In this document: positions 1-64,000 of the stretch, piece after piece
Layout: each line of letters opens with the position of its first letter
Numbering within the stretch: position 1 is the first letter of the stretch
Notes under the pieces: generated by a model
Told to the model about the DNA's origin: nothing
Databases searched by the model: none
The model's input: the letters and a program-made list of their open reading frames with translations, nothing else
Program-made: the position numbers and the translations under genes
NCBI RefSeq assembly: GCF_000143415.4
Contig: NW_003314277.1
Coordinates: 2,130,043-2,194,042, forward strand
Direction of reading: 5' to 3'
DNA from: Selaginella moellendorffii
Lineage: Eukaryota > Plantae > Lycopodiophyta
Length of the DNA stretch: 64,000 nt

Positions 1-1349
1 TACCTACTGTTATAGGAAAAGTTGTTGCCTACACGATATCCTTCTTTGGGGTATTTATCACACTAGATGCATCCTCAAGAATTCTCAATATGTAAGTATT
101 TAGATTGGCTCTATATTTTGATAGCAAATCTAACTAGGTGTTTCCTTCACACTCAGATGTGCTTGAGTATTTTCTACAATAGCTAGTTGACACCAAGTGC
201 TTAGTTTCTCTTAGCAAGCTTCTATAGAGAATTTTTGGTTTCTCATAATGACTTAAGCATTTGCCAAGCATCAAACTAGCCCTTCAACTCTTATATAAGG
301 TCTCCCATACTTAATGTGGTATAAAAAATCAACGAAAATGACTTGATAAATAAATATAAATGGAAAAGGCCCATGAATAAAAATACATCCTATTTTTCAA
401 TTAGTTAAAAGTTTTGGGGTTAAATGTTTTGGGTTTGAGTAGTATTGGGCTGAGTGACAAATTCAAGAGTTTACATCTTGAGTCATAAACTTGAAATCTT
501 ACTCATATCCCAAATTATTTATAGCAAATATTGCAATTGGAGGATATGATGTTTAAAAAGGCCTTCTTGACTCTGATTGTATAACAAATGTGATTTCTTT
601 TCCATTGGTGGAGGTTTTATAAATTTTTCCTTCAAACACAACCATGCTATTAAAACCTTTATAAACTATATAGTGGTGTCTATGGGATTTTGTTGAGATA
701 TTTTGATCCAAAATGATGTCATTTCAGTGCATGTGGACTTCATTGCAGTTGACTTCTAAGCACTATGATATGCTCCAATTGTTGACTCTATCATCCTTTG
801 CCGACCATGGTTTGTAGCAACAAATTGTCAAATTGATTGAAGATGTGGTATGATGACAAATAGTAATGAGACAAATGAGGCCAATCTTTTCAACTCTTTT
901 AGACCCACATAGCAATAGAAGCATATGTCTATAATTGCAACTGGTCCACAAGCCAAGGCCAATCAAATGCTAAAAAAGTTCTCTCTTGAGATTATTCAAG
1001 ACTTCACTCTTCTAGTTGTCCATTTCCTTCAATGCAAATAGGACTTTTCTCAAGTGTTCAGATCTATATTTATATTTATATTTTATTGGTTGAATTTACT
1101 TGGAAATAAAGATTAAATCAAATTTGAAAGATAAAAAAATGTCATTTTAAGATAAAACAATGTTTTTCTTGTGTTTGAAAAGTCGTGAGCTCAGCTCGTG
1201 AAGACAAGAGCCCAGGTAGGTTTGAAAAATGAGCTCGTGAGCTCAAAACCTGCCTGGGCTCCTATCATTAAAAAAGATCCTAAGATCAACCATCACATCC
1301 ACTAGACAAATTTTACAATTGTGAAGCTTGAGAAGAGTTTTTAGATTGC

Positions 1350-1560
1350 TTTTATGGTTTAGTTCCTGCATAAAAATGTAATAGATATGCTTGCAGGAAA
1401 TATACTTTTTCTTTGTCCTGCCCCTTTATGTAAAATCTGAAAAGCTATAGGATGGATTTTTGCAGATTTTGATAGTGTAAACTCGTACTTTTTGACGATT
1501 TAGTCACAATAACAAACTCCTTAGCCACAATATTAATGTAATTTATCTTTGTGATTGTGC
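1350..1560 (-). pseudogene. Decayed SWIM zinc-finger coding relic (MULE-like transposase or SWIM-domain gene)
   Basis: Manual minus-strand translation gives ...VYTIKICKNPSYSFSDFT*RGRTKKKYISCKHIYYIF, resembling the SWIM pattern YxVxI..PxCxCxDF...CKH with eroded cysteines and a stop. Confidence 0.45.
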
Positions 1561-1874
1561 ACCTCAACTTTTTTCCTAGTTTGATCTTTTCTTGTGTACC
1601 TTTCGAAATGGAAGACCTATATTGTATAGCCTTTCCATTTTTAGTTGATCATATATGCTAGTCTAGTGTTGACATTGGTGGTATAATAGTATTAACAACA
1701 ACATTTAAGGAAGTCTTCAGCTTAAAATTTGCTTTCTCTAGACTTTCAATCTCTTTTTTCAAAAGATTGCAACTTCACTTAATTAACCACTCCTCTAGCT
1801 TTAAAATAATTGAGTTGTGGATCTAGTTTGTATGAGTAACATCAATCCCACAACATCAAATCTAGCTTAACTGA

Positions 1875-2061
1875 TGTCGGGGGAAGGAGGGGCATCTCCC
1901 CCAACATTTGCTCAAATACAAGAAATGCTTCAATACTCTCCACAAAATGCCCCCTTTTGCCCTTGTGGGGCAAGGGTTTTATACAAGGAAGATGGGGAAT
2001 ATTCCAAAGACTAGACTATTCCTTCTCTTTCTCTCACTCTCTTGGTGGCCACACCCTAACA
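1875..2061. repeat. Possible short LTR-like segment at the left boundary of the retroelement block
   Basis: Starts TGTCGG and ends CTAACA at a sharp AT-to-GC transition. No partner copy or TSD found. Confidence 0.3.
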
Positions 2062-2871
2062 TGCGACCACGGTGGATCGCACTGGCTCCAAACACGCGAG
2101 AACCCGCTGAAGAGTGTAGAGTGTACCTCTGCTACTGATGCGAAGTGCTGGTAGCTGCGTGAAATAGTAGAAACTTTAGAAAACAAAGTGGAAAAAAAAA
2201 AAAAGAGGTAGGTGTGAAGTTTAGAGACAGGGAGGAAAACCCGGTGGGAAACCCTATAGTCAAATTGGACCCTGAAGTTGAAGAAAAAGTGCAGAAAAAG
2301 TGTGGAAAGGGGAGAAAAATAAAGGAAAAAAGAGTGAGTACCCAAAGAACTTAACTCGTACTTGGATTTTGACATAGGAAAGTGTAATATGCAAATGTAG
2401 CCTCATGATGACTTTAGGTATGCTCTAAGGATTGGCCAAGATCGAGAAAGAAAGAGAGGTAGAAGAGGGGATGTGTTGCCCAAGGGTGGTAAGTGTAGAG
2501 ATGATGAAAGATGGAGTGATATGATGGAGTGTCGAGATGGTGGTGGCACTCTAAAAAAGTGGCCTCTCACTAAAGTGTTAAGCCAATGGTTTGATAACCG
2601 GTAACTAGTAACTTGTAACCAGTAACTGGGTACCTGTAACTAGTAACCACCTGCTCTCGCTCCTACTCCTATGCCTGCTCCAGCACCAATATGGTGGAGT
2701 GATATGGTGGAGCACCGAGATGGTGGTGGCACTCTGAGAAGGTGGCCATCTCTGAAATAAGAGTAATTGAAGAAGGCAGTAGCTGAAAAGGACGGCGTGG
2801 TCGCTAGGTTGCCGGTAAAAGGAGGTGGCATGTGTCCACTGAGTGCTGGAGTAGAAGAAAGTGGCTTTGGC

Positions 2872-3258
2872 TGTCAAGACCCCCAACAAGATCAAGACTG
2901 GAAAATGCTAAAGACAAAGAGAAAAAGCTAGTGAAAACAAAGAAGAGGCCTTAGACTGGTGTTGATTCAGATTGTGGAGAAATGGAACAAGGCTAACCTA
3001 TATATACTATAGGTTGATGAAGCTCCACCACTCTTGGATCGAGGACGGCCTAAATACAGCTGAGGTCGAGGAGGCGCCACATCATCATCAGGAATGTGGC
3101 TCGAGACTCAGGAATCGGGAAGTGTCTCGAGAGTCAGGAATAGGGAAGTGTCTCGAGAGTCAGGAATAGGGAAGTGTCTCGAGAGTCAGGAATGTGGTCT
3201 GCAGGTCAGGAATCCGGCGAGAGTCAGGAATGTGGCAAGAATTGGGGGATTCCTGACA
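2872..3258 (-). repeat. 3' LTR of the chromovirus (387 bp)
   Basis: Same as 8086-8446 except one G/A substitution and one extra 26-bp unit GGGAAGTGTCTCGAGAGTCAGGAATA. Confidence 0.97.
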
Positions 3259-3269
3259 GCACCCCCTCC

Positions 3270-6200
3270 TCAAGAACGAGTGGAACGAGGATGTGAACGA
3301 GAACGAAGAGGAGGATGAGATGAGCGGCGAGGGATGGGAGATGGAGAAAAAGAATGAGGACTGGGACGAGAAGGATAGCGGCGGTGGAAGTCCTGAACAA
3401 GGTCAGGAGAATGAATCAGGTTGTCCGCAGGTTCCCAAGTGCGTTCCTCAGGTCCGTAACCCTTCCAGTCCACCAGATAGTAGAGTTTAGATCGTGAAAT
3501 CTTGGAATCAAGGATGTCCTGAACCTCGTACTCAGACCCATCCTCGAGCTGCACTGGTGGAGGCGGAGGAATGACCCGATTTGGAATAGGACTGGGAATA
3601 TAAGGCTCAAGGAGAGAGGAGTGAAAAACGGGGTGAATTTGATATGAGGAGGGAAGTGCAAGGCGATAAGTGACAGGATTAATGATGGCAGTGATAGGGA
3701 AAGGACCAAGGCGTTTGAAATCGAGTTTTGGACAGGGCCTGGTGGTGGAGATATTTCGCCTGAGGAGCCAGACTTTATCCCCGATATTGTAAGGGGGACA
3801 ATCCTGACGATGGACATTGGCAAATGTTTTATGAGATTCCTGAGCACGATGGAGGTGGAAGGAGATGGAGTTGTGGATTTCCTGAAGGTTGGAGATAAAT
3901 GATTCAGAGCGGGGATTGGAACGAGAGGATTCAGATGGAGAAGGAAGTGAGAGATTGAATCGGGGATTTCGGCCAGAGTTCGCAAAGAAGGGGGAAACTC
4001 GAAGAGAGGAGTGAACAGAGTTGTTATAGGAGAACTCAGCAAGGGGAAGGATATCGAACCAGTTATCCTGATGATAGTTGATGAAGCACCTCAAGAATTG
4101 TTCCAACGTCTGAATCGTTCGCTCGGACTGCCCATCAGTTTGAGGATGATATGCCGAAGAGAGGTTGGCCTTCACTCCAAGCAGCTGCAAAAACCGTTGC
4201 CAGAAATGAGAGATGAACTGAGGCCCCCGATCCGAAACCACATCTGTAGGAATCCCATGAAGTCGGAAAATTTCCCTGAATACCAGTTTTGCCATGTCCT
4301 CGCCCGAAAACTCCTTGGTACATGGCAAGAAGTGCGCCATCTTTGTGAAGCGATCCACCACGACTAAAATGCTATTGAAGCCTCCAGAACTCGGAAGATC
4401 ACTCAAGAAATCCATGGAGATGGATTCCCAAGAACCTGAAGGGACCGGAAGGGAACGAAGCAAACCTGAAGGAAGGTGGTGAGGTACCTTATTCCGGGCA
4501 CAAGTGTCACAGGAGGTAACAAAAGCTTTGATGTAGTCGTCCATGTGAGGCCACCAAAAGTCCCGTGCAACTAGCTCATAGGTTTTCGCAATGCCGAAGT
4601 GACCAGCAGTCGGGCTATCGTGGCACGCCATCAGGATCAACCTTCGAGCATCACCTTCAGGAACGTAAAGCTGCTCCCCACGGTACAATAAGCCATCTAA
4701 GAACTCGAACTCGTCAAATCGCCGGCAGTCGGGAGTCACTGGGTGTCCAGCCTGAAGATGGGGAAAAATGTCGCTAGCGAGATCATCGGATTGAAGATCG
4801 TTTCTGATTGCATCCATCAAGGAGGAGTCCTGAGGGGCCAGGGAAATTGCCATAACTTGAAGCCGATCAGGACCGAGGATAACTTGATCCTGTTGATCGA
4901 AGGCAGGATTACCAGGCCTGAGACTGAGATAGGAGCGCCTTGAAAGAGCATCAGGAAGGCCTTGAAACTTTCCAGGTCTGTACTTGATAACAAAGTCAAA
5001 CCGACTCAGGAATTGTGCCCACCTTGCTTGACGACGGCTTAAAACTCGGGAAGTGGCAAAGTACTCGAGATTTTTGTGATCCGTCCAGACTGTTGTTTGA
5101 TGGCTCGCCCCCTCCAAGAAACGGCGCCACTCTCCAAAGGAATCCACGATGGCAAGAAGCTCCTTGTCGTGGATTTCGTAATTGATCTCCGCAGGCTGGA
5201 ATTTCCGAGAATGGAAAGCGACCGGATGAAGTTCGTGATCCGCTCCGAGTTGAGATAGCACAGCACCAATGGCAAAGTCGGAGGCGTCAGCCTCGATGAA
5301 GAAAGGTTGTGAGGAATCAGCATGGATCAAGACAGGAGCAGAACTGAAGGCCGCCTTGAGTGTGTCGAAAGCCTGCTGGGCAGCAGCAGACCAAGAGAAG
5401 GGAACATCCTTGCGAGTGAGATGTGTGAGAGGAAGGACAATGTCAGAGTAGTGATCAATGAATTTGCGGTAGAAGTTGGCGAAGCCAAGGAAAACCTGAA
5501 CGTCTGACATTGATTGTGGAGGCTCCCATTCGAGAATAGTCTTGACTTTAGCAGGATCCATCATGATACCCTCAGGAGTTACAATGTACCCAAGGAACTC
5601 CACAGACTGCTGATCAAAGGAACATTTCTCAAGCTTCGCGTATAGGCCGTGTTCTCGCAGCTTCGCTAGCACCTTGCGAACATGTTCGTCATGCTCCTCC
5701 TGAGTTTTTGAGTAGATGAGGATGTCATCGAGGTAGACGATCACCATCTGATCAAGAAACTCCCGAAAAACGTCGTTCGCCATGTGTTGGAAAACCGCTG
5801 GAGCATTTGTCAAGCCAAATGGCATGACAGTGTACTCGAAGTGGCCATAGCGGGTTCGAAACGCAGTCTTCCATTCATCACCAGGCCGGATCCGGATCAG
5901 GTTGTATGCTCCACGGAGGTCGATCTTGGTGAAGAAGCGGGCACCGCCGAGGCGTTCCAACAGGTCCGAGATCAGCGGCAGCGGATAACGGTTCCGAACA
6001 GTCACCTTGTTCAAACCTCGGTAGTCGATGACTAGCCGCAAGCTCCCATCCTTCTTCTTGACAAAGAAGACAGGCGCTCCAGCCGGGGACTGCGAATGCT
6101 GAATGTAGCCCGAGGCAAGGTTCTCATCCACATACTCTTTGAGGGCCTTAAGCTCGGACGGGGATAACCCGTAGATAGGCCCCCACGGAGGTGACGCTCC

Positions 6201-7043
6201 TTCCTGTAAATCAATGGGACAATCATAAGGCCGATGAACAGGCAGTACACTAGCTTTTTTCTTGTCAAACACATCCCCAAAATCATGATACTTCTCAGGA
6301 AGACTGACAGGAGAAACATGCAAAGCAAAAAGAAAAAGAGGTTCTTCATGAAGGAGTTCTTTCATAGTGATTGTGGAGATAGGAGGAGGGGTACGACTAA
6401 ATGGAATGATGAGACGAGGATACTGTCCAGTGTAAGATGGAAGAGAGGAAAAAGAAGAGGATGAAAACTGCGTAGAGTCAGGAACAGAACCCCGACTTGA
6501 GTTTAGGGAACTTTTCCTGATTCGGACTCGATGAACACCAGGGGAAGCCGTGGGAGATGGTGATGTGGGAGAGATGAGCTGTAAGTCCTTCCAACAAATC
6601 TGAGGCTGATGTAGTTGGAACCAAGGAAGACCGAGCACCACAGAGGAAGACTTGCTGTTGATGATGTTGAAGGCGATATCGGTGACGGTGGACCCGATGT
6701 GGACTCGAACGGGCAACGTTTCCCTAAGTCCAGAAGATGGAGACACAAAATGCCCGCCGATGCCTTCAACCCTCAGATCCCGTATGGTAGGAGAAAGAGG
6801 AACGTGATGTCGGGCAGCAAAGTCCGTGTCCATGAAGCAGGAAGTTGCACCCGAGTCCAGTAGCGCCAAAGCCTTGAGTCCTGATTGTCCGGTGAACGAA
6901 AGGAGACATGGGACGTGGAAGTTGCGGGAATTGGTGGTGGCTTTGATGAAAGGTGGTGAGGAGCTTGATAAGGAAGAAAAGTGATTTTTATTTGGGGAGT
7001 CCAAACAGACAGCTCCTACTCTGTTTGGACAGGGTCGTTTCCC
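3270..7043 (-). CDS. pol: Pol polyprotein (protease-RT-RNase H-integrase-chromodomain), probably expressed by -1 frameshift from gag
   Basis: ORF 3270-7109: LLDSGA protease, YLDD RT, EADASDFAIGAVL and NYEIHDKELLAIV RNase H, HHCC plus D,D35E integrase, GPF motif, EYEVQDILDS..YLVDWKGYGPEERTWEP chromodomain. Confidence 0.96.
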   Translation of the reverse strand, partial: GKRPCPNRVGAVCLDSPNKNHFSSLSSSSPPFIKATTNSRNFHVPCLLSFTGQSGLKALALLDSGATSCFMDTDFAARHHVPLSPTIRDLRVEGIGGHFVSPSSGLRETLPVRVHIGSTVTDIAFNIINSKSSSVVLGLPWFQLHQPQICWKDLQLISPTSPSPTASPGVHRVRIRKSSLNSSRGSVPDSTQFSSSSFSSLPSYTGQYPRLIIPFSRTPPPISTITMKELLHEEPLFLFALHVSPVSLPEKYHDFGDVFDKKKASVLPVHRPYDCPIDLQEGASPPWGPIYGLSPSELKALKEYVDENLASGYIQHSQSPAGAPVFFVKKKDGSLRLVIDYRGLNKVTVRNRYPLPLISDLLERLGGARFFTKIDLRGAYNLIRIRPGDEWKTAFRTRYGHFEYTVMPFGLTNAPAVFQHMANDVFREFLDQMVIVYLDDILIYSKTQEEHDEHVRKVLAKLREHGLYAKLEKCSFDQQSVEFLGYIVTPEGIMMDPAKVKTILEWEPPQSMSDVQVFLGFANFYRKFIDHYSDIVLPLTHLTRKDVPFSWSAAAQQAFDTLKAAFSSAPVLIHADSSQPFFIEADASDFAIGAVLSQLGADHELHPVAFHSRKFQPAEINYEIHDKELLAIVDSFGEWRRFLEGASHQTTVWTDHKNLEYFATSRVLSRRQARWAQFLSRFDFVIKYRPGKFQGLPDALSRRSYLSLRPGNPAFDQQDQVILGPDRLQVMAISLAPQDSSLMDAIRNDLQSDDLASDIFPHLQAGHPVTPDCRRFDEFEFLDGLLYRGEQLYVPEGDARRLILMACHDSPTAGHFGIAKTYELVARDFWWPHMDDYIKAFVTSCDTCARNKVPHHLPSGLLRSLPVPSGSWESISMDFLSDLPSSGGFNSILVVVDRFTKMAHFLPCTKEFSGEDMAKLVFREIFRLHGIPTDVVSDRGPQFISHFWQRFLQLLGVKANLSSAYHPQTDGQSERTIQTLEQFLRCFINYHQDNWFDILPLAEFSYNNSVHSSLRVSPFFANSGRNPRFNLSLPSPSESSRSNPRSESFISNLQEIHNSISFHLHRAQESHKTFANVHRQDCPPYNIGDKVWLLRRNISTTRPCPKLDFKRLGPFPITAIINPVTYRLALPSSYQIHPVFHSSLLEPYIPSPIPNRVIPPPPPVQLEDGSEYEVQDILDSKISRSKLYYLVDWKGYGPEERTWEPADNLIHSPDLVQDFHRRYPSRPSPHSFSPSPIPRRSSHPPLRSRSHPRSTRS
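6959..7043 (-). promoter_or_regulatory. Programmed -1 ribosomal frameshift signal (slippery heptamer plus stem/pseudoknot)
   Basis: G GGA AAC in gag phase at 7043-7037, 6-nt spacer, perfect 11-bp stem (7030-7020 with 7009-6999). Loop AGGAGCT can pair with AGCTCCT at 6965-6959. Confidence 0.85.
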
Positions 7044-7993
7044 AACTGCAACAGTGGTGGACTTTGAGGCAGAGTGAACTCGAGCAATCGGGGAGGCTTC
7101 CTGGGACACACAGCTGCTTTGTGATTAGGATCAGCACAGTAGAGGCAAAGATTATGAGATATTCGACGTTGCCTCTCAGCAGGACTCAACTTCCCTCTAA
7201 TGAGTCGGGGAGTACCAGAAATATCCATCGGGACCGGAGCAGTAGGTTCAGGACTATGCCCCGAAGACTCAAGCTGGGATTCCTGAGTCTGGGACGGAAA
7301 AACAGCGGCGCGGCGACTTTCCTGACGACGTTCAAAGAGACGATTGTCACATCGAACAGCTTTGTTGATGGCGTCCGACAGGTCCTTGGGATCCTCCATG
7401 GTGAGCAACAAATCCTTGACACCGTTGTTGAGGCCGAAACGAAATTGGTCAATCAGGGCCCGCTCATCCCACTGAGTGTCCAAGGCAAGGAGTTGGAACT
7501 CTGCAGCGTAGATCGAGGCAGGACGAGACCCCTGAGAGAGACGTCTCATCTTTGTGGTAGCAGCCCGAACCCGATCCGTCTCGCCAAAACATGCTTCGAG
7601 CTTCTCTTTGAACAATTGAAGATCCATCAGCTCCGGAACCACGACCCCTTTCATGCTCTTCTCCAGAAGAGGAGAAAACCATGACAAAGCTGCACCCTCG
7701 AGCAACGTCCCAATCGCACCGATTTGAGACTCAGGAGTGGGGTACCGCCGATGTTGAAGTGCAAAGATCAGCTCCATTTGATTCAAAAATCCACGAAGCT
7801 CCGAACGCTTGCCTGAAAATTTCGCCGGGAAACTCACCTTCGGTTCAGGAACTTTGCTGGATCCTTGAGCCGAAAGTGAAGCAAGCTCCTGCTGCATGCG
7901 AAGAAGGGTCGCCTTCAGCTCGGTATTCTCAGACTGGATTTTTGCAAGGACTTCGGCAAAGAAATCAGGATGGCTTGGAGACTCCATTGGCAA
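7016..7993 (-). CDS. gag: Gag (PEG10/sushi-like capsid with CCHC zinc knuckle)
   Basis: 325-aa ORF with PAKFSG..ELRGFLNQ, GAALSWF, YAAEFQLLA and CLYCADPNHKAAVC; overlaps pol in the -1 frame. Confidence 0.95.
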   Translation of the reverse strand: MPMESPSHPDFFAEVLAKIQSENTELKATLLRMQQELASLSAQGSSKVPEPKVSFPAKFSGKRSELRGFLNQMELIFALQHRRYPTPESQIGAIGTLLEGAALSWFSPLLEKSMKGVVVPELMDLQLFKEKLEACFGETDRVRAATTKMRRLSQGSRPASIYAAEFQLLALDTQWDERALIDQFRFGLNNGVKDLLLTMEDPKDLSDAINKAVRCDNRLFERRQESRRAAVFPSQTQESQLESSGHSPEPTAPVPMDISGTPRLIRGKLSPAERQRRISHNLCLYCADPNHKAAVCPRKPPRLLEFTLPQSPPLLQLGNDPVQTE

Positions 7994-8068
7994 GAAGAAA
8001 GAAAAGAAAGGGGGGAAAAGACAAAGGCAATCAAATAATCAAAACAAGCTAAAAGAAAAGCAAAAAAA

Positions 8069-8190
8069 CACAATCTGAATCAAACTGTCAAGACCCCCAA
8101 CAAGATCAAGACTGGAAAATGCTAAAGACAAAGAGAAAAAGCTAGTGAAAACAAAGAAGAGGCCTTAGACTGGTGTTGATTCAGATTGTG
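8069..8190 (-). promoter_or_regulatory. Self-priming PBS (8069-8083) complementary to LTR segment 8176-8190
   Basis: No TGG tRNA PBS. TTGATTCAGATTGTG, 2 nt past the LTR end, is a perfect 15-nt complement of LTR sequence about 30 nt downstream of a TATATATA box (8213-8220). Confidence 0.8.
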
Positions 8191-8446
8191 GAGAAATGGA
8201 ACAAGGCTAACCTATATATACTATAGGTTGATGAAGCTCCACCACTCTTGGATCGAGGACGGCCTAAATACAGCTGAGGTCGAGGAGGCGCCACATCATC
8301 ATCAGGAATGTGACTCGAGACTCAGGAATCGGGAAGTGTCTCGAGAGTCAGGAATAGGGAAGTGTCTCGAGAGTCAGGAATGTGGTCTGCAGGTCAGGAA
8401 TCCGGCGAGAGTCAGGAATGTGGCAAGAATTGGGGGATTCCTGACA
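8086..8446 (-). repeat. 5' LTR of the chromovirus (361 bp)
   Basis: Near-identical to 2872-3258, with TG...CA ends. Confidence 0.97.
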
Positions 8447-8451
8447 TTGGC

Positions 8452-11400
8452 TTTTGTGGCCTCGCCTAAAGATCCACCTAGGTGCCTTGAGTGAATAGGC
8501 TCACCCGGTTGGAAGAAAGTTGCTCCAGAAAAGCTAGTGCGTCGTCGGCAAATGGTCGTAAGGATATCTTGGAAACGACACACCCAAATGAGGTGGTGTC
8601 ATTTGCTGCTGGTGCATGTATGTGTGTTCATGGTATAGTGTAAATGTGACCTCAAGCGGAGATGTGAATGATGGTGAAAGAATGAAAGATGCAAGACGAG
8701 CATCTAGAGATAAGTGCGGGCAATGCTGCTGGAAGTGATTGGTGATGGAACTGTGAGTGTAGATGATATGAAATGAGTGAGGGGAAAGTGTGGGTGTAGT
8801 AATGGTAAGGGAAGGGCCAAAGAACCTGGAACATAGACCGGGCGAAGCGAGGAACCTCCATACAAATGGCAATGCAGCCTGAGTACGAAATCCAAGGCAT
8901 GGGCCATGGTGCAATGGGGAAACACCCTCTGAAAGTAAGAAAAGGAGTCATGAAAGTAAAGTAAAAGAAAGGAAGAAAAAGAAAAAGAAAAAGAAAAGAA
9001 GAGGAATGCCTCATCAAATGAAGCATTTGAGGTGAGAGTGGTTGTGAGCGTGTGGGAGCTCACATCCCTCAGCATCAACTAGCATGTATGCTCCACCCTT
9101 AATGTGTTGCTGGACAAAGTAGGGGCCGGTCTAGTGAGGGGAGAACTTCGAAGGTGGCATGAACTCCTTGAGTAGAACAAGATCGCCATCCTCGAATGGT
9201 TCGGCAGACCACCGGTGATCAATGACGGACTTGATCTTCTACTTGCCTCAAAGGAGATGTTCATTTGTAGATCGTCGCTGTTCTTCCAAGGCAAGAACCT
9301 CCAAGTCACGTGCATGAAGCTTGTCCTCATCGCTAAGTTGCATCGCTACTGCGTATTGAAGTGAAAGTGAGAGTGATGGCACTTGGATCTCCATTGGAAG
9401 CACGGCCTCTATCCCATAGACAAGGGAGAATGGGGTCGCAGAGATGGATGTCTTGAAGGACGTTTGAAAGGCCCACAACACTGTAACCAAGTGCTCGTGC
9501 CAATGCCTCGGGTGATCCTCCACAAGCTTTGAGATGACTGTCTTCAATATTTTGTTGCTGGACTCCGCCTGGCCATTACACTCAGGATAATAGCTGCTAC
9601 TCTTCACTTGTTTGACCTACAGCCATTGGTGAAGATGCTGCATCACTTGTCCAAGGAAGCTACTGCCACGATCGGAAATCAAAACGGCAGGAACTCCAAA
9701 TCGACAAATAATGTACTCGTAGACAAAATTTGCTATAGACTGTTGATCTGCTTGTCGTAGAGGGGTGGCCTCAACCCATTTTGTGAAATAGTCCATTGCC
9801 ACGATGATGTATCGCTATCCTTTTGAGCTCGGTGGGTTGATCGGGCCGACATAGTCAAGTCCCCATTGGAAAAAGGGACTCGGAGAAGTGATGAGCTGGA
9901 AAGGAAGACATGGAACATGGCTTTGAGGGTTGAACCATTGGCACTACTCACATGCCTTTGTATAGGCCAAGCTGTCCTGGTGAATCCAAGGCCAAAAGTA
10001 GCCATGGCGCAAAAGGAGTTGTGCTGTGACTTGTCCCGAGAAATGTCCCGTACAAGAGTGGAAAGCACAAAGGAGCTTAGGGACCTCATGTTCACCCACA
10101 CACCACAACAAAACTTCTTGAGAAGTTCTCCTATAAAGGTGTCTGTCAAGAAGGCAAAACCCATGTGCTCGGATCTCCAATGCCTTTTGTTGTACTGGTG
10201 AGGAATCTACTAGGAACTGACTTGAATCCAAGTACACTGCAATGTCTTGTAATGCTGCTAGGACCACAAAGGAAGTAGCTTCAGCAACCAGAAACTCGCT
10301 CAGATCCATCACACGCTTCCGCCATAGTGAAAAGTTGGCTGGAACTTTTGGATGGTCACAATCCAAGATAAAGTACAAGGACTGTGACCCGGTCGCTGTA
10401 AAAGAAAGGTCAACATATTAAAATAGACATGGAAATGGATATAAGCTCCAACGAGAAAGTGATGAAATCACTCCAAGGTGTAAACAACAACCATTGCTTC
10501 TTTTTTTGCATCCACATACTTCTTCTTAGTCTCCTTGAACGAATGTGAGGTATAGTATGTTGCATGTGGGGGCTTGCTAGGCTGTGAACATTAGCAAAGG
10601 CATACTCCAAAAGCCTTTGTACCCGTTGTGATGTAAATGTCAAAAGGAAGTTGTCGTTCTGGTGGTTGGAGTACCGGGGCCATGCAGAGTGACTGCTTCA
10701 GTGATTCAAAGGCTTGTTGCTAGGACTCACCCCAGAAAAATGGAACGTTGTGTTGTAGCAGAGCTATCAGGGGCCGTGAACGTGCAGCATAGTTGTGGAG
10801 GAAACAGCAAAAGAAACCCGTTTGCCTGAGGAAGCTGCAAAGTTGCTTCACGTTGGTTGGTGCCAGAATTTCCTAAGCCTTGGCTACCTGGGGCTTGATC
10901 CCATCCTGTGTTGTCAGCAGTGAGTGAAGATCTACTCCAAGTGCATAAGGTGGTCCTCAAAGGAGTCAGAGGTCATGCACAAATCATCCATATACACCCT
11001 CAAGGCACCCCCAATCAAGTCGTGAAAGGCATGGGTCATAAAGTGCTGAAAAGTAACTCCAGCATTACACAAGCCAAACAGGAGGACATTGAAAGTGAAG
11101 ACGCCCCAAGATGTTCGGAAGGCTGTAAGATCTTAATGATCAGGATGAATGAAGATCTGGTTGTACCCTGAAAAGCCATCCATGAGAGAGTAGTAACGGT
11201 GCCCAGCCATCTCATCCACAATCGCATCGATAAATGGAGTCGGAAAGTGATCTTTCGTAGTTGCCTTATTCAAGTCTCAAAAGTCAATGCAGAGGTGGAG
11301 TTTTCCATTTGCCTTGTGTGCAAGGATGAGATTGGCCACCCACTCTGAGCTCTCCAAAGGGTAAATAAAGCCGGCTGCCAGAAGTCACTCGATCTCCAAC

Positions 11401-14400
11401 TTCATCTCTGAGTGAGTTGCCGGGCTAAAACACCGCATCTTTTGACGAACTGGTTTGGCTGACTTTGAAAGCATAATACTGTGCATGATTGTGTCCATGG
11501 GAACTCCTAGAAGCTAGCTGTAGTCCCAAGCAAACACGTCCTTGAAACAGTGGAGTAGATCCAAGAGCTTTGCTGCGTTTGTTGAAGCAAGTGATGTGGC
11601 TTGTCATCACCTAGGAAAACAACATGAACCCTAGAGTGTAGAGAAACCTTGGGCTTAGGGGGCTCATCTATCTTATATTCCTCCCTAACCTTGGAAACCA
11701 AAGATCAGGGAGTGCCTTTTGCCCCTTGCATCATGGTGATTGCTTGATGTGATAGCTTGTTTGCCCAAAAGTTTTCTTCATGAGGGACACTTTGAAAAGT
11801 CACCTGAGAGAACTCATTCTTTAGGTTGATTGCCCGCTGGTATAGCTCTTTCAGGTTCTCTTTGCGGACTTAGTATTCTCTAGTAAGTTGACGTATGATG
11901 AGTTGCGCATCTCCAATGAAAGTGACTCGCCTAAACTTGAGATCTATGGCCAACTTCATGGCATTGATAGCTGCCAAGTACTCTGCTTCATTAGCTGATG
12001 TTGCTAGCAAAGTGATAGAAAGGTCGGCTACTTTGTTCTCCGCAGAATCAATCATCCAAACTCCAATGCCGGCAACCTGGTTTTTGAGGCAGAAAGCACT
12101 ATCAAAATAAGCTATGATCATAGGAGTGTCCTCTTTTTCAAATAAATATGCTAGGGACACCACATCCAGCAAGACCGTCTCTGGCAAGTCAGGCAAGAAC
12201 GTTGTTGTTGGATCCGGAGTCTTTGTCTATTGTTCTCTTTGCTTTTGATGCTCTGAGTGCTCAATATCCAATGCAAGGACTGTAGCCAAGTACTTTGCAA
12301 GTGAAGGAAGATCCTCTATCGAAGTCAAGTCCAAGTCCGGTGCTAAAGTTTCAATGTAATACACTTGGATCTGTATCGGGAGCTCCATGGTAGGAAATTT
12401 TGAACTCAAAGAGCTATAACTCACATGTAGCACGTCCAATTGGCTTGATTCTTTCTGCCAGTTGTGTGTTTAAATGTCATCTTCCGTCTCCAAGAAACAG
12501 CATGACAACATATGCTTAGAGTCATCAGCTACTGCGATTTAAGTAGGAAGATGCTGGCTGTGTGACACCTTAGATAGTTGCTGAGGAGAATTGAGTTCAG
12601 CTGTGTCCTGTGAAAGATGGGCCTGGTCTGGAGTGACTGTGTCATCAAGCTCCATAAGAAAGAGTTGGTCCCATGCAAGAAACAAATCAAGAAGCCCTTC
12701 CTCTATCAAGAAACACTCCGAAATGCTAGATATGGGAGTCCGTACCCTATAAGCCCCGCCATCAAATAAAGAGGGCGTGGTGAGAGGCTCGACCTTACTC
12801 TCAAATAAAGAGAGTGAAGCTGAGAGATGTCTCGAGCTATCTGACTCACCTCCAACCATGTCAATCGCATTGCATGAGAAAACATCCGTCATATAGATGG
12901 TTGACTCCACCGCCAATTCAGGAAAAACCTTTGTGAGCTTAGGAGGGAAGTGTGGTGTGGAGGCCATCTTAGCCTAAGCCTGCTGGGCTTGCTGAGAAAG
13001 AGCTCTGCTGTGGTTGTTGAGAAAGGTGGCGCTATAGGTTCCATCGCTAATTTCCATCTTGCCTTGTGTGCTGTCAATGGTGAAATGGGCTGTGACTTGC
13101 CATGAGCGGCTGAGGATGATAGAGTCCTTCAAAGAGGATGTTCCAAGATGTTGGTAGTCAACCATGAGGAAATCCACCTTAGAAATAACACCCTACATTG
13201 AGACCTTGACACCGCAGCAAATGCCCACTAGAGGAATAGTGTGGTTGGCAAAGGTCTTGAGCACGATGGAGGAGCTCTCAGTGATCTGTAGCTGTGTTGA
13301 AAGGGCAGCTTCGAGAGAGATAATGTTGCTTCCAGAACCAGAGTCAACCAAAGCATCCACCCTACAAGAGGAAGTACCAATCTATGCCGGGACGAAAAAT
13401 GGACCAGGATCTCCACCATATCTTGTCATGTCGACAATGTGCACATCTTGAGGAGTCCTCTTGAGAGTGCTCTCTAGTGTTCCTGACCGTGCAAACTCCT
13501 CTAAACACTGGCCGAATCTCGGGACAAGACACAACATGTCTCGGAGTGAAAAGGTGATGGGAGTGTCAACCAGCTATTGAAGAACTGGCTCCAGAACAGG
13601 AATAGATATTGGTGAGATCTCAGGAGGGGAAGAGAGTAGTGACTTGAAGGGGAGCTTACAAGCCACCCTCTGTGTCACTGGATTTGGTGCTGATAGAGAT
13701 TCACTCTCAACTGACGTCGGGGGATCGATGCCGGGCTGAGCGGCTGCCTTCTTCTTCGCTTGGGCTTGAGTGGCTGCAGTTTGCTGCTGTTGCCTATAGA
13801 GTTCCTCGGCTACCAAAATCGTGTTGACCGATGAGGCTGGTGCCTTGCCTTTGCTTGACGAAGGGGTTGCCTTAATTGCTTGTCACTCCAACTGCTCCTG
13901 ATATGTCTTTGGACCCCGAGACAATGTGGAGTTATCAGCGAAGGGATGTTGTTGGACACGTTGAGAAGGTGGAGGCCGAAGCTCTGGGTGAAGCTTGAAG
14001 CAACACTGTGTGTTATATGTGTTCGTCTCACAGTGAGTGCACCAACGGGACTTAAATCTGCGTTCCCAAGCTGTAGTGGCCTCTTTCCTGGACTCCATCA
14101 GCTCCTAGAGCAGTTTGTCATGGTGTGACTGTTGCTGAAGAATGATCTCCTTCAACAGCCGCATCTCGTTGGCAAAGTTCTCAATAGCTGGAGGTCTATG
14201 CTCAATAACAATAGGCTTTGTTGTGGATGGGCGAACAACTGCACAAGGTGACTCTAATGGGGTGATGGCTTGGTCAAAATCAACTCTAGCAATCCCTAGG
14301 TCAACAAGAAGTTCTCTTTCCAACTTCGTGGCAAATGAAAATGCTTCATGGCAAGACCTGAATGTCTTCTTAAGAAGTTTTCGCTGCAAGTTCCCATATA

Positions 14401-14903
14401 GACCCGCTATGAATGCTGTGATCCCCTGTTTCTCATCTTGGACCACTCTACAATCCCAACACTGCTTCCAATATGCTCGAAACTGGGTGATGTAGTCAGC
14501 AACAGACTCGTGAGCACCCTGCCGGAACGAAAAGAGGTCGACAAGTAGCTGATTTTTGGGTTTTTCTTCAACAAAATGTTCCCTGAAAGAAGCAAGTAGC
14601 ACATATGATCATCGTCAATGATCATGTTTGTGGTGCAGTAATAATCAAAGCGACTGATATGCAATGTTGGAGAGACTGTTCTAACACCTAAGGTTGGCAG
14701 ATCACTCCCCTTCTACAGAACATGGAGCTGAGGTCAAGCTAAAGGTGGCTGCACCATAGCTCATAGATCTAAGTCACTAGAATCTACAGAGGATGAAGAG
14801 GACTTGGCCCGAGAAGGTGCAGTGTCGTACCTAAGTTGCCTTTGGATGTTAGAAGTTTACTCCGTACCTTAGGGCTTTGAGGTATGGTAAAAGGGTGCCA
14901 ATT
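8452..14903 (-). mobile_element. Decayed Tat-clade gypsy, order gag-PR-aRH-RT-RH-INT; its 3' region continues left of 2867
   Basis: Gag 14105-14700, protease DALVDSGSGSN near 13340-13360, archaeal-like RNase H 11870-12196, RT VYMDDL near 10982-10999, integrase fragments 9248-10378 (DYFTKWVEA, SDRGSSF, YYPECNGQAE). PBS-like TGGCACCC at 14900-14893 next to ...TGCGACA. Many stops and frameshifts. Confidence 0.85.
11870..12196 (-). pseudogene. Archaeal-like RNase H (aRH) domain of the Tat element
   Basis: AYFDSAF..AGIGV..TSANEAEYLAAI.AMKLA..IGDAQLIIRQL matches the archaeal-type RNase HI motif FDG..TNNxAEYxA..GDSQLV. Confidence 0.85.
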
Positions 14904-15132
14904 TGTCGCACGCCTGGTTTGTACCGGCATCAAATACCCTGAACATTGCAAATGCCCGGTCAAGGCAACTGGGCTGTCATGAGCAAGAAGATTGTAGACT
15001 TGTGCTCAAGCTGCTCAAATTTGCCCAAAATGCCTATGACAAAGAGTAATAAGGGTGAAAATGGAAGGAGACGTAAGCATCAAGCGCACATAACCATTGA
15101 CTTGTAGAGTAAGTGCTAACCTCTCGAAGTAG

Positions 15133-15320
15133 CCGGTAACCAGTAACCAGTAACTAGTAACTAGTAACTAGGAACCTATAACCTATAATCAGTAACCCCT
15201 TACTCTTACTCCTACTCCTGCACCTACCCAACACCAACTCTTACCCCTACGCCTGCTCCTACCCCCACACTAATTTCTGTTCTTGCTCCTGTTCCTGTTC
15301 CTACGCTTACTCCTGTTCCT
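15133..15320. repeat. Heptamer (TAACYAG)n array followed by hexamer (CTCCTR-like)n array; related copy at about 2594-2690
   Basis: ggtaaccagtaaccagtaactagtaactag... followed by actcttactcctactcctgc...; the same two-part arrangement occurs near 2600. Confidence 0.7.
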
Positions 15321-15655
15321 TGAAGATTGCTTCATTCCCAAGGAACTCCCAACAAAGTTGGGCCCAAAAAAGAAAAATGAGTCCTTTAGTCTCGATCCTT
15401 CCCCATTTTGACTGTTGGTGGGCTTGTTGGAAAGGGCTCAGCCCCATCTGTTGCAGGGGTAAAGGTACCTATACCGGGCTGTTAGGCCACAGTGTTTCGC
15501 CCCGACGTCCTGAAGCAAGTGTTGCACCCAAGGCTTAGGATTTAAAGGGTCCCATGATCAAGTCTTGTTGTACCAAGGGTTAGGAATCTGGAGGCTTGGT
15601 GTGCTTGGCTGTTTGTGCTTGCGGGGAGTGTAGCCGAAGCTGGGGGGGGGGGAGC

Positions 15656-16697
15656 TGTAGGGGTTCCAAAAGTATAGTAGGGAGAGTGTGGGGGTTGGAC
15701 CCTAGTGGAGCTAATTTGGCCAGAAAAGGCTAATTTGGCCCAAGAAAGTTGTATCCAGGTGTTAGGTGATGGGATAACCACTGGGAAGTCCAAGGCTAGA
15801 GTGAATACGGACTGAAAAGCGGGGTAGCTTGGTGAAGTGTTCAAGAGTCGACTCTAATTCCCGCAGGAGATTGAATGGTCGATACTCCCAGTCCAAACGT
15901 GAGTGGCACTACCTACTTGGATATTTGGCGTGGCTCAACAGAACCTCACTCTAAGCCCATGGTTAGAGCACCCAAAAGCGGGAGGTGGGGAGAGTACCCA
16001 TGAGGCTCGCGGCTCAACAGAACCTCACTCTAAGCCCATGGTTAGAGCACCCAAAAGCGGGAGGTGGGGAGAGTACCCATGAGGCTCGCATAGGGCCACA
16101 GTGTTCCGAAATGTTGTCACAAAGTCCCAGACTATGGAAAGATAGAGGAGTAGTCCTCTGGTGTAGTGACCAAAGATACGGTCATATGGTAAGAGAGTCC
16201 CAGAGGACCGTAGGACTTAGTGGTCGAGCCTATGGGCCTTAATCCAGTGGCAGTGTTGGTGAACATGGCCATGGATACAAAGGGACTTCGTGGGGACTGG
16301 AACAGGGATATTGGGGAAAGCTATTCCCCATATCTGTAGGCATTCTAAGGATGCTAAAGAGTGGATCTAGGATGATCACTCTTAGACGGAAGGCCTAGTC
16401 TTTAATAGATGTGACTGTGATATAGATGGTGTAGACCACCGGCATAACCAAGGTGAAGGGGCATAGCCTTAGCATAACAGGCTGATATGTTAGTGGTACC
16501 TTGGGGTGTCAACTATGGGATTGGATATGTAGAGCACTTGGACTAAGTACAAAGGTTGAGTGGCATGGATGCCATTATCAGGGATAGCAAGCCTCAAGTT
16601 TGGAATAGGATTTATGGAAGTTGTGAGTGAGACTCGTTCAAGTGATTGGAGGTGTGGTTAAGTGACTAAAGTAGAATGGAAAATTTAGTCGCTTATA
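15656..16697 (+). repeat. LTR family A core, preceded by a poly-G PPT-like tract
   Basis: Starts TGTAGGGGTTCCAAAAGTATAGTAGGG after the G-run at 15642-15654. Reverse-complement homolog of 30336-31296. Contains an exact 79-bp tandem duplication (15932-16089). Confidence 0.85.
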
Positions 16698-16790
16698 CCT
16701 TGAGCAATAGATACAATCTTTCTTGCTTATAGTAAATAAGTTCGTCTTGAATAAAAAAGTGAACATTTGCATTGGCAAAATTTTTAACTT

Positions 16791-17464
16791 TGTAGTGCAC
16801 ATTATTTCTCTCCCCTTAAGCCAATTGGAAAAAGAGTAATTGCTTGATGAGAGAGCCTTTAGTGGCTATTTTATCCTCATTTATCCCTCAAAGTTCCAAG
16901 GATCTATAGTGATAGTATATCCAAATTTCATCCCATGATCATATGCATTACACTCACCTTTGCTTCATAAATGTTAATGTCCTCATTGACTATTGACTAA
17001 CAACCTTTATTGAGCCAAGGGGAACCAACATTTTCATTTTCGCACTAAATCTACCAATCTTTCTATTGTGTAGACTAATTATTCCATGTAAGGCAACTAA
17101 TCATCCACCTATACTGCAGTCCCATGGTGGATACCTTCATCTATGGATACTCCACACAAAAGGAAGGACGTACATATGGATGCCCAATGCATACAATTTC
17201 AAATTTAGGGGTAGGAATATACTTTACTCAAGGGTATATTACATTTTTAAATAACCACTAATCAATAGGAATCGAATCTATCCCATTTGCTTCGATACTA
17301 TATATAGTACACCTTATCTCTTTCCCCTTAAGCCAACTAGAAAAGGGGTAATTACTTGATGAGAGAGCTCTCAATGGCTATTTTATCTCCATTTATTCCT
17401 CAAGGTTCCAAGTATCCACAATGATAGTATATCCAAATTTCATCCCATGATCACATACATTATA
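16791..17464 (-). mobile_element. TRIM (674 bp, 162-bp LTRs) inserted in a decayed pol
   Basis: Direct repeats 16791-16952 and 17303-17464 (TGTAGTGCA...TGCATTACA), TSD AACTT/AGCTT, degenerate Met PBS (TAGTATCGAAGC) at about 17289-17300. Confidence 0.8.
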
Positions 17465-19709
17465 AGCTTTTACCGCTTCACTACCAAGGTTTTGCTTTGA
17501 CAACTCCACATAGTGTAAGATTACCTTTGCCAACAAATCACTTTTATAAGAAGCCTGAACATCCTCCAACCACTCCAAACCAACTGCCGATATTGCCCGG
17601 AACTGAGCTTGATGACTCAATGCATCTAAAACAACATTGTCTTTACTAGATCTATATACTATTTCAAGATTGAATTTAGCGAGCTTCTTTTGCCAATGAG
17701 CTTGCTTCAACATAAGCTTTGGCTGCGTTGTAAAATAGCTTAGTGTGTTATTATTTGTATAAACTTTGTTATGTCCATCCAAATAGTGTTTCTAATGTTC
17801 TAATACTGATATTATAGCAAATATCTCTTTCTTATGCATAGGCTATCTTCATTGAGTTTCATCCAGTTTTTTAGAGTAAAACACAATAAAACAATTGTGT
17901 CGCCTTAGCGTAATACCAACCGTATTATCACAATCTTGCTGCAACATGGCACCTATAACATAGCTAAATGCATTGCAATGCACTTTAATGGGCTTATCAA
18001 GATCTAGGATCCTAAGAATAGGAACCATAGTGAAGATCTTCTTCAATTGTACAAAAGCAAGCTAACAAGTTAATGTCCAATGAAATAGTATACTACCCTT
18101 CATTAACTTAGTCAATAGAAGAGTAACACTTGCAAAATTATGAATAAACTTGCAATAATATCCCACCAAACCAAGAAAGGAATGAACATTTAATACAATA
18201 GTCAAAACTTTCTAGGACTTCACCACTTTTACCTTCTTTGGATCCACCTTGATTATGCTATTACCAAGTATATGCCTAAGAAAGTTCACATGCAATTGTC
18301 CAAAAGCGCATTAACTTTCCTTAGCATATAGTTTATGTTCACACAACTTCTGAAACACTAACTCCAAGTGTTTCAAACAGTCCTCCAACATTTCACTAAA
18401 GACTAAAACATTATTGATATATAGAACAATAAATGTGTCCAAATAATCTCTGAATATTCTATCCATCATTATACTAAATGTAGCTAGGGTATTATATAAC
18501 TCGAATAACATAATAAAGAACTCATAGGACCTATAATGAGTCTTAAAGGGTATCTTCTCCACATGTTGATCTGCCACCTATATTTAAGAATACCTAGACC
18601 CCAAATCAAGTCACATAAAATATTTAATCTTTAAGAGTTTGTCAAACAAGTTATTAATGCAATGCAAGGATAATTTTTCTTGATTGTAATCTTGTTAAGA
18701 GCCCAATAATCGATACACATCCTCATGGTACCATCCTTTTTTATAACAAAAAAGACCAATATTTTATAAAATGACTTACTTAGACAAATATAACATTTAT
18801 TAAGGAGCTTTATGAGTTGCTTCTTGAGTTTAACCATCTCCTTGATGTTTAAATGCTATGGAGCTGTAAATGGTTTAAAACTTGGAAAAATCTCAATCTA
18901 ATAATCAATCTCACAGCTAGAGGGTAGCCTTGGTGGCAAATCCTTTGAAAAGATATTTTAATTCCTTGCCAAAAATTTTAATATTTCCCTTGTTACAAAA
19001 TCAACCCTATCATCAATTTAAACAAGGTCACCATCACCTTTAGTTTCCATCACTTGAACCCAAAAGGTCCAACATCCCTTTTTAGTTGCTTTTTGAGCAA
19101 CTATCACAATAAAAAATTTAGCATCCTAATCAATATGTCCTTCTGACCTCAATGTTATATGATTTTGTCCAACACCATATATCCTTTAGATATACTTGTT
19201 AAAGAAATCCATACCAAATATCATTTAAAAGTTTGGTATCCTTAACATTACCTTTCTTTCCACTTGGATATCTTTATAGGAACATCATTTACAAAATTTT
19301 TTGCTACTTGTTTACTTTTTGCAAACCAAAAGTGTATGGGTATATCTGCTCAGTTTTCAATTCTAACAACTTAACTAAGTCTTCAGATATTATACTATGC
19401 ATAACTTCTTTGTTAATCATCACTTGGATTCAATGTCTATGGACAAAGCCTCTGAGATATATTAATGGATTAGTGTTTGCATTGACTATGAAAAAAGCTT
19501 GAGGAAAATAACTCACCTCCTCCTCCTCATAATCTGCATTAACCAATTTTTTAATCCCTTTAGCTTTACCACCACTATATTCCTCTATAACATTGACATA
19601 AGATTTTGTCTTATACTTGTTGAGACATTCCAAGGACATATGTCTTGCCTCCCCACAACGGAACCCATTCCATTAAGAGTAGGTTTCGCAAGTTGTTTCT
19701 ATTTGTACC
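17465..19709 (-). pseudogene. Heavily decayed gypsy gag(CCHC)-PR-RT-RNase H
   Basis: Fragments [32 protein letters not shown] (YIDD eroded), VHCNAFSYVIGAML, and a CGEARHMSLEC knuckle near 19630-19660. Confidence 0.85.
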
Positions 19710-21231
19710 TGTAAACAACTAAATTTTCCATTTTACTTTAGTCACTTAATCATATCTTTGATTACTTGGAAGTGTTTCACTCACAAGCTCTATAAGTTCT
19801 ATTCCTAACTTAGGAGTAGGCTAGTCTTATAAATGGCATCTATGCCACACAACCTTTACACTTGGCCTAAATGGTCCATACGTCCAATCCCACTATAAAC
19901 ACTCAAAGGTATGACTAACATATCAACCCATTATATTAATGCTATATCTATTCACTTTTATCTTATTGGTAGTCCAAGACCACCTATACCACAAACCCAT
20001 CTCACAAAGAGTAAGCCATCTGTCTATGAATGGTCACCCCCTGACCACACTTTAGCACCCTTAGGATGCCTAGAGACATGGGGAACACCCTTCCCCAATA
20101 TCCCTCCATCAATCCCCACCAAGTCCCACTCTATCCATGGTAGTGTTTATTAACACTGCCACTGAGTCAAGGCCTAAAGGCTTGACCACTAAGTCCCATT
20201 GACATCTAGGACTTCCTCACCATATGATCATGCCCTTGGTCTCTACACAAGAAGACTCCTTTCCATAATCTGGAATTTTGGGACAATATTTCGAAACACC
20301 ATAGCCCTACACAAACCCTGTGGGTACTCTCCCAACATTTTACCTTAGGGTGCACTAGCTATATAGCTAGAGTGAGGTTTCAATGAGCCACACTAGGTAT
20401 CCAAGCAGGTAATACCACCTATACTTGGATTGGGAGCATCGACCATTCGATCTCCTGAGGTAGCTAGAGCGACTCTTAAATACTTCACTAAGTGACCCCA
20501 TATGTCTGCCCGTGTTCACCCTAACTTTGTACTCCTCAATGGTTATATCATCACCCACTACATGGGTATAACGATTTTTGGTCACACTAGCCTTTCCTGG
20601 CTAAACTGGTTCCACTGGAATCCTCCCCCTACTATCCTTTTGGAGCTTACCAAACCCTATAGGGTCTAGGAGACGATAGCTTTGGGCTTTCACCCTCAGA
20701 CTGGGAATGGGACTCAGACTCGAACTCAGACTCGGTCTTGATCTCGGTCTCGGTCTTAGCCTTGGTCTCGTCCTTGATCTAGAACCTGGTCTCAATTTCC
20801 ATCTTGGACTCAACCTCGGGCTCTATCTCAGACTCCATGTCGAACTCTAACTCAGACTCTTTCTTAGACTCCATCTCCGGATTCCAACTTGGAATCCATC
20901 TTTGGTCCATCTCAGGTCCATCTTGAACTCCAACTCAGACTCCATCTCTAATCCATCTCGGATCCATCTTGAATTCCATCTTAGGTCCATCTCATACTTG
21001 GTCCCAACACTTCCATGTATCATATGTTGGTCCTCTTATATCCCTTTTTTAAAGGCTCACTTATTGATTGCTTCATGCTTGTTCCTCAAACACTTCATTG
21101 GGAGTTCCACTCCCATTCTTGACTTTTTGAGTTAGAGCTTTTAATCCAAATATGTTATGTTTATTTGGCCAACCACTACCACATGGCACCCTCTTGGCTC
21201 CACTTTGGGGCTTAGGGATTTGTGTCTCACA
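19710..21231 (-). repeat. Long form of family A LTR (core plus 12-mer repeat module), probable solo LTR
   Basis: Collinear with 30336-31923, TG...CA ends, interrupts the decayed gag. TSD not convincing. Confidence 0.75.
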
Positions 21232-23206
21232 ACTCCACCACCTATATATAAAGTTTGATGTCCTTATCAAACAATAAATCATTTCATAAAGTAACCCCAT
21301 TATAGATTATCATTTTCCTTAGCACCAAGCTAATATTCGTCAATGGTTTGATATTGAAGGCTCACTATGTCTTTCCCATCCTCTAAGGAGCATAGTCTCT
21401 CCAATTTAGAGTCTCATTAGATCACATATGATAGTTCTCTCCCTTTGTTTGTTTAGTTCTCACTAAACCTGTTAAAGGCACCTCCTTTATCTCAATCTTA
21501 CTACTCATTTCAAAGTAGTCCCAACTTGCATTGCACATATTATGCAAACTCCACTTCCCCATCCTAAGAAATCTTTCAATTAAGGGCATCATCATCTTCT
21601 CTTTTACTTCGTGTCACTCTAGGCACGAAAATCCACTTATCCATAATTTGTGTTAAAGCTGTCTATAGCTCTTTTATTTGGCTACCTTGCTACTCCATCT
21701 CTTAGAGCTTTTACATTCACCATATTGGAACATTTAGGAAATCCATTTTTGGAAATATATTTTTTTTCCCACAATCCATTAACATTCACCACATGGGTGT
21801 TCTTTGCCTAACTTGCTATTTGGATTCTTCTATTAATTTTCATGACCCATTTTTGGCCACTAATCTTTGTTCCTATCCTTTGATTATTGCACCAAATAAC
21901 ATAGGATCACTACCTCCATTTTTAAGGTATCATTTCAATTCCATAGCAAAGGCTCTAGTTTGCCAAGTCTAAGGAGTGTTCACCCCTAGTAATTCTCTTT
22001 AGCATTTTCTACTATGAGCTCTATCCATAGCTTAATGTTGCGACCTCCTATAGGTCCTTCCTTAGAGACTATTTTTTTAGACTCATAATACCATTGCATT
22101 GCCACAACTTATTTCCCTTAGGTGTCCTTCTCACTTGGTCACCTTAACCAAGTCACACCATACCATTTGTTCAAATCACTACTTTGAATTAAGAGCATTA
22201 TTTCTTAACCCACCAAGGAGCTTATCCTTGATTATCAACCATTGAATCACCTAGTGATTTTACATAAACAATTTAATGGTTTATCAATAGGCACTAGGTC
22301 TACCAAACCTCTAAGTTGTTGACCATGACCCCAAAGGCATCCCCCACACTTGGCAATGTGCCCAAGCCAGCCTTTCAGCCAAGGATCTATAGCAATTGAG
22401 AATGAGTGTCCCCATCTTATTCACTACATCCTCGGTGTCACTTGCACTAGAATATTCAAGTTAGATATGCTGAGCTTTCACACTAAACACTATAATAATA
22501 CATTATGACTTTGGGGCATCCCCTACTTGGCAGTATGCTTAAGCTAGCCTCCTTACTAAAAGGCTATAACCATTGAAAAATGAGTATCCTCATATTCCAA
22601 ACCATCACCACACCTTAGTAAGTTAGGACTTGAACTCAAGAAATAAAGGGTTAGGACTTAAACCTAACTTCCATATATGTATCTATGGACAGCATCACTT
22701 AGGATGCTTGGCATGACTCCCCACACCAGTGCACTAACTTATATCTAACATACACTACAAATCATAGTTTAGGAATAATTCCTCTGAGTTTCTAAGTCCT
22801 ATTTCTTGACAAGGTAATTGACCCACGTATGATCATGCATGGACTCCTTCATGCTTGGCCCCATGGGCCACACTCTTTGTAACGCACATGAATTTGGAGC
22901 TGAACTCCAAGCTTATTGCACTATGAAACGAGGGTCTGGTACAATCCCACGAGCATCAGCTCCCCGTATCCAGCACTTGCATGCAAAATGGTGGCAGATG
23001 GAGTCTGGCACAATTTTGGCATACCGGTGGCCTAACGCGAGGAGGAGGGTACCCCACCGACTAGAGCAGCGTGGAGCTTGGGCTTAAACCCAAGCCGGAC
23101 ACAGAACAAGGAGCAACACAACCTAGCGGGAGCCAAACTAATGTCTCAAGTGGTCGGACATGCATTCCAACCACTATCCCTACTATACATTTGGAACCCC
23201 CCATAG

Positions 23207-24736
23207 CCACTCCAAACCAACTGCCGATATTGCCCGGAACTGAGCTTGATGACTCAATGCATCTAAAACAACATTGTCTTTACTAGATCTATATACTATT
23301 TCAAGATTGAATTTAGCGAGCTTCTTTTGCCAATGAGCTTGCTTCAACATAAGCTTTAGCTGCGTTGTAAAATAGCTTAGTGTGTTATTATTTGTATAAA
23401 CTTTGTTATGTCCATCCAAATAGTGTTTCTAATGTTCTAATACTGATATTATAGCAAATATCTCTTTCTTATGCATAGGCTATCTTCATTGAGTTTCATC
23501 CAGTTTTTTAGAGTAAAACACAATAAAACAATTGTGTCGCTTTAGCGTAATACCAACCGTATTATCACAATCTTGCTGCAACATGGCACCTATAACATAG
23601 CTAAATGCATTGCAATGCACTTTAATGGGCTTATCAAGATCTAGGATCCTAAGAATAGGAACCATAGTGAAGATCTTCTTCAATTGTACAAAAGCAAGCT
23701 AACAAGTTAATGTCCAATGAAATAGTATACTACCCTTCATTAACTTAGTCAATAGAAGAGTAACACTTGCAAAATTATGAATAAACTTGCAATAATATCC
23801 CACCAAACCAAGAAAGGAATGAACATTTAATACAATAGTCAAAACTTTCTAGGACTTCACCACTTTTACCTTCTTTGGATCCACCTTGATTATGCTATTA
23901 CCAAGTATATGCCTAAGAAAGTTCACATGCAATTGTCCAAAAGCGCATTAACTTTCCTTAGCATATAGTTTATGTTCACACAACTTCTGAAACACTAACT
24001 CCAAGTGTTTCAAACAGTCCTCCAACATTTCACTAAAGACTAAAACATTATTGATATATAGAACAATAAATGTGTCCAAATAATCTCTGAATATTCTATC
24101 CATCATTATACTAAATGTAGCTAGGGTATTATATAACTCGAATAACATAATAAAGAACTCATAGGACCTATAATGAGTCTTAAAGGGTATCTTCTCCACA
24201 TATTGATCTGCCACCTATATTTAAGAATACCTAGACCCCAAATCAAGTCACATAAAATATTTAATCTTTAAGAGTTTGTCAAACAAGTTATTAATGCAAT
24301 GCAAGGATAATTTTTCTTGATTGTAATCTTGTTAAGAGCCCAATAATCGATACACATCCTCATGGTACCATCCTTTTTTATAACAAAAAAGACCAATATT
24401 TTATAAAATGACTTACTTAGACAAATATAACATTTATTAAGGAGCTTTATGAGTTGCTTCTTGAGTTTAACCATCTCCTTGATGTTTAAATGCTATGGAG
24501 CTGTAAATGGTTTAAAACTTGGAAAAATCTCAATCTAATAATCAATCTCACAGCTAGAGGGTAGCCTTGGTGGCAAATCCTTTGAAAAGATATTTTAATT
24601 CCTTGCCAAAAATTTTAATATTTCCCTTGTTACAAAATCAACCCTATCATCAATTTAAACAAGGTCACCATCACCTTTAGTTTCCATCACTTGAACCCAA
24701 AAGGTCCAACATCCCTTTTTAGTTGCTTTTTGAGCA
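23207..24736 (+). repeat. 1530-bp near-identical direct copy of 17570-19099
   Basis: Constant 5637-bp offset between four ORF pairs; only three substitutions seen by eye. Confidence 0.95.
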
Positions 24737-24995
24737 TCCATTGTGTTTAGGCCGATCTCTACATTCCGTAAAAATGCCAAATGAGCAAATCTAGACACTT
24801 TCCATAATTAGCATTTGGGACAGGTATGAGACTAACAATAAGGGCGTGATAGCGAGGGTGTTTGGAAGAATCGGTAAGCTATCATACTGCATTATCGAGG
24901 GACTAGTCTATACACGCAAGGGTTCTTGCCCAACCAGTGACAAACAGAAAAAAAGAGAACACACAAGCTAGGCCAAGTATGCTTGGCTAAATAGA

Positions 24996-25311
24996 CACCC
25001 TACCCCTCGGGTCGAGCCCAGCGGGAGCAAACTGGACCAGCCAGATGTCAATCAACATGTGGTGTGATTCCCCTAGCCAACCAACAGAGTCGGACCCGAG
25101 ACCCCTCTGATACCAAATGTAAGCTCCTGAGTTTGGACTTCCCGGGAGGTCACCCAGCCCAGTACTATTCAAACCCAAGGACGCTTAACTCCAACTATCC
25201 CAAGACCCTTAACCGATTGGAAAAGGGGGTGCACTCTTGTTCATGGGCCCTTTCCCTCTATATTTGAACCCCATGGATCGTCTCTCGAGTCGTTCCCTTT
25301 GGTTGCTTACA
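24996..25311 (-). mobile_element. Cassandra-type TRIM fragment (5' LTR with 5S rRNA-derived segment, PBS, internal domain)
   Basis: 194-bp LTR 25118-25311 with TGTAAGC/GCTTACA ends. 25190-25135 reads AGTTAAGCGTCCTTGGGTTTGAATAGTACTGGGCTGGGTGACCTCCCGGGAAGTCC (5S A/IE/C box region). PBS TGGTATCAGAG; purine tract at 24996-25008. Confidence 0.88.
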
Positions 25312-27544
25312 CTAATAAAGGGAACTAACAATACCGACCTCCTGCCGTTGTGGCAGTAAGGAAAGAGTGTCCGTAAGGACTGGCCAACAAGTATCTTTCA
25401 ATACCCGAAATCATATTTGCAACACTCTTGAAGTCATCACCTTCAACTAAAGTCTTTGTTTCTCCGACTTGCCAATTCTATTTAGCAAATCACTTAACCA
25501 GCGTAACATCGTTCTTTGCATAAGCATAAAAGTCCTTAACTATTGACTTTTGTTCAAAGCTATCTATTTGAACCCACGAGAATAACCTCCCCAACCTTGA
25601 TAGCATCACCTCATGGCAAACTTTAAGACCACAATTTTGCTGTGTTACTTTAATTTTACGAAATTTTATGAACCATTTACATTTATCTTTTTAGGTACCA
25701 ACCTACCCAAAATTGTCTTTAGGAACATTGAAAGGACTCTATCCCTTAGCTTGCTAAGGCATCTCATTTTGCAAGCTTTCTAATTGTCATATGGTTTAAT
25801 ATAGACAATTCTATACTTTAGACTTTCCATGGCATCACAGTTGTCAGTAGCAATACCTTCGAACACCCACTTGATTCTCTACTTCTAATTTGCATAATCA
25901 AGAGTGGTTATGCTCTTCAACTTCTATGGTTCAATTATATCCTTTTACTACTTATTTTTTGGCTTTACACGTTCCCTTTAGTTATTTTCCTCCTGATTAA
26001 GAGGGTAACTTTGCACTTTCTATCATGCATTAATAAATATTCTTAGGGATGAACCTACTGAATGACCTAAGGAGTGGTTTTTCAATTTGGATATACTCAT
26101 CTTTGTAATCCCACATACCAAAATTAACGTTTTTATTTAGGGGCCTTTCTATGCCTGCTACTATCTATGCTAAAATCCTTTTGGCTTTATCTACTTTGGA
26201 TAGTCAGACATACCCTGTCTTTAGGTTTTGTCAACCTTAGATATTATATAGCACCTTCTATTCATTTTCCTTTAGAAATATAGTCCTTTAGGCTTTATTT
26301 AATGCCCTCATAATACCCAAATACCATCTCTTTAATATTTTTAAGGTGTTTATATATTTTTGTGATGGATTTCCCAAGCAATGAGCATTTCCTATTGATA
26401 TTGATCCATTATACCACAACATAAGCACAACACCCCTTAAGGGATGTATCACCTTCTTCTTATTCAACCAAGAAGTCTTAAAAAGTTAGTTCTAACAAAT
26501 TATTCTAAACTTTTGCTTAGTTTCTTCATAATTCATCATGTCCTACAACTCATTACCAATGCTTTCACACCTTCATTAGTATTTGGTATAAACACATAAG
26601 TCCAACTATATCTTAGATATGCCAACCCCATTTTCATTGGGGTTCCTTTGGCATAGGGTTTTCATGCACCACCAACTTGACCTTAAGACATCATCCTTTG
26701 AGACATTTGGGGTCTCCACCCCACCAGCTTCATAAGTCTACCATCACAACACTTACCACTTGTATTTAGATCTTGCCAAGACTAAAGTAATCGTTTCTCA
26801 TATCAACTATCAATTAGCACTACTCCTTAATGTTCACATACAAGTCTTTGCTGAAGTTGCTTTTTAAAGTCATAGACTTTGTTAATTCAACATCCTTTAA
26901 CGTCCTAGCCTTTTAACTACTTTTGAGATGCCACCACTCTTGAATACAACTTCTTGTATTCATATCCTATTTATAAGGACTATCTTTGCAAGTGTTACTC
27001 TGACACTTGATTATCCTCAGTTTTACATGGGCTATTTTCACCTTATAGAACTATGCTTCTATATGATGAGAACACTAACTCATTTGTTAGATACACTTCT
27101 AACTCCTTAGGTTGTTCTAGCATTTCTTAGAGGTAGCTTTGACCTCCTATGGTCACTGACTCTATCCTCAACTATATAAGGATAATTTTATGACTCCTTT
27201 ATCTTTTAGAAGTTTCTATCATTTGCATGATCCCAACTGTAATTGTCTACTATAACCACATTAGCCAATTTGCTAAATCAAACGCTTATATAAATTACAT
27301 CCTTAACTCTCTAAGGAAAACTTTCTACTATTCCTAAGATCCCAAAATTGTTCCCTTATTGGCCCCTTTCTATCCACCACATTGCCTACATATTTATATA
27401 TGAACTAAAGTGGAGAGGTATGCTCTCTTGACATGCTACTCCTTAAGGATAGGCCCCCTCCTAGAACCTTCTGATGCCAATATAAGTGGTGATATACTTG
27501 ACTACCAATAAGAGTCGGATTAAGGAATAGCTTTGATACTAAAT

Positions 27545-29372
27545 TGTAAGTGACTATATTTTCCATTCTACTTTAGTCACTTAATTATACCTTCAACCAC
27601 TTTGAGATGTGTCACTCATAACCTCTATAAATCATATTCTTGAATTAGGGGCATGTTAAACCCGTAAATGGCATCTATGCCACTTAGTCTTTACAGTTGG
27701 CCTAACTGCTTAACATATCCAATCCTATTACAGACACCCAAAAGTATCACAAACATATCAACCCATTATGCTAAGGCCATGTCTCATTAGTAGTCTAAAA
27801 CCACCCATACCATAGACCCATTTTCCAAAGACTAGGCCATCTATCCATGAGTGGTCACCCCCTGACCACACTTTAGCACCCTTAAAATGCCCAGAGATAT
27901 GAGGGACACCCTTCCCCAATATCCCTCCATCGGTCCTCACCAAGTCTCATTTCGTCCATGGCAATCCTCACCAACACTACTATCATGAATGTGACTTCAA
28001 ATATTGAAAGATACTTATTAGCCAGTTTTTACAGACACTCTCTCCTCACTGCCACGATGGTAGGAGGTTGGTACTGTTAGCTCCCTTTATGGTCTCCACC
28101 CAAGCTAATTGAAAAATTGGTCAGCACATGTGCACTTAGACCAGAAGGGCACTAAGGAAGGAAATCCTAAGTTGTCATTAAATCAAGCAAACTTGACACA
28201 GTGACGAGAAACTCATGTTGTTGGCTTGCACTTGCTAGTGTTGGGAACCCCCATGATAGTGAAATTGGTCCCTCAATATTCTCTAGATGATAACTTATTG
28301 TCTTTGCCAAACACCCTCGTTATTATGCCTTTTGTGTTAGTTTCATTCTGTTATTAGCTCATTATGAAAAGTGTCTAGATTTGTTAATTTGGCATATCTA
28401 TGAAATGTAGAGATTGTCCCAAACACAATGGTGTTGGTCTCGTGTCCAAATTTGCAATCAAGAAATATTCCATATTTAGTAAATTTCAAGCTTGTCCTAA
28501 AGACTAACTTCTGGTACTAAGGGAGGCTTGGGGTGAAAGCCCCAAGGGCAGCCTATGAAGGTTTTAAATGTGTAGTAGGGATAATGGTTGGAATGCATGT
28601 CTAACCACTTGAGACATTAGTTTTGCTCCCGTTGGGTTGTGTCCTTCTTTGTTCTATGTCCAGCTTGGGTCTAAGCCCAAACTTCACACTGCTCTAGTCG
28701 GTGGGGTACCCTCCTCCTCACGTTAGTCCACCAGTATGCCAAAATTGTGCCAAACACCATCTAACACCATTTTGCATGCAAGTGCTAGATATGAGGAGTT
28801 AGTGCTCATAGAATTGTATTAGACCTCTTTTTGTAGTGCAATAGGCTTGGAGTTCGGCTCCAAATTTAGATGCACTACAACCGCCATTGAGTCAAAGTCT
28901 AAAGGCCCGACCACTAAGTCCCATTGACCTTTAGGACTTCCTCACCACGTGACCATGCCCTTGGTCTCTATGCAAGAGGACTCTTTTCCACAATCTAGGA
29001 CTTTGGGATAACATTTCAAAACACCGTGGCCTTACATAAGCCTCGTGGGTACTCTTCCCACCTTCTGCCTTTGGGTGACCTAGCCATGTGGCTAGAGCAA
29101 GGTTCTGATGAGCTACACCAGGTATCTAAGTAGATAATACCACCCACACTTGGATTGAGAGCATCAACCATTCGATCTCCTAGGGGAGCTAGATCTAGCT
29201 CTTGAATACTTCACCAAGTTACCCCACTTATCCACTTGTGTTCACCCTAGCCTTGGACTCCTCAATGGTTATATCATCACCACTACATGGGTATAGCCCT
29301 CTTTAGTCACATTAACCTTTCCTAGCCAAATTGGTTCCACTAGAGTCCTCCCTCTATTATCTTTTTGGAGCT
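27545..29372 (-). repeat. Family A 5' LTR (truncated) with degenerate Met PBS, interrupted by a solo LTR
   Basis: Homologous to 30336-31296; minus strand reads ...CTTACA ATT TAGTATCAAAGCT at 27529-27550. Confidence 0.8.
27981..28879 (+). mobile_element. Solo long LTR (family C, 899 bp) nested in a family A LTR
   Basis: Reverse complement of 22878-25424 without its inserts. Flanks ACTAC and ACCGC are each one transition from the ACTGC seen in uninterrupted family A copies. Confidence 0.85.
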
Positions 29373-29499
29373 AGAGGGCATAGGACTAAAAGAAGCTACC
29401 AGTGGTCACTAACCACCACTTTTATTAACTGTTGCTTGTGAGCCTCCAAGGTAGAATTTCCTTTCCACCCTTTATTTTTAATCACTATATTTATTCCTA

Positions 29500-32449
29500 G
29501 AGTTCTTATGATTGTTTGAAATACTAACATGGCTTGTAATACTATTTGATGAGCAAGTGACTAAAAATAACTTGTTGTGTAACCTTCTTACACTCTAGAT
29601 ATGTCTTTGGCTTAAACTTCAAAATTTCACTACAAGAAAGTGAACTTAAACTTCCAAGAAATAACTTTGAGCATGTTCATCACTCATATTTATAATTATA
29701 ATTCATTTTCAAGCAAACACATTAATATAGTGCATAAGGTCCCCACACTACTTCAACTGCCGTAGCTTTACGCAAAGTCTCAGACCAAGATCATCCAGTA
29801 AGTAAACCTTATAAATATAAGATTGCATTTTACTTCTAGTTTGTCATTTTTTAGCACACACCTAGCACTATCAAGTTTTGGCATGATCAGTGAAAAAAGA
29901 CTATGTGCATGCAACTTTTGTATGATCATCTACATTTGCCACTATAAAATAGTTTTCCATATCATAGACCCAATCTTCAAAACCCTAATAATTCTGCATG
30001 CCTATGAAATTGAGTGGTTTCAAGGGTTTGAACTTTGAAACTCGTGGAATTGAAGGTGATTGCAGAATTTCATCATCCTCAAAACTTGAAGAAGAATCTA
30101 ATTGCTTAAGTTTAGTTAGTTTAGTTGCCTTAACTTTTATTTTCCTCTTCTTGTTCTCCTTCTTCAATTTACAAACTTCTTTTTGATCTCAATGTCTTGA
30201 GCCATATGCTATAATACTACAGCCTTGGGCTCTTCCTCTTTTGACTTAGCATCAACTTTTTCCATAGCATCTCTATCAAAAGTTTCTTCCTCTTGTTTTT
30301 CTTGTCTAGAGGTTTCAGCCTCATCAACATGGTTTTGTAAGTGACTAAATTTTCCATTCTACTTTAGTCACTTAGCCACACCTCCGACCACTTTGAGTCT
30401 CACTCACAACCTCCATAAATCCTATTCCCAACTTGGGGACTTACTAGCCCTGAGAATGGCATCCATGCCATTCAATCATTGCACTTGATCTAAGTGTTCT
30501 ATATGTCTAATCCCATGACTGACACCTAAAAGTGCTATTAATATACCAACCCATTATGCTAAGGCCATGCCCATTCAACTTTATCACATTAGTATTCCAA
30601 CACCACCTACATCACAGTCCCGTCTCTCAAAGATTGGGCCATCCGTCCAAGAGAGATCATCCCAAATCCACTTCTTAGCATCCTTAGAATGCCTGCAGAC
30701 ATGAGGAATAACCTTCCCCAATATCCCTTTTTCAGTCCTCACTAAGTCTTTTTCTATCCATAGTAGTGTTCACCAACACTGCCACTAGGTCAATACCCGC
30801 GGCCTGACCACTAAGTCCCACTGTCCTTTAGGACTTCCTCACCATGTGACTGTATCCTTAGTCATTACACTAAAGGATTGCTCCTTTTTCTTTCCACAGT
30901 CTAGGACTTTGGAATAACATTTTGGAACACTGTAGCCTTACACGAGCCTCATAAGTACTCTCCCCACCTTCCGCATTTAGGTGCTCTAGCCATGGGCTAG
31001 AGTGAGGTTCCATTGAGCCATGCCAGGTATCCAAGTAGGTAGTGTTACCCATGTTTGGATTGGGAGTATTGACCATTCGATCTCTCGGGGGAACTAGAAT
31101 CAACTCTTGAACACTTTACCAAGTTACCCCACTTTTCTGTCCATATTCACTTTAGCTTTGGACTCCTTAGTGGATATATCCTCACCCAACATGTGAACAT
31201 AGCCTTCCTGGGTCACACTGGCCTTTCTTGGCCAAACTGGCTCCACTCGAGTCCAACCACCACAGTCTCCCTACTATACTTTTGGAACCCCTTACATTGC
31301 CCCCCCCTCCCTTCCCCGCTTGGGGACAATCACTTTGGGCTTTCACCTAATAGCCGGTATTAGTATTTGGACTTAGACTCAAACTCAGTCTTGATCTCGG
31401 TCTTGGTTTTGGACTTGGACTCGGTCTTGGTCTCGGTCTCCATCTCAGTTCCATCTTGGACTCCATCTTGTACTCCATTTCAGGTCCATCTCAGACTCCA
31501 TCTCCGGTCCATCTCGAACTCCATCTTGGGTCCATCTCGAACTCCATCTCAAGTTCATCTCGGGTCCATCTCAGACTCCATCTCGGGTCCATCTCGGACT
31601 TTATCTCGAACTTTATCTCGGGTCCATCTCGAACTCCATCTTGGACTCCATCTCAGACTCCATCTCAGATTCCATCTCAAGTCCATCTCGACACTTCCAC
31701 GTGTCATGTGTTGGTCCTATTGTGTCCCTTTTCTAGAGACTCATTTATTGCTTGCTTTGAGCTTGTTCCTCGAGCCCTTCATTGGAGTTCCACTCCCGCT
31801 CTCAACTTTTCAAGTTGAAGCTTTTAGTCTAAACATGTTATGTTTGTTTGGCTTCTGCTTCAACCACTACCATGTGGCACCCTTTTAGCTCCACTTTTAG
31901 GGCTCTGGGATTTGTATCTCACAAGTTCCTTTTTGCCATCTCACCAGCTCCATGCATGCTTTTATCGATAACTTAACATGCATATAACATTCTTACTGAA
32001 TGGTGCAATTCAACTAATTCTACATAAGTCACTTTGGATCTACTAAAAAAGTCTTTGCATATATGTAACTAGAGTAAAAAACTCCAACAAAAGCTAGATA
32101 ATAATCGCTAAGACAATTTTTTTGATACCAAATGTAATGCTCTTAAATTTAGAGTTGAACACCAAGTCCATTACACTATAAAACAAAGGTCCAATACACA
32201 CTTAATATCCCCTATAAGCATCATCTCTCCACATTTAGTTTTTATATGCAAAATAGTATCAAATGGAGTCTGGCACAATTTCAATATACCGGTGGTCTAA
32301 TGAGAGGAGGAAAGTACCCCACTAACTAGAGAAGCATAAAGTTTAGGATTAAACCCAAGCTAAATGCAAAACAAGGAACGACATAGCCCAATAGGAGCCA
32401 AACTAATGTCTCATATGGTTAGCCATATAATCTAATCACTATTCCTACT
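29500..32449 (-). pseudogene. Decayed gag with Met PBS and truncated family C-like 5' LTR (32133-32449), interrupted by solo LTR A
   Basis: Translation KPLNFIG..FEDWVYDMENYFIVANVDDHTKVA..FFTDHAKTW. PBS TGGTATCA at 32130-32123. Confidence 0.65.
30336..31923 (-). mobile_element. Solo long LTR of family A (1588 bp) with internal PPT and TG start at 31296-31317
   Basis: TG...CA ends, degenerate TSD GGTTT/AGTTC, TCCATCTCRRAC 12-mer array at about 31440-31690. Confidence 0.8.
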
Positions 32450-32796
32450 TGGATCAATGCATTACACAATATCATGGAAGGCTATGTTATCAAAGTCATC
32501 TATACTTGCCCATATGTCATTTCCTACTAACAAATTAAGGATTGCTTCAATGTAGTGTGTACCAAATTATTTCCTACTAGAAGAGCCAGTTGTCTTGGCA
32601 TCAATAGATTTTCTAGACGAGGATTATGTATATATTAAAAAAAGATATTAAATATAATATATAAAATATAAATACCTGTTCCTAAATATAAATTGAATAT
32701 TTTATATTTAAAATGTTTCATCTATAAAAGTGTTAATTAAAACTGTTTTTAAAATATATTTATAAATATAGAGTTCAAATACATTAAGTTTTTTCA

Positions 32797-33723
32797 ATGA
32801 GATGCATAAATTTTATTATAACTATTTATTCATGTTTTTATATAGCTTATGCTCCAGAAGAATATCATTATGAAATTTTTGGAGTTAATGGAGCAATTCC
32901 AAAACAAATAAATATGGATGTAATAGTTTATTTTTTTAATAATTTCATAGAGATATCATTGCCCTCAAATAGAAATACACCAGAAAGTTCTACATTTCAT
33001 ACATCCTATATTGACATGCTTTCAGATCATACAACTTTAATTATAGATTTATTCCTTATTGTTATATCTGCTGGTAATAGTTGCCCAGTAAACAATAATG
33101 GAATTCGTCAAGTTGATAATAATGATGCTACAGGTTTAATATTAAGAGTTGCTAATCAAGTTTATCTTTCTTTTCGAAATGAAAGAGCATCATATTTTAT
33201 AAGTATTATTGTTCAACATGACATTGGTATTTTTGCCATAGTGTATATGATACGTGGATATCAGCTTGAAATAACTCCTCTGTATAGTATGATTTATTCA
33301 TTTCCCAATCCATATAAAATTTGTAACTTTTTTAAAAGTACATTACTTAGTGGATATAAAAGTTTGTTTATAGCCACACTTCATGCTGGTGAATTTTTAA
33401 CACATCTTTATAAAGCATATATATTTTTAGTACAGCAAGATTGTAATGCTGTTTATTACTACAAAAATATAGTTTTATGGAATACTAAAACATATGGAAT
33501 AAGTTTTGATTGTAAATTTAGATTACAAGAAGATGGAAATTTTGTTTTATATTCAGCATTTGATTTGAAACCCTTATATGCAACTAAAACTTATTGTAAA
33601 AATTTTAAATGTGTAAAACCATCAATGTTAATTTTACAGTTAGATTGTAATTTAGTTTTATATGAAGATGGAAAACCTTCTATAAGCATGTGGTCAACTA
33701 AAACAATATGTTATAGCTATTAA
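32797..33723 (+). CDS. Putative secreted protein: signal peptide, unknown ~165-aa domain, C-terminal GNA/bulb-type mannose-binding lectin
   Basis: Intact 308-aa ATG-TAA ORF. Three QxDxNxVxY sites (QQDCNAVYY, QEDGNFVLY, QLDCNLVLY), hydrophobic N-terminus ending AYA, TATAAATA at 32761. Confidence 0.82.
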   Translation: MRCINFIITIYSCFYIAYAPEEYHYEIFGVNGAIPKQINMDVIVYFFNNFIEISLPSNRNTPESSTFHTSYIDMLSDHTTLIIDLFLIVISAGNSCPVNNNGIRQVDNNDATGLILRVANQVYLSFRNERASYFISIIVQHDIGIFAIVYMIRGYQLEITPLYSMIYSFPNPYKICNFFKSTLLSGYKSLFIATLHAGEFLTHLYKAYIFLVQQDCNAVYYYKNIVLWNTKTYGISFDCKFRLQEDGNFVLYSAFDLKPLYATKTYCKNFKCVKPSMLILQLDCNLVLYEDGKPSISMWSTKTICYSY

Positions 33724-35586
33724 GTTAATTAAATATTGTTTATATCTAATTTTGATATTAAACTAGTTAATTTCAAAACTTCCTTATAGAATATAGAGAA
33801 GACTTCTTTATTCAGATATCTATATGAATTTTTGGTTTGCTTAAGCAAACCTGTAGGGGGACTAGGATGGTAGTGAATATACCTAAAATATGCTTGAATA
33901 TTTTAGGATATTCTACCATTTAACGGTTGTTATTAATTTAGAATAATCTTGTTTTTATAATTTATAAACTTTCTTAAACCTTTTCTAGTATTTTTTTTAT
34001 AAACTTTATTTGATCAATTAGATTAATAAGTAAGAATAACACTACTATTAAGAAAACCAAATGTTGCTACATGCAATGCGTAGCAATTTATTTTTTATAT
34101 TCCTGTAAGTCAAAGAGACTGAATATTCTCTTCATATTACCTAGAACATGAAATTTTTATTATAAAAAATCTGCTAGGCCGTGATAACTCTAGTGAAACA
34201 GCACTTCAATCACACCATTAGGTGTCAAACAGCAAAGGGCTGCATGACAAGTATATAGGCCTTAACTTGGTCACACACATAAAAACCATGTAACACTTCT
34301 CTTTCTAAGTTTTAAGAAGTAAATTGTGGCTTGCTCAAGTTGTTTGGTGGAGAGTACTATAGCATAAAAAGAGGTTATATAGGTTTGTTGTGTGCTTGGC
34401 TTCAGCCTATAAATTCCATATAAATTTACTCAAAACAAACAAGGCTGCATTTGGGCATTCCTCCCATTCTCCACCACATTCTATTAGAGCATTAGTCCTT
34501 TAGTTTAGGGTTCTTTATTTTTCTTTGCCATTTTTCTTGAGAGTGAGTATTAATGTTCTTGTTTCTTCATAAGTTGTGAAGCTTGACTTCTCTTCACAAT
34601 AGTATTAGAGATACAAGTTAGAATTTTAGTTTATTTTATTTTTTTAATGAGTAATGCCTTACATGCTAGGACAAGATGGCATCCCCCAGAGAAATGGAGT
34701 AGTTCAATAGAACAAATTTCCTCACCTAGAAAGAATGTGCTCAGTTCTGGTTCATGAGATTTGGATTCAAAAAATGCCTACTAAAGGATGATCACATTGA
34801 TCAATACAATAGGTGGCAAGATTTTGATGCAAAAGTGAATGGAGTTTTAGGAAAAGGACTCAATCTTCAATAGAGAGTCTAGTATAGAGTCCATGCATCT
34901 GGTATAAGAAAATCAATTCTTTTTAATTTCCCTTGGATTCCAAAAAACATATGAAGACATTAAAATACTCTTCAAAAAAATGTTTTTATTGTCATAGGCC
35001 TATATGATCCTCCAATTTCACCATTTCAATCTTTTCTAAGTTTTATCGATAAATCTACTTCAAATCTATCTTCTAACAATAAAGAACTCTTTATTGAAAT
35101 CAAATGAAAGTTAGGAGCTAAGTTTGATATGCTAGATTTTAGCTATAGTGAACATTGTTAATCTTATACACTATGGTGAAATATTTATAGAATAACCAAC
35201 CCTTAGGCATGAGTGCCATATGTAGAATACAAGTTCTAGGTGGACAAAGGGACAAAGTTAAACTCTTAAGTATACAACTAAGGTGTGAAGGTAAAACATA
35301 ATGAAGGTCACAATCATCTTCTAGAGTTATGTCTTTTCTTTTTCTCTTTTTTGAATCTTTGCAACTTGATCACTCTAGCCATATACTAGACTGAAGAATC
35401 AATACTAGATTACATATCAGATAGAGGCTGCAAGGTTCTCACACTATCAATGCCTAGTATGATCCATCCTAGTTGTCTGTTAGGGTCATTGCCCCAAGAT
35501 TCCTCTAGAGAGAGAGAGACAAGCAATGCAAGATATTTCTTGCCATTGTGGGCATATGCCACAATCATTGTGTTCCACTAGCAAGG

Positions 35587-38500
35587 TGTAGCACACGTGG
35601 TTTTTACACTTTATCCTATAGTGATTTACCATAATATAACATTACGAAACAAAACTTAAACCCTCTATATGTGCCACATGTTATATGCCACATATCACAT
35701 GCTATGTGTCCATAGGACAGTGGTGTGGAACCCAAGGTTTAGGGCCTTGAGCCACTGAACGAAGGAACAGTGCCAAACTCCCAAGCATGAAGCCAAGGAG
35801 CAACAAAACTAAACCATGGAGCAATTCCTAAGCGTACAGCCCAAGGAGCAAAGGGACAGGAGCACAGAATAACTTGGAATAGTCCTAGAGTATCCAGCAT
35901 CCCAATGCCAAGACCAGCACGCAAAACAGAGCCAAACAGAGTCTAGCGCTATTTCGGTATACCAGTGGCCTAACGTGAGGATATGGGTACTCCACCAGCT
36001 AGCATGGTGTGGAACTTGGGCTTAGACCCAAGCCAGACATAGAACAAAAACAAGCACGCAAGCGGGAGTTAGACTATACCTCAGGTTGGTCAGCCATGCT
36101 CAACCTACCTACCCACTATCCCTACTATACATTTCGAACCCCCCCCCCTCCCCCCCCGAGAAACACACACTCCCTAAGCCTCCCTTAGTATCAGGAGTTA
36201 GTTTCTAAGATAGACTTGAAACTTACTAAATATGGAATGTTTTTAGATTGCAAATTTGGACACGGGACGAACACCATTGTGTTTAAGACAATCTCTACAT
36301 TCTGTAAATGTGCCAAATGAGCAAATCTAAACACTTTCCATAAATAGCATTTGAGACTGAAATGAGACTAACACAAAGGGCATGATAGCAAGGGTGTTTA
36401 GCAGACACAATAAGCTATCATTTAGCGAATATTGAGGGACCAATCTCAATATTGTGAGGGTTCTTGATACTAGCAAGTGCAAGCCAATGACACAAGTTTC
36501 TCAAACCAAATCGAGTATGCTCAGCAAGAAACACATAGGGTTCCTACCTTATGTTTATCCAATCCAAGTGCATGTTTATTGACCAATTTCTCAACTAGCT
36601 CAAGTGGGAATTAATAACGAGTCCAGCAATACTGACCTCCTACCATCGTGGCAGTAAAAAAAGAGTGTCCGTAAGGACTGGCTGACAGATAACTTTCGAT
36701 ACCCAAAGTCACATTTGCGACACTCTCCCCCCTTAGGGAAAATTGACATCCTCGTCGATGCATACTTAAGTCTAGACCACTGCTAAGGAAACAACTCTAT
36801 TAAAAGTTCACGATGATCACACTATGTAAGAACTTGAAGGAGTTAGAATAACCTCTTTGTCTAATGCAAATGTGCTACCAACTCAGACACCCTCTGGGCG
36901 TCACCGACAAGGAAATGACTAACAGAGTTAGCCACCCTTGCTGCTCTGGGTGTCACCCAGCTTACAAAAGTGTGATATGCTTAAGACATAGAGAGAGAAG
37001 CTAGAGGCCCCAACCCTCATAAACAAAGAAACCAAACCTGTCGGTAAGGTTTAGATAGACTACTGTAAATAGGCAGTTAGAGTTGTTTACATGGTCATGC
37101 CCTTTCAACAAAATAAGGAATATCGACAAAGAGGCGGGTGATGTGACCAGTCGACAGTAGCTACCCTATAACTAAAAATTTCACTATGCACACGAAGTGC
37201 CAAAGCCAATCTACCTATACTGGCCCAAACTCAAAGATCAATAGATGGACAATATCAATGTCATAGACAATGATATCTTAGAGACTTAATTATCAGTGAA
37301 TAAATCTTAAAACTCAAGTTGCGTAAGCAAATATGAGCAACATTCTACTAATGTCACAAACCCAAGAGACCAATCCAGAGAAAACCACAAAGAACATATG
37401 GTAATGCAAAAAACCATAAACCATCAAAGAAAATAACTAACTATCATGAAGATCATCTATCATCCCATTAATGAAGAGATGCATAATCATCGTTGAAGAA
37501 AGAATCCACCATCTCCAAGAATAGCGAATCATTTTATATCAACAATAATCAAGCAAAACCCTTTTGACAAGGATAATCAACTATCCTAGATGATAGTCAA
37601 TCATCACCCATGATTTCTAGATGCAAAAATCAACTTTCACATTCGAAAGCTATGAGCCCAAATGCCTTCCCTCAACACTCCTAAAAAATGGAAACATGAG
37701 CATGAAAACTCAAAGAACCAAAAGCTCAAAAAAGTTTATAGCCAAGTCTTGCCTAACAATGATCACAAGTCTTGCATGAACTAATTTCAATGCTAAAGAA
37801 AAAATCATGGTACAACCCACGACATCTTTTTCAACACATCTATAAGCTAAACTTCATAATGCCAAAGCTAATGAAGAGCATATCTGCATCAATCCAAAAG
37901 CTAAGCACAACAGAGCTATGCTCAATAGGTGATCACTAAACGATCCTCCATGAATCCATTTATATCAATACGTAACTCACTTGATAACAAGCACAAGAAG
38001 AACCATCAATGATCAATATATTTCAACTCAAATCTAATAAGGATTCAAATATTCCAATATTAATCACTAACTCTTCCTCTTGTAAACCTAGTATAGTTCA
38101 CGATTAAATCACTTTTCAAGGAAAAGCCAAAGCTCAACCACAACTAAACAATCTCGTCTAGAACACAACTAACTCAACTTGCCATTTAGTTCATTGAACG
38201 TCATAGTTGCTAACTAGCAAATGCACGAATGCTAATAACACAAAGTTAAAACCAATTCATCAACACTATTTTTATCGAGAGTAATGAAACTCAATATCAA
38301 TCTTTTAGAAAGATATCTCATCTCACTTGAATCTCAACATCAACAATATCAATGATAAGGCATCACTTCAATGCCATTAACACTAGAACAAAACTAAAAG
38401 AAAGCAAGAGTGAATCACCACTCAAAGCTTTTCAGCAATTAAGCTAACTAAAGTTGAAAATACTTTAATCAATATCTGAGACTAGTTCTTCAAGAATACT

Positions 38501-41500
38501 CAGTTTTTAGATAACACTTCATCAAGGAGTGATTCACCACGTCCAAGACTCAATGAAATCTAACACTACGAACTAAATGCAACCAATTGTTATTGACAAA
38601 GATAGAGTTAACATGCCAACATGGAAAACCCATGCAAGCCACAACATGATCCTCTGCAACACCATCTGGTAAAGCAAGTCCATCACTGCTAAATTATTAT
38701 CAAGTGAAGCAAGTGTCACAGTCTTCGACAAAATCTACAAGCAAGCAACAATCACTTTTCAATTTGCCTTTCACAAGACCCAAACACTAAACTTACGTCA
38801 TTGAGTCATACACTTGTCCAATATGAACATAATACCGTAGATACAAGATAAAGGTTCATGGACAAACACAAACTAAATGACCACTCGAATCTAACTCAAC
38901 TGCAATAAGCTCACCAACATGTTTAGTCAATAGTTCTGAGCATGCTTTGAAGAGGCTAGCTATGCATAACTAACATTTAGTCGAAACTAAAGTGAAGACC
39001 ATGAGATAGACTCATATCGATACACAACCTCCATTTAGACAAAGCTATAGTATGGGTACTAACATCTTAACCCCAAACAACTAAGTTGGACATCACCATC
39101 TTCAACCAAGGCATAGGGCCACCAAGACCAAGTTTAGATCAGTGAGAGTTCACTACTCTCATAGAGTCTAATGAAATGCAAAGTGCAACTTAACACCAAG
39201 CAGAACATTATAAAAGAAAAGCACAAGGGTCACCCTTCTTAGAAAAGCGCAATAGCCACTTTTCTACACCAACTCTAGACTCTATCCAACTCAATTGCTT
39301 TAGCCCCAAAAGTCAGCATCCTTTTCGGGTCGCATCATACAAATTACATACTAAGGTTTAAGTTAACCAAAATCAACTCCAACCCCTTCATTAGTTTGTA
39401 CTGGCTTATGAAAACAGAATGGTTTTTAGACAAAATGATCAATAGATCAACCATTGGATAAGTCTAAGAAAATTTGTGGAAAAATTTCCCATCCTAGAGA
39501 AAGAATGACTCTCAGTCTAGGAATACAAACTTTCAAGACTTAACCAACTCCTACCTACTACATCATATAGGTTCGCCTCAACACAAATTCTCATGATCCA
39601 ACAATATGCTTAAGCATCGAACATCTTTGCCCATATAACCAACATCCATAACCGACATCTGCAAAATGCAAAGTGAACATCCAAGGCTTGATCACGAAGA
39701 CTATATTTCGGATATCCACATTGTACTAACACTTTTTTTCAACCACCTTCAAGATCCAATGTGAAGCCAAAACACTAACAAGAAAAATGACATGGAAAAT
39801 CAAGCTCTAAGGAAAATTCCTCCATCACTCAAAATATCAATGCCACTTCCACTAACACAAGTGCTAGTGATGTCAATGTTTCAACTACACACCTTCTCCA
39901 TTCAACAATCTACTCCAAATGTTAACAAATCAACCAGCAAATCATAGCAAGTGAATGCTATAACTCTTTCCAACACTTTAATGGGAACTCCCCAGGAAAT
40001 AAGGTACCAACTTAAGCTTAGCATAATGGACCACCATTGAGAATTCAGTTAAAGCTACTACAATGCTACTATATATAAGTAGATTAGCTTCACCATCAAC
40101 CACTTTGGGGTTGATCATCATTGAACCAAACAACTTCGTAAACATATTACTCATTATCACATGGATATGATATAAAAATTACAATGACTTGATCATCAAT
40201 CGAGCAACACCACAAACAACACCCATGTCACTACTTCAAAAATTTATTTAACTATCAAATGCTAATTTGATTCGACAAAATACAACATAAATGCCACACC
40301 CCACCGATAGAGATTTACAACACTTAACACCACTAACTTTTGTTCACAACACAGATAAGTTCATGCCACTCTCTTTCTAACCAAACTCAAAACTAATCCA
40401 ACACTGAGCTACTCAAGGAGGAATAACAAGGTTCCCTAGAAAAGAAGTGAGCATTGTAACCTAAGTTTTCAATAGCAAGCCTAGACAAAATGGTATAGCA
40501 CTTCACCACTATCCATTCCATGACTCACCACTTATAAAACCATTATTTCCAACATGCATCAAGATAGGGACTCTTGATTGCATAATGTGAACACGAGCAA
40601 TGAGTTACACCTCATTGTGAATCATCTCTTCAAAAAGAGAAAATAATTTACATGTTTGATCCTTTGTCCCTGGTAACTCTCTTTTTGGTCTCATCTTTGA
40701 CCAAACCTCAAGCTTACGTTCGCATTGCCTTCAATCCAACCCAAAAAAAGTTTATGAGAGAGCACAGCAATAATTACTTGAACTAATAGACTTATCCCTA
40801 TAATCTTGATTGATCCACTTATAATCATGTCTAGGAAGGATCCACTAGTGCCGTGCTAAACAGCTACGGACCAGCCTATTTGCCACTCATAACAAACCCA
40901 GGGAAGGTTTACTTTCACCCATGGTACTTGGAACAACTTATGGAACCACCAATAAACTAACATTAATCTTGCCAACTCAAAGTGTAACCTTGAGTTGCTA
41001 ATGTGCCTCACTCATAAGCCCAAGTGCAAACTCGTGTAAAACGGAACATCTCAAATCCATCCTATGAGCTCAAGAGCAAACTCACATTATTATGGTACAA
41101 AAAGGTAACTAAATCCATACCCAAGGAACGATTGCAAAACCTTTGCACCCAAATATATACCCACTCGAATCATTGTTTTCATTTCTATATATACAACGAG
41201 ACCAGTTGCCAAATCTCATTGGATAATACTCGCTGAAACGTATCTTCTAATACCAAATGTAGCGCACGTGGTTTTTACCTTTTATCCTATGGTGATTTAC
41301 CATAGGATAACATCACGAAGCAGAACCTAAACCCTCCATGTGCCACTTGTTATATGCCATGTGTCACATGCCATGTGTCCATAGGACAGTGGTGTGGAAT
41401 TTGAGGTTCAGGGCCTTGGGCCATTGAACAAAGGAACGGTGCCAAACTCCCAATCATAAAGCCAAGGAGCAATAGAACCGAACCACAAAGCAACTCCCAA

Positions 41501-41812
41501 ACGTATAGCCCAAGGAGCGAAGGGATAGGAGCACAGAACGACTTGGAACAGTCCTAGAGCATCCAACATCCCAATGCCAGGACCAACACACAAAACGGAG
41601 CCAAACGGAGTCTGGCGCTATTTCGGCATACCGGTGGCCTAATGTGAGGATATGGGTACTCCACCAACTAACATGGTGTGGAACTTGGGCTTAGACTCAA
41701 GTCGGACGAAGAACAAGGACAGACATGCAAGCGAGAGTTAGACTATACCTCAGCTTGGTCAGCCATGCCTGACCTACCCACTATCCTTACTATACATTTG
41801 AAACCCCCTACA
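35587..41812 (-). mobile_element. Non-autonomous (LARD-like) LTR element, family D, with short 5' LTR and extended 3' LTR
   Basis: 5' LTR 41258-41812 (TG..CA) with PBS TGGTATTAGAAG. 3' copy of the core at 35587 to about 36140 plus a module to 36722, then PPT AAGGGGGGAGAG (36723-36734). 4.5-kb interior without long ORFs. No TSD found. Confidence 0.8.
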
Positions 41813-43124
41813 CTGTAAAAGTTAATATTTTCTCTTGGCCTTCTTTTTCTTGGATGTGTTCTTTACGGAGTTTGAGAATGCATTGTTACTGTTATGTCTT
41901 TTATGATAACGATCTTGGTGGTTTCTATATTATATCATAATTTATTGGATGATTAGTTTTTAATTAAAATACTTTACTGTTCGAGTCTAAAAATTATTAA
42001 TTAAATCTTTAAGATATCATTATATTCTAACTTTGATATTATCCATTATATTGATCTTGAACATTTGTGCCAATATAGAAAAGCTAGATTCTACACTTCA
42101 TGTTCATAAAAATATCTCTAATCATGGGACATAAACTACTCACATACTCTCACTGAGGTCAAGAGGTGAACTAGAGAATAGAGAAGAATCAAACACTGCT
42201 TACTAGCCAGAGAGAAACCTCAATTGAGGAGGAAACCCTAGTGCTGGGAAACTTTGCCACTATTTCCCTTGCAAGGGCAGAGGCAAATTAAGGTTAAAAG
42301 CTTCATAGCTACATGGTATAGTAAAATTTTTCTCTCTTCTAAGGTCTCCCATTAAACAACATGCTGTTTCACTTTGTCTTTACTTACATGTCTAGTGATT
42401 TGAATTTTGTTTTTTCTGCCACAACGACCTCTCCCATCTGTTGCCAATGCACCCTCTGCTTGCCCACCCACCCGCCTGCCTCCCTATGTACCTCACCTGC
42501 CCATAGGGTGTGCCCTATTTGTTTTCCACATGCTAAATTTTTTTCCACGTGGCAAGTGGCCACACTTAGCTAAATTTTATGATGCTAATTGATAAAAAAG
42601 CTCACAGTTTTTCTATGATAAAAAAATCAATTAAACTTTATATTAATTTAAGAAAATCATTCAGGATCCACTCTGGCTTGATGACATGCAAGAACTCCAT
42701 TAAAAAGGGACTTTTTTTTGTGTAAATGATTTAGATTAAAATTTTTCTAAATCAAATGAAACTATAGCTGCTATTGTGTATATATTACACAAGGATGTAA
42801 ATATGGTGAGAGGGGATTTTTGACATTTTTCTAACAAAAATAATGATTATAGAGATTTGAAAAAACCTAAAAACACAAAAAAAAAATTTATTATATTGAT
42901 AACAAAATATAATTACACATAGGTATTGGTATAAATATAGAAAACAAGATGCTTATAAAACTTCCACCACACTTGTTGAGTCTACACCAAAGTCATGACT
43001 TGAAAATAAACCAAGTCAAAGTTCCAACAAGTGGGGCTACCTTTGCAAGTATTTAGTCAAACAATTTTACAAATGGTTTGATTATGTGTAGATTATATAT
43101 TCTCATAGAAAGTAAATTCCTTGT

Positions 43125-46100
43125 TGTTGCAAATGTGATTACGGGTATCAAAATTTACCTATCAATGAGTCCTTTCAAATATTATTTCCTTCCTATCACA
43201 ACAGCAAAAGGTTGGTATTACTGAACCCTTTATCAATCTCTGCCAAAGCTAGTCAAGAAACTGGTCATCACATGTGCACTTAGACCAAAAGGGCACTAAA
43301 GAAAGAAATCCTAAGTTGTCATTAATTAAGCATACTTCGCACAATGATGAGAAACTCATATTGTTAGCTTGCACTTACTAGTGTTAGGAACCTTTGCAAT
43401 ATTGAGCTTGGTCCTTTAATACTTACTAGATGATAGATTACCATATGCACCAAGACACTCTCGCTATTATGCCCTATGTGTTGGTCCTATTCAGTCCTAA
43501 TGAATATTTATGGAAAGTGTCTAGATCTACTAATTAGGCATATTTACAAAATGTAGAGATTGTCTTGATCATAATGGTGTTGGTCTTATGTCCAAATTCA
43601 CAATCTAGTGCCATTTTATATTTAATAAATTTTTATGATTGTCCCAGAGATTAACTTCTAGGACTGGGGTGAAAACCCAAGTATACGTTCCTCAAGAGGG
43701 GAGGGGGAGGGGGGTTGTGGGGGGTTCCAAATATATAGTAGGCATAGTGGGTAAGTCAAGTATGGTTGACCAACTTAAGGCATAGTCTAAATCTTGCTTG
43801 TGTGATTATCCTTGTTCTACATTTAACTTGGGTCTAAGCCCAAGTTCCATACCATGCTAATTGGTAAAGTAACCATATCCTTATGTTAAGCCACTAGTAT
43901 GTTAAAATAACACCAAACTTTTTTTGCCCCATTTTACATACTAGTATTAACATTGAGATATTAAATGCCCTAGGACTATTCTAAGTCGCTCCATACTCCT
44001 ATCTATTCATTCCTTGGGTTGTATGCTCAAGAGTCATTCTACACTTCACTTCCTTCACTTCTAAACTCTATACTCAAGAGTTTAGCTCCCTTCATTTAGT
44101 GACCCAAGCTCTGAAACTTGGGTTCCACTCCACTGCCTTGGACACGAGTGGCATGTGGTAGGCATGTGAAGAGTTAGGTTCCACTCTGCTGCCCTTGGGC
44201 ACATGGTCAAGGGTTTAAGTTTTGCTCTGTGGCTATTCTATTGTAAATCACTATAAAATAAAGTGTGAAAACCACATATGCTATATTTAGTATTAGAAGA
44301 TAAGTCTCAACGAGTGCTATCTATTGAGATTGGGAAACTAATCTTATTGCATATGCAAAGATGAAAACGATGATTCAAATGGGTTCATAATTGGGTGCTA
44401 TGACTTTGCATTTGTTCCTTAAATATGGACTCTGGTTACCTTTTTGTACTATATTGTGTGAGCTTGCACTTGGGCTCATAAGATGGATTGATATATACCA
44501 TTTACATGAGTTTGCACTTAGGCTCGTGAATGAGATGCATTAGCAACTTAAGATTACACTTTGAGTTAGCAAAATGTCAACCTATCAATGGTTACCATGA
44601 GTTGTTCCATGTTACTATGGGTAAAGTAAACCTTCATGAGTGGCAAATAGGCTAGTTTATAACTGTTTAGCATAGCACTAATGTATCTAACCTAGGCATG
44701 GTTATAAGTGGATCAATCAAAGCTATGGGGATTAGTCTATTGGTTCAAGTAATCATTGTTGTGCTCTCTCATAAACTTTTCTTGGATTAGACTAAAAAAA
44801 ATGTGAATACAAGCTTAAAGTTTAGTCAAAATGAGACAGAAAAAAAGTTATCTAGGATGAAGGGTCAAATATATATATCATCTTCTCTTCTTTAAGAGGT
44901 GATTTAGCAATAAAGTGTGATCTCATTGCTCATGTTCACATTATTGAATCAAAAATCTCTATTTTGATTTATGTTAGTTATAATGGTCTTACAAGTAATG
45001 AATCATGAGATGGATGGCAGTGAAGTGCTAAACCATTTTTTCTAAGCTTATTATTGAAGAATTAGGTTACAATGCTTAATTTTTTTCTGAGGAACTTTGT
45101 TATTGCTCCTTGAGTAACTTAGTGTTGGATTATTTTTAAGTTTAGTCGAATAGAAAGTGGCATGAGCTTGTCTGTGTTGTGAACAAAAGTTAGTGGTGTT
45201 AGGTGTTATAAATTTATTAGTGGGATGTGGTATTATGTTGCATTTTGTCGAATAGAGCTAACACTTGATATTCATAAATCTTTGTAATAGTGACATAGGT
45301 GTTGCTTATCATGTTACTCAATTGATGATCAAGTCATTGTAATATTTATATTATATCCATATAGTCGTGAGTAATGTATTTATGAAGTTACTTGGTCAAA
45401 TAATAATCAACCCCAAAGTGGTTGATGGAGAAGTTAGTTTACTTGCAAGTAGTAGTATTGAAGTAACTTTAATTTAGTTCTCAATAGTAATCTATGTTAT
45501 GCTAAGCTTATGTTGATACCTTGGTTCCTTAAGAGTTGTTTATTGAGTTTTGAGAAGATTATAGCATTTATTTGTTATAACTTGTTAGTGAATTTATTAG
45601 CACTTGGAGTAGATTATTGGATGGAGAAAGTATGTAGTTAAGATATTGGCATTGCTAACACTTGTGTTGATAAAAGTGATATTATTATATCGAGTGATGA
45701 GAAGTTGTCCTTGAAGCTTGATTTTCATCTCATTTTTCTTGTTAATGTTTTGGCTTCACATTTGATCTTGAAGGTGATTGAAAAAAAGTATTAATGCAAT
45801 GTGAATATTTGAAGATGTGGTCTTTGCAATCAAGTTTTTGGGTATTCATTAGTATTTATATAACTGCGTGTCAAAGATTACTAACCTTCAGAATATACAA
45901 AAAATGTTCTTGGATATCATAAATATGGGCATGATATTTAGTGCTTAAGCATGTTGTTGGGTCATAAGACCTTATCTTGAAGTAAATTTATGTGAAGCTG
46001 TAAGTAGGAGGAAGTTGGTTAAGTCTTGAGAATTTGCATTTCTAGACTGAGAGTCAGTCTTTTTCTAGGATGAAAAGTTTTCACAAATGTTTTTAGGCTT

Positions 46101-47905
46101 TTCCAATGGCTAATTTGTTGATCATTTTTCCTAAAAATTATTCCATTTTCGTCCGCCAGTATATAAGCAACTAAAGAGAACGACTTAAGAGACTATTCAT
46201 GGAGTTATATTAATATCAGAGCGGTTCACGCGTCCGACTTTATTGGTTATCTAAGGGAATCACACTACATATTAATTGACATCTAGTAAGTCCAATTTAC
46301 TCTAGCTAGGCTTAATCCAAGGGGTAGAATGTCAAAAGAGCGGGGCTCTTAGAAGAGTTGCAGCTCTTAACTTCCATTTATGAGGGCGTGAACTTGCAAG
46401 GTAGCGTGATGGATTGTAAACAAAAAAAAATAAAACAACTTGAGAGACAATTCATGGGATTACACCATACAAACTAGTTAAGGGGTTGGAGTTGACTTTG
46501 GTTAACTCAAACTTTAATAAGTAGTTTGTATGATATGGCCCAAAAGGGATGTTATTTTTTGGGGCTAAAGCAATTGAATTGAAAAAAGTCTAGAGTTGGT
46601 GTAGAAAAGTGGTCATTGCACTTTTCTGAAAAAGTGACCCTTGTACCTTTTTTTTATACATTATACTTAGTGGCAAATTGCATCTTACATTTCATTAAAC
46701 TCTATTAAAATAGTGATCTTTTATTGATTTTGACTTAATCTTAGTAACTCTATGCCTTAATTGAGGATAGTGATGTCCAACTTAATTGTTTGTGATTAAG
46801 ATATTAGTACCTATACTATAGCTTTATCCATTAGGAGGTTGTGTATCATATGAGTCCATCTTATAATCTTCACTTTGGTTTTTGTTAGGTGTTGATCATC
46901 TATAACTAACCTATTTAGTTATGCTTAGAGTTATTAACTAAACATGTTAGTGAGATTATTGCACTAGGATTGGATTCAGGTAGTCATTTATTCTTACTTG
47001 TCCATATTCCTATATAGTGTACCTTAAATGTTACCTTTTCTATTGGACAAATATATGACATAATGATGTGAGTGTAGCATTTGGGTCTCATGAAGGCAAG
47101 TTGAAGAGTGATTAGTTTCTTTGTAACTAATGATTACTTATAAACTTCGTTAAGGATTATTGACACTTGCTTCACTCAATAATGATTTAGCAGTGATGAG
47201 TTCACTTTACCAGATGGTGATTGTGTTTTTGGGCTTTCATGGTTTTTCCATGTAACATTTTAAACTTCAGTAATGTTAATATCAAGGCATCATCAATTCA
47301 ATGCTATCAACACTATAACAAAACTATAAAAAAGCAAAAGTGAATCATCACTCAAAACTTTTTAGCATCTAAGCTAGCCAAGGTTGAAGATACTTTTTTT
47401 TTTAGTATCAAGACCAATCTTTCAAGAATACTCAGTTATATATAACACCTTATCTAAGGACACGTCCAAGATTCAATGAAATCCAATACTATGGAATAAA
47501 CGCAACTAGATAATATTGACTGAGATAAAACTAAAATTAAATAAGATGAGATGTCATTTTGTTTCTCAATGAAGATGATGTTGATAGTTTAGCCATACCT
47601 TTATGTCATTAGCATTCATGCATTTGTTATGTAATAATTATATTCGCATTCAAACAAGTTGAGTGGCAAGTTAAGTTAGTTGTGTTCGAGATATGATTAT
47701 TTAATAAGGGTTGAGCTGCTTTGCAAGAGAAAGAATTAGTGATCAATATTAAAGTTATTAATTCTTTATTGGATTTAATTGAGGATTATATCAATTATTG
47801 ATCTTTTTATGCTTGTTATGAAGTGAGTTATTTCTTGTTGTGGAAGATGGATTCATTGAGGATTATTTGATGATCACTTATTGAGCATAGCTTCATTATA
47901 CTTAG
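43125..47905 (+). mobile_element. Second, truncated family D element with a long 5' LTR (43125-44285)
   Basis: Reverse-complement homolog of 36722-35587, then PBS TAGTATTAGAAG and an interior matching 41257 down to about 37900. Confidence 0.8.
46162..46464 (+). mobile_element. Candidate mini-TRIM (~303 bp, 48/50-bp LTRs)
   Basis: Absent from the paralogous interior near 39400. Diverged direct repeats 46162-46209 and 46415-46464 (TGTAAAC...ATTACA); PBS-like TAATATCAGAGC right after the left repeat. Confidence 0.6.
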
Positions 47906-49249
47906 AACAAACAAATAGCTTGTCTAGTATATTTTCTAGCTCCCTTTTCATCTTTTTTACTTATGGATTGGGCAGCAATGCTAATCCCCTAGTAGAGCTC
48001 AACTCCTAACACTCTCTACATACCAATAAATCTACCAGTAAATTGAAACTTTAGTCACATTTTTTCATGAAATCCTTATGTCAATAATGCCAAAGCTGCT
48101 ATTGATGTGCCCCTGCTTGAAATGCAAGGGCAGAGAGGTTCCCTAGAGCACCTTTTACCACCATTAGAATCCCTCTGGAAAGGGAAGCTGGATGTGTCAA
48201 TAAAGAATGTTATTTATAAGTGTGCATTTTACCTAGTGGACTACTACTATCTATGCCTTTATGGTGTTAGGATTTTTATGCCATAATATAGCAACAATTG
48301 CATCAACTAGTGGGTCATCAAGCAATTTATATGTGTTAATGAGTGCATTGGAACAGACGGACTCATAGATGGATCCACTTCAAGAGGCTCCAAAGCAGCT
48401 GAATAGAAGTAAGGGAAATTGCACAATTGAAGACATGCTCTAGTCGAGGATTTTGGAACCCTAATGGATTTGAACTATACTTCTGAGAGCTTTAAGGATG
48501 ATATGCTCTAGTTGATTTTTGACTCTTCCAAGTGATAAAACATGGCATCACTCATTGCAAAACTAAAGGATTGGAATGCAAAGCTCAATGGATAAAAAAC
48601 TCCATCAACATAGAAGCAGTTCAAATCATTATATAAGAGGTTGGGCTTGCCAATGCTTCAACTTTATGCAGTATGCTACCACAAGATTGCCAAGAAAAAA
48701 AAAGGATAAACAAAAGGTACTTGTCATCTGAACCCCCCTTACCTTTTCCTGTTATCTAGATGAGCAAAGAAAGTTTATGTATATGATATCAACTCATTTG
48801 ATGTTTACATGATGTTTATTACAAGAGTTCAAACATGCCAAATTTGCTTGACAACTAGAAAAGAAAGTGTCACCTTTCTGTACCAAGCTGTGGCTCCTCA
48901 ACTCAAATTGCACACTTAGTCAAGTACAGTGTGCATTAATGATCTTTAGCATAAGGATGAAATTTTTGGCATGGTATGCCATGTGACCAGTTTCCAAAAT
49001 GAATAACTCAATATTGGCATGGGATGAAGTGGCGAGAATTTTAGGATTTCCTAGATTCTGCAAAGGAGTTTCTTCTACCAATTCATTGCTCAATATGCAA
49101 GTGTTATTACCAACTGTGGCATCAACCTGATCCAACAACCATGTTAACAGGGAACTTTGATATCTGGTGCAATTAGTTACAGATATTTCACACAATTTTT
49201 ATAATTATACAAGAAGGGGTGGCCAGTCCTTAGATGAGGTAGAGAGGAC

Positions 49250-49650
49250 TCAAGAAATGCTTCATGTTTGGCAAGTAAGGTGGAATATGAAACTCCAGAA
49301 CTCTAGATCCATCTTGGAAAAAAGAAAAAGAAATTAGTCAAAATGAAAATAAATATAAAACTACCTTGTTCCAACACAATATTCAATGGATGATTTAAGC
49401 ACTCAACTAGAGTTGCCTCTCATCATTCTTGATGTTGAAGACCATCTTTCTCCAAAACAAGGAAGGTTTTGGCTTGAGCAAAATTGTCTTCATCTGGTTA
49501 AGATAGCCAAAGAATCTCTCAAAACAGTAGCACCAAGTCACATCATGTGGCCTAATGCAAAGAATGTCATCAAGAAAGTGTCCATTTCTAACCATATGCT
49601 CAATTTATTATGGCTAAAAGTTGTGATGAAGAAAAATCACTTGGAATGGA
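49250..49650 (-). pseudogene. CACTA/En-Spm-like transposase relic
   Basis: HFLDDILCIRPHDVTWCYCFERFFGYL resembles the conserved GP...W(M/C)YxFER motif of Tnp2-family transposases. Confidence 0.5.
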
Positions 49651-52600
49651 GGTAAGGAATCCATTTGGTTGGACTTCCTGAGGAAAGGTATAGCTATAGG
49701 ATGCACAAGAAGTGTCTTATATGGAATTAGATGTGGTTTATAGGGAAAAACTGTAATGGTGGATAAAAATGTGCTAGAATTCTCTTTCATTTTAACTAAT
49801 GGAAGAGTTTTTCGACAAGGGGACAATGTTGTAATTTTAGCAACAAAAGGAGATTTAGGTTGATTCAAGCATGCATTTGTAGTATGAACAACAAAGGATG
49901 ATGCACATCAATCAAACCCTTTACAAAAGTGTACTTATAGTACTCCACCCACAAGAACAAGTCAACACTTCACACAATCATGCATCGAATGACTTCAGCT
50001 GAAATAATATGTAGTTTACTGAGCCCAGAAGGTCAAAGGAAACTGCTTGCTATTTTATAGCAATGAAAAGTGAGACAACTCTCAAGAATGCATTTTTGGC
50101 CAGAAGTTGGTGATATTGTCCAAATATCTTCTCCATAGTCAGGAGACAAGGTTTTGGTGCAAGATGGGTTGATGTAGTCAAGGTCAGTGAAAAGGAGTGC
50201 AATTACTTGGATGGTTCCTCAACTAGATAGACTATTTGAAAGAAAGAAGGAATAAAAAGCTCAACCTTGGAACTGTCTTCTTTGTGTAGTCCAAGTGACG
50301 ACTATAAAAAGTCGATACTAGACTATTTATAAGCTGTCAAAGTAAATTATTCCATTTGGCATGGCTGTAGCATTGTCTTGCCTTTGTAATCTAGACTACA
50401 CTATGGTCAGACTTCTACTTGGTGCACCGGCATCCAACAGCAGCTCATCAGCACTTGTGAATGCCAATCCTCAGCCTCTAACGCTTGGTGAAATGCAAAA
50501 AACATGAAACACAGATTGAATAAAATAAATTTTTGTTTTCCCTTACTGCAGACATCCACTTTCAGTATCATACTAGTCATGTTCGTTCCCCTTAGGCTAT
50601 GGTTTCCAAGGCAAGTGCAAAAAGAAGTGGACTGAAGAGAAGTAATGTGGTCGAAATCAATCACCCATGCGAGGTGAAAAGCCATCAATGTCCAAAGCCC
50701 TTGCAGGAAAGGGAGCCCGCCTAGGACTTCAAAATTTCTTTTATTTGGAGCAGGAAATAGGGCCAAATGGTGAAGTCAATGTCCACCAGCATGCTGAGGC
50801 CGAGCATCAGCAGGACAAGCTGCAACTGTTGCTACTGTGGGTTCCAACTAGTGATCAGGGCAAGCATGCAAAGGCTAAGAACCAGCAGAAGAAGCCACTG
50901 TTGTTATGGATTCCAGCTGGTGATCAGGGCAAGGACACAAGGGCTGAGCACCAGTAGCTGCTGGAGGTGACCAGGGCAATCACAAAGAGGCCAAGAACCA
51001 GCAGGAGCATCCCAAGGCTGAGGAGCTGCCCTTTTTACTATCTAGTGACAAGGCTGCTGTCCAGGTCAGTGAGTAGGGCAAGCACATTGATGCCAAACAT
51101 CAGCAAGGAAAGCACTATGACAAGCAGCAGCAGGAGCAAGTCGGCCAGTATCAGGAGGAGCAAGTCAAGCAACAGGATGCCGATTATAAGCTTGGAGTTC
51201 CTTATGGTGGAAAAGGAGGGGAAGCTCAGGCCTCCAAAACTCAAGCCGTAAGTTGTGAAGTAAGAGCACATGCCAAATGTTCTTCATATGTTTGTGAATT
51301 GATTCTTTGTGTGCAGCAGGAGGACCAGTTTGAACCTCAAAAAAGGTAAGCTCTTTTCTTGTGATTATAGAAACCATAAACATGTTTTTCGTTCTATAGT
51401 GCTCAATGAGGATGAAGAGGACTTAGCTGCATTTTGCTTGGGATTTATCCAAAGAAGTCAGAGGATATCGGATAAAAAAATCACCACTGAGATGTAGGAA
51501 GTAGATGGTAGAAGTTAAGGAGGCTTATGGCATCGGAAGGAAGCTGTTACATCTGCTAAAGTCATGGATTTGAATGATGAGGTGAAGTTTTCTAGTATGA
51601 TGACGAGTGATTATGTACCAGATTTAGCTATAGATCATGATACAGGATGTTTTTAGGAACAAAGGAAATCACAAGGTTGGTTGGCAAGCTTTGAAGGAAT
51701 GTGGCTATCATAATCAATAGTAGATTTAGTTAGAATCCACAAGCAGATAAAATAGGTAATAGATGATAGGATTGAGCTCTCCACTCTCCTGCAAGTTTGC
51801 TGTGCTAGTGGGATCTAGAGGCCTTCTAAATCTTGAGGTTCTTCATTTTTTTGAGTTGAATTTTAAAGCTCAACTAGTTTGTCCAAGCTTCTACACAAGC
51901 AAGGAATTTATTTGTGGACAAGCTGTGGTACTTAATAGAGATGGCTACATGTATCATGAGGGTCAGATGTGGTCTATTCTAGAAGTGTGTATCTTCCACT
52001 TGACTGGTTTGGGGAAGCAGCATCACATTCCAACTTCCATAAAGGTGATTGTTGACATAACAATTAAGGTAACTTAAAATTTCCATTGCTTTACACTTGA
52101 ACAGGAAACACTAAAATGGCCTGAATCTTACTATGTTAGCATAGACGAGGAGAAGGAGCCTTGAACACCTTTGCAATCTTAGCCACTAGTATAAAAGCAG
52201 TTAGCAAAGCCTGAATTGAAACGATCTACAGAGTTTGTGAAGGTAAATCGAGTCAATTGGTGTTATGTTTTACTTATAGCTGCTTACAAGAACCTGCAGA
52301 GGAAACTCTTTCATCCTACAAACTCTCAAGGCAAAAAAAAATTAAAGAGAACAAAAGTCACTTAGAATAGGTAGGAATGTTACCTGCAAAAGAATGCCTA
52401 TAGCAAGTAAGTAATTGCTCCTCTTGTTTAATGGTTTCACTTTTCTTATTTTTCCTTACTATTAACCATTTAGGAAGTAGCACAGTTCTCAAGACAAAGA
52501 AGACATCCACCTAAAAGGCAAGCACTAAGAGTTGTATTGCCGCATGAAGATAAGGAAGTTAGTATTGCTAGTTTCTCTCCAATCTAACATTCTTTAACAT

Positions 52601-53329
52601 CTTTCAATCAAGCTTCAGGAGTAGACCGAAAAAAAAGAAGAGGTAAGGATTAATCGTAGTAATATTGGAAAGAGCTATGACCATTGGGCAGGAAGTTCTA
52701 CACCCTATAAAAAGAGGAAGAGGACAACCACCAAAAAATCCAGCCCCAATAGCTACAAAGTTGGATGAAAATAAGGAAGTAAGTATTTTCTTTGTTTGTG
52801 ACTGTTTATGAGGCAATTGTTCCTTTGATTTTTAGGATTATCATATTGGAGTATGGCTATACCTTCTGGACAAGGATTATAGTCATGCATCAGAAGCCAA
52901 AGTCTAGAAAACAAGGTGAGTATGACAGAGAGATCAAATGAACTAAGGTCTTACTTTATTATTGTGATGAAAACTATTGTAAGTGGTCAGCATTCCTATT
53001 TTCTTCCAGATCCACTAGAAGAGTATGTCATCACTATTGGTGATCTTGAAATATATGATTTCAAGCATTTGATTTAGTGGCCAATGGAGTATCTAGCTTG
53101 ACTGTTATTGATAAATGTAGAGAAAAGACTTACTTGAAATTATTAATCTGACTCTTTGAATAGATATCACTAGAAGAATTATACCATTAAACTATCTTAA
53201 ATTACTATCATCACAATAAACTAGAGCTGAATATATAATTTATTAAAACCAATGTATTATTATTTCTAGTTTTAAATATGGTTTCTTGTGAAACAAGTGT
53301 TTAGCAATTCCCACCAATATCAAATAAAA

Positions 53330-55040
53330 CAGACAATCTATGGTAAACTATAAAGAATATGCAAAACACAAAAAGCTAGAAGCTATAAATGATAACAAAA
53401 TGTGGAAACTAGAGCTAATAATCCAAAATGACTTCTCTAACAATTCCTAAACAATGGAGCAATAAACTATATAAACCCAAAAAAAACAAAGCTTGAAAAA
53501 TCTAATATAATTAGGTCCTACAAAGAACAATTAGAAGTTTTGCATTGATTATCTTTAATGTTAAAGAAGAAAGCATAGGATAACTTATAATGTTGTCCTT
53601 AACATAAAATTATGCTTAACAAGTGATCATAAAATTAATCCTTCATGAATCACATAACAATAAGTGTAATAAAATTTCTTAATATTCAAGAACCTACAAC
53701 TCCAACTCAAATATCAAACTAACCCATCCTTTTGCAAAGATCGTATAAACTATGACTAAACCATTTTTCAAGGAAAAGCAAAAGCTATACCCATATTAAA
53801 TAATCATGCCAAAACCATAAATACCTTAACTTGTCACTTAGCTTGTTTAAACATCAATATGCTAATCAATATTTAGTAGTATTTGGGGTTATCCTTTATT
53901 AATGACCTAGCTATAGATACAAGAAGTGAATCACTACATATAATATTTAATACGAATCCAACTATGGACTAAATGTTAATTTAATGGAGGTGAAACTAAC
54001 ATGCTATCATGAGAAATCATGTGAAGCTTAAGAATATCATCCTTTGCAATACTATTTAATAAAGCAATCTTATCATTATTAAACCCTTATTGAGCTAAAC
54101 AAGCATGAATAAACCTTAGCTAAATCTATCAGTAATCATTTAGCTAGAAGTATTTAACCATCACTCTTTAAACACTAAATTTATATTATTAAATTGTGTA
54201 TTTAAAAATTAAAATAAAGATCATTTAGATAGACTTGTATATGTATACAACCTAACCAAGGCACTCAAACAGAGTTAAAATTAGTAAGAGTCTATGACCA
54301 CTCTTATAAAGTCTAACATAATTAAAAGTGAAACACAGTTCACTAGAGAGATGCAAGGGTCACCGTTTTAAAAGAGCATAATAACCACTTTTTTACTCAA
54401 ATTCAAGATTTGTCTTAATCCCAAAAGTTAGGATCTTTTTTAGGCCATATCATACAAATCACTTCTAAAATAGAAATTAATTGAATCATTAATTACTAAT
54501 GGCTCACAAAAATAGAATAGTTTTTCTATACAATGACTAATAGATCAACTATTGGAAAAGCTCAGAAAATCCTATAAAAAAATTTCCATCCTAAAAAAAT
54601 AATAATTCTCAATTTAGAAAAAAGCATAACCAACTTCCTTCTACTTACAACTTCATATAAATTCACCTTAACATTGATCTTTAAAATTTATAAGCATTTA
54701 GCCATTTAAAATTGAGCATTATAACCCTAATCTAACAATAACAAGTCTAAGTAAAATGGTTTAGCACTTCATTAGTATCTATCCCATGGCATACCATTTA
54801 TAAAACAATCACACCTAATATGAGTTTGTAATGAATCATATACTTATATATATTTGATTCATGATGACTCTCTTTTTGGTCTCAACCTTAATTAAACCTT
54901 AAGTTTGCATTCACATTGCTTTCAACCAGTTTTAGAAAAGTTTTTCAAAGAATACAACAATAACTACTTGAACCAATATGCAATCTTAATTGATCCAACT
55001 ATCATCATGCTTAAGAAGGATCCACTAGTGCTTAACACAA
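53330..55040 (-). repeat. Third, older and deleted remnant of the family D interior
   Basis: Patchy collinear similarity to 37200-40860, e.g. GAAGGATCCACTAGTGC near 55015 and near 40836. Confidence 0.65.
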
Positions 55041-55253
55041 TGTCATTTTTAGCAAACCAATGGGAGGCTACATCTGATGGTAACACAAAGCCTCTAGTAT
55101 TCTTATCAACTCCCAAATGCTCTGTCAATCGACACACAGCCACTAGAAAAGAATATAAATAATATAATTCTATTTACATAAAGTATAAAAACTACCTTTT
55201 ACTAAAAACTAAAATTCTTAAAACCTTTATTTTTATTTTAAAAACATTCTATA

Positions 55254-58200
55254 TGTGAGTGCATGGAATATGGAAAGGGAATATAGAAAATGTGCATATC
55301 AATTAGCCCAAAAACCCTAGCTTATATACAAGAGCGAGTGGTCTGGATTGAAAACAATCTAACAGCTACTAAAATCCCACTACGCTAATATTAGTATACG
55401 GCATCATAGCCATACACTTGGCCCTCACATCATCTCCTTCTCTCGGAATAATGGAAGACCATCAGGGTTCTCTTGTAGACAAGCCAGGATTTGGAGGAAC
55501 ATCAGGAGGAGGCATCGGTAGATCTGTAGGTGGTATTTAACTGCTCCTAATCTCTTTGTATGAAGCATTTTAACTGTTGCACATGCACAATCTCTGAAGG
55601 ATTGGCCTGCTAGACGTCATATCAAACTTCATAAACTTGTGGTCTAACTTGCCGCAACATTCGATACGGTCCTTTCCACTACACAAAGAGCCCCTTAAAT
55701 AAACCATGTACCGTAAGATAGGGAAAATGGACTAATACCAAATCATCCACTTTGTACACCGCAGGTGGACGATGATGGGAGTTGTAGTGCCATTGTTGTC
55801 CCACTTGTACATGGCCTAAGTGTTCAGCAAACTCTACTTGAACAAGTGGAAGAATGCTCATAAAATACTAATCCCACAATCTAGCATCGGTAGTTCGTGG
55901 CAATCGCAAAGGTAAACCCAACTCTGTTGGTAATATTGGATCATGACCATATAGGAGTTTATATGGTGAAGCACCAACAAAACTCTACACCCCTGTGACA
56001 TATGTATACTGAAGAGATGGCAAATGACCATCCCAATCTGAATGCTGAAAGTTCACATACTTCGTAATCATCCCTTTAATGTCCGAATGAGCTGTTCCAC
56101 CAGACCATTTGATTGTGGATGATAAGCATTCGTGAAAGTGTGGTGTATCCCCAACCGAGATGTCAAAACATGAAATGCCTCAACCATAAATGCAGGACCA
56201 TTATCTGAAAGAATTCACTCTAGACAAGAATGCTAGAATACCACTCGATTGAGGAGGAAGTATCCAATAGCGGTTGCAAAGGTGCTAGCAAGAGCACCAA
56301 CTTCTACCCAACAAATCAAGTAGTCAAAAGCAATAATCACATACTCATTGCCAGCAGTCGACCGTGGAAAAGGTCCCATAAGATCAAATGCCACCAACTC
56401 AAATGGACGGGAAACTGCAATTGACTCCAACCGTCCTTCCATGGCATGAGGGGGAGTATTATGAGCTTGGCACCAAACGCAGCTATGCACATACTGGATA
56501 ACATCACGTCGCATCTCTGGCTAATAGAAAGACTTGCATAGCTTTTCGGTTACACGACGATGTCCCATATGGCCACCTAGAATAGGAGAATCATGGTAAG
56601 CATGGAGAAACTGTGGAATAAAGATAGAAGGCACCACTAGCTATAAATGATCATCAGGATCCGTCCCCACAAAATAAAGAAGGCCTTCTTCAAAACGATA
56701 TTGAGAATGTAAATGCCAGAAAGGCAAGTTATTAATAAGTGATGCAAGATTCTCAAACCCCTCTTGAAGCCTTCGAATCCATGGCTGAAGCTTTTGAGCC
56801 TCGCGAACCTCATCAAAAGAAGGTAGATCTTGCTCTACGCATTGTGGATATTGAACGTCAAGTATAGCAACCACCAACAGCACAGAATCCTTGTCTAGAA
56901 AATCCACAAATGCTGGAACAACAGACTTGTCAGAAACATGAGAAGAGAGTGGAGAAGGAAGAGAAGCTTGAGAAAGGGCATCAGCATCAGCCATAGAACT
57001 CCCTGGGTGATGAATAACATCAAAATCATATATCTGAAGTTTCAAAGCCCACCAAGCAATACGACCAACTAGGTTCTTCTACTTCAGTAATGAAGTAACG
57101 GCAGTATGGTCACCTTTAAGTAACGTCCGAAAACCATGTAGATATGTATGAAGTTTCTCGAAACCCTAGACTACTGCTAAACACTCATTCTCTGTTGTGG
57201 AGTAGTTCATCTCCGCTGGTTGTAATGTACGGCTTATATACGCAATGGGATGGTGCTGACCAAGCACACTCGAGCTTTCTTGCATCAACACTCCTCCAAG
57301 ATTAATGTCAGAAGCATCCACGTGCAAAATAAAAGGTCGAGTGTAGTCAGGATATGCCAAAACCGGAGGAGTCGTCAATAACTCTTTGAAATCCATGAAT
57401 GCCCACTCACAATCTGGAGACCAGATGAAAGATGATGTTGATGACTTTAACAACGCTCGCAATGGTGCAGTGCAATCAGAAAGATGATCCACAAAGTGAT
57501 CTAGATACTGCATATTACCCAAGAACCATTGCACATCATTTACACACCTCGGAGTAGGGAGCTTTAAAACAGCCACAAGTTTGTCAAGATCAACTTGCAA
57601 ACCCTCACGAGAAATATGGTACCCAAGATAAGTTGTGTCCTTGGACCTAAACATGCACTTTGACCACTTCAGCTTTAAACCAACATCCCGTAGTCAATCC
57701 AACACTTTACGAACATCACAAATGTGCTCCTCCTACATCCCCTCCGAGTGGATCAAGACATCATCAATGAAGTCAGCAGTCACTTCCAGCATATCGCAAA
57801 GAACCTCATCCATCATTTGCTGAAAAGTTGTTGGAGCATTATTTAAACCAAATGGCATCACCAAGAACTCATACAATCCAAATGGTGTATGTAAAGTAAT
57901 CTTAGGAATATCTTTTTCAGCCATCAATACTTGTTAGTACCTAGAAGCAAGATCTAGCTTGGTGAATTAACAACTTCGCCTTAGACGATCCAAGAGATCA
58001 GTAGTGTGAGGAAAAGGGTACACATCCGAGATCATCACTTCATTTAACGAACAATAGTCGATACAAAAACAAATACTCCCATCAGGCTTCGTCACAAGAT
58101 GAGGTTCACATGCCTAAGGACTCTGCGACTTTTGAATAACACCCTTCTCCAACATCTTCTTAATGTTTGCACGTAAAATCTTGGGTGACCGACGATGAAC

Positions 58201-60280
58201 AAGAACCTTGATTGGATGAGCATCCCCAATTGATGACGTGTGGCAATCTTGGCCCCAAATGATAGGTCAAAGTCAAAAAGATCAAAATACTCCTTCATAA
58301 GCCAGTCAACTGCTGCAACACAAAGATTGTTAGAGGGATCAGAAAAGGGAAGAGTAGAACAAGATGGGAACATAGGAGGAAATAATGGGGGGACAAAAGT
58401 AATGGAAGCAGAGGTAGAAATAAAGGGACGAAGAAGTACAAAAGTGAGAGAAATTGATGAAACATAAGGAAGTATGAGAGAAGGGGGAGAAGTCTCAAAG
58501 TCACACTTGGCATGATTGCACTGCAACTAATCCATACCAAGGATGAGGTCAAAAGCTTGACTTGGCACCACCCACAAGGACTGCAACTCAAGCTCGAGAT
58601 CGCCCACACGCACAACTAGGTCTGCCTCATCCCGTGCATATGCATGTGTACGACCGTTGCAACCGTTGCCATAAAGAATGAAAACTGGTTCTACCACACG
58701 ATGCAAGTGTAAACGGCAACATGTGGCAACAGATCGAGCAATAGAAGATAAACTCGAACCTATATCAACCAACACGGAGAGAATAATAGGAGACCTCTTA
58801 TTATAAAAACGAGCTTGGAAAGTAAACACTAGATGAACCGGTGCTAAGTGAACCCCTTGATGATACTCCCGAAATAAAGATGAGGGGTCACTGACTTATT
58901 CACGCAAGGTCCCTCCGTTACTCGTGCGACTCCTCATTTCCCAGATGCATCGCAGTGTCTAGACCTTCCACTGTAGCAGCACCAATAGGATGTTGTTAAC
59001 GCCAAGGTCTCCACCCAAGAAATGGAGGTCGCCAATCCGAAAAATGCCAACAACACCGATAAGTGTGCCGAACTTCATCACATGCCCAACAGCAAATGTC
59101 ACGGCCATAACCACATCCTCGCCCTTGTCCTTGGACTCGAGCAGCAGCAGCATCAACCTCCATTAGAATAGGACCATCGCCTACAGGAATAGGAGCGGAA
59201 GGACAGGTAGCGAAAAGTGGAAGAGGCGAAGTCTTATAACATTGTGCCAAACGAAGAGCATCGTCAATGGTGGCTGGAACAAGTGCATGTACAAGTCCGA
59301 TAAGATCTTGACGAAGTGCTAGCCACAACATTCCTAGCTTGATCCACTCCAACATATTTGGCTCCGCACGAAGCAAAAGACTTCGGAAACAAACGCCAAG
59401 TTGCATCACCGACTCAGATGGCCCTTGGCGAAGACGATGCAATTGTTGGAAGGCATCATCACAATCGTCGACATGTCCGAATGCGCGTTTGAAAACGTCT
59501 GGGAGAACACTCCAACCCACAAGTGGCTACACTCAAACCATTGTACCATTGCAACGCCGTCTCCTAAAGACATGTGGGAAACTCACGTAAACGTCGAGTA
59601 TTATCCCAAGAATGATATGTGGCAATCATTGCGAAGTGATTGAACCAATGGTACACATCATCCCCAGGATTTCCGTGAAAAAACTCTGGCCAAACACAAG
59701 GATTGGCACCAAGAGTAGGAGGAGTTGTACCAAGTGCCATGAACGCTACCATCAACTGAGTTTAGTTGTTCAACTGTAAATGCATAGCATCAAGTAATTG
59801 TACTAACTGCTACTCTAGAGTTAAAGGAGGAGATTACTAATCTGCCATGAAGATGAACGAAAAGAAAAGAGTGAAAGAAGAGGAATGACAAAAGCTAGAA
59901 GGAAATGGGTATCTAGACAATGCAAAAAGCTAAATATAAACCAAAATCCTGAAGGGAAAGAACAAAAAAAAGGAAATGGAAAAAGCTAAATCTAAACGAT
60001 GCAAAAGTTAGATCTATACCAAAATTTCAAATCCAAGCACTCTTCAGAGACAATCAAAGGTGCCCCTCACCTTGGTGATCAAAGGTGCCCCTCACCTCCA
60101 CTAATGTGAGTGCATGGAATATAAAAAGGGAATACAGAAAATGTGCATATCAATTAGCCAAAAAACCCTAATTTATATACATGAGCAAATGGTCTGGATT
60201 AAAATTAATCCAACGGCTACCAAAATCCCACTATGCTAATATTAATATATAGCATTGTAACCATACACTTGGCCGTCAAT
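55254..60280 (-). mobile_element. Full-length but decayed non-chromovirus Ty3/gypsy element with 176-bp LTRs
   Basis: LTRs 55254-55429 and 60105-60280, TSD CTATA/CTGTG, PPT GAGAGAAGGAGA. Gag 58996-59755, protease LVDIGS, RT DFIDD, RNase H VDASD..NYSTTENECLAVV, integrase 55900-56600. PBS TAGTGGAGGTGAGGGG (tRNA-Ala-like). Confidence 0.9.
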
Positions 60281-60343
60281 CTGTGTTTTTTATATTAAAT
60301 ATTTAATAATTTAAATAGCATGTTAACTTCTTAAAAGATTTTG

Positions 60344-63300
60344 TTAAAAATTTTCCTTGTGAAACTCAAATTTTGAGTTGGATATTTGGTTAAATTCACT
60401 TGATAATGCATCAAGCTCCCTAGCTAAAACCATAGGTCCACAATAGAAAACACCTTCATAAGCAAATGCAATAAGAAAGAAAAGAAAAAAGAAAAAGAGA
60501 AAATTTCACTCACCTATTCTTGAGTTTGTATGAATGTTGGCAAGCTTGGAAAATACTTTATACCATTTGGGTCGAGCAAAGTGAGTTCTAACCTGAGTAT
60601 CAGTAAGAGATTTATTAAGCAATCAAAATGAAATCAAATCAAAGATCTTACTCTTGTTCCCGAGACAATGTCAACACCATTCTTTGCGTGATGAAAAGCT
60701 TGCATCATTGTGATGAGAGCTGAGCGAGCATCGCCTTCTTCATAAACGCTGGTGAGATAGTTATGCATCTCAATCACTGCCTGTAAGAAAAATATTTTAG
60801 TGTTGTATTGTCATGATCAGGCATCACCTTGTTGTCAATCTCGGCAACTTCGTTTAACACTCCTCTAAACCACTCGAACGAGCCTTGCTCTCGAGTGACC
60901 CAGTAGAAATATGCATTCGTGGGACATTGCAGCTTTCTTTCACTTCGTTTCCTGGGGCTTCGAATCTGCTTCATCGACAAGAACTGGCAAAACAATAATA
61001 ATATATAAATAATAATAGGTATGAAGATATAATACCTGTTGTTGATCTGCCACTTTTATTTGGTTTGCATGTCTTTGAGAACGCTGATGAAAGGCGTTGC
61101 TCCAATTCCAATTCCAACGAGCAATAAAACATCATATTTCTGATAATCTTGGGCTGGAGCTCCATAAGGTCCATCGATTAGCAGCTTTGGGAATCTGAGA
61201 GAAAGCTTGCAATTTTAAAGTTTAAAGTAACCTTGGAGTAGTGTACCTGTGTCTTATGATGCTAATGTCGCTGCTCTCACTCTCCAGAACATTTTCTTTC
61301 TCTGCAAGACCTTCAAGTGCCTGGAAAACAAAAGAGATGTTTTGAACAAACCTGAGCAAAATAACAATACTATCGTAAGTGTTTTCTACTTACATTGGAG
61401 AAAATTCTTCTAAGCTCCTCCGTCCAGTCCCCCACAGTTCGTATATGCACAGTTAAATGCCTGTCACTAGGAGCGGAGGTAATAGAAAATGGATGCCTGA
61501 AAACAATAAACTCTAGAGTAAATAGCTTCCAAAATAATGTTTTCCTTAACTTACCATTCAAAAGGAGAGATGGATATACATTTGATAAATAGATACATGC
61601 CACTTTTATACTTGAACGTAGGTGGCTTTGTCATCTTCAAGGCAAGAACATTTCCAGGATGAATAGCAGCCTTCATATACACGAAAGAGTTTAACAGCAA
61701 CTTCCACAAATCTAATGAGACTTCTCACCTTGACAACTTGTACTGTGAAATGTCTAGCTCGAAATGCTGAGAGGATCCTCTCCACTGAGTAAAGAAGCAC
61801 TGGCACAGAGAGATACATCCATGTCTACGAGATCAAAACTCATACTTTGGTTAGGACAGCATGCTGGGAAAACAAACTGTAACCAGCTTACTGATTTCGC
61901 CACCCAGTCGTTTGTGAGAAATAAGAAGATGGAGTGAAGCAGCAAAAGCACGTAAACCACCATGAAAAGGTGGTGGGAGTACCAAAATGCGTTAAACCCC
62001 GTCAACCTGTGCAAGGGCCAAGGGAGCCTCACGAGATTCCTACGAAACCATCTCGTTGCCAGCACGAACGCGATGCTCATCATAATCACCATGCTAATCC
62101 CTGTAACACCCTCTATAGAAACCAAGATCCCCACGTAAGTTGGCTGCTTGTAGTGGAACCCTCGCCCGAGATAGATCATAAACTCTTCCTCGCTCGCCCG
62201 AATGATCCTGGGAAAATCACACGCGAGGTGAACCGTCGCGTGGATTCCAACCCCCGCAACGATGGCTCCTGCAATTATCTGCAAACGTATCAGTCACCAG
62301 GAACTTAGAACCCACAGCACGAACTTTCTACTTCACTATTTGGTTCTCAGAAACTTTAGTTCTAAACGCTTGCCTTGTGGAAGTTTAGACTGTCATCGAA
62401 TGGAACAACACTTCCCACGATCGTGGAGCGAAGCCAAGTGATGGTGTTCCTGCAAACCGGGAGGAGAACCAAAGCCATGTTGAGCTTGAGTGTCTCGGCG
62501 GCTCCTTTGGCCGAGCAAAGGCAGTAGCCGAGAAGCTTGAAAGCCGAGGTTTGCTTGTATGCGAAGAACTTCCAGAGAAAAAGCCCACACATTGCAAAGA
62601 TCCACAAGCCCACCACCCAGACACGCTGCCAGTTCTCGATGACGAAGTATTTGATCTTCCTAGCCCAGAGTATGATCTTCCCGGATTGTTCAAATGCCAG
62701 AGTCTGGCTCCAAGTTTGGCTGTAATTGAGATAACCATCTTGTGCTAGTGATGCGAATTGTCCCAGCATCAAACTCTCGAGCTGCCAGAGCTAGCAAATC
62801 AAAGAAGAGATTGAAAAGGTGGTGAAGGTTTTATAAACTTGAAACTTACTTCAATGTAGCCGATTCCGCTAGGATCCAGCTCTTCCATGATGAGGGCCGC
62901 ATATTCCTCGGCTTGCTCGTTGAGCTTTGATAGCTTGTTGGCCGAAGCGCTGAGAATAATAATCTGGGACGAAAACCAAAGACAGAGTAGTGTATTTAAG
63001 ATAGAAGTGGAACCTATCAGCTAAATTCCACGCACCTCTTTCACTTCTTCCTCGGTGATACGTCCATCTGCGTCCTTGTCACACCTAAATTATAGGAGAA
63101 CAAGATAGAAAACGATAAGAAGGTGGCGGGCAATGAGATTATTTAAAACGTGAGAAGAGTGGGAGTGATGCGCTTACATATCGAAAAAGATTTGGATCCT
63201 GGAGTCGAAGCTTTGGTCCGATAGCTGCAACCAAAACTCGTAGAGCTCCTCTTTGTTAATGCACTGGAGGTTTTGGTGCTTCCTCCGTGCAAGCGCGTCG

Positions 63301-63563
63301 AAAAGCTCGCCAGTGAATTCCCTCGAGTCTGGCATCCCTGGAAGAAAAAACCATTGCAAGCTTGAGAGATTTCAGCCGAGAAATCAGATAAAAGAAAAAG
63401 AAAAGTTTTATGTGAGCTTGGGAGGAGAAGAACGCAAAATGGGGAAGAACAATGTCAAAAGTTTGGAAACGTGTCAAGAAATTCTTGCTATGGACCACGA
63501 GAAACATGTAGAACATGTAGAGGCAATCCAATCATGCAAGAACTTTGATCCATCATGGAAATT

Positions 63564-63650
<87 letters not shown>

Positions 63651-64000
63651 TTGGAATTGCTCACCAATGCACAGGCCAAAATCGCCACGATCGAGCATCC
63701 CATCCGGCTTGGCGAGCTGTTGAAACCTCATCTCCACCGTCTCCCACACCGCCTTTTGGTCCGTGCTCTCGATCGCGCGGCTGATGTATCGGAGCCCCTG
63801 CAACGCAGTCTCGGCCCCGGATCTCGACCGCGCCAGGAACAGATCCCCACTCTGCTGCTTGCGAATTCGCGGCTGCTGCTGCGATGCCGACGTTCGCGAC
63901 GACACCGCGCTATTGCTCCTGCTCAGCGCCAGGATCTTCACCAGGCGGTCGCGATCCGGCGAGCTGGGCCGCGAACGCGACCTCGATCGCGGGGCGCTCG
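60344..64000 (-). CDS. RBOH: Respiratory burst oxidase homolog (plant NADPH oxidase); 5' end outside the window; apparent frameshift in one exon
   Basis: Exons: >64000-63665, 63337-63178, 63084-63036, 62963-62850, 62790-62374, 62278-61892, 61824-61729, 61670-61555, 61496-61394, 61320-61247, 61194-61036, 60983-60828, 60780-60652, 60592-60514, 60453-60344. Motifs: EF-hand [67 protein letters not shown]. Confidence 0.95.
63569..63646. repeat. Compound microsatellite (GT)13(GA)26 in an RBOH intron
   Basis: Directly visible in the sequence. Confidence 0.97.

Follow-up and report, generated by a model that had tools for sequence, protein, structure and literature searches.

Breakpoints cluster at an LTR-internal purine tract in an old, abundant, and apparently non-coding LTR retrotransposon family of Selaginella moellendorffii

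In Ty1 and HIV-1, a second RNase H-resistant purine tract (PPT2 and the central PPT, respectively) can start plus-strand DNA; these tracts lie in pol, and their use results in a discontinuity or flap rather than an altered LTR boundary. G-quadruplex (G4) motifs have reportedly been linked to one-sided deletions in work on Caenorhabditis elegans dog-1/FANCJ and polymerase theta. Quadruplex-forming sequences are also found in plant LTRs (PMC3902901, PMC5838962). In the plant Sireviruses, a group of Ty1/copia elements, the 3' LTR is preceded by several PPTs (Bousios et al. 2010, PMC2829016). The same paper discusses the possible transfer of upstream-primed plus strands and, in a passage citing Bowman, Pathak and Hu (1996), refers to the study of internally started plus-strand transfer in retroviruses; the Ty1 and HIV-1 tracts are cited in passages of this paper and of PMC4393142.

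The window analyzed here, a single 64-kb stretch of Selaginella moellendorffii DNA, contains several members of an old, very abundant, and apparently non-coding (LARD-type) LTR retrotransposon family (family D), including two short and one long 5' LTR and two long solo LTRs. The true LTR of this family is the long form, which is 0.9 to 1.16 kb in length, has the structure TGTYGCA...TGCTACA, and consists of an upstream module, a G-rich purine tract, and a core. The terminal repeats are direct, of the TG...CA type, with short inverted ends (TGTCGCA/TGTTGCA...TGCTACA), and the long ends are matched by a 7-nt terminal inverted repeat (TGTTGCA/TGCTACA). Homology begins at one shared TGTYGC in elements A and B and solo LTRs C and D, and the sequences upstream of it in A, B, and D, compared within the window, are mutually unrelated. 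Because both solo LTRs carry 5-bp target site duplications (TSDs), the long form is the real transposition unit. The copies are old and decayed (14 to 31% divergence). Alignment of contigs from public runs yielded 41,000 to 83,000 family D pieces per run, which points to a very high copy number, and the LTR end at 41258 is a genome-wide terminus, with 71 contigs showing differing continuations in run X2. The listing of such ends covers six sites per run out of about 8,800, and the absence of 36143, 36722, and 41812 from it carries no weight. Pattern scans with 22- to 26-mers of the core and with block motifs retrieved no matches in viral contigs and none in metagenome contigs, and a protein word search with an open antisense frame spanning the core start returned no candidate. 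A lectin ORF neighbors the family D elements; an exact look-up of it retrieved no record.

Element A (35587 to 41812, minus strand) combines a short 5' LTR with a long 3' LTR. The 5' LTR (41812 to 41258; 555 bp) comprises only the core: it opens with TGTAGGGGG at the TG at 41812 (start, TGTAGGGGGTTTCAAATGTATAGTA), ends with GCGCTACA, and shows a terminal TGTAG pairing with the CTACA at its other end. It is followed by the primer binding site (PBS) region TTTGGTATTAGAAG (41257 to 41238), which we read as matching, in decayed form, the initiator tRNA-Met type PBS, TGGTATCAGAGC. The 3' LTR (36722 to 35587) retains the module (36722 to 36158; about 565 to 580 bp between the PPT and the G tract), the 19-nt G tract (36157 to 36139), and the core (36143 to 35587), with the terminus GTGCTACA. 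Directly 5' of it lies the PPT of the element, PPT1 (AAGGGGGGAGAG; 36734 to 36723), which abuts the long-LTR start TGTCGC (TGTCGCAAATGTGAC) at 36722. The two cores are 86.1% identical; over 555 nt, they differ by 68 transitions and by 9 transversions, a K2P distance of 0.16. Each structural statement of the initial annotation on this element, namely, a long 3' end behind a PPT and a 5' LTR that stops at the TG at 41812, was reproduced. The interior (36735 to 41237) has no ORF of at least 100 aa on either strand and more than 100 stops per frame; its 10 longest open pieces gave no Pfam match, and the family interior gave no tblastn match to the gypsy pol sequence of the window. It is probably either non-coding (LARD-like) or fully decayed.

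Homology of the short 5' LTR ends at 41812, and the DNA beyond is unrelated and AT-rich. Profile HMMs of the module and the core, built from the copies in the window and searched against the window, detected no module in the 690 nt beyond this point (nhmmer), and a transition-tolerant alignment likewise found none there (z = -1.0 to +0.5, versus z = 135 for the positive control). The same two approaches found no module upstream of element F, and a hidden decayed module upstream of either 5' LTR was therefore rejected. The loss on the module side of element A amounts to at least 590 bp, and no templated insertion was found at the junction. The lack of a TSD noted in the initial annotation was confirmed: the flanks, TACAG and CCTTG, differ at four of five positions, two of them by transversion. 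Given 1.6% transversions per site, two in five positions have a probability of about 0.003; as transversions are so rare (9 in 555), the absence of a TSD is robust. Recombination between elements, a common event in abundant families, could also account for this absence.

Element B, on the plus strand, presents the long counterpart. Its 5' LTR (43125 to 44285) starts with TGTTGCAAATGTGA and comprises the module (43125 to 43693), a 21-nt purine tract (43694 to 43714) within a combined tract and G4 motif region (43694 to 43724), and the core, which begins with TGTGGGGGG at the TG at 43716. The LTR terminates with GCTATA at 44285 and is followed by the PBS (TTTAGTATTAGAAG) and interior (44286 to 47905), which is colinear with 41257 to 37901 of element A and about 75% identical to its interior, in agreement with the initial annotation; a 3' LTR of B was not found within the window. 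The possibility that its LTR is simply the 3' LTR of an element lying upstream in tandem was rejected, as the upstream DNA of A, B, and D shares no homology. The heads of A and B are separated by an AT-rich, low-copy spacer (41813 to 43124), whose sole interior-like piece is a stretch of about 130 bp (41997 to 42130, plus strand) related to the interior of A. An inversion between these head-to-head LTRs was discarded as a remover of the module, on the reasoning that inversion cannot delete it.

A second short 5' LTR belongs to element F, a member of the subfamily that includes solo LTRs C and D (the C/D subfamily). This core-only copy (32113 to 32468, minus strand) ends with CATTACA at 32133, followed by the PBS TTTGGTATCAAAA. 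Its homology is secure from 32455, with a possible TG at 32468, so that its start is defined to about 12 nt. The inner boundary is hence the left end of two PBS-adjacent 5' LTRs, A and F, from two subfamilies. Solo LTR C (27976 to 28884 with flanks, LTR 27981 to 28879, plus strand) contains both module and core between the duplications ACTAC and ACCGC; it is nested in an E-family LTR, an uninterrupted paralog of which (20140 to 20155) has a single ACTGC representing the empty site. Solo LTR D (22873 to 25429 with flanks, LTR 25424 to 22878, minus strand) is bounded by a perfect TSD (AAGAG/AAGAG), which led to rejection of the idea that F and D form the LTR pair of a single element. In solo D, a stretch of about 120 nt immediately preceding the core TG has been replaced by a 1.5-kb gypsy pol piece (23207 to 24736), and LTR sequence resumes 3 nt before this TG. 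The 1,530-bp filler is 99.8% identical to DNA 5.6 kb away; gene conversion or an assembly artefact could have given rise to such an insert. As this breakpoint lies inside a TSD-bounded LTR, it is not a priming product, and the rearrangement points to site-specific instability at the tract.

G-rich purine tracts of at least 14 nt are rare, with only five across both strands of the 64 kb, three of which are the LTR-internal tract. Canonical G4 motifs (four G runs of at least 3, with loops of 1 to 7 nt) are similarly restricted: all four in the window are at the LTR tract (the 3' LTR of A, the 5' LTR of B, and the E-family copies E1 and E4). C, D, and F have none, and no strong G4 motif of the C/D subfamily lies at the solo D breakpoint. 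The tract sits in a block of about 100 nt, found in E1 (15642 to 15700, plus strand; G tract plus TGTAGGGGTTCCAAAAGTATAGTAGGGA) and E4 (31350 to 31255, minus strand), which is the sole similarity between the LTRs of families D and E. A TG follows the tract after 1 to 3 nt in B, E1, and E4, the motif TGTRGGGG is present in the 5' LTR of A and in B, E1, and E4, and the composition of the tract resembles that of PPT1. There are thus two purine tracts each followed by a TG, namely, PPT1 with the TGTCGC at 36722 and the internal tract with the TG at 43716. The sequence TATAGTAGGG, also present in the block, is similar to the plant Pol I start motif, described as TATATAAGGGG in Brassica (PMC4691072). 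The block, with the tract followed by TGTRGGGGGTTCCAAATGTATAGTAGGG, is probably a promoter region, and the module is probably upstream (distal) U3. Within the E family, E3 appears as a short 5' LTR, with GGTAG/GGTAC as a candidate TSD shared with E2, and E4 as a possible long solo LTR with the flanks GAACT/AAACC; the boundaries of both are uncertain.

Three independent breakpoints fall within about 16 nt of an LTR of 900 to 1,160 nt: that of A at position 0 relative to the core TG, that of D at -3, and that of F between 0 and +12. In all three, the side 3' of the tract is kept and the tract and upstream DNA are lost. We tentatively favor, at somewhat below even confidence, an origin of the short 5' LTRs by tract-associated truncation. 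Under this proposal, the LTR would consist of a variable upstream module, probably distal U3; the block of about 100 nt with its potentially quadruplex-forming purine tract, probably the promoter region; and a core roughly corresponding to the proximal promoter and R-U5. In A and F, the short 5' LTRs would be U3-less derivatives with left ends clustering at the 3' edge of the tract, where the DNA may have broken after insertion, or where a blocked or truncated cDNA end may have been joined by host repair rather than by integrase. For D and F, the argument from fragility is weaker, because the C/D subfamily has no strong G4 motif at the breakpoint of D. Two observations run counter to truncation: both clean module-less copies are PBS-adjacent 5' LTRs and all solo LTRs are long, as inner priming predicts, and the boundary of A falls exactly at the TG of the TGTR motif, as a random flank would about 1% of the time.

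The principal alternative, proposed in the initial annotation, is that the LTR-internal G tract acts as a second PPT, with plus-strand strong-stop DNA started there giving a 5' LTR that begins at the inner TG. The 3' end would keep PPT1, module, tract, and core, and integrase would insert this element with its short 5' and long 3' LTR; because the RNA is identical, each cycle could give either form. We regard this as possible though rather unlikely, and breakage and deletion at the tract as slightly more likely than regular use of a second PPT and attachment site. Its parts fared differently. The two tracts each with a TG stood, as did the TSD-proven outer end, and A has exactly the predicted structure, a short 5' LTR with an unchanged 3' end and a TGTAG start that pairs with CTACA; further, F, from the other subfamily, is a PBS-adjacent copy with no module, whose start lies at most about 12 nt from the TG. 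The occurrence of short and long forms in both subfamilies argues for a recurrent process, the internal tract is PPT1-like in composition with a TG close downstream, and additional PPTs near the 3' LTR have a precedent in Sireviruses. However, TSDs at both boundaries were not observed: the outer boundary has two TSD-bounded solo LTRs and the inner none. Moreover, the F boundary is fuzzy, the breakpoint at -3 in D requires another cause, the window contains no core-only solo LTR, and the tract lies in a promoter-like block common to a second family, so that its conservation need not mean priming. An end-proximal primer should also complete strong-stop synthesis first, and its efficient use would make long forms rare, yet there are four here. 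The stronger claim, of a highly successful non-autonomous family with two plus-strand priming and attachment sites, both functional and separated by about 590 bp, in which each cycle yields a full LTR or a U3-less 5' LTR and the G tract of a captured promoter block serves as the inner primer, is doubtful. No supporting evidence emerged for the accompanying idea that the elements include or drop the module as a built-in promoter switch; should the promoter lie in the conserved block, the short form would be left with nothing beyond about -20 on the upstream side, which makes a crippled element likelier than a switched one.

Other readings fare worse. Separate, unrelated truncations of the 5' LTRs of A and F and of the interior of D would suit a nest of rearranged, uniformly old and decayed elements and the lack of a TSD in A, but, if breakage were uniform, the joint chance of three breakpoints within about 16 nt of an LTR of about 1 kb would be of the order of 1e-5 to 1e-4, and the A boundary matches the family TG to the base, making mere positional coincidence improbable. 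It is more improbable still that only the core is a true LTR, the module belonging to the 3' end of the interior, with B, C, and D as tandem or recombinant remnants. This would account for the lack of an upstream module in three of the window's four PBS-adjacent LTRs (A, F, and, in the sister family, E3) and for the likeness of the tract and TG to a classic PPT/LTR junction; both solo LTRs contradict it, as their 5-bp TSDs surround module and core together, as does the shared TGTYGC homology start with unrelated DNA upstream. Contig depth over the module, which is LTR-like and above that of the interior, points the same way, a weak hint given that bin depths are not rankable. A further notion, in which the module represents an independent element's LTR, was named in the initial annotation as a potential refutation; it was rejected, as the module lies inside the TSDs of C and D and never occurs without the core in the window. 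The least probable reading treats the 41812 junction and the 1.5-kb duplicate in D as assembly mis-joins. It draws on the presence of 1,530 bp at 99.8% identity at two sites 5.6 kb apart amid old repeats, but the LTR pair and interior of A are colinear and coherent, public-run contigs span all of A, and the alignment of one relative stops exactly at 41812, although these contigs are weak counterevidence, as the runs may derive from the sample of the assembly itself.

The readings differ in their implications. If inner priming were true, the LTR boundary would be chosen anew in each cycle instead of being fixed, which would matter for LTR dating and annotation tools that assume equal LTRs, would show how U3 regions grow or get shed, and would provide a natural setting for testing the kinetic-competition rule of plus-strand transfer known from retroviral vectors. 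If tract-linked breakage were true, the tens of thousands of family copies would preserve, in nature, a record of one-sided deletions at a G-rich promoter tract.

Family D resembles Sireviruses in having an extra PPT-like tract no more than a few hundred bases from the LTR junction. The upstream PPTs of Sireviruses differ in that no TG attachment site follows them, and their description mentions no alternative LTR ends (PMC2829016), whereas in family D a TG follows both tracts, which are alike in composition but not identical; the outer end is proven by integration, and the inner one, inside a proven LTR, is the left end of two 5' LTRs. Family D also has no recognizable copia or other coding sequence. 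Its inner tract differs from Ty1 PPT2 and the HIV-1 central PPT in lying in the LTR rather than in pol. The likeness to G4-linked deletions consists, at the sequence level, of a G4 motif in the LTR, loss of the tract together with the DNA 5' of it, a break at the 3' edge of the tract, and, in one case, a filler; differences are the loss of at least 590 bp in A, which is above the typical size of G4 deletions, and the weak G4 motif of the D subfamily. The family in the window is LARD-like, old, and ordinary, and the clustering of its breakpoints is unexplained. The two old copies may differ from LARDs in representing a decayed autonomous element, but they share with them TG...CA LTRs of about 1 kb, a tRNA-Met type PBS, a PPT, 5-bp TSDs, an interior of about 4.5 kb without ORFs, and a very high copy number.

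Self-comparison of the window and direct reading of the sequence bear out the anatomy that the initial annotation had proposed for two elements of family D, here called A and B. Long LTRs of this family comprise an upstream module, a G-rich purine tract and a core, and short LTRs consist of the core only. On the minus strand, the short 5' LTR of A (41812 to 41258) starts with TGTAGGGGGTTTCAAATGTATAGTA, ends with GCGCTACA and is followed by the primer-binding site (PBS) TTTGGTATTAGAAG. At the 3' end of A, a purine run, PPT1 (AAGGGGGGAGAG, 36734 to 36723), adjoins TGTCGCAAATGTGAC at 36722, where a module of ~565 bp begins, followed by a 19-nt G tract (36157 to 36139) and a core that ends with GTGCTACA at 35587. 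Element B, on the plus strand, has a long 5' LTR (43125-44285) that starts with TGTTGCAAATGTGA and contains a 21-nt purine tract (43694-43714) with a TG at 43716; after 44285 come a PBS of the same type and an interior that shares ~75% identity with that of A and extends to about 47905, and no 3' LTR of B was found within the window. Allowing for transitions, the family pattern at this junction is the LTR end CTACA followed directly by the PBS TTTGGTAT. Two TG-bounded purine tracts and two forms of 5' LTR are, as first described, real features of this family.

The interiors of A and B appear to be noncoding: stops exceed 100 in every frame of both strands, no open reading frame (ORF) of at least 100 aa was found in 35500-48500, the 10 longest open pieces matched no Pfam family, and tblastn with the 1,279-aa frame of the window's intact gypsy polyprotein gave no match. 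This lack of a coding signal suggests that both are LARD-like or have decayed past recognition. The gypsy-type element that supplied the probe is younger (2871-8446); its LTRs of ~390 bp (2871-3258 and 8085-8446) are 93% identical, and its frame lies open on the minus strand at 3270-7109. A related gypsy pol remnant occupies 56062-58182.

The two cores of A share 86.1% identity and differ by 68 transitions and 9 transversions (K2P, 0.16). The flanks of A, TACAG and CCTTG, form no target site duplication (TSD), as had been noted earlier, and this absence is not due to decay, given that transversions amount to 1.6% per site in the LTR pair versus two in five flank positions. Beyond the 5' boundary of A, an nhmmer search found no decayed module, and transition-tolerant alignment of the same flank against shuffles gave a z score of about 0, compared with 135 for a true pair. 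In the AT-rich spacer, 185 bp beyond this boundary, a piece of ~130 bp (41997-42130, plus strand) is ~78% identical to A interior sequence at 37190-37320 (minus strand) in inverted orientation (nhmmer E = 9e-5); an ancient repair may have left it there as filler. The TGTA kept in the 5' LTR (41804-41812, TGTAGGGGG) is gone from the 3' LTR (36139-36147, GGGGGGGGGG). Given how few transversions separate this pair, a double T-to-G change over 4 nt suggests a G run that slipped or was converted rather than one hit by point mutation.

That the long form is itself an LTR follows from two solo copies, C and D. Solo LTR C (27981-28879, plus strand), a module with its core, lies within an LTR of a second family, E, and is flanked by ACTAC and ACCGC, where an uninterrupted E paralog (20140-20155) reads ACTGC once; its first 15 bases are decayed, with only transitions separating them from TGTTGCAAATGTGAC. 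Solo LTR D (25424 to 22878, minus strand) starts with TGTTGCAAATATGA, ends with GCGTTACA and has AAGAG on both sides. The DNA that precedes the TGTYGC start differs from copy to copy: it is interior in A, AT-rich spacer in B and, in D, sequence related to neither. Together with the target duplications of C and D, this shows that the outer boundary is an integration end, that PPT1 is a working PPT and that the module lies within the LTR. A module that is plain interior is thereby rejected, as is one that is the LTR of an independent element, an alternative that the annotation had entertained: it lies inside the TSD-bounded C and D, and no module without a core occurs in the window.

Solo LTR D is also broken at the inner boundary, the TG of the core. 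A 1,530-bp gypsy pol piece (23207-24736) stands in place of about 120 nt immediately before the core. The piece is 99.8% identical to 17570-19099, a stretch within a longer, decayed gypsy interior. LTR sequence returns at CTA|TGGGGGGTTCC, 3 nt ahead of the TG. Such a rearrangement cannot be a priming product, so some other process breaks the LTR here, unless the region is misassembled. The two pol copies, 5.6 kb apart, sit among repeats that are otherwise 70 to 86% alike, and their near identity could reflect recent gene conversion, break-repair filler or misassembly.

A second short 5' LTR, F (32468/32455 to 32133, minus strand), is a core-only member of the C/D subfamily. It ends with CATTACA, followed by TTTGGTATCAAAA and a leader resembling that of A; homology is secure from ~10 nt into the core, with a possible TGTG start at 32468, and no module-like sequence was found upstream. 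Module-less copies are thus present in both subfamilies, and both adjoin a PBS. Between F and A, a very AT-rich island (GC, 0.27 to 0.36) holds an intact 308-aa ATG ORF (32797-33723, plus strand), for which an exact product look-up in a public gene index returned no match.

The inner boundary lies in a block of ~100 nt, with ~50 nt ending in a GGTGAAAGCCCAAAG-like sequence, then the G tract and then TGTRGGGGGTTCCAAA(T/A)GTATAGTAGGGA. This block is the sole similarity between the LTRs of families D and E and lies inside the repeat in both. Family E, which carries it mid-LTR, occupies 15642-16695 (plus strand, copy E1) and, on the minus strand, 19710-21232, 27547-29372 and 30336-31923 (the last being copy E4). 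Over both strands, the 64 kb hold just four canonical G-quadruplex motifs, and all are this tract, which has an equivalent mid-LTR position in the two families: 36139-36157 (A 3' LTR), 43698-43724 (B 5' LTR), 15642-15663 (E1) and 31300-31317 (E4). E4 is a possible long solo LTR (candidate TSD, GAACT/AAACC) nested in the leader of F. E3, a further copy, is a 5' LTR with the PBS ATTTAGTATCAAAGC that lacks the ~600-bp upstream part of E. Copies E3 and E2 may belong to a single element as its two LTRs (candidate TSD, GGTAG/GGTAC); such an element, whose boundaries are uncertain, would repeat the short-5'/long-3' pattern of A.

Within the block, the motif TATAGTAGGG, 19 to 28 nt from the start of the core, is similar to Pol I start sites of plants, that of Brassica being TATATAAGGGG (PMC4691072). 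If the block is a copy of an rDNA promoter, the module would be distal U3 and the core would be made up, roughly, of the proximal promoter and R-U5; short 5' LTRs would then have lost everything upstream of about -20. Such a loss would mean a crippled promoter, and the built-in promoter switch proposed initially finds no support.

Family D is extremely abundant, as alignment of public contigs on A at a likeness of ≥80% placed 41,000 to 83,000 pieces in each run, differing overwhelmingly by transitions. Among the sites listed (six per run), the LTR end at 41258 was a terminus, beyond which run X2 showed 71 continuations unlike one another. Scans of viral and metagenome contigs with family patterns gave no match, nor did a protein word search with an antisense frame that stays open across the start of the core.

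The three breakpoints, at 0 in A, at -3 in D and at 0 to +12 in F, fall within ~16 nt of a ~1-kb repeat, a clustering far beyond chance, and in every case the kept side is 3' of the tract. We tentatively prefer truncation associated with the tract as the cause of the short LTRs, while holding it somewhat short of probable. Breakage linked to the tract would explain all three breakpoints and their one-sidedness, as well as the missing TSD of A and the filler in D. Against it, the G-quadruplex motif of the C/D subfamily is weak and the loss in A is large; moreover, the coincidence of the A boundary with the TG to the base would be partly luck. That exact TG is what the dual-PPT model of the initial annotation accounts for, with the inner tract priming a short 5' LTR, along with the short-5'/long-3' architecture of A, the fact that clean short forms occur only as 5' LTRs, and their recurrence in two subfamilies. 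Both tracts, both forms and the integration of the long form stand, but priming and integration at the inner site are unproven. Inner priming needs a further event, such as interelement recombination, for the missing TSD of A and leaves the D breakpoint unexplained, and no core-only solo LTR was seen in the window; we regard it as possible but doubtful. Chance, a misdefined LTR or assembly error jointly take the remaining probability.

Biochemically, inner priming is reasonable, since the tract resembles PPT1 and a TG comes next, and extra PPTs near the 3' LTR have a precedent in Sireviruses (PMC2829016). The upstream PPTs of Sireviruses, however, lack a TG site, whereas here a TG follows both tracts.
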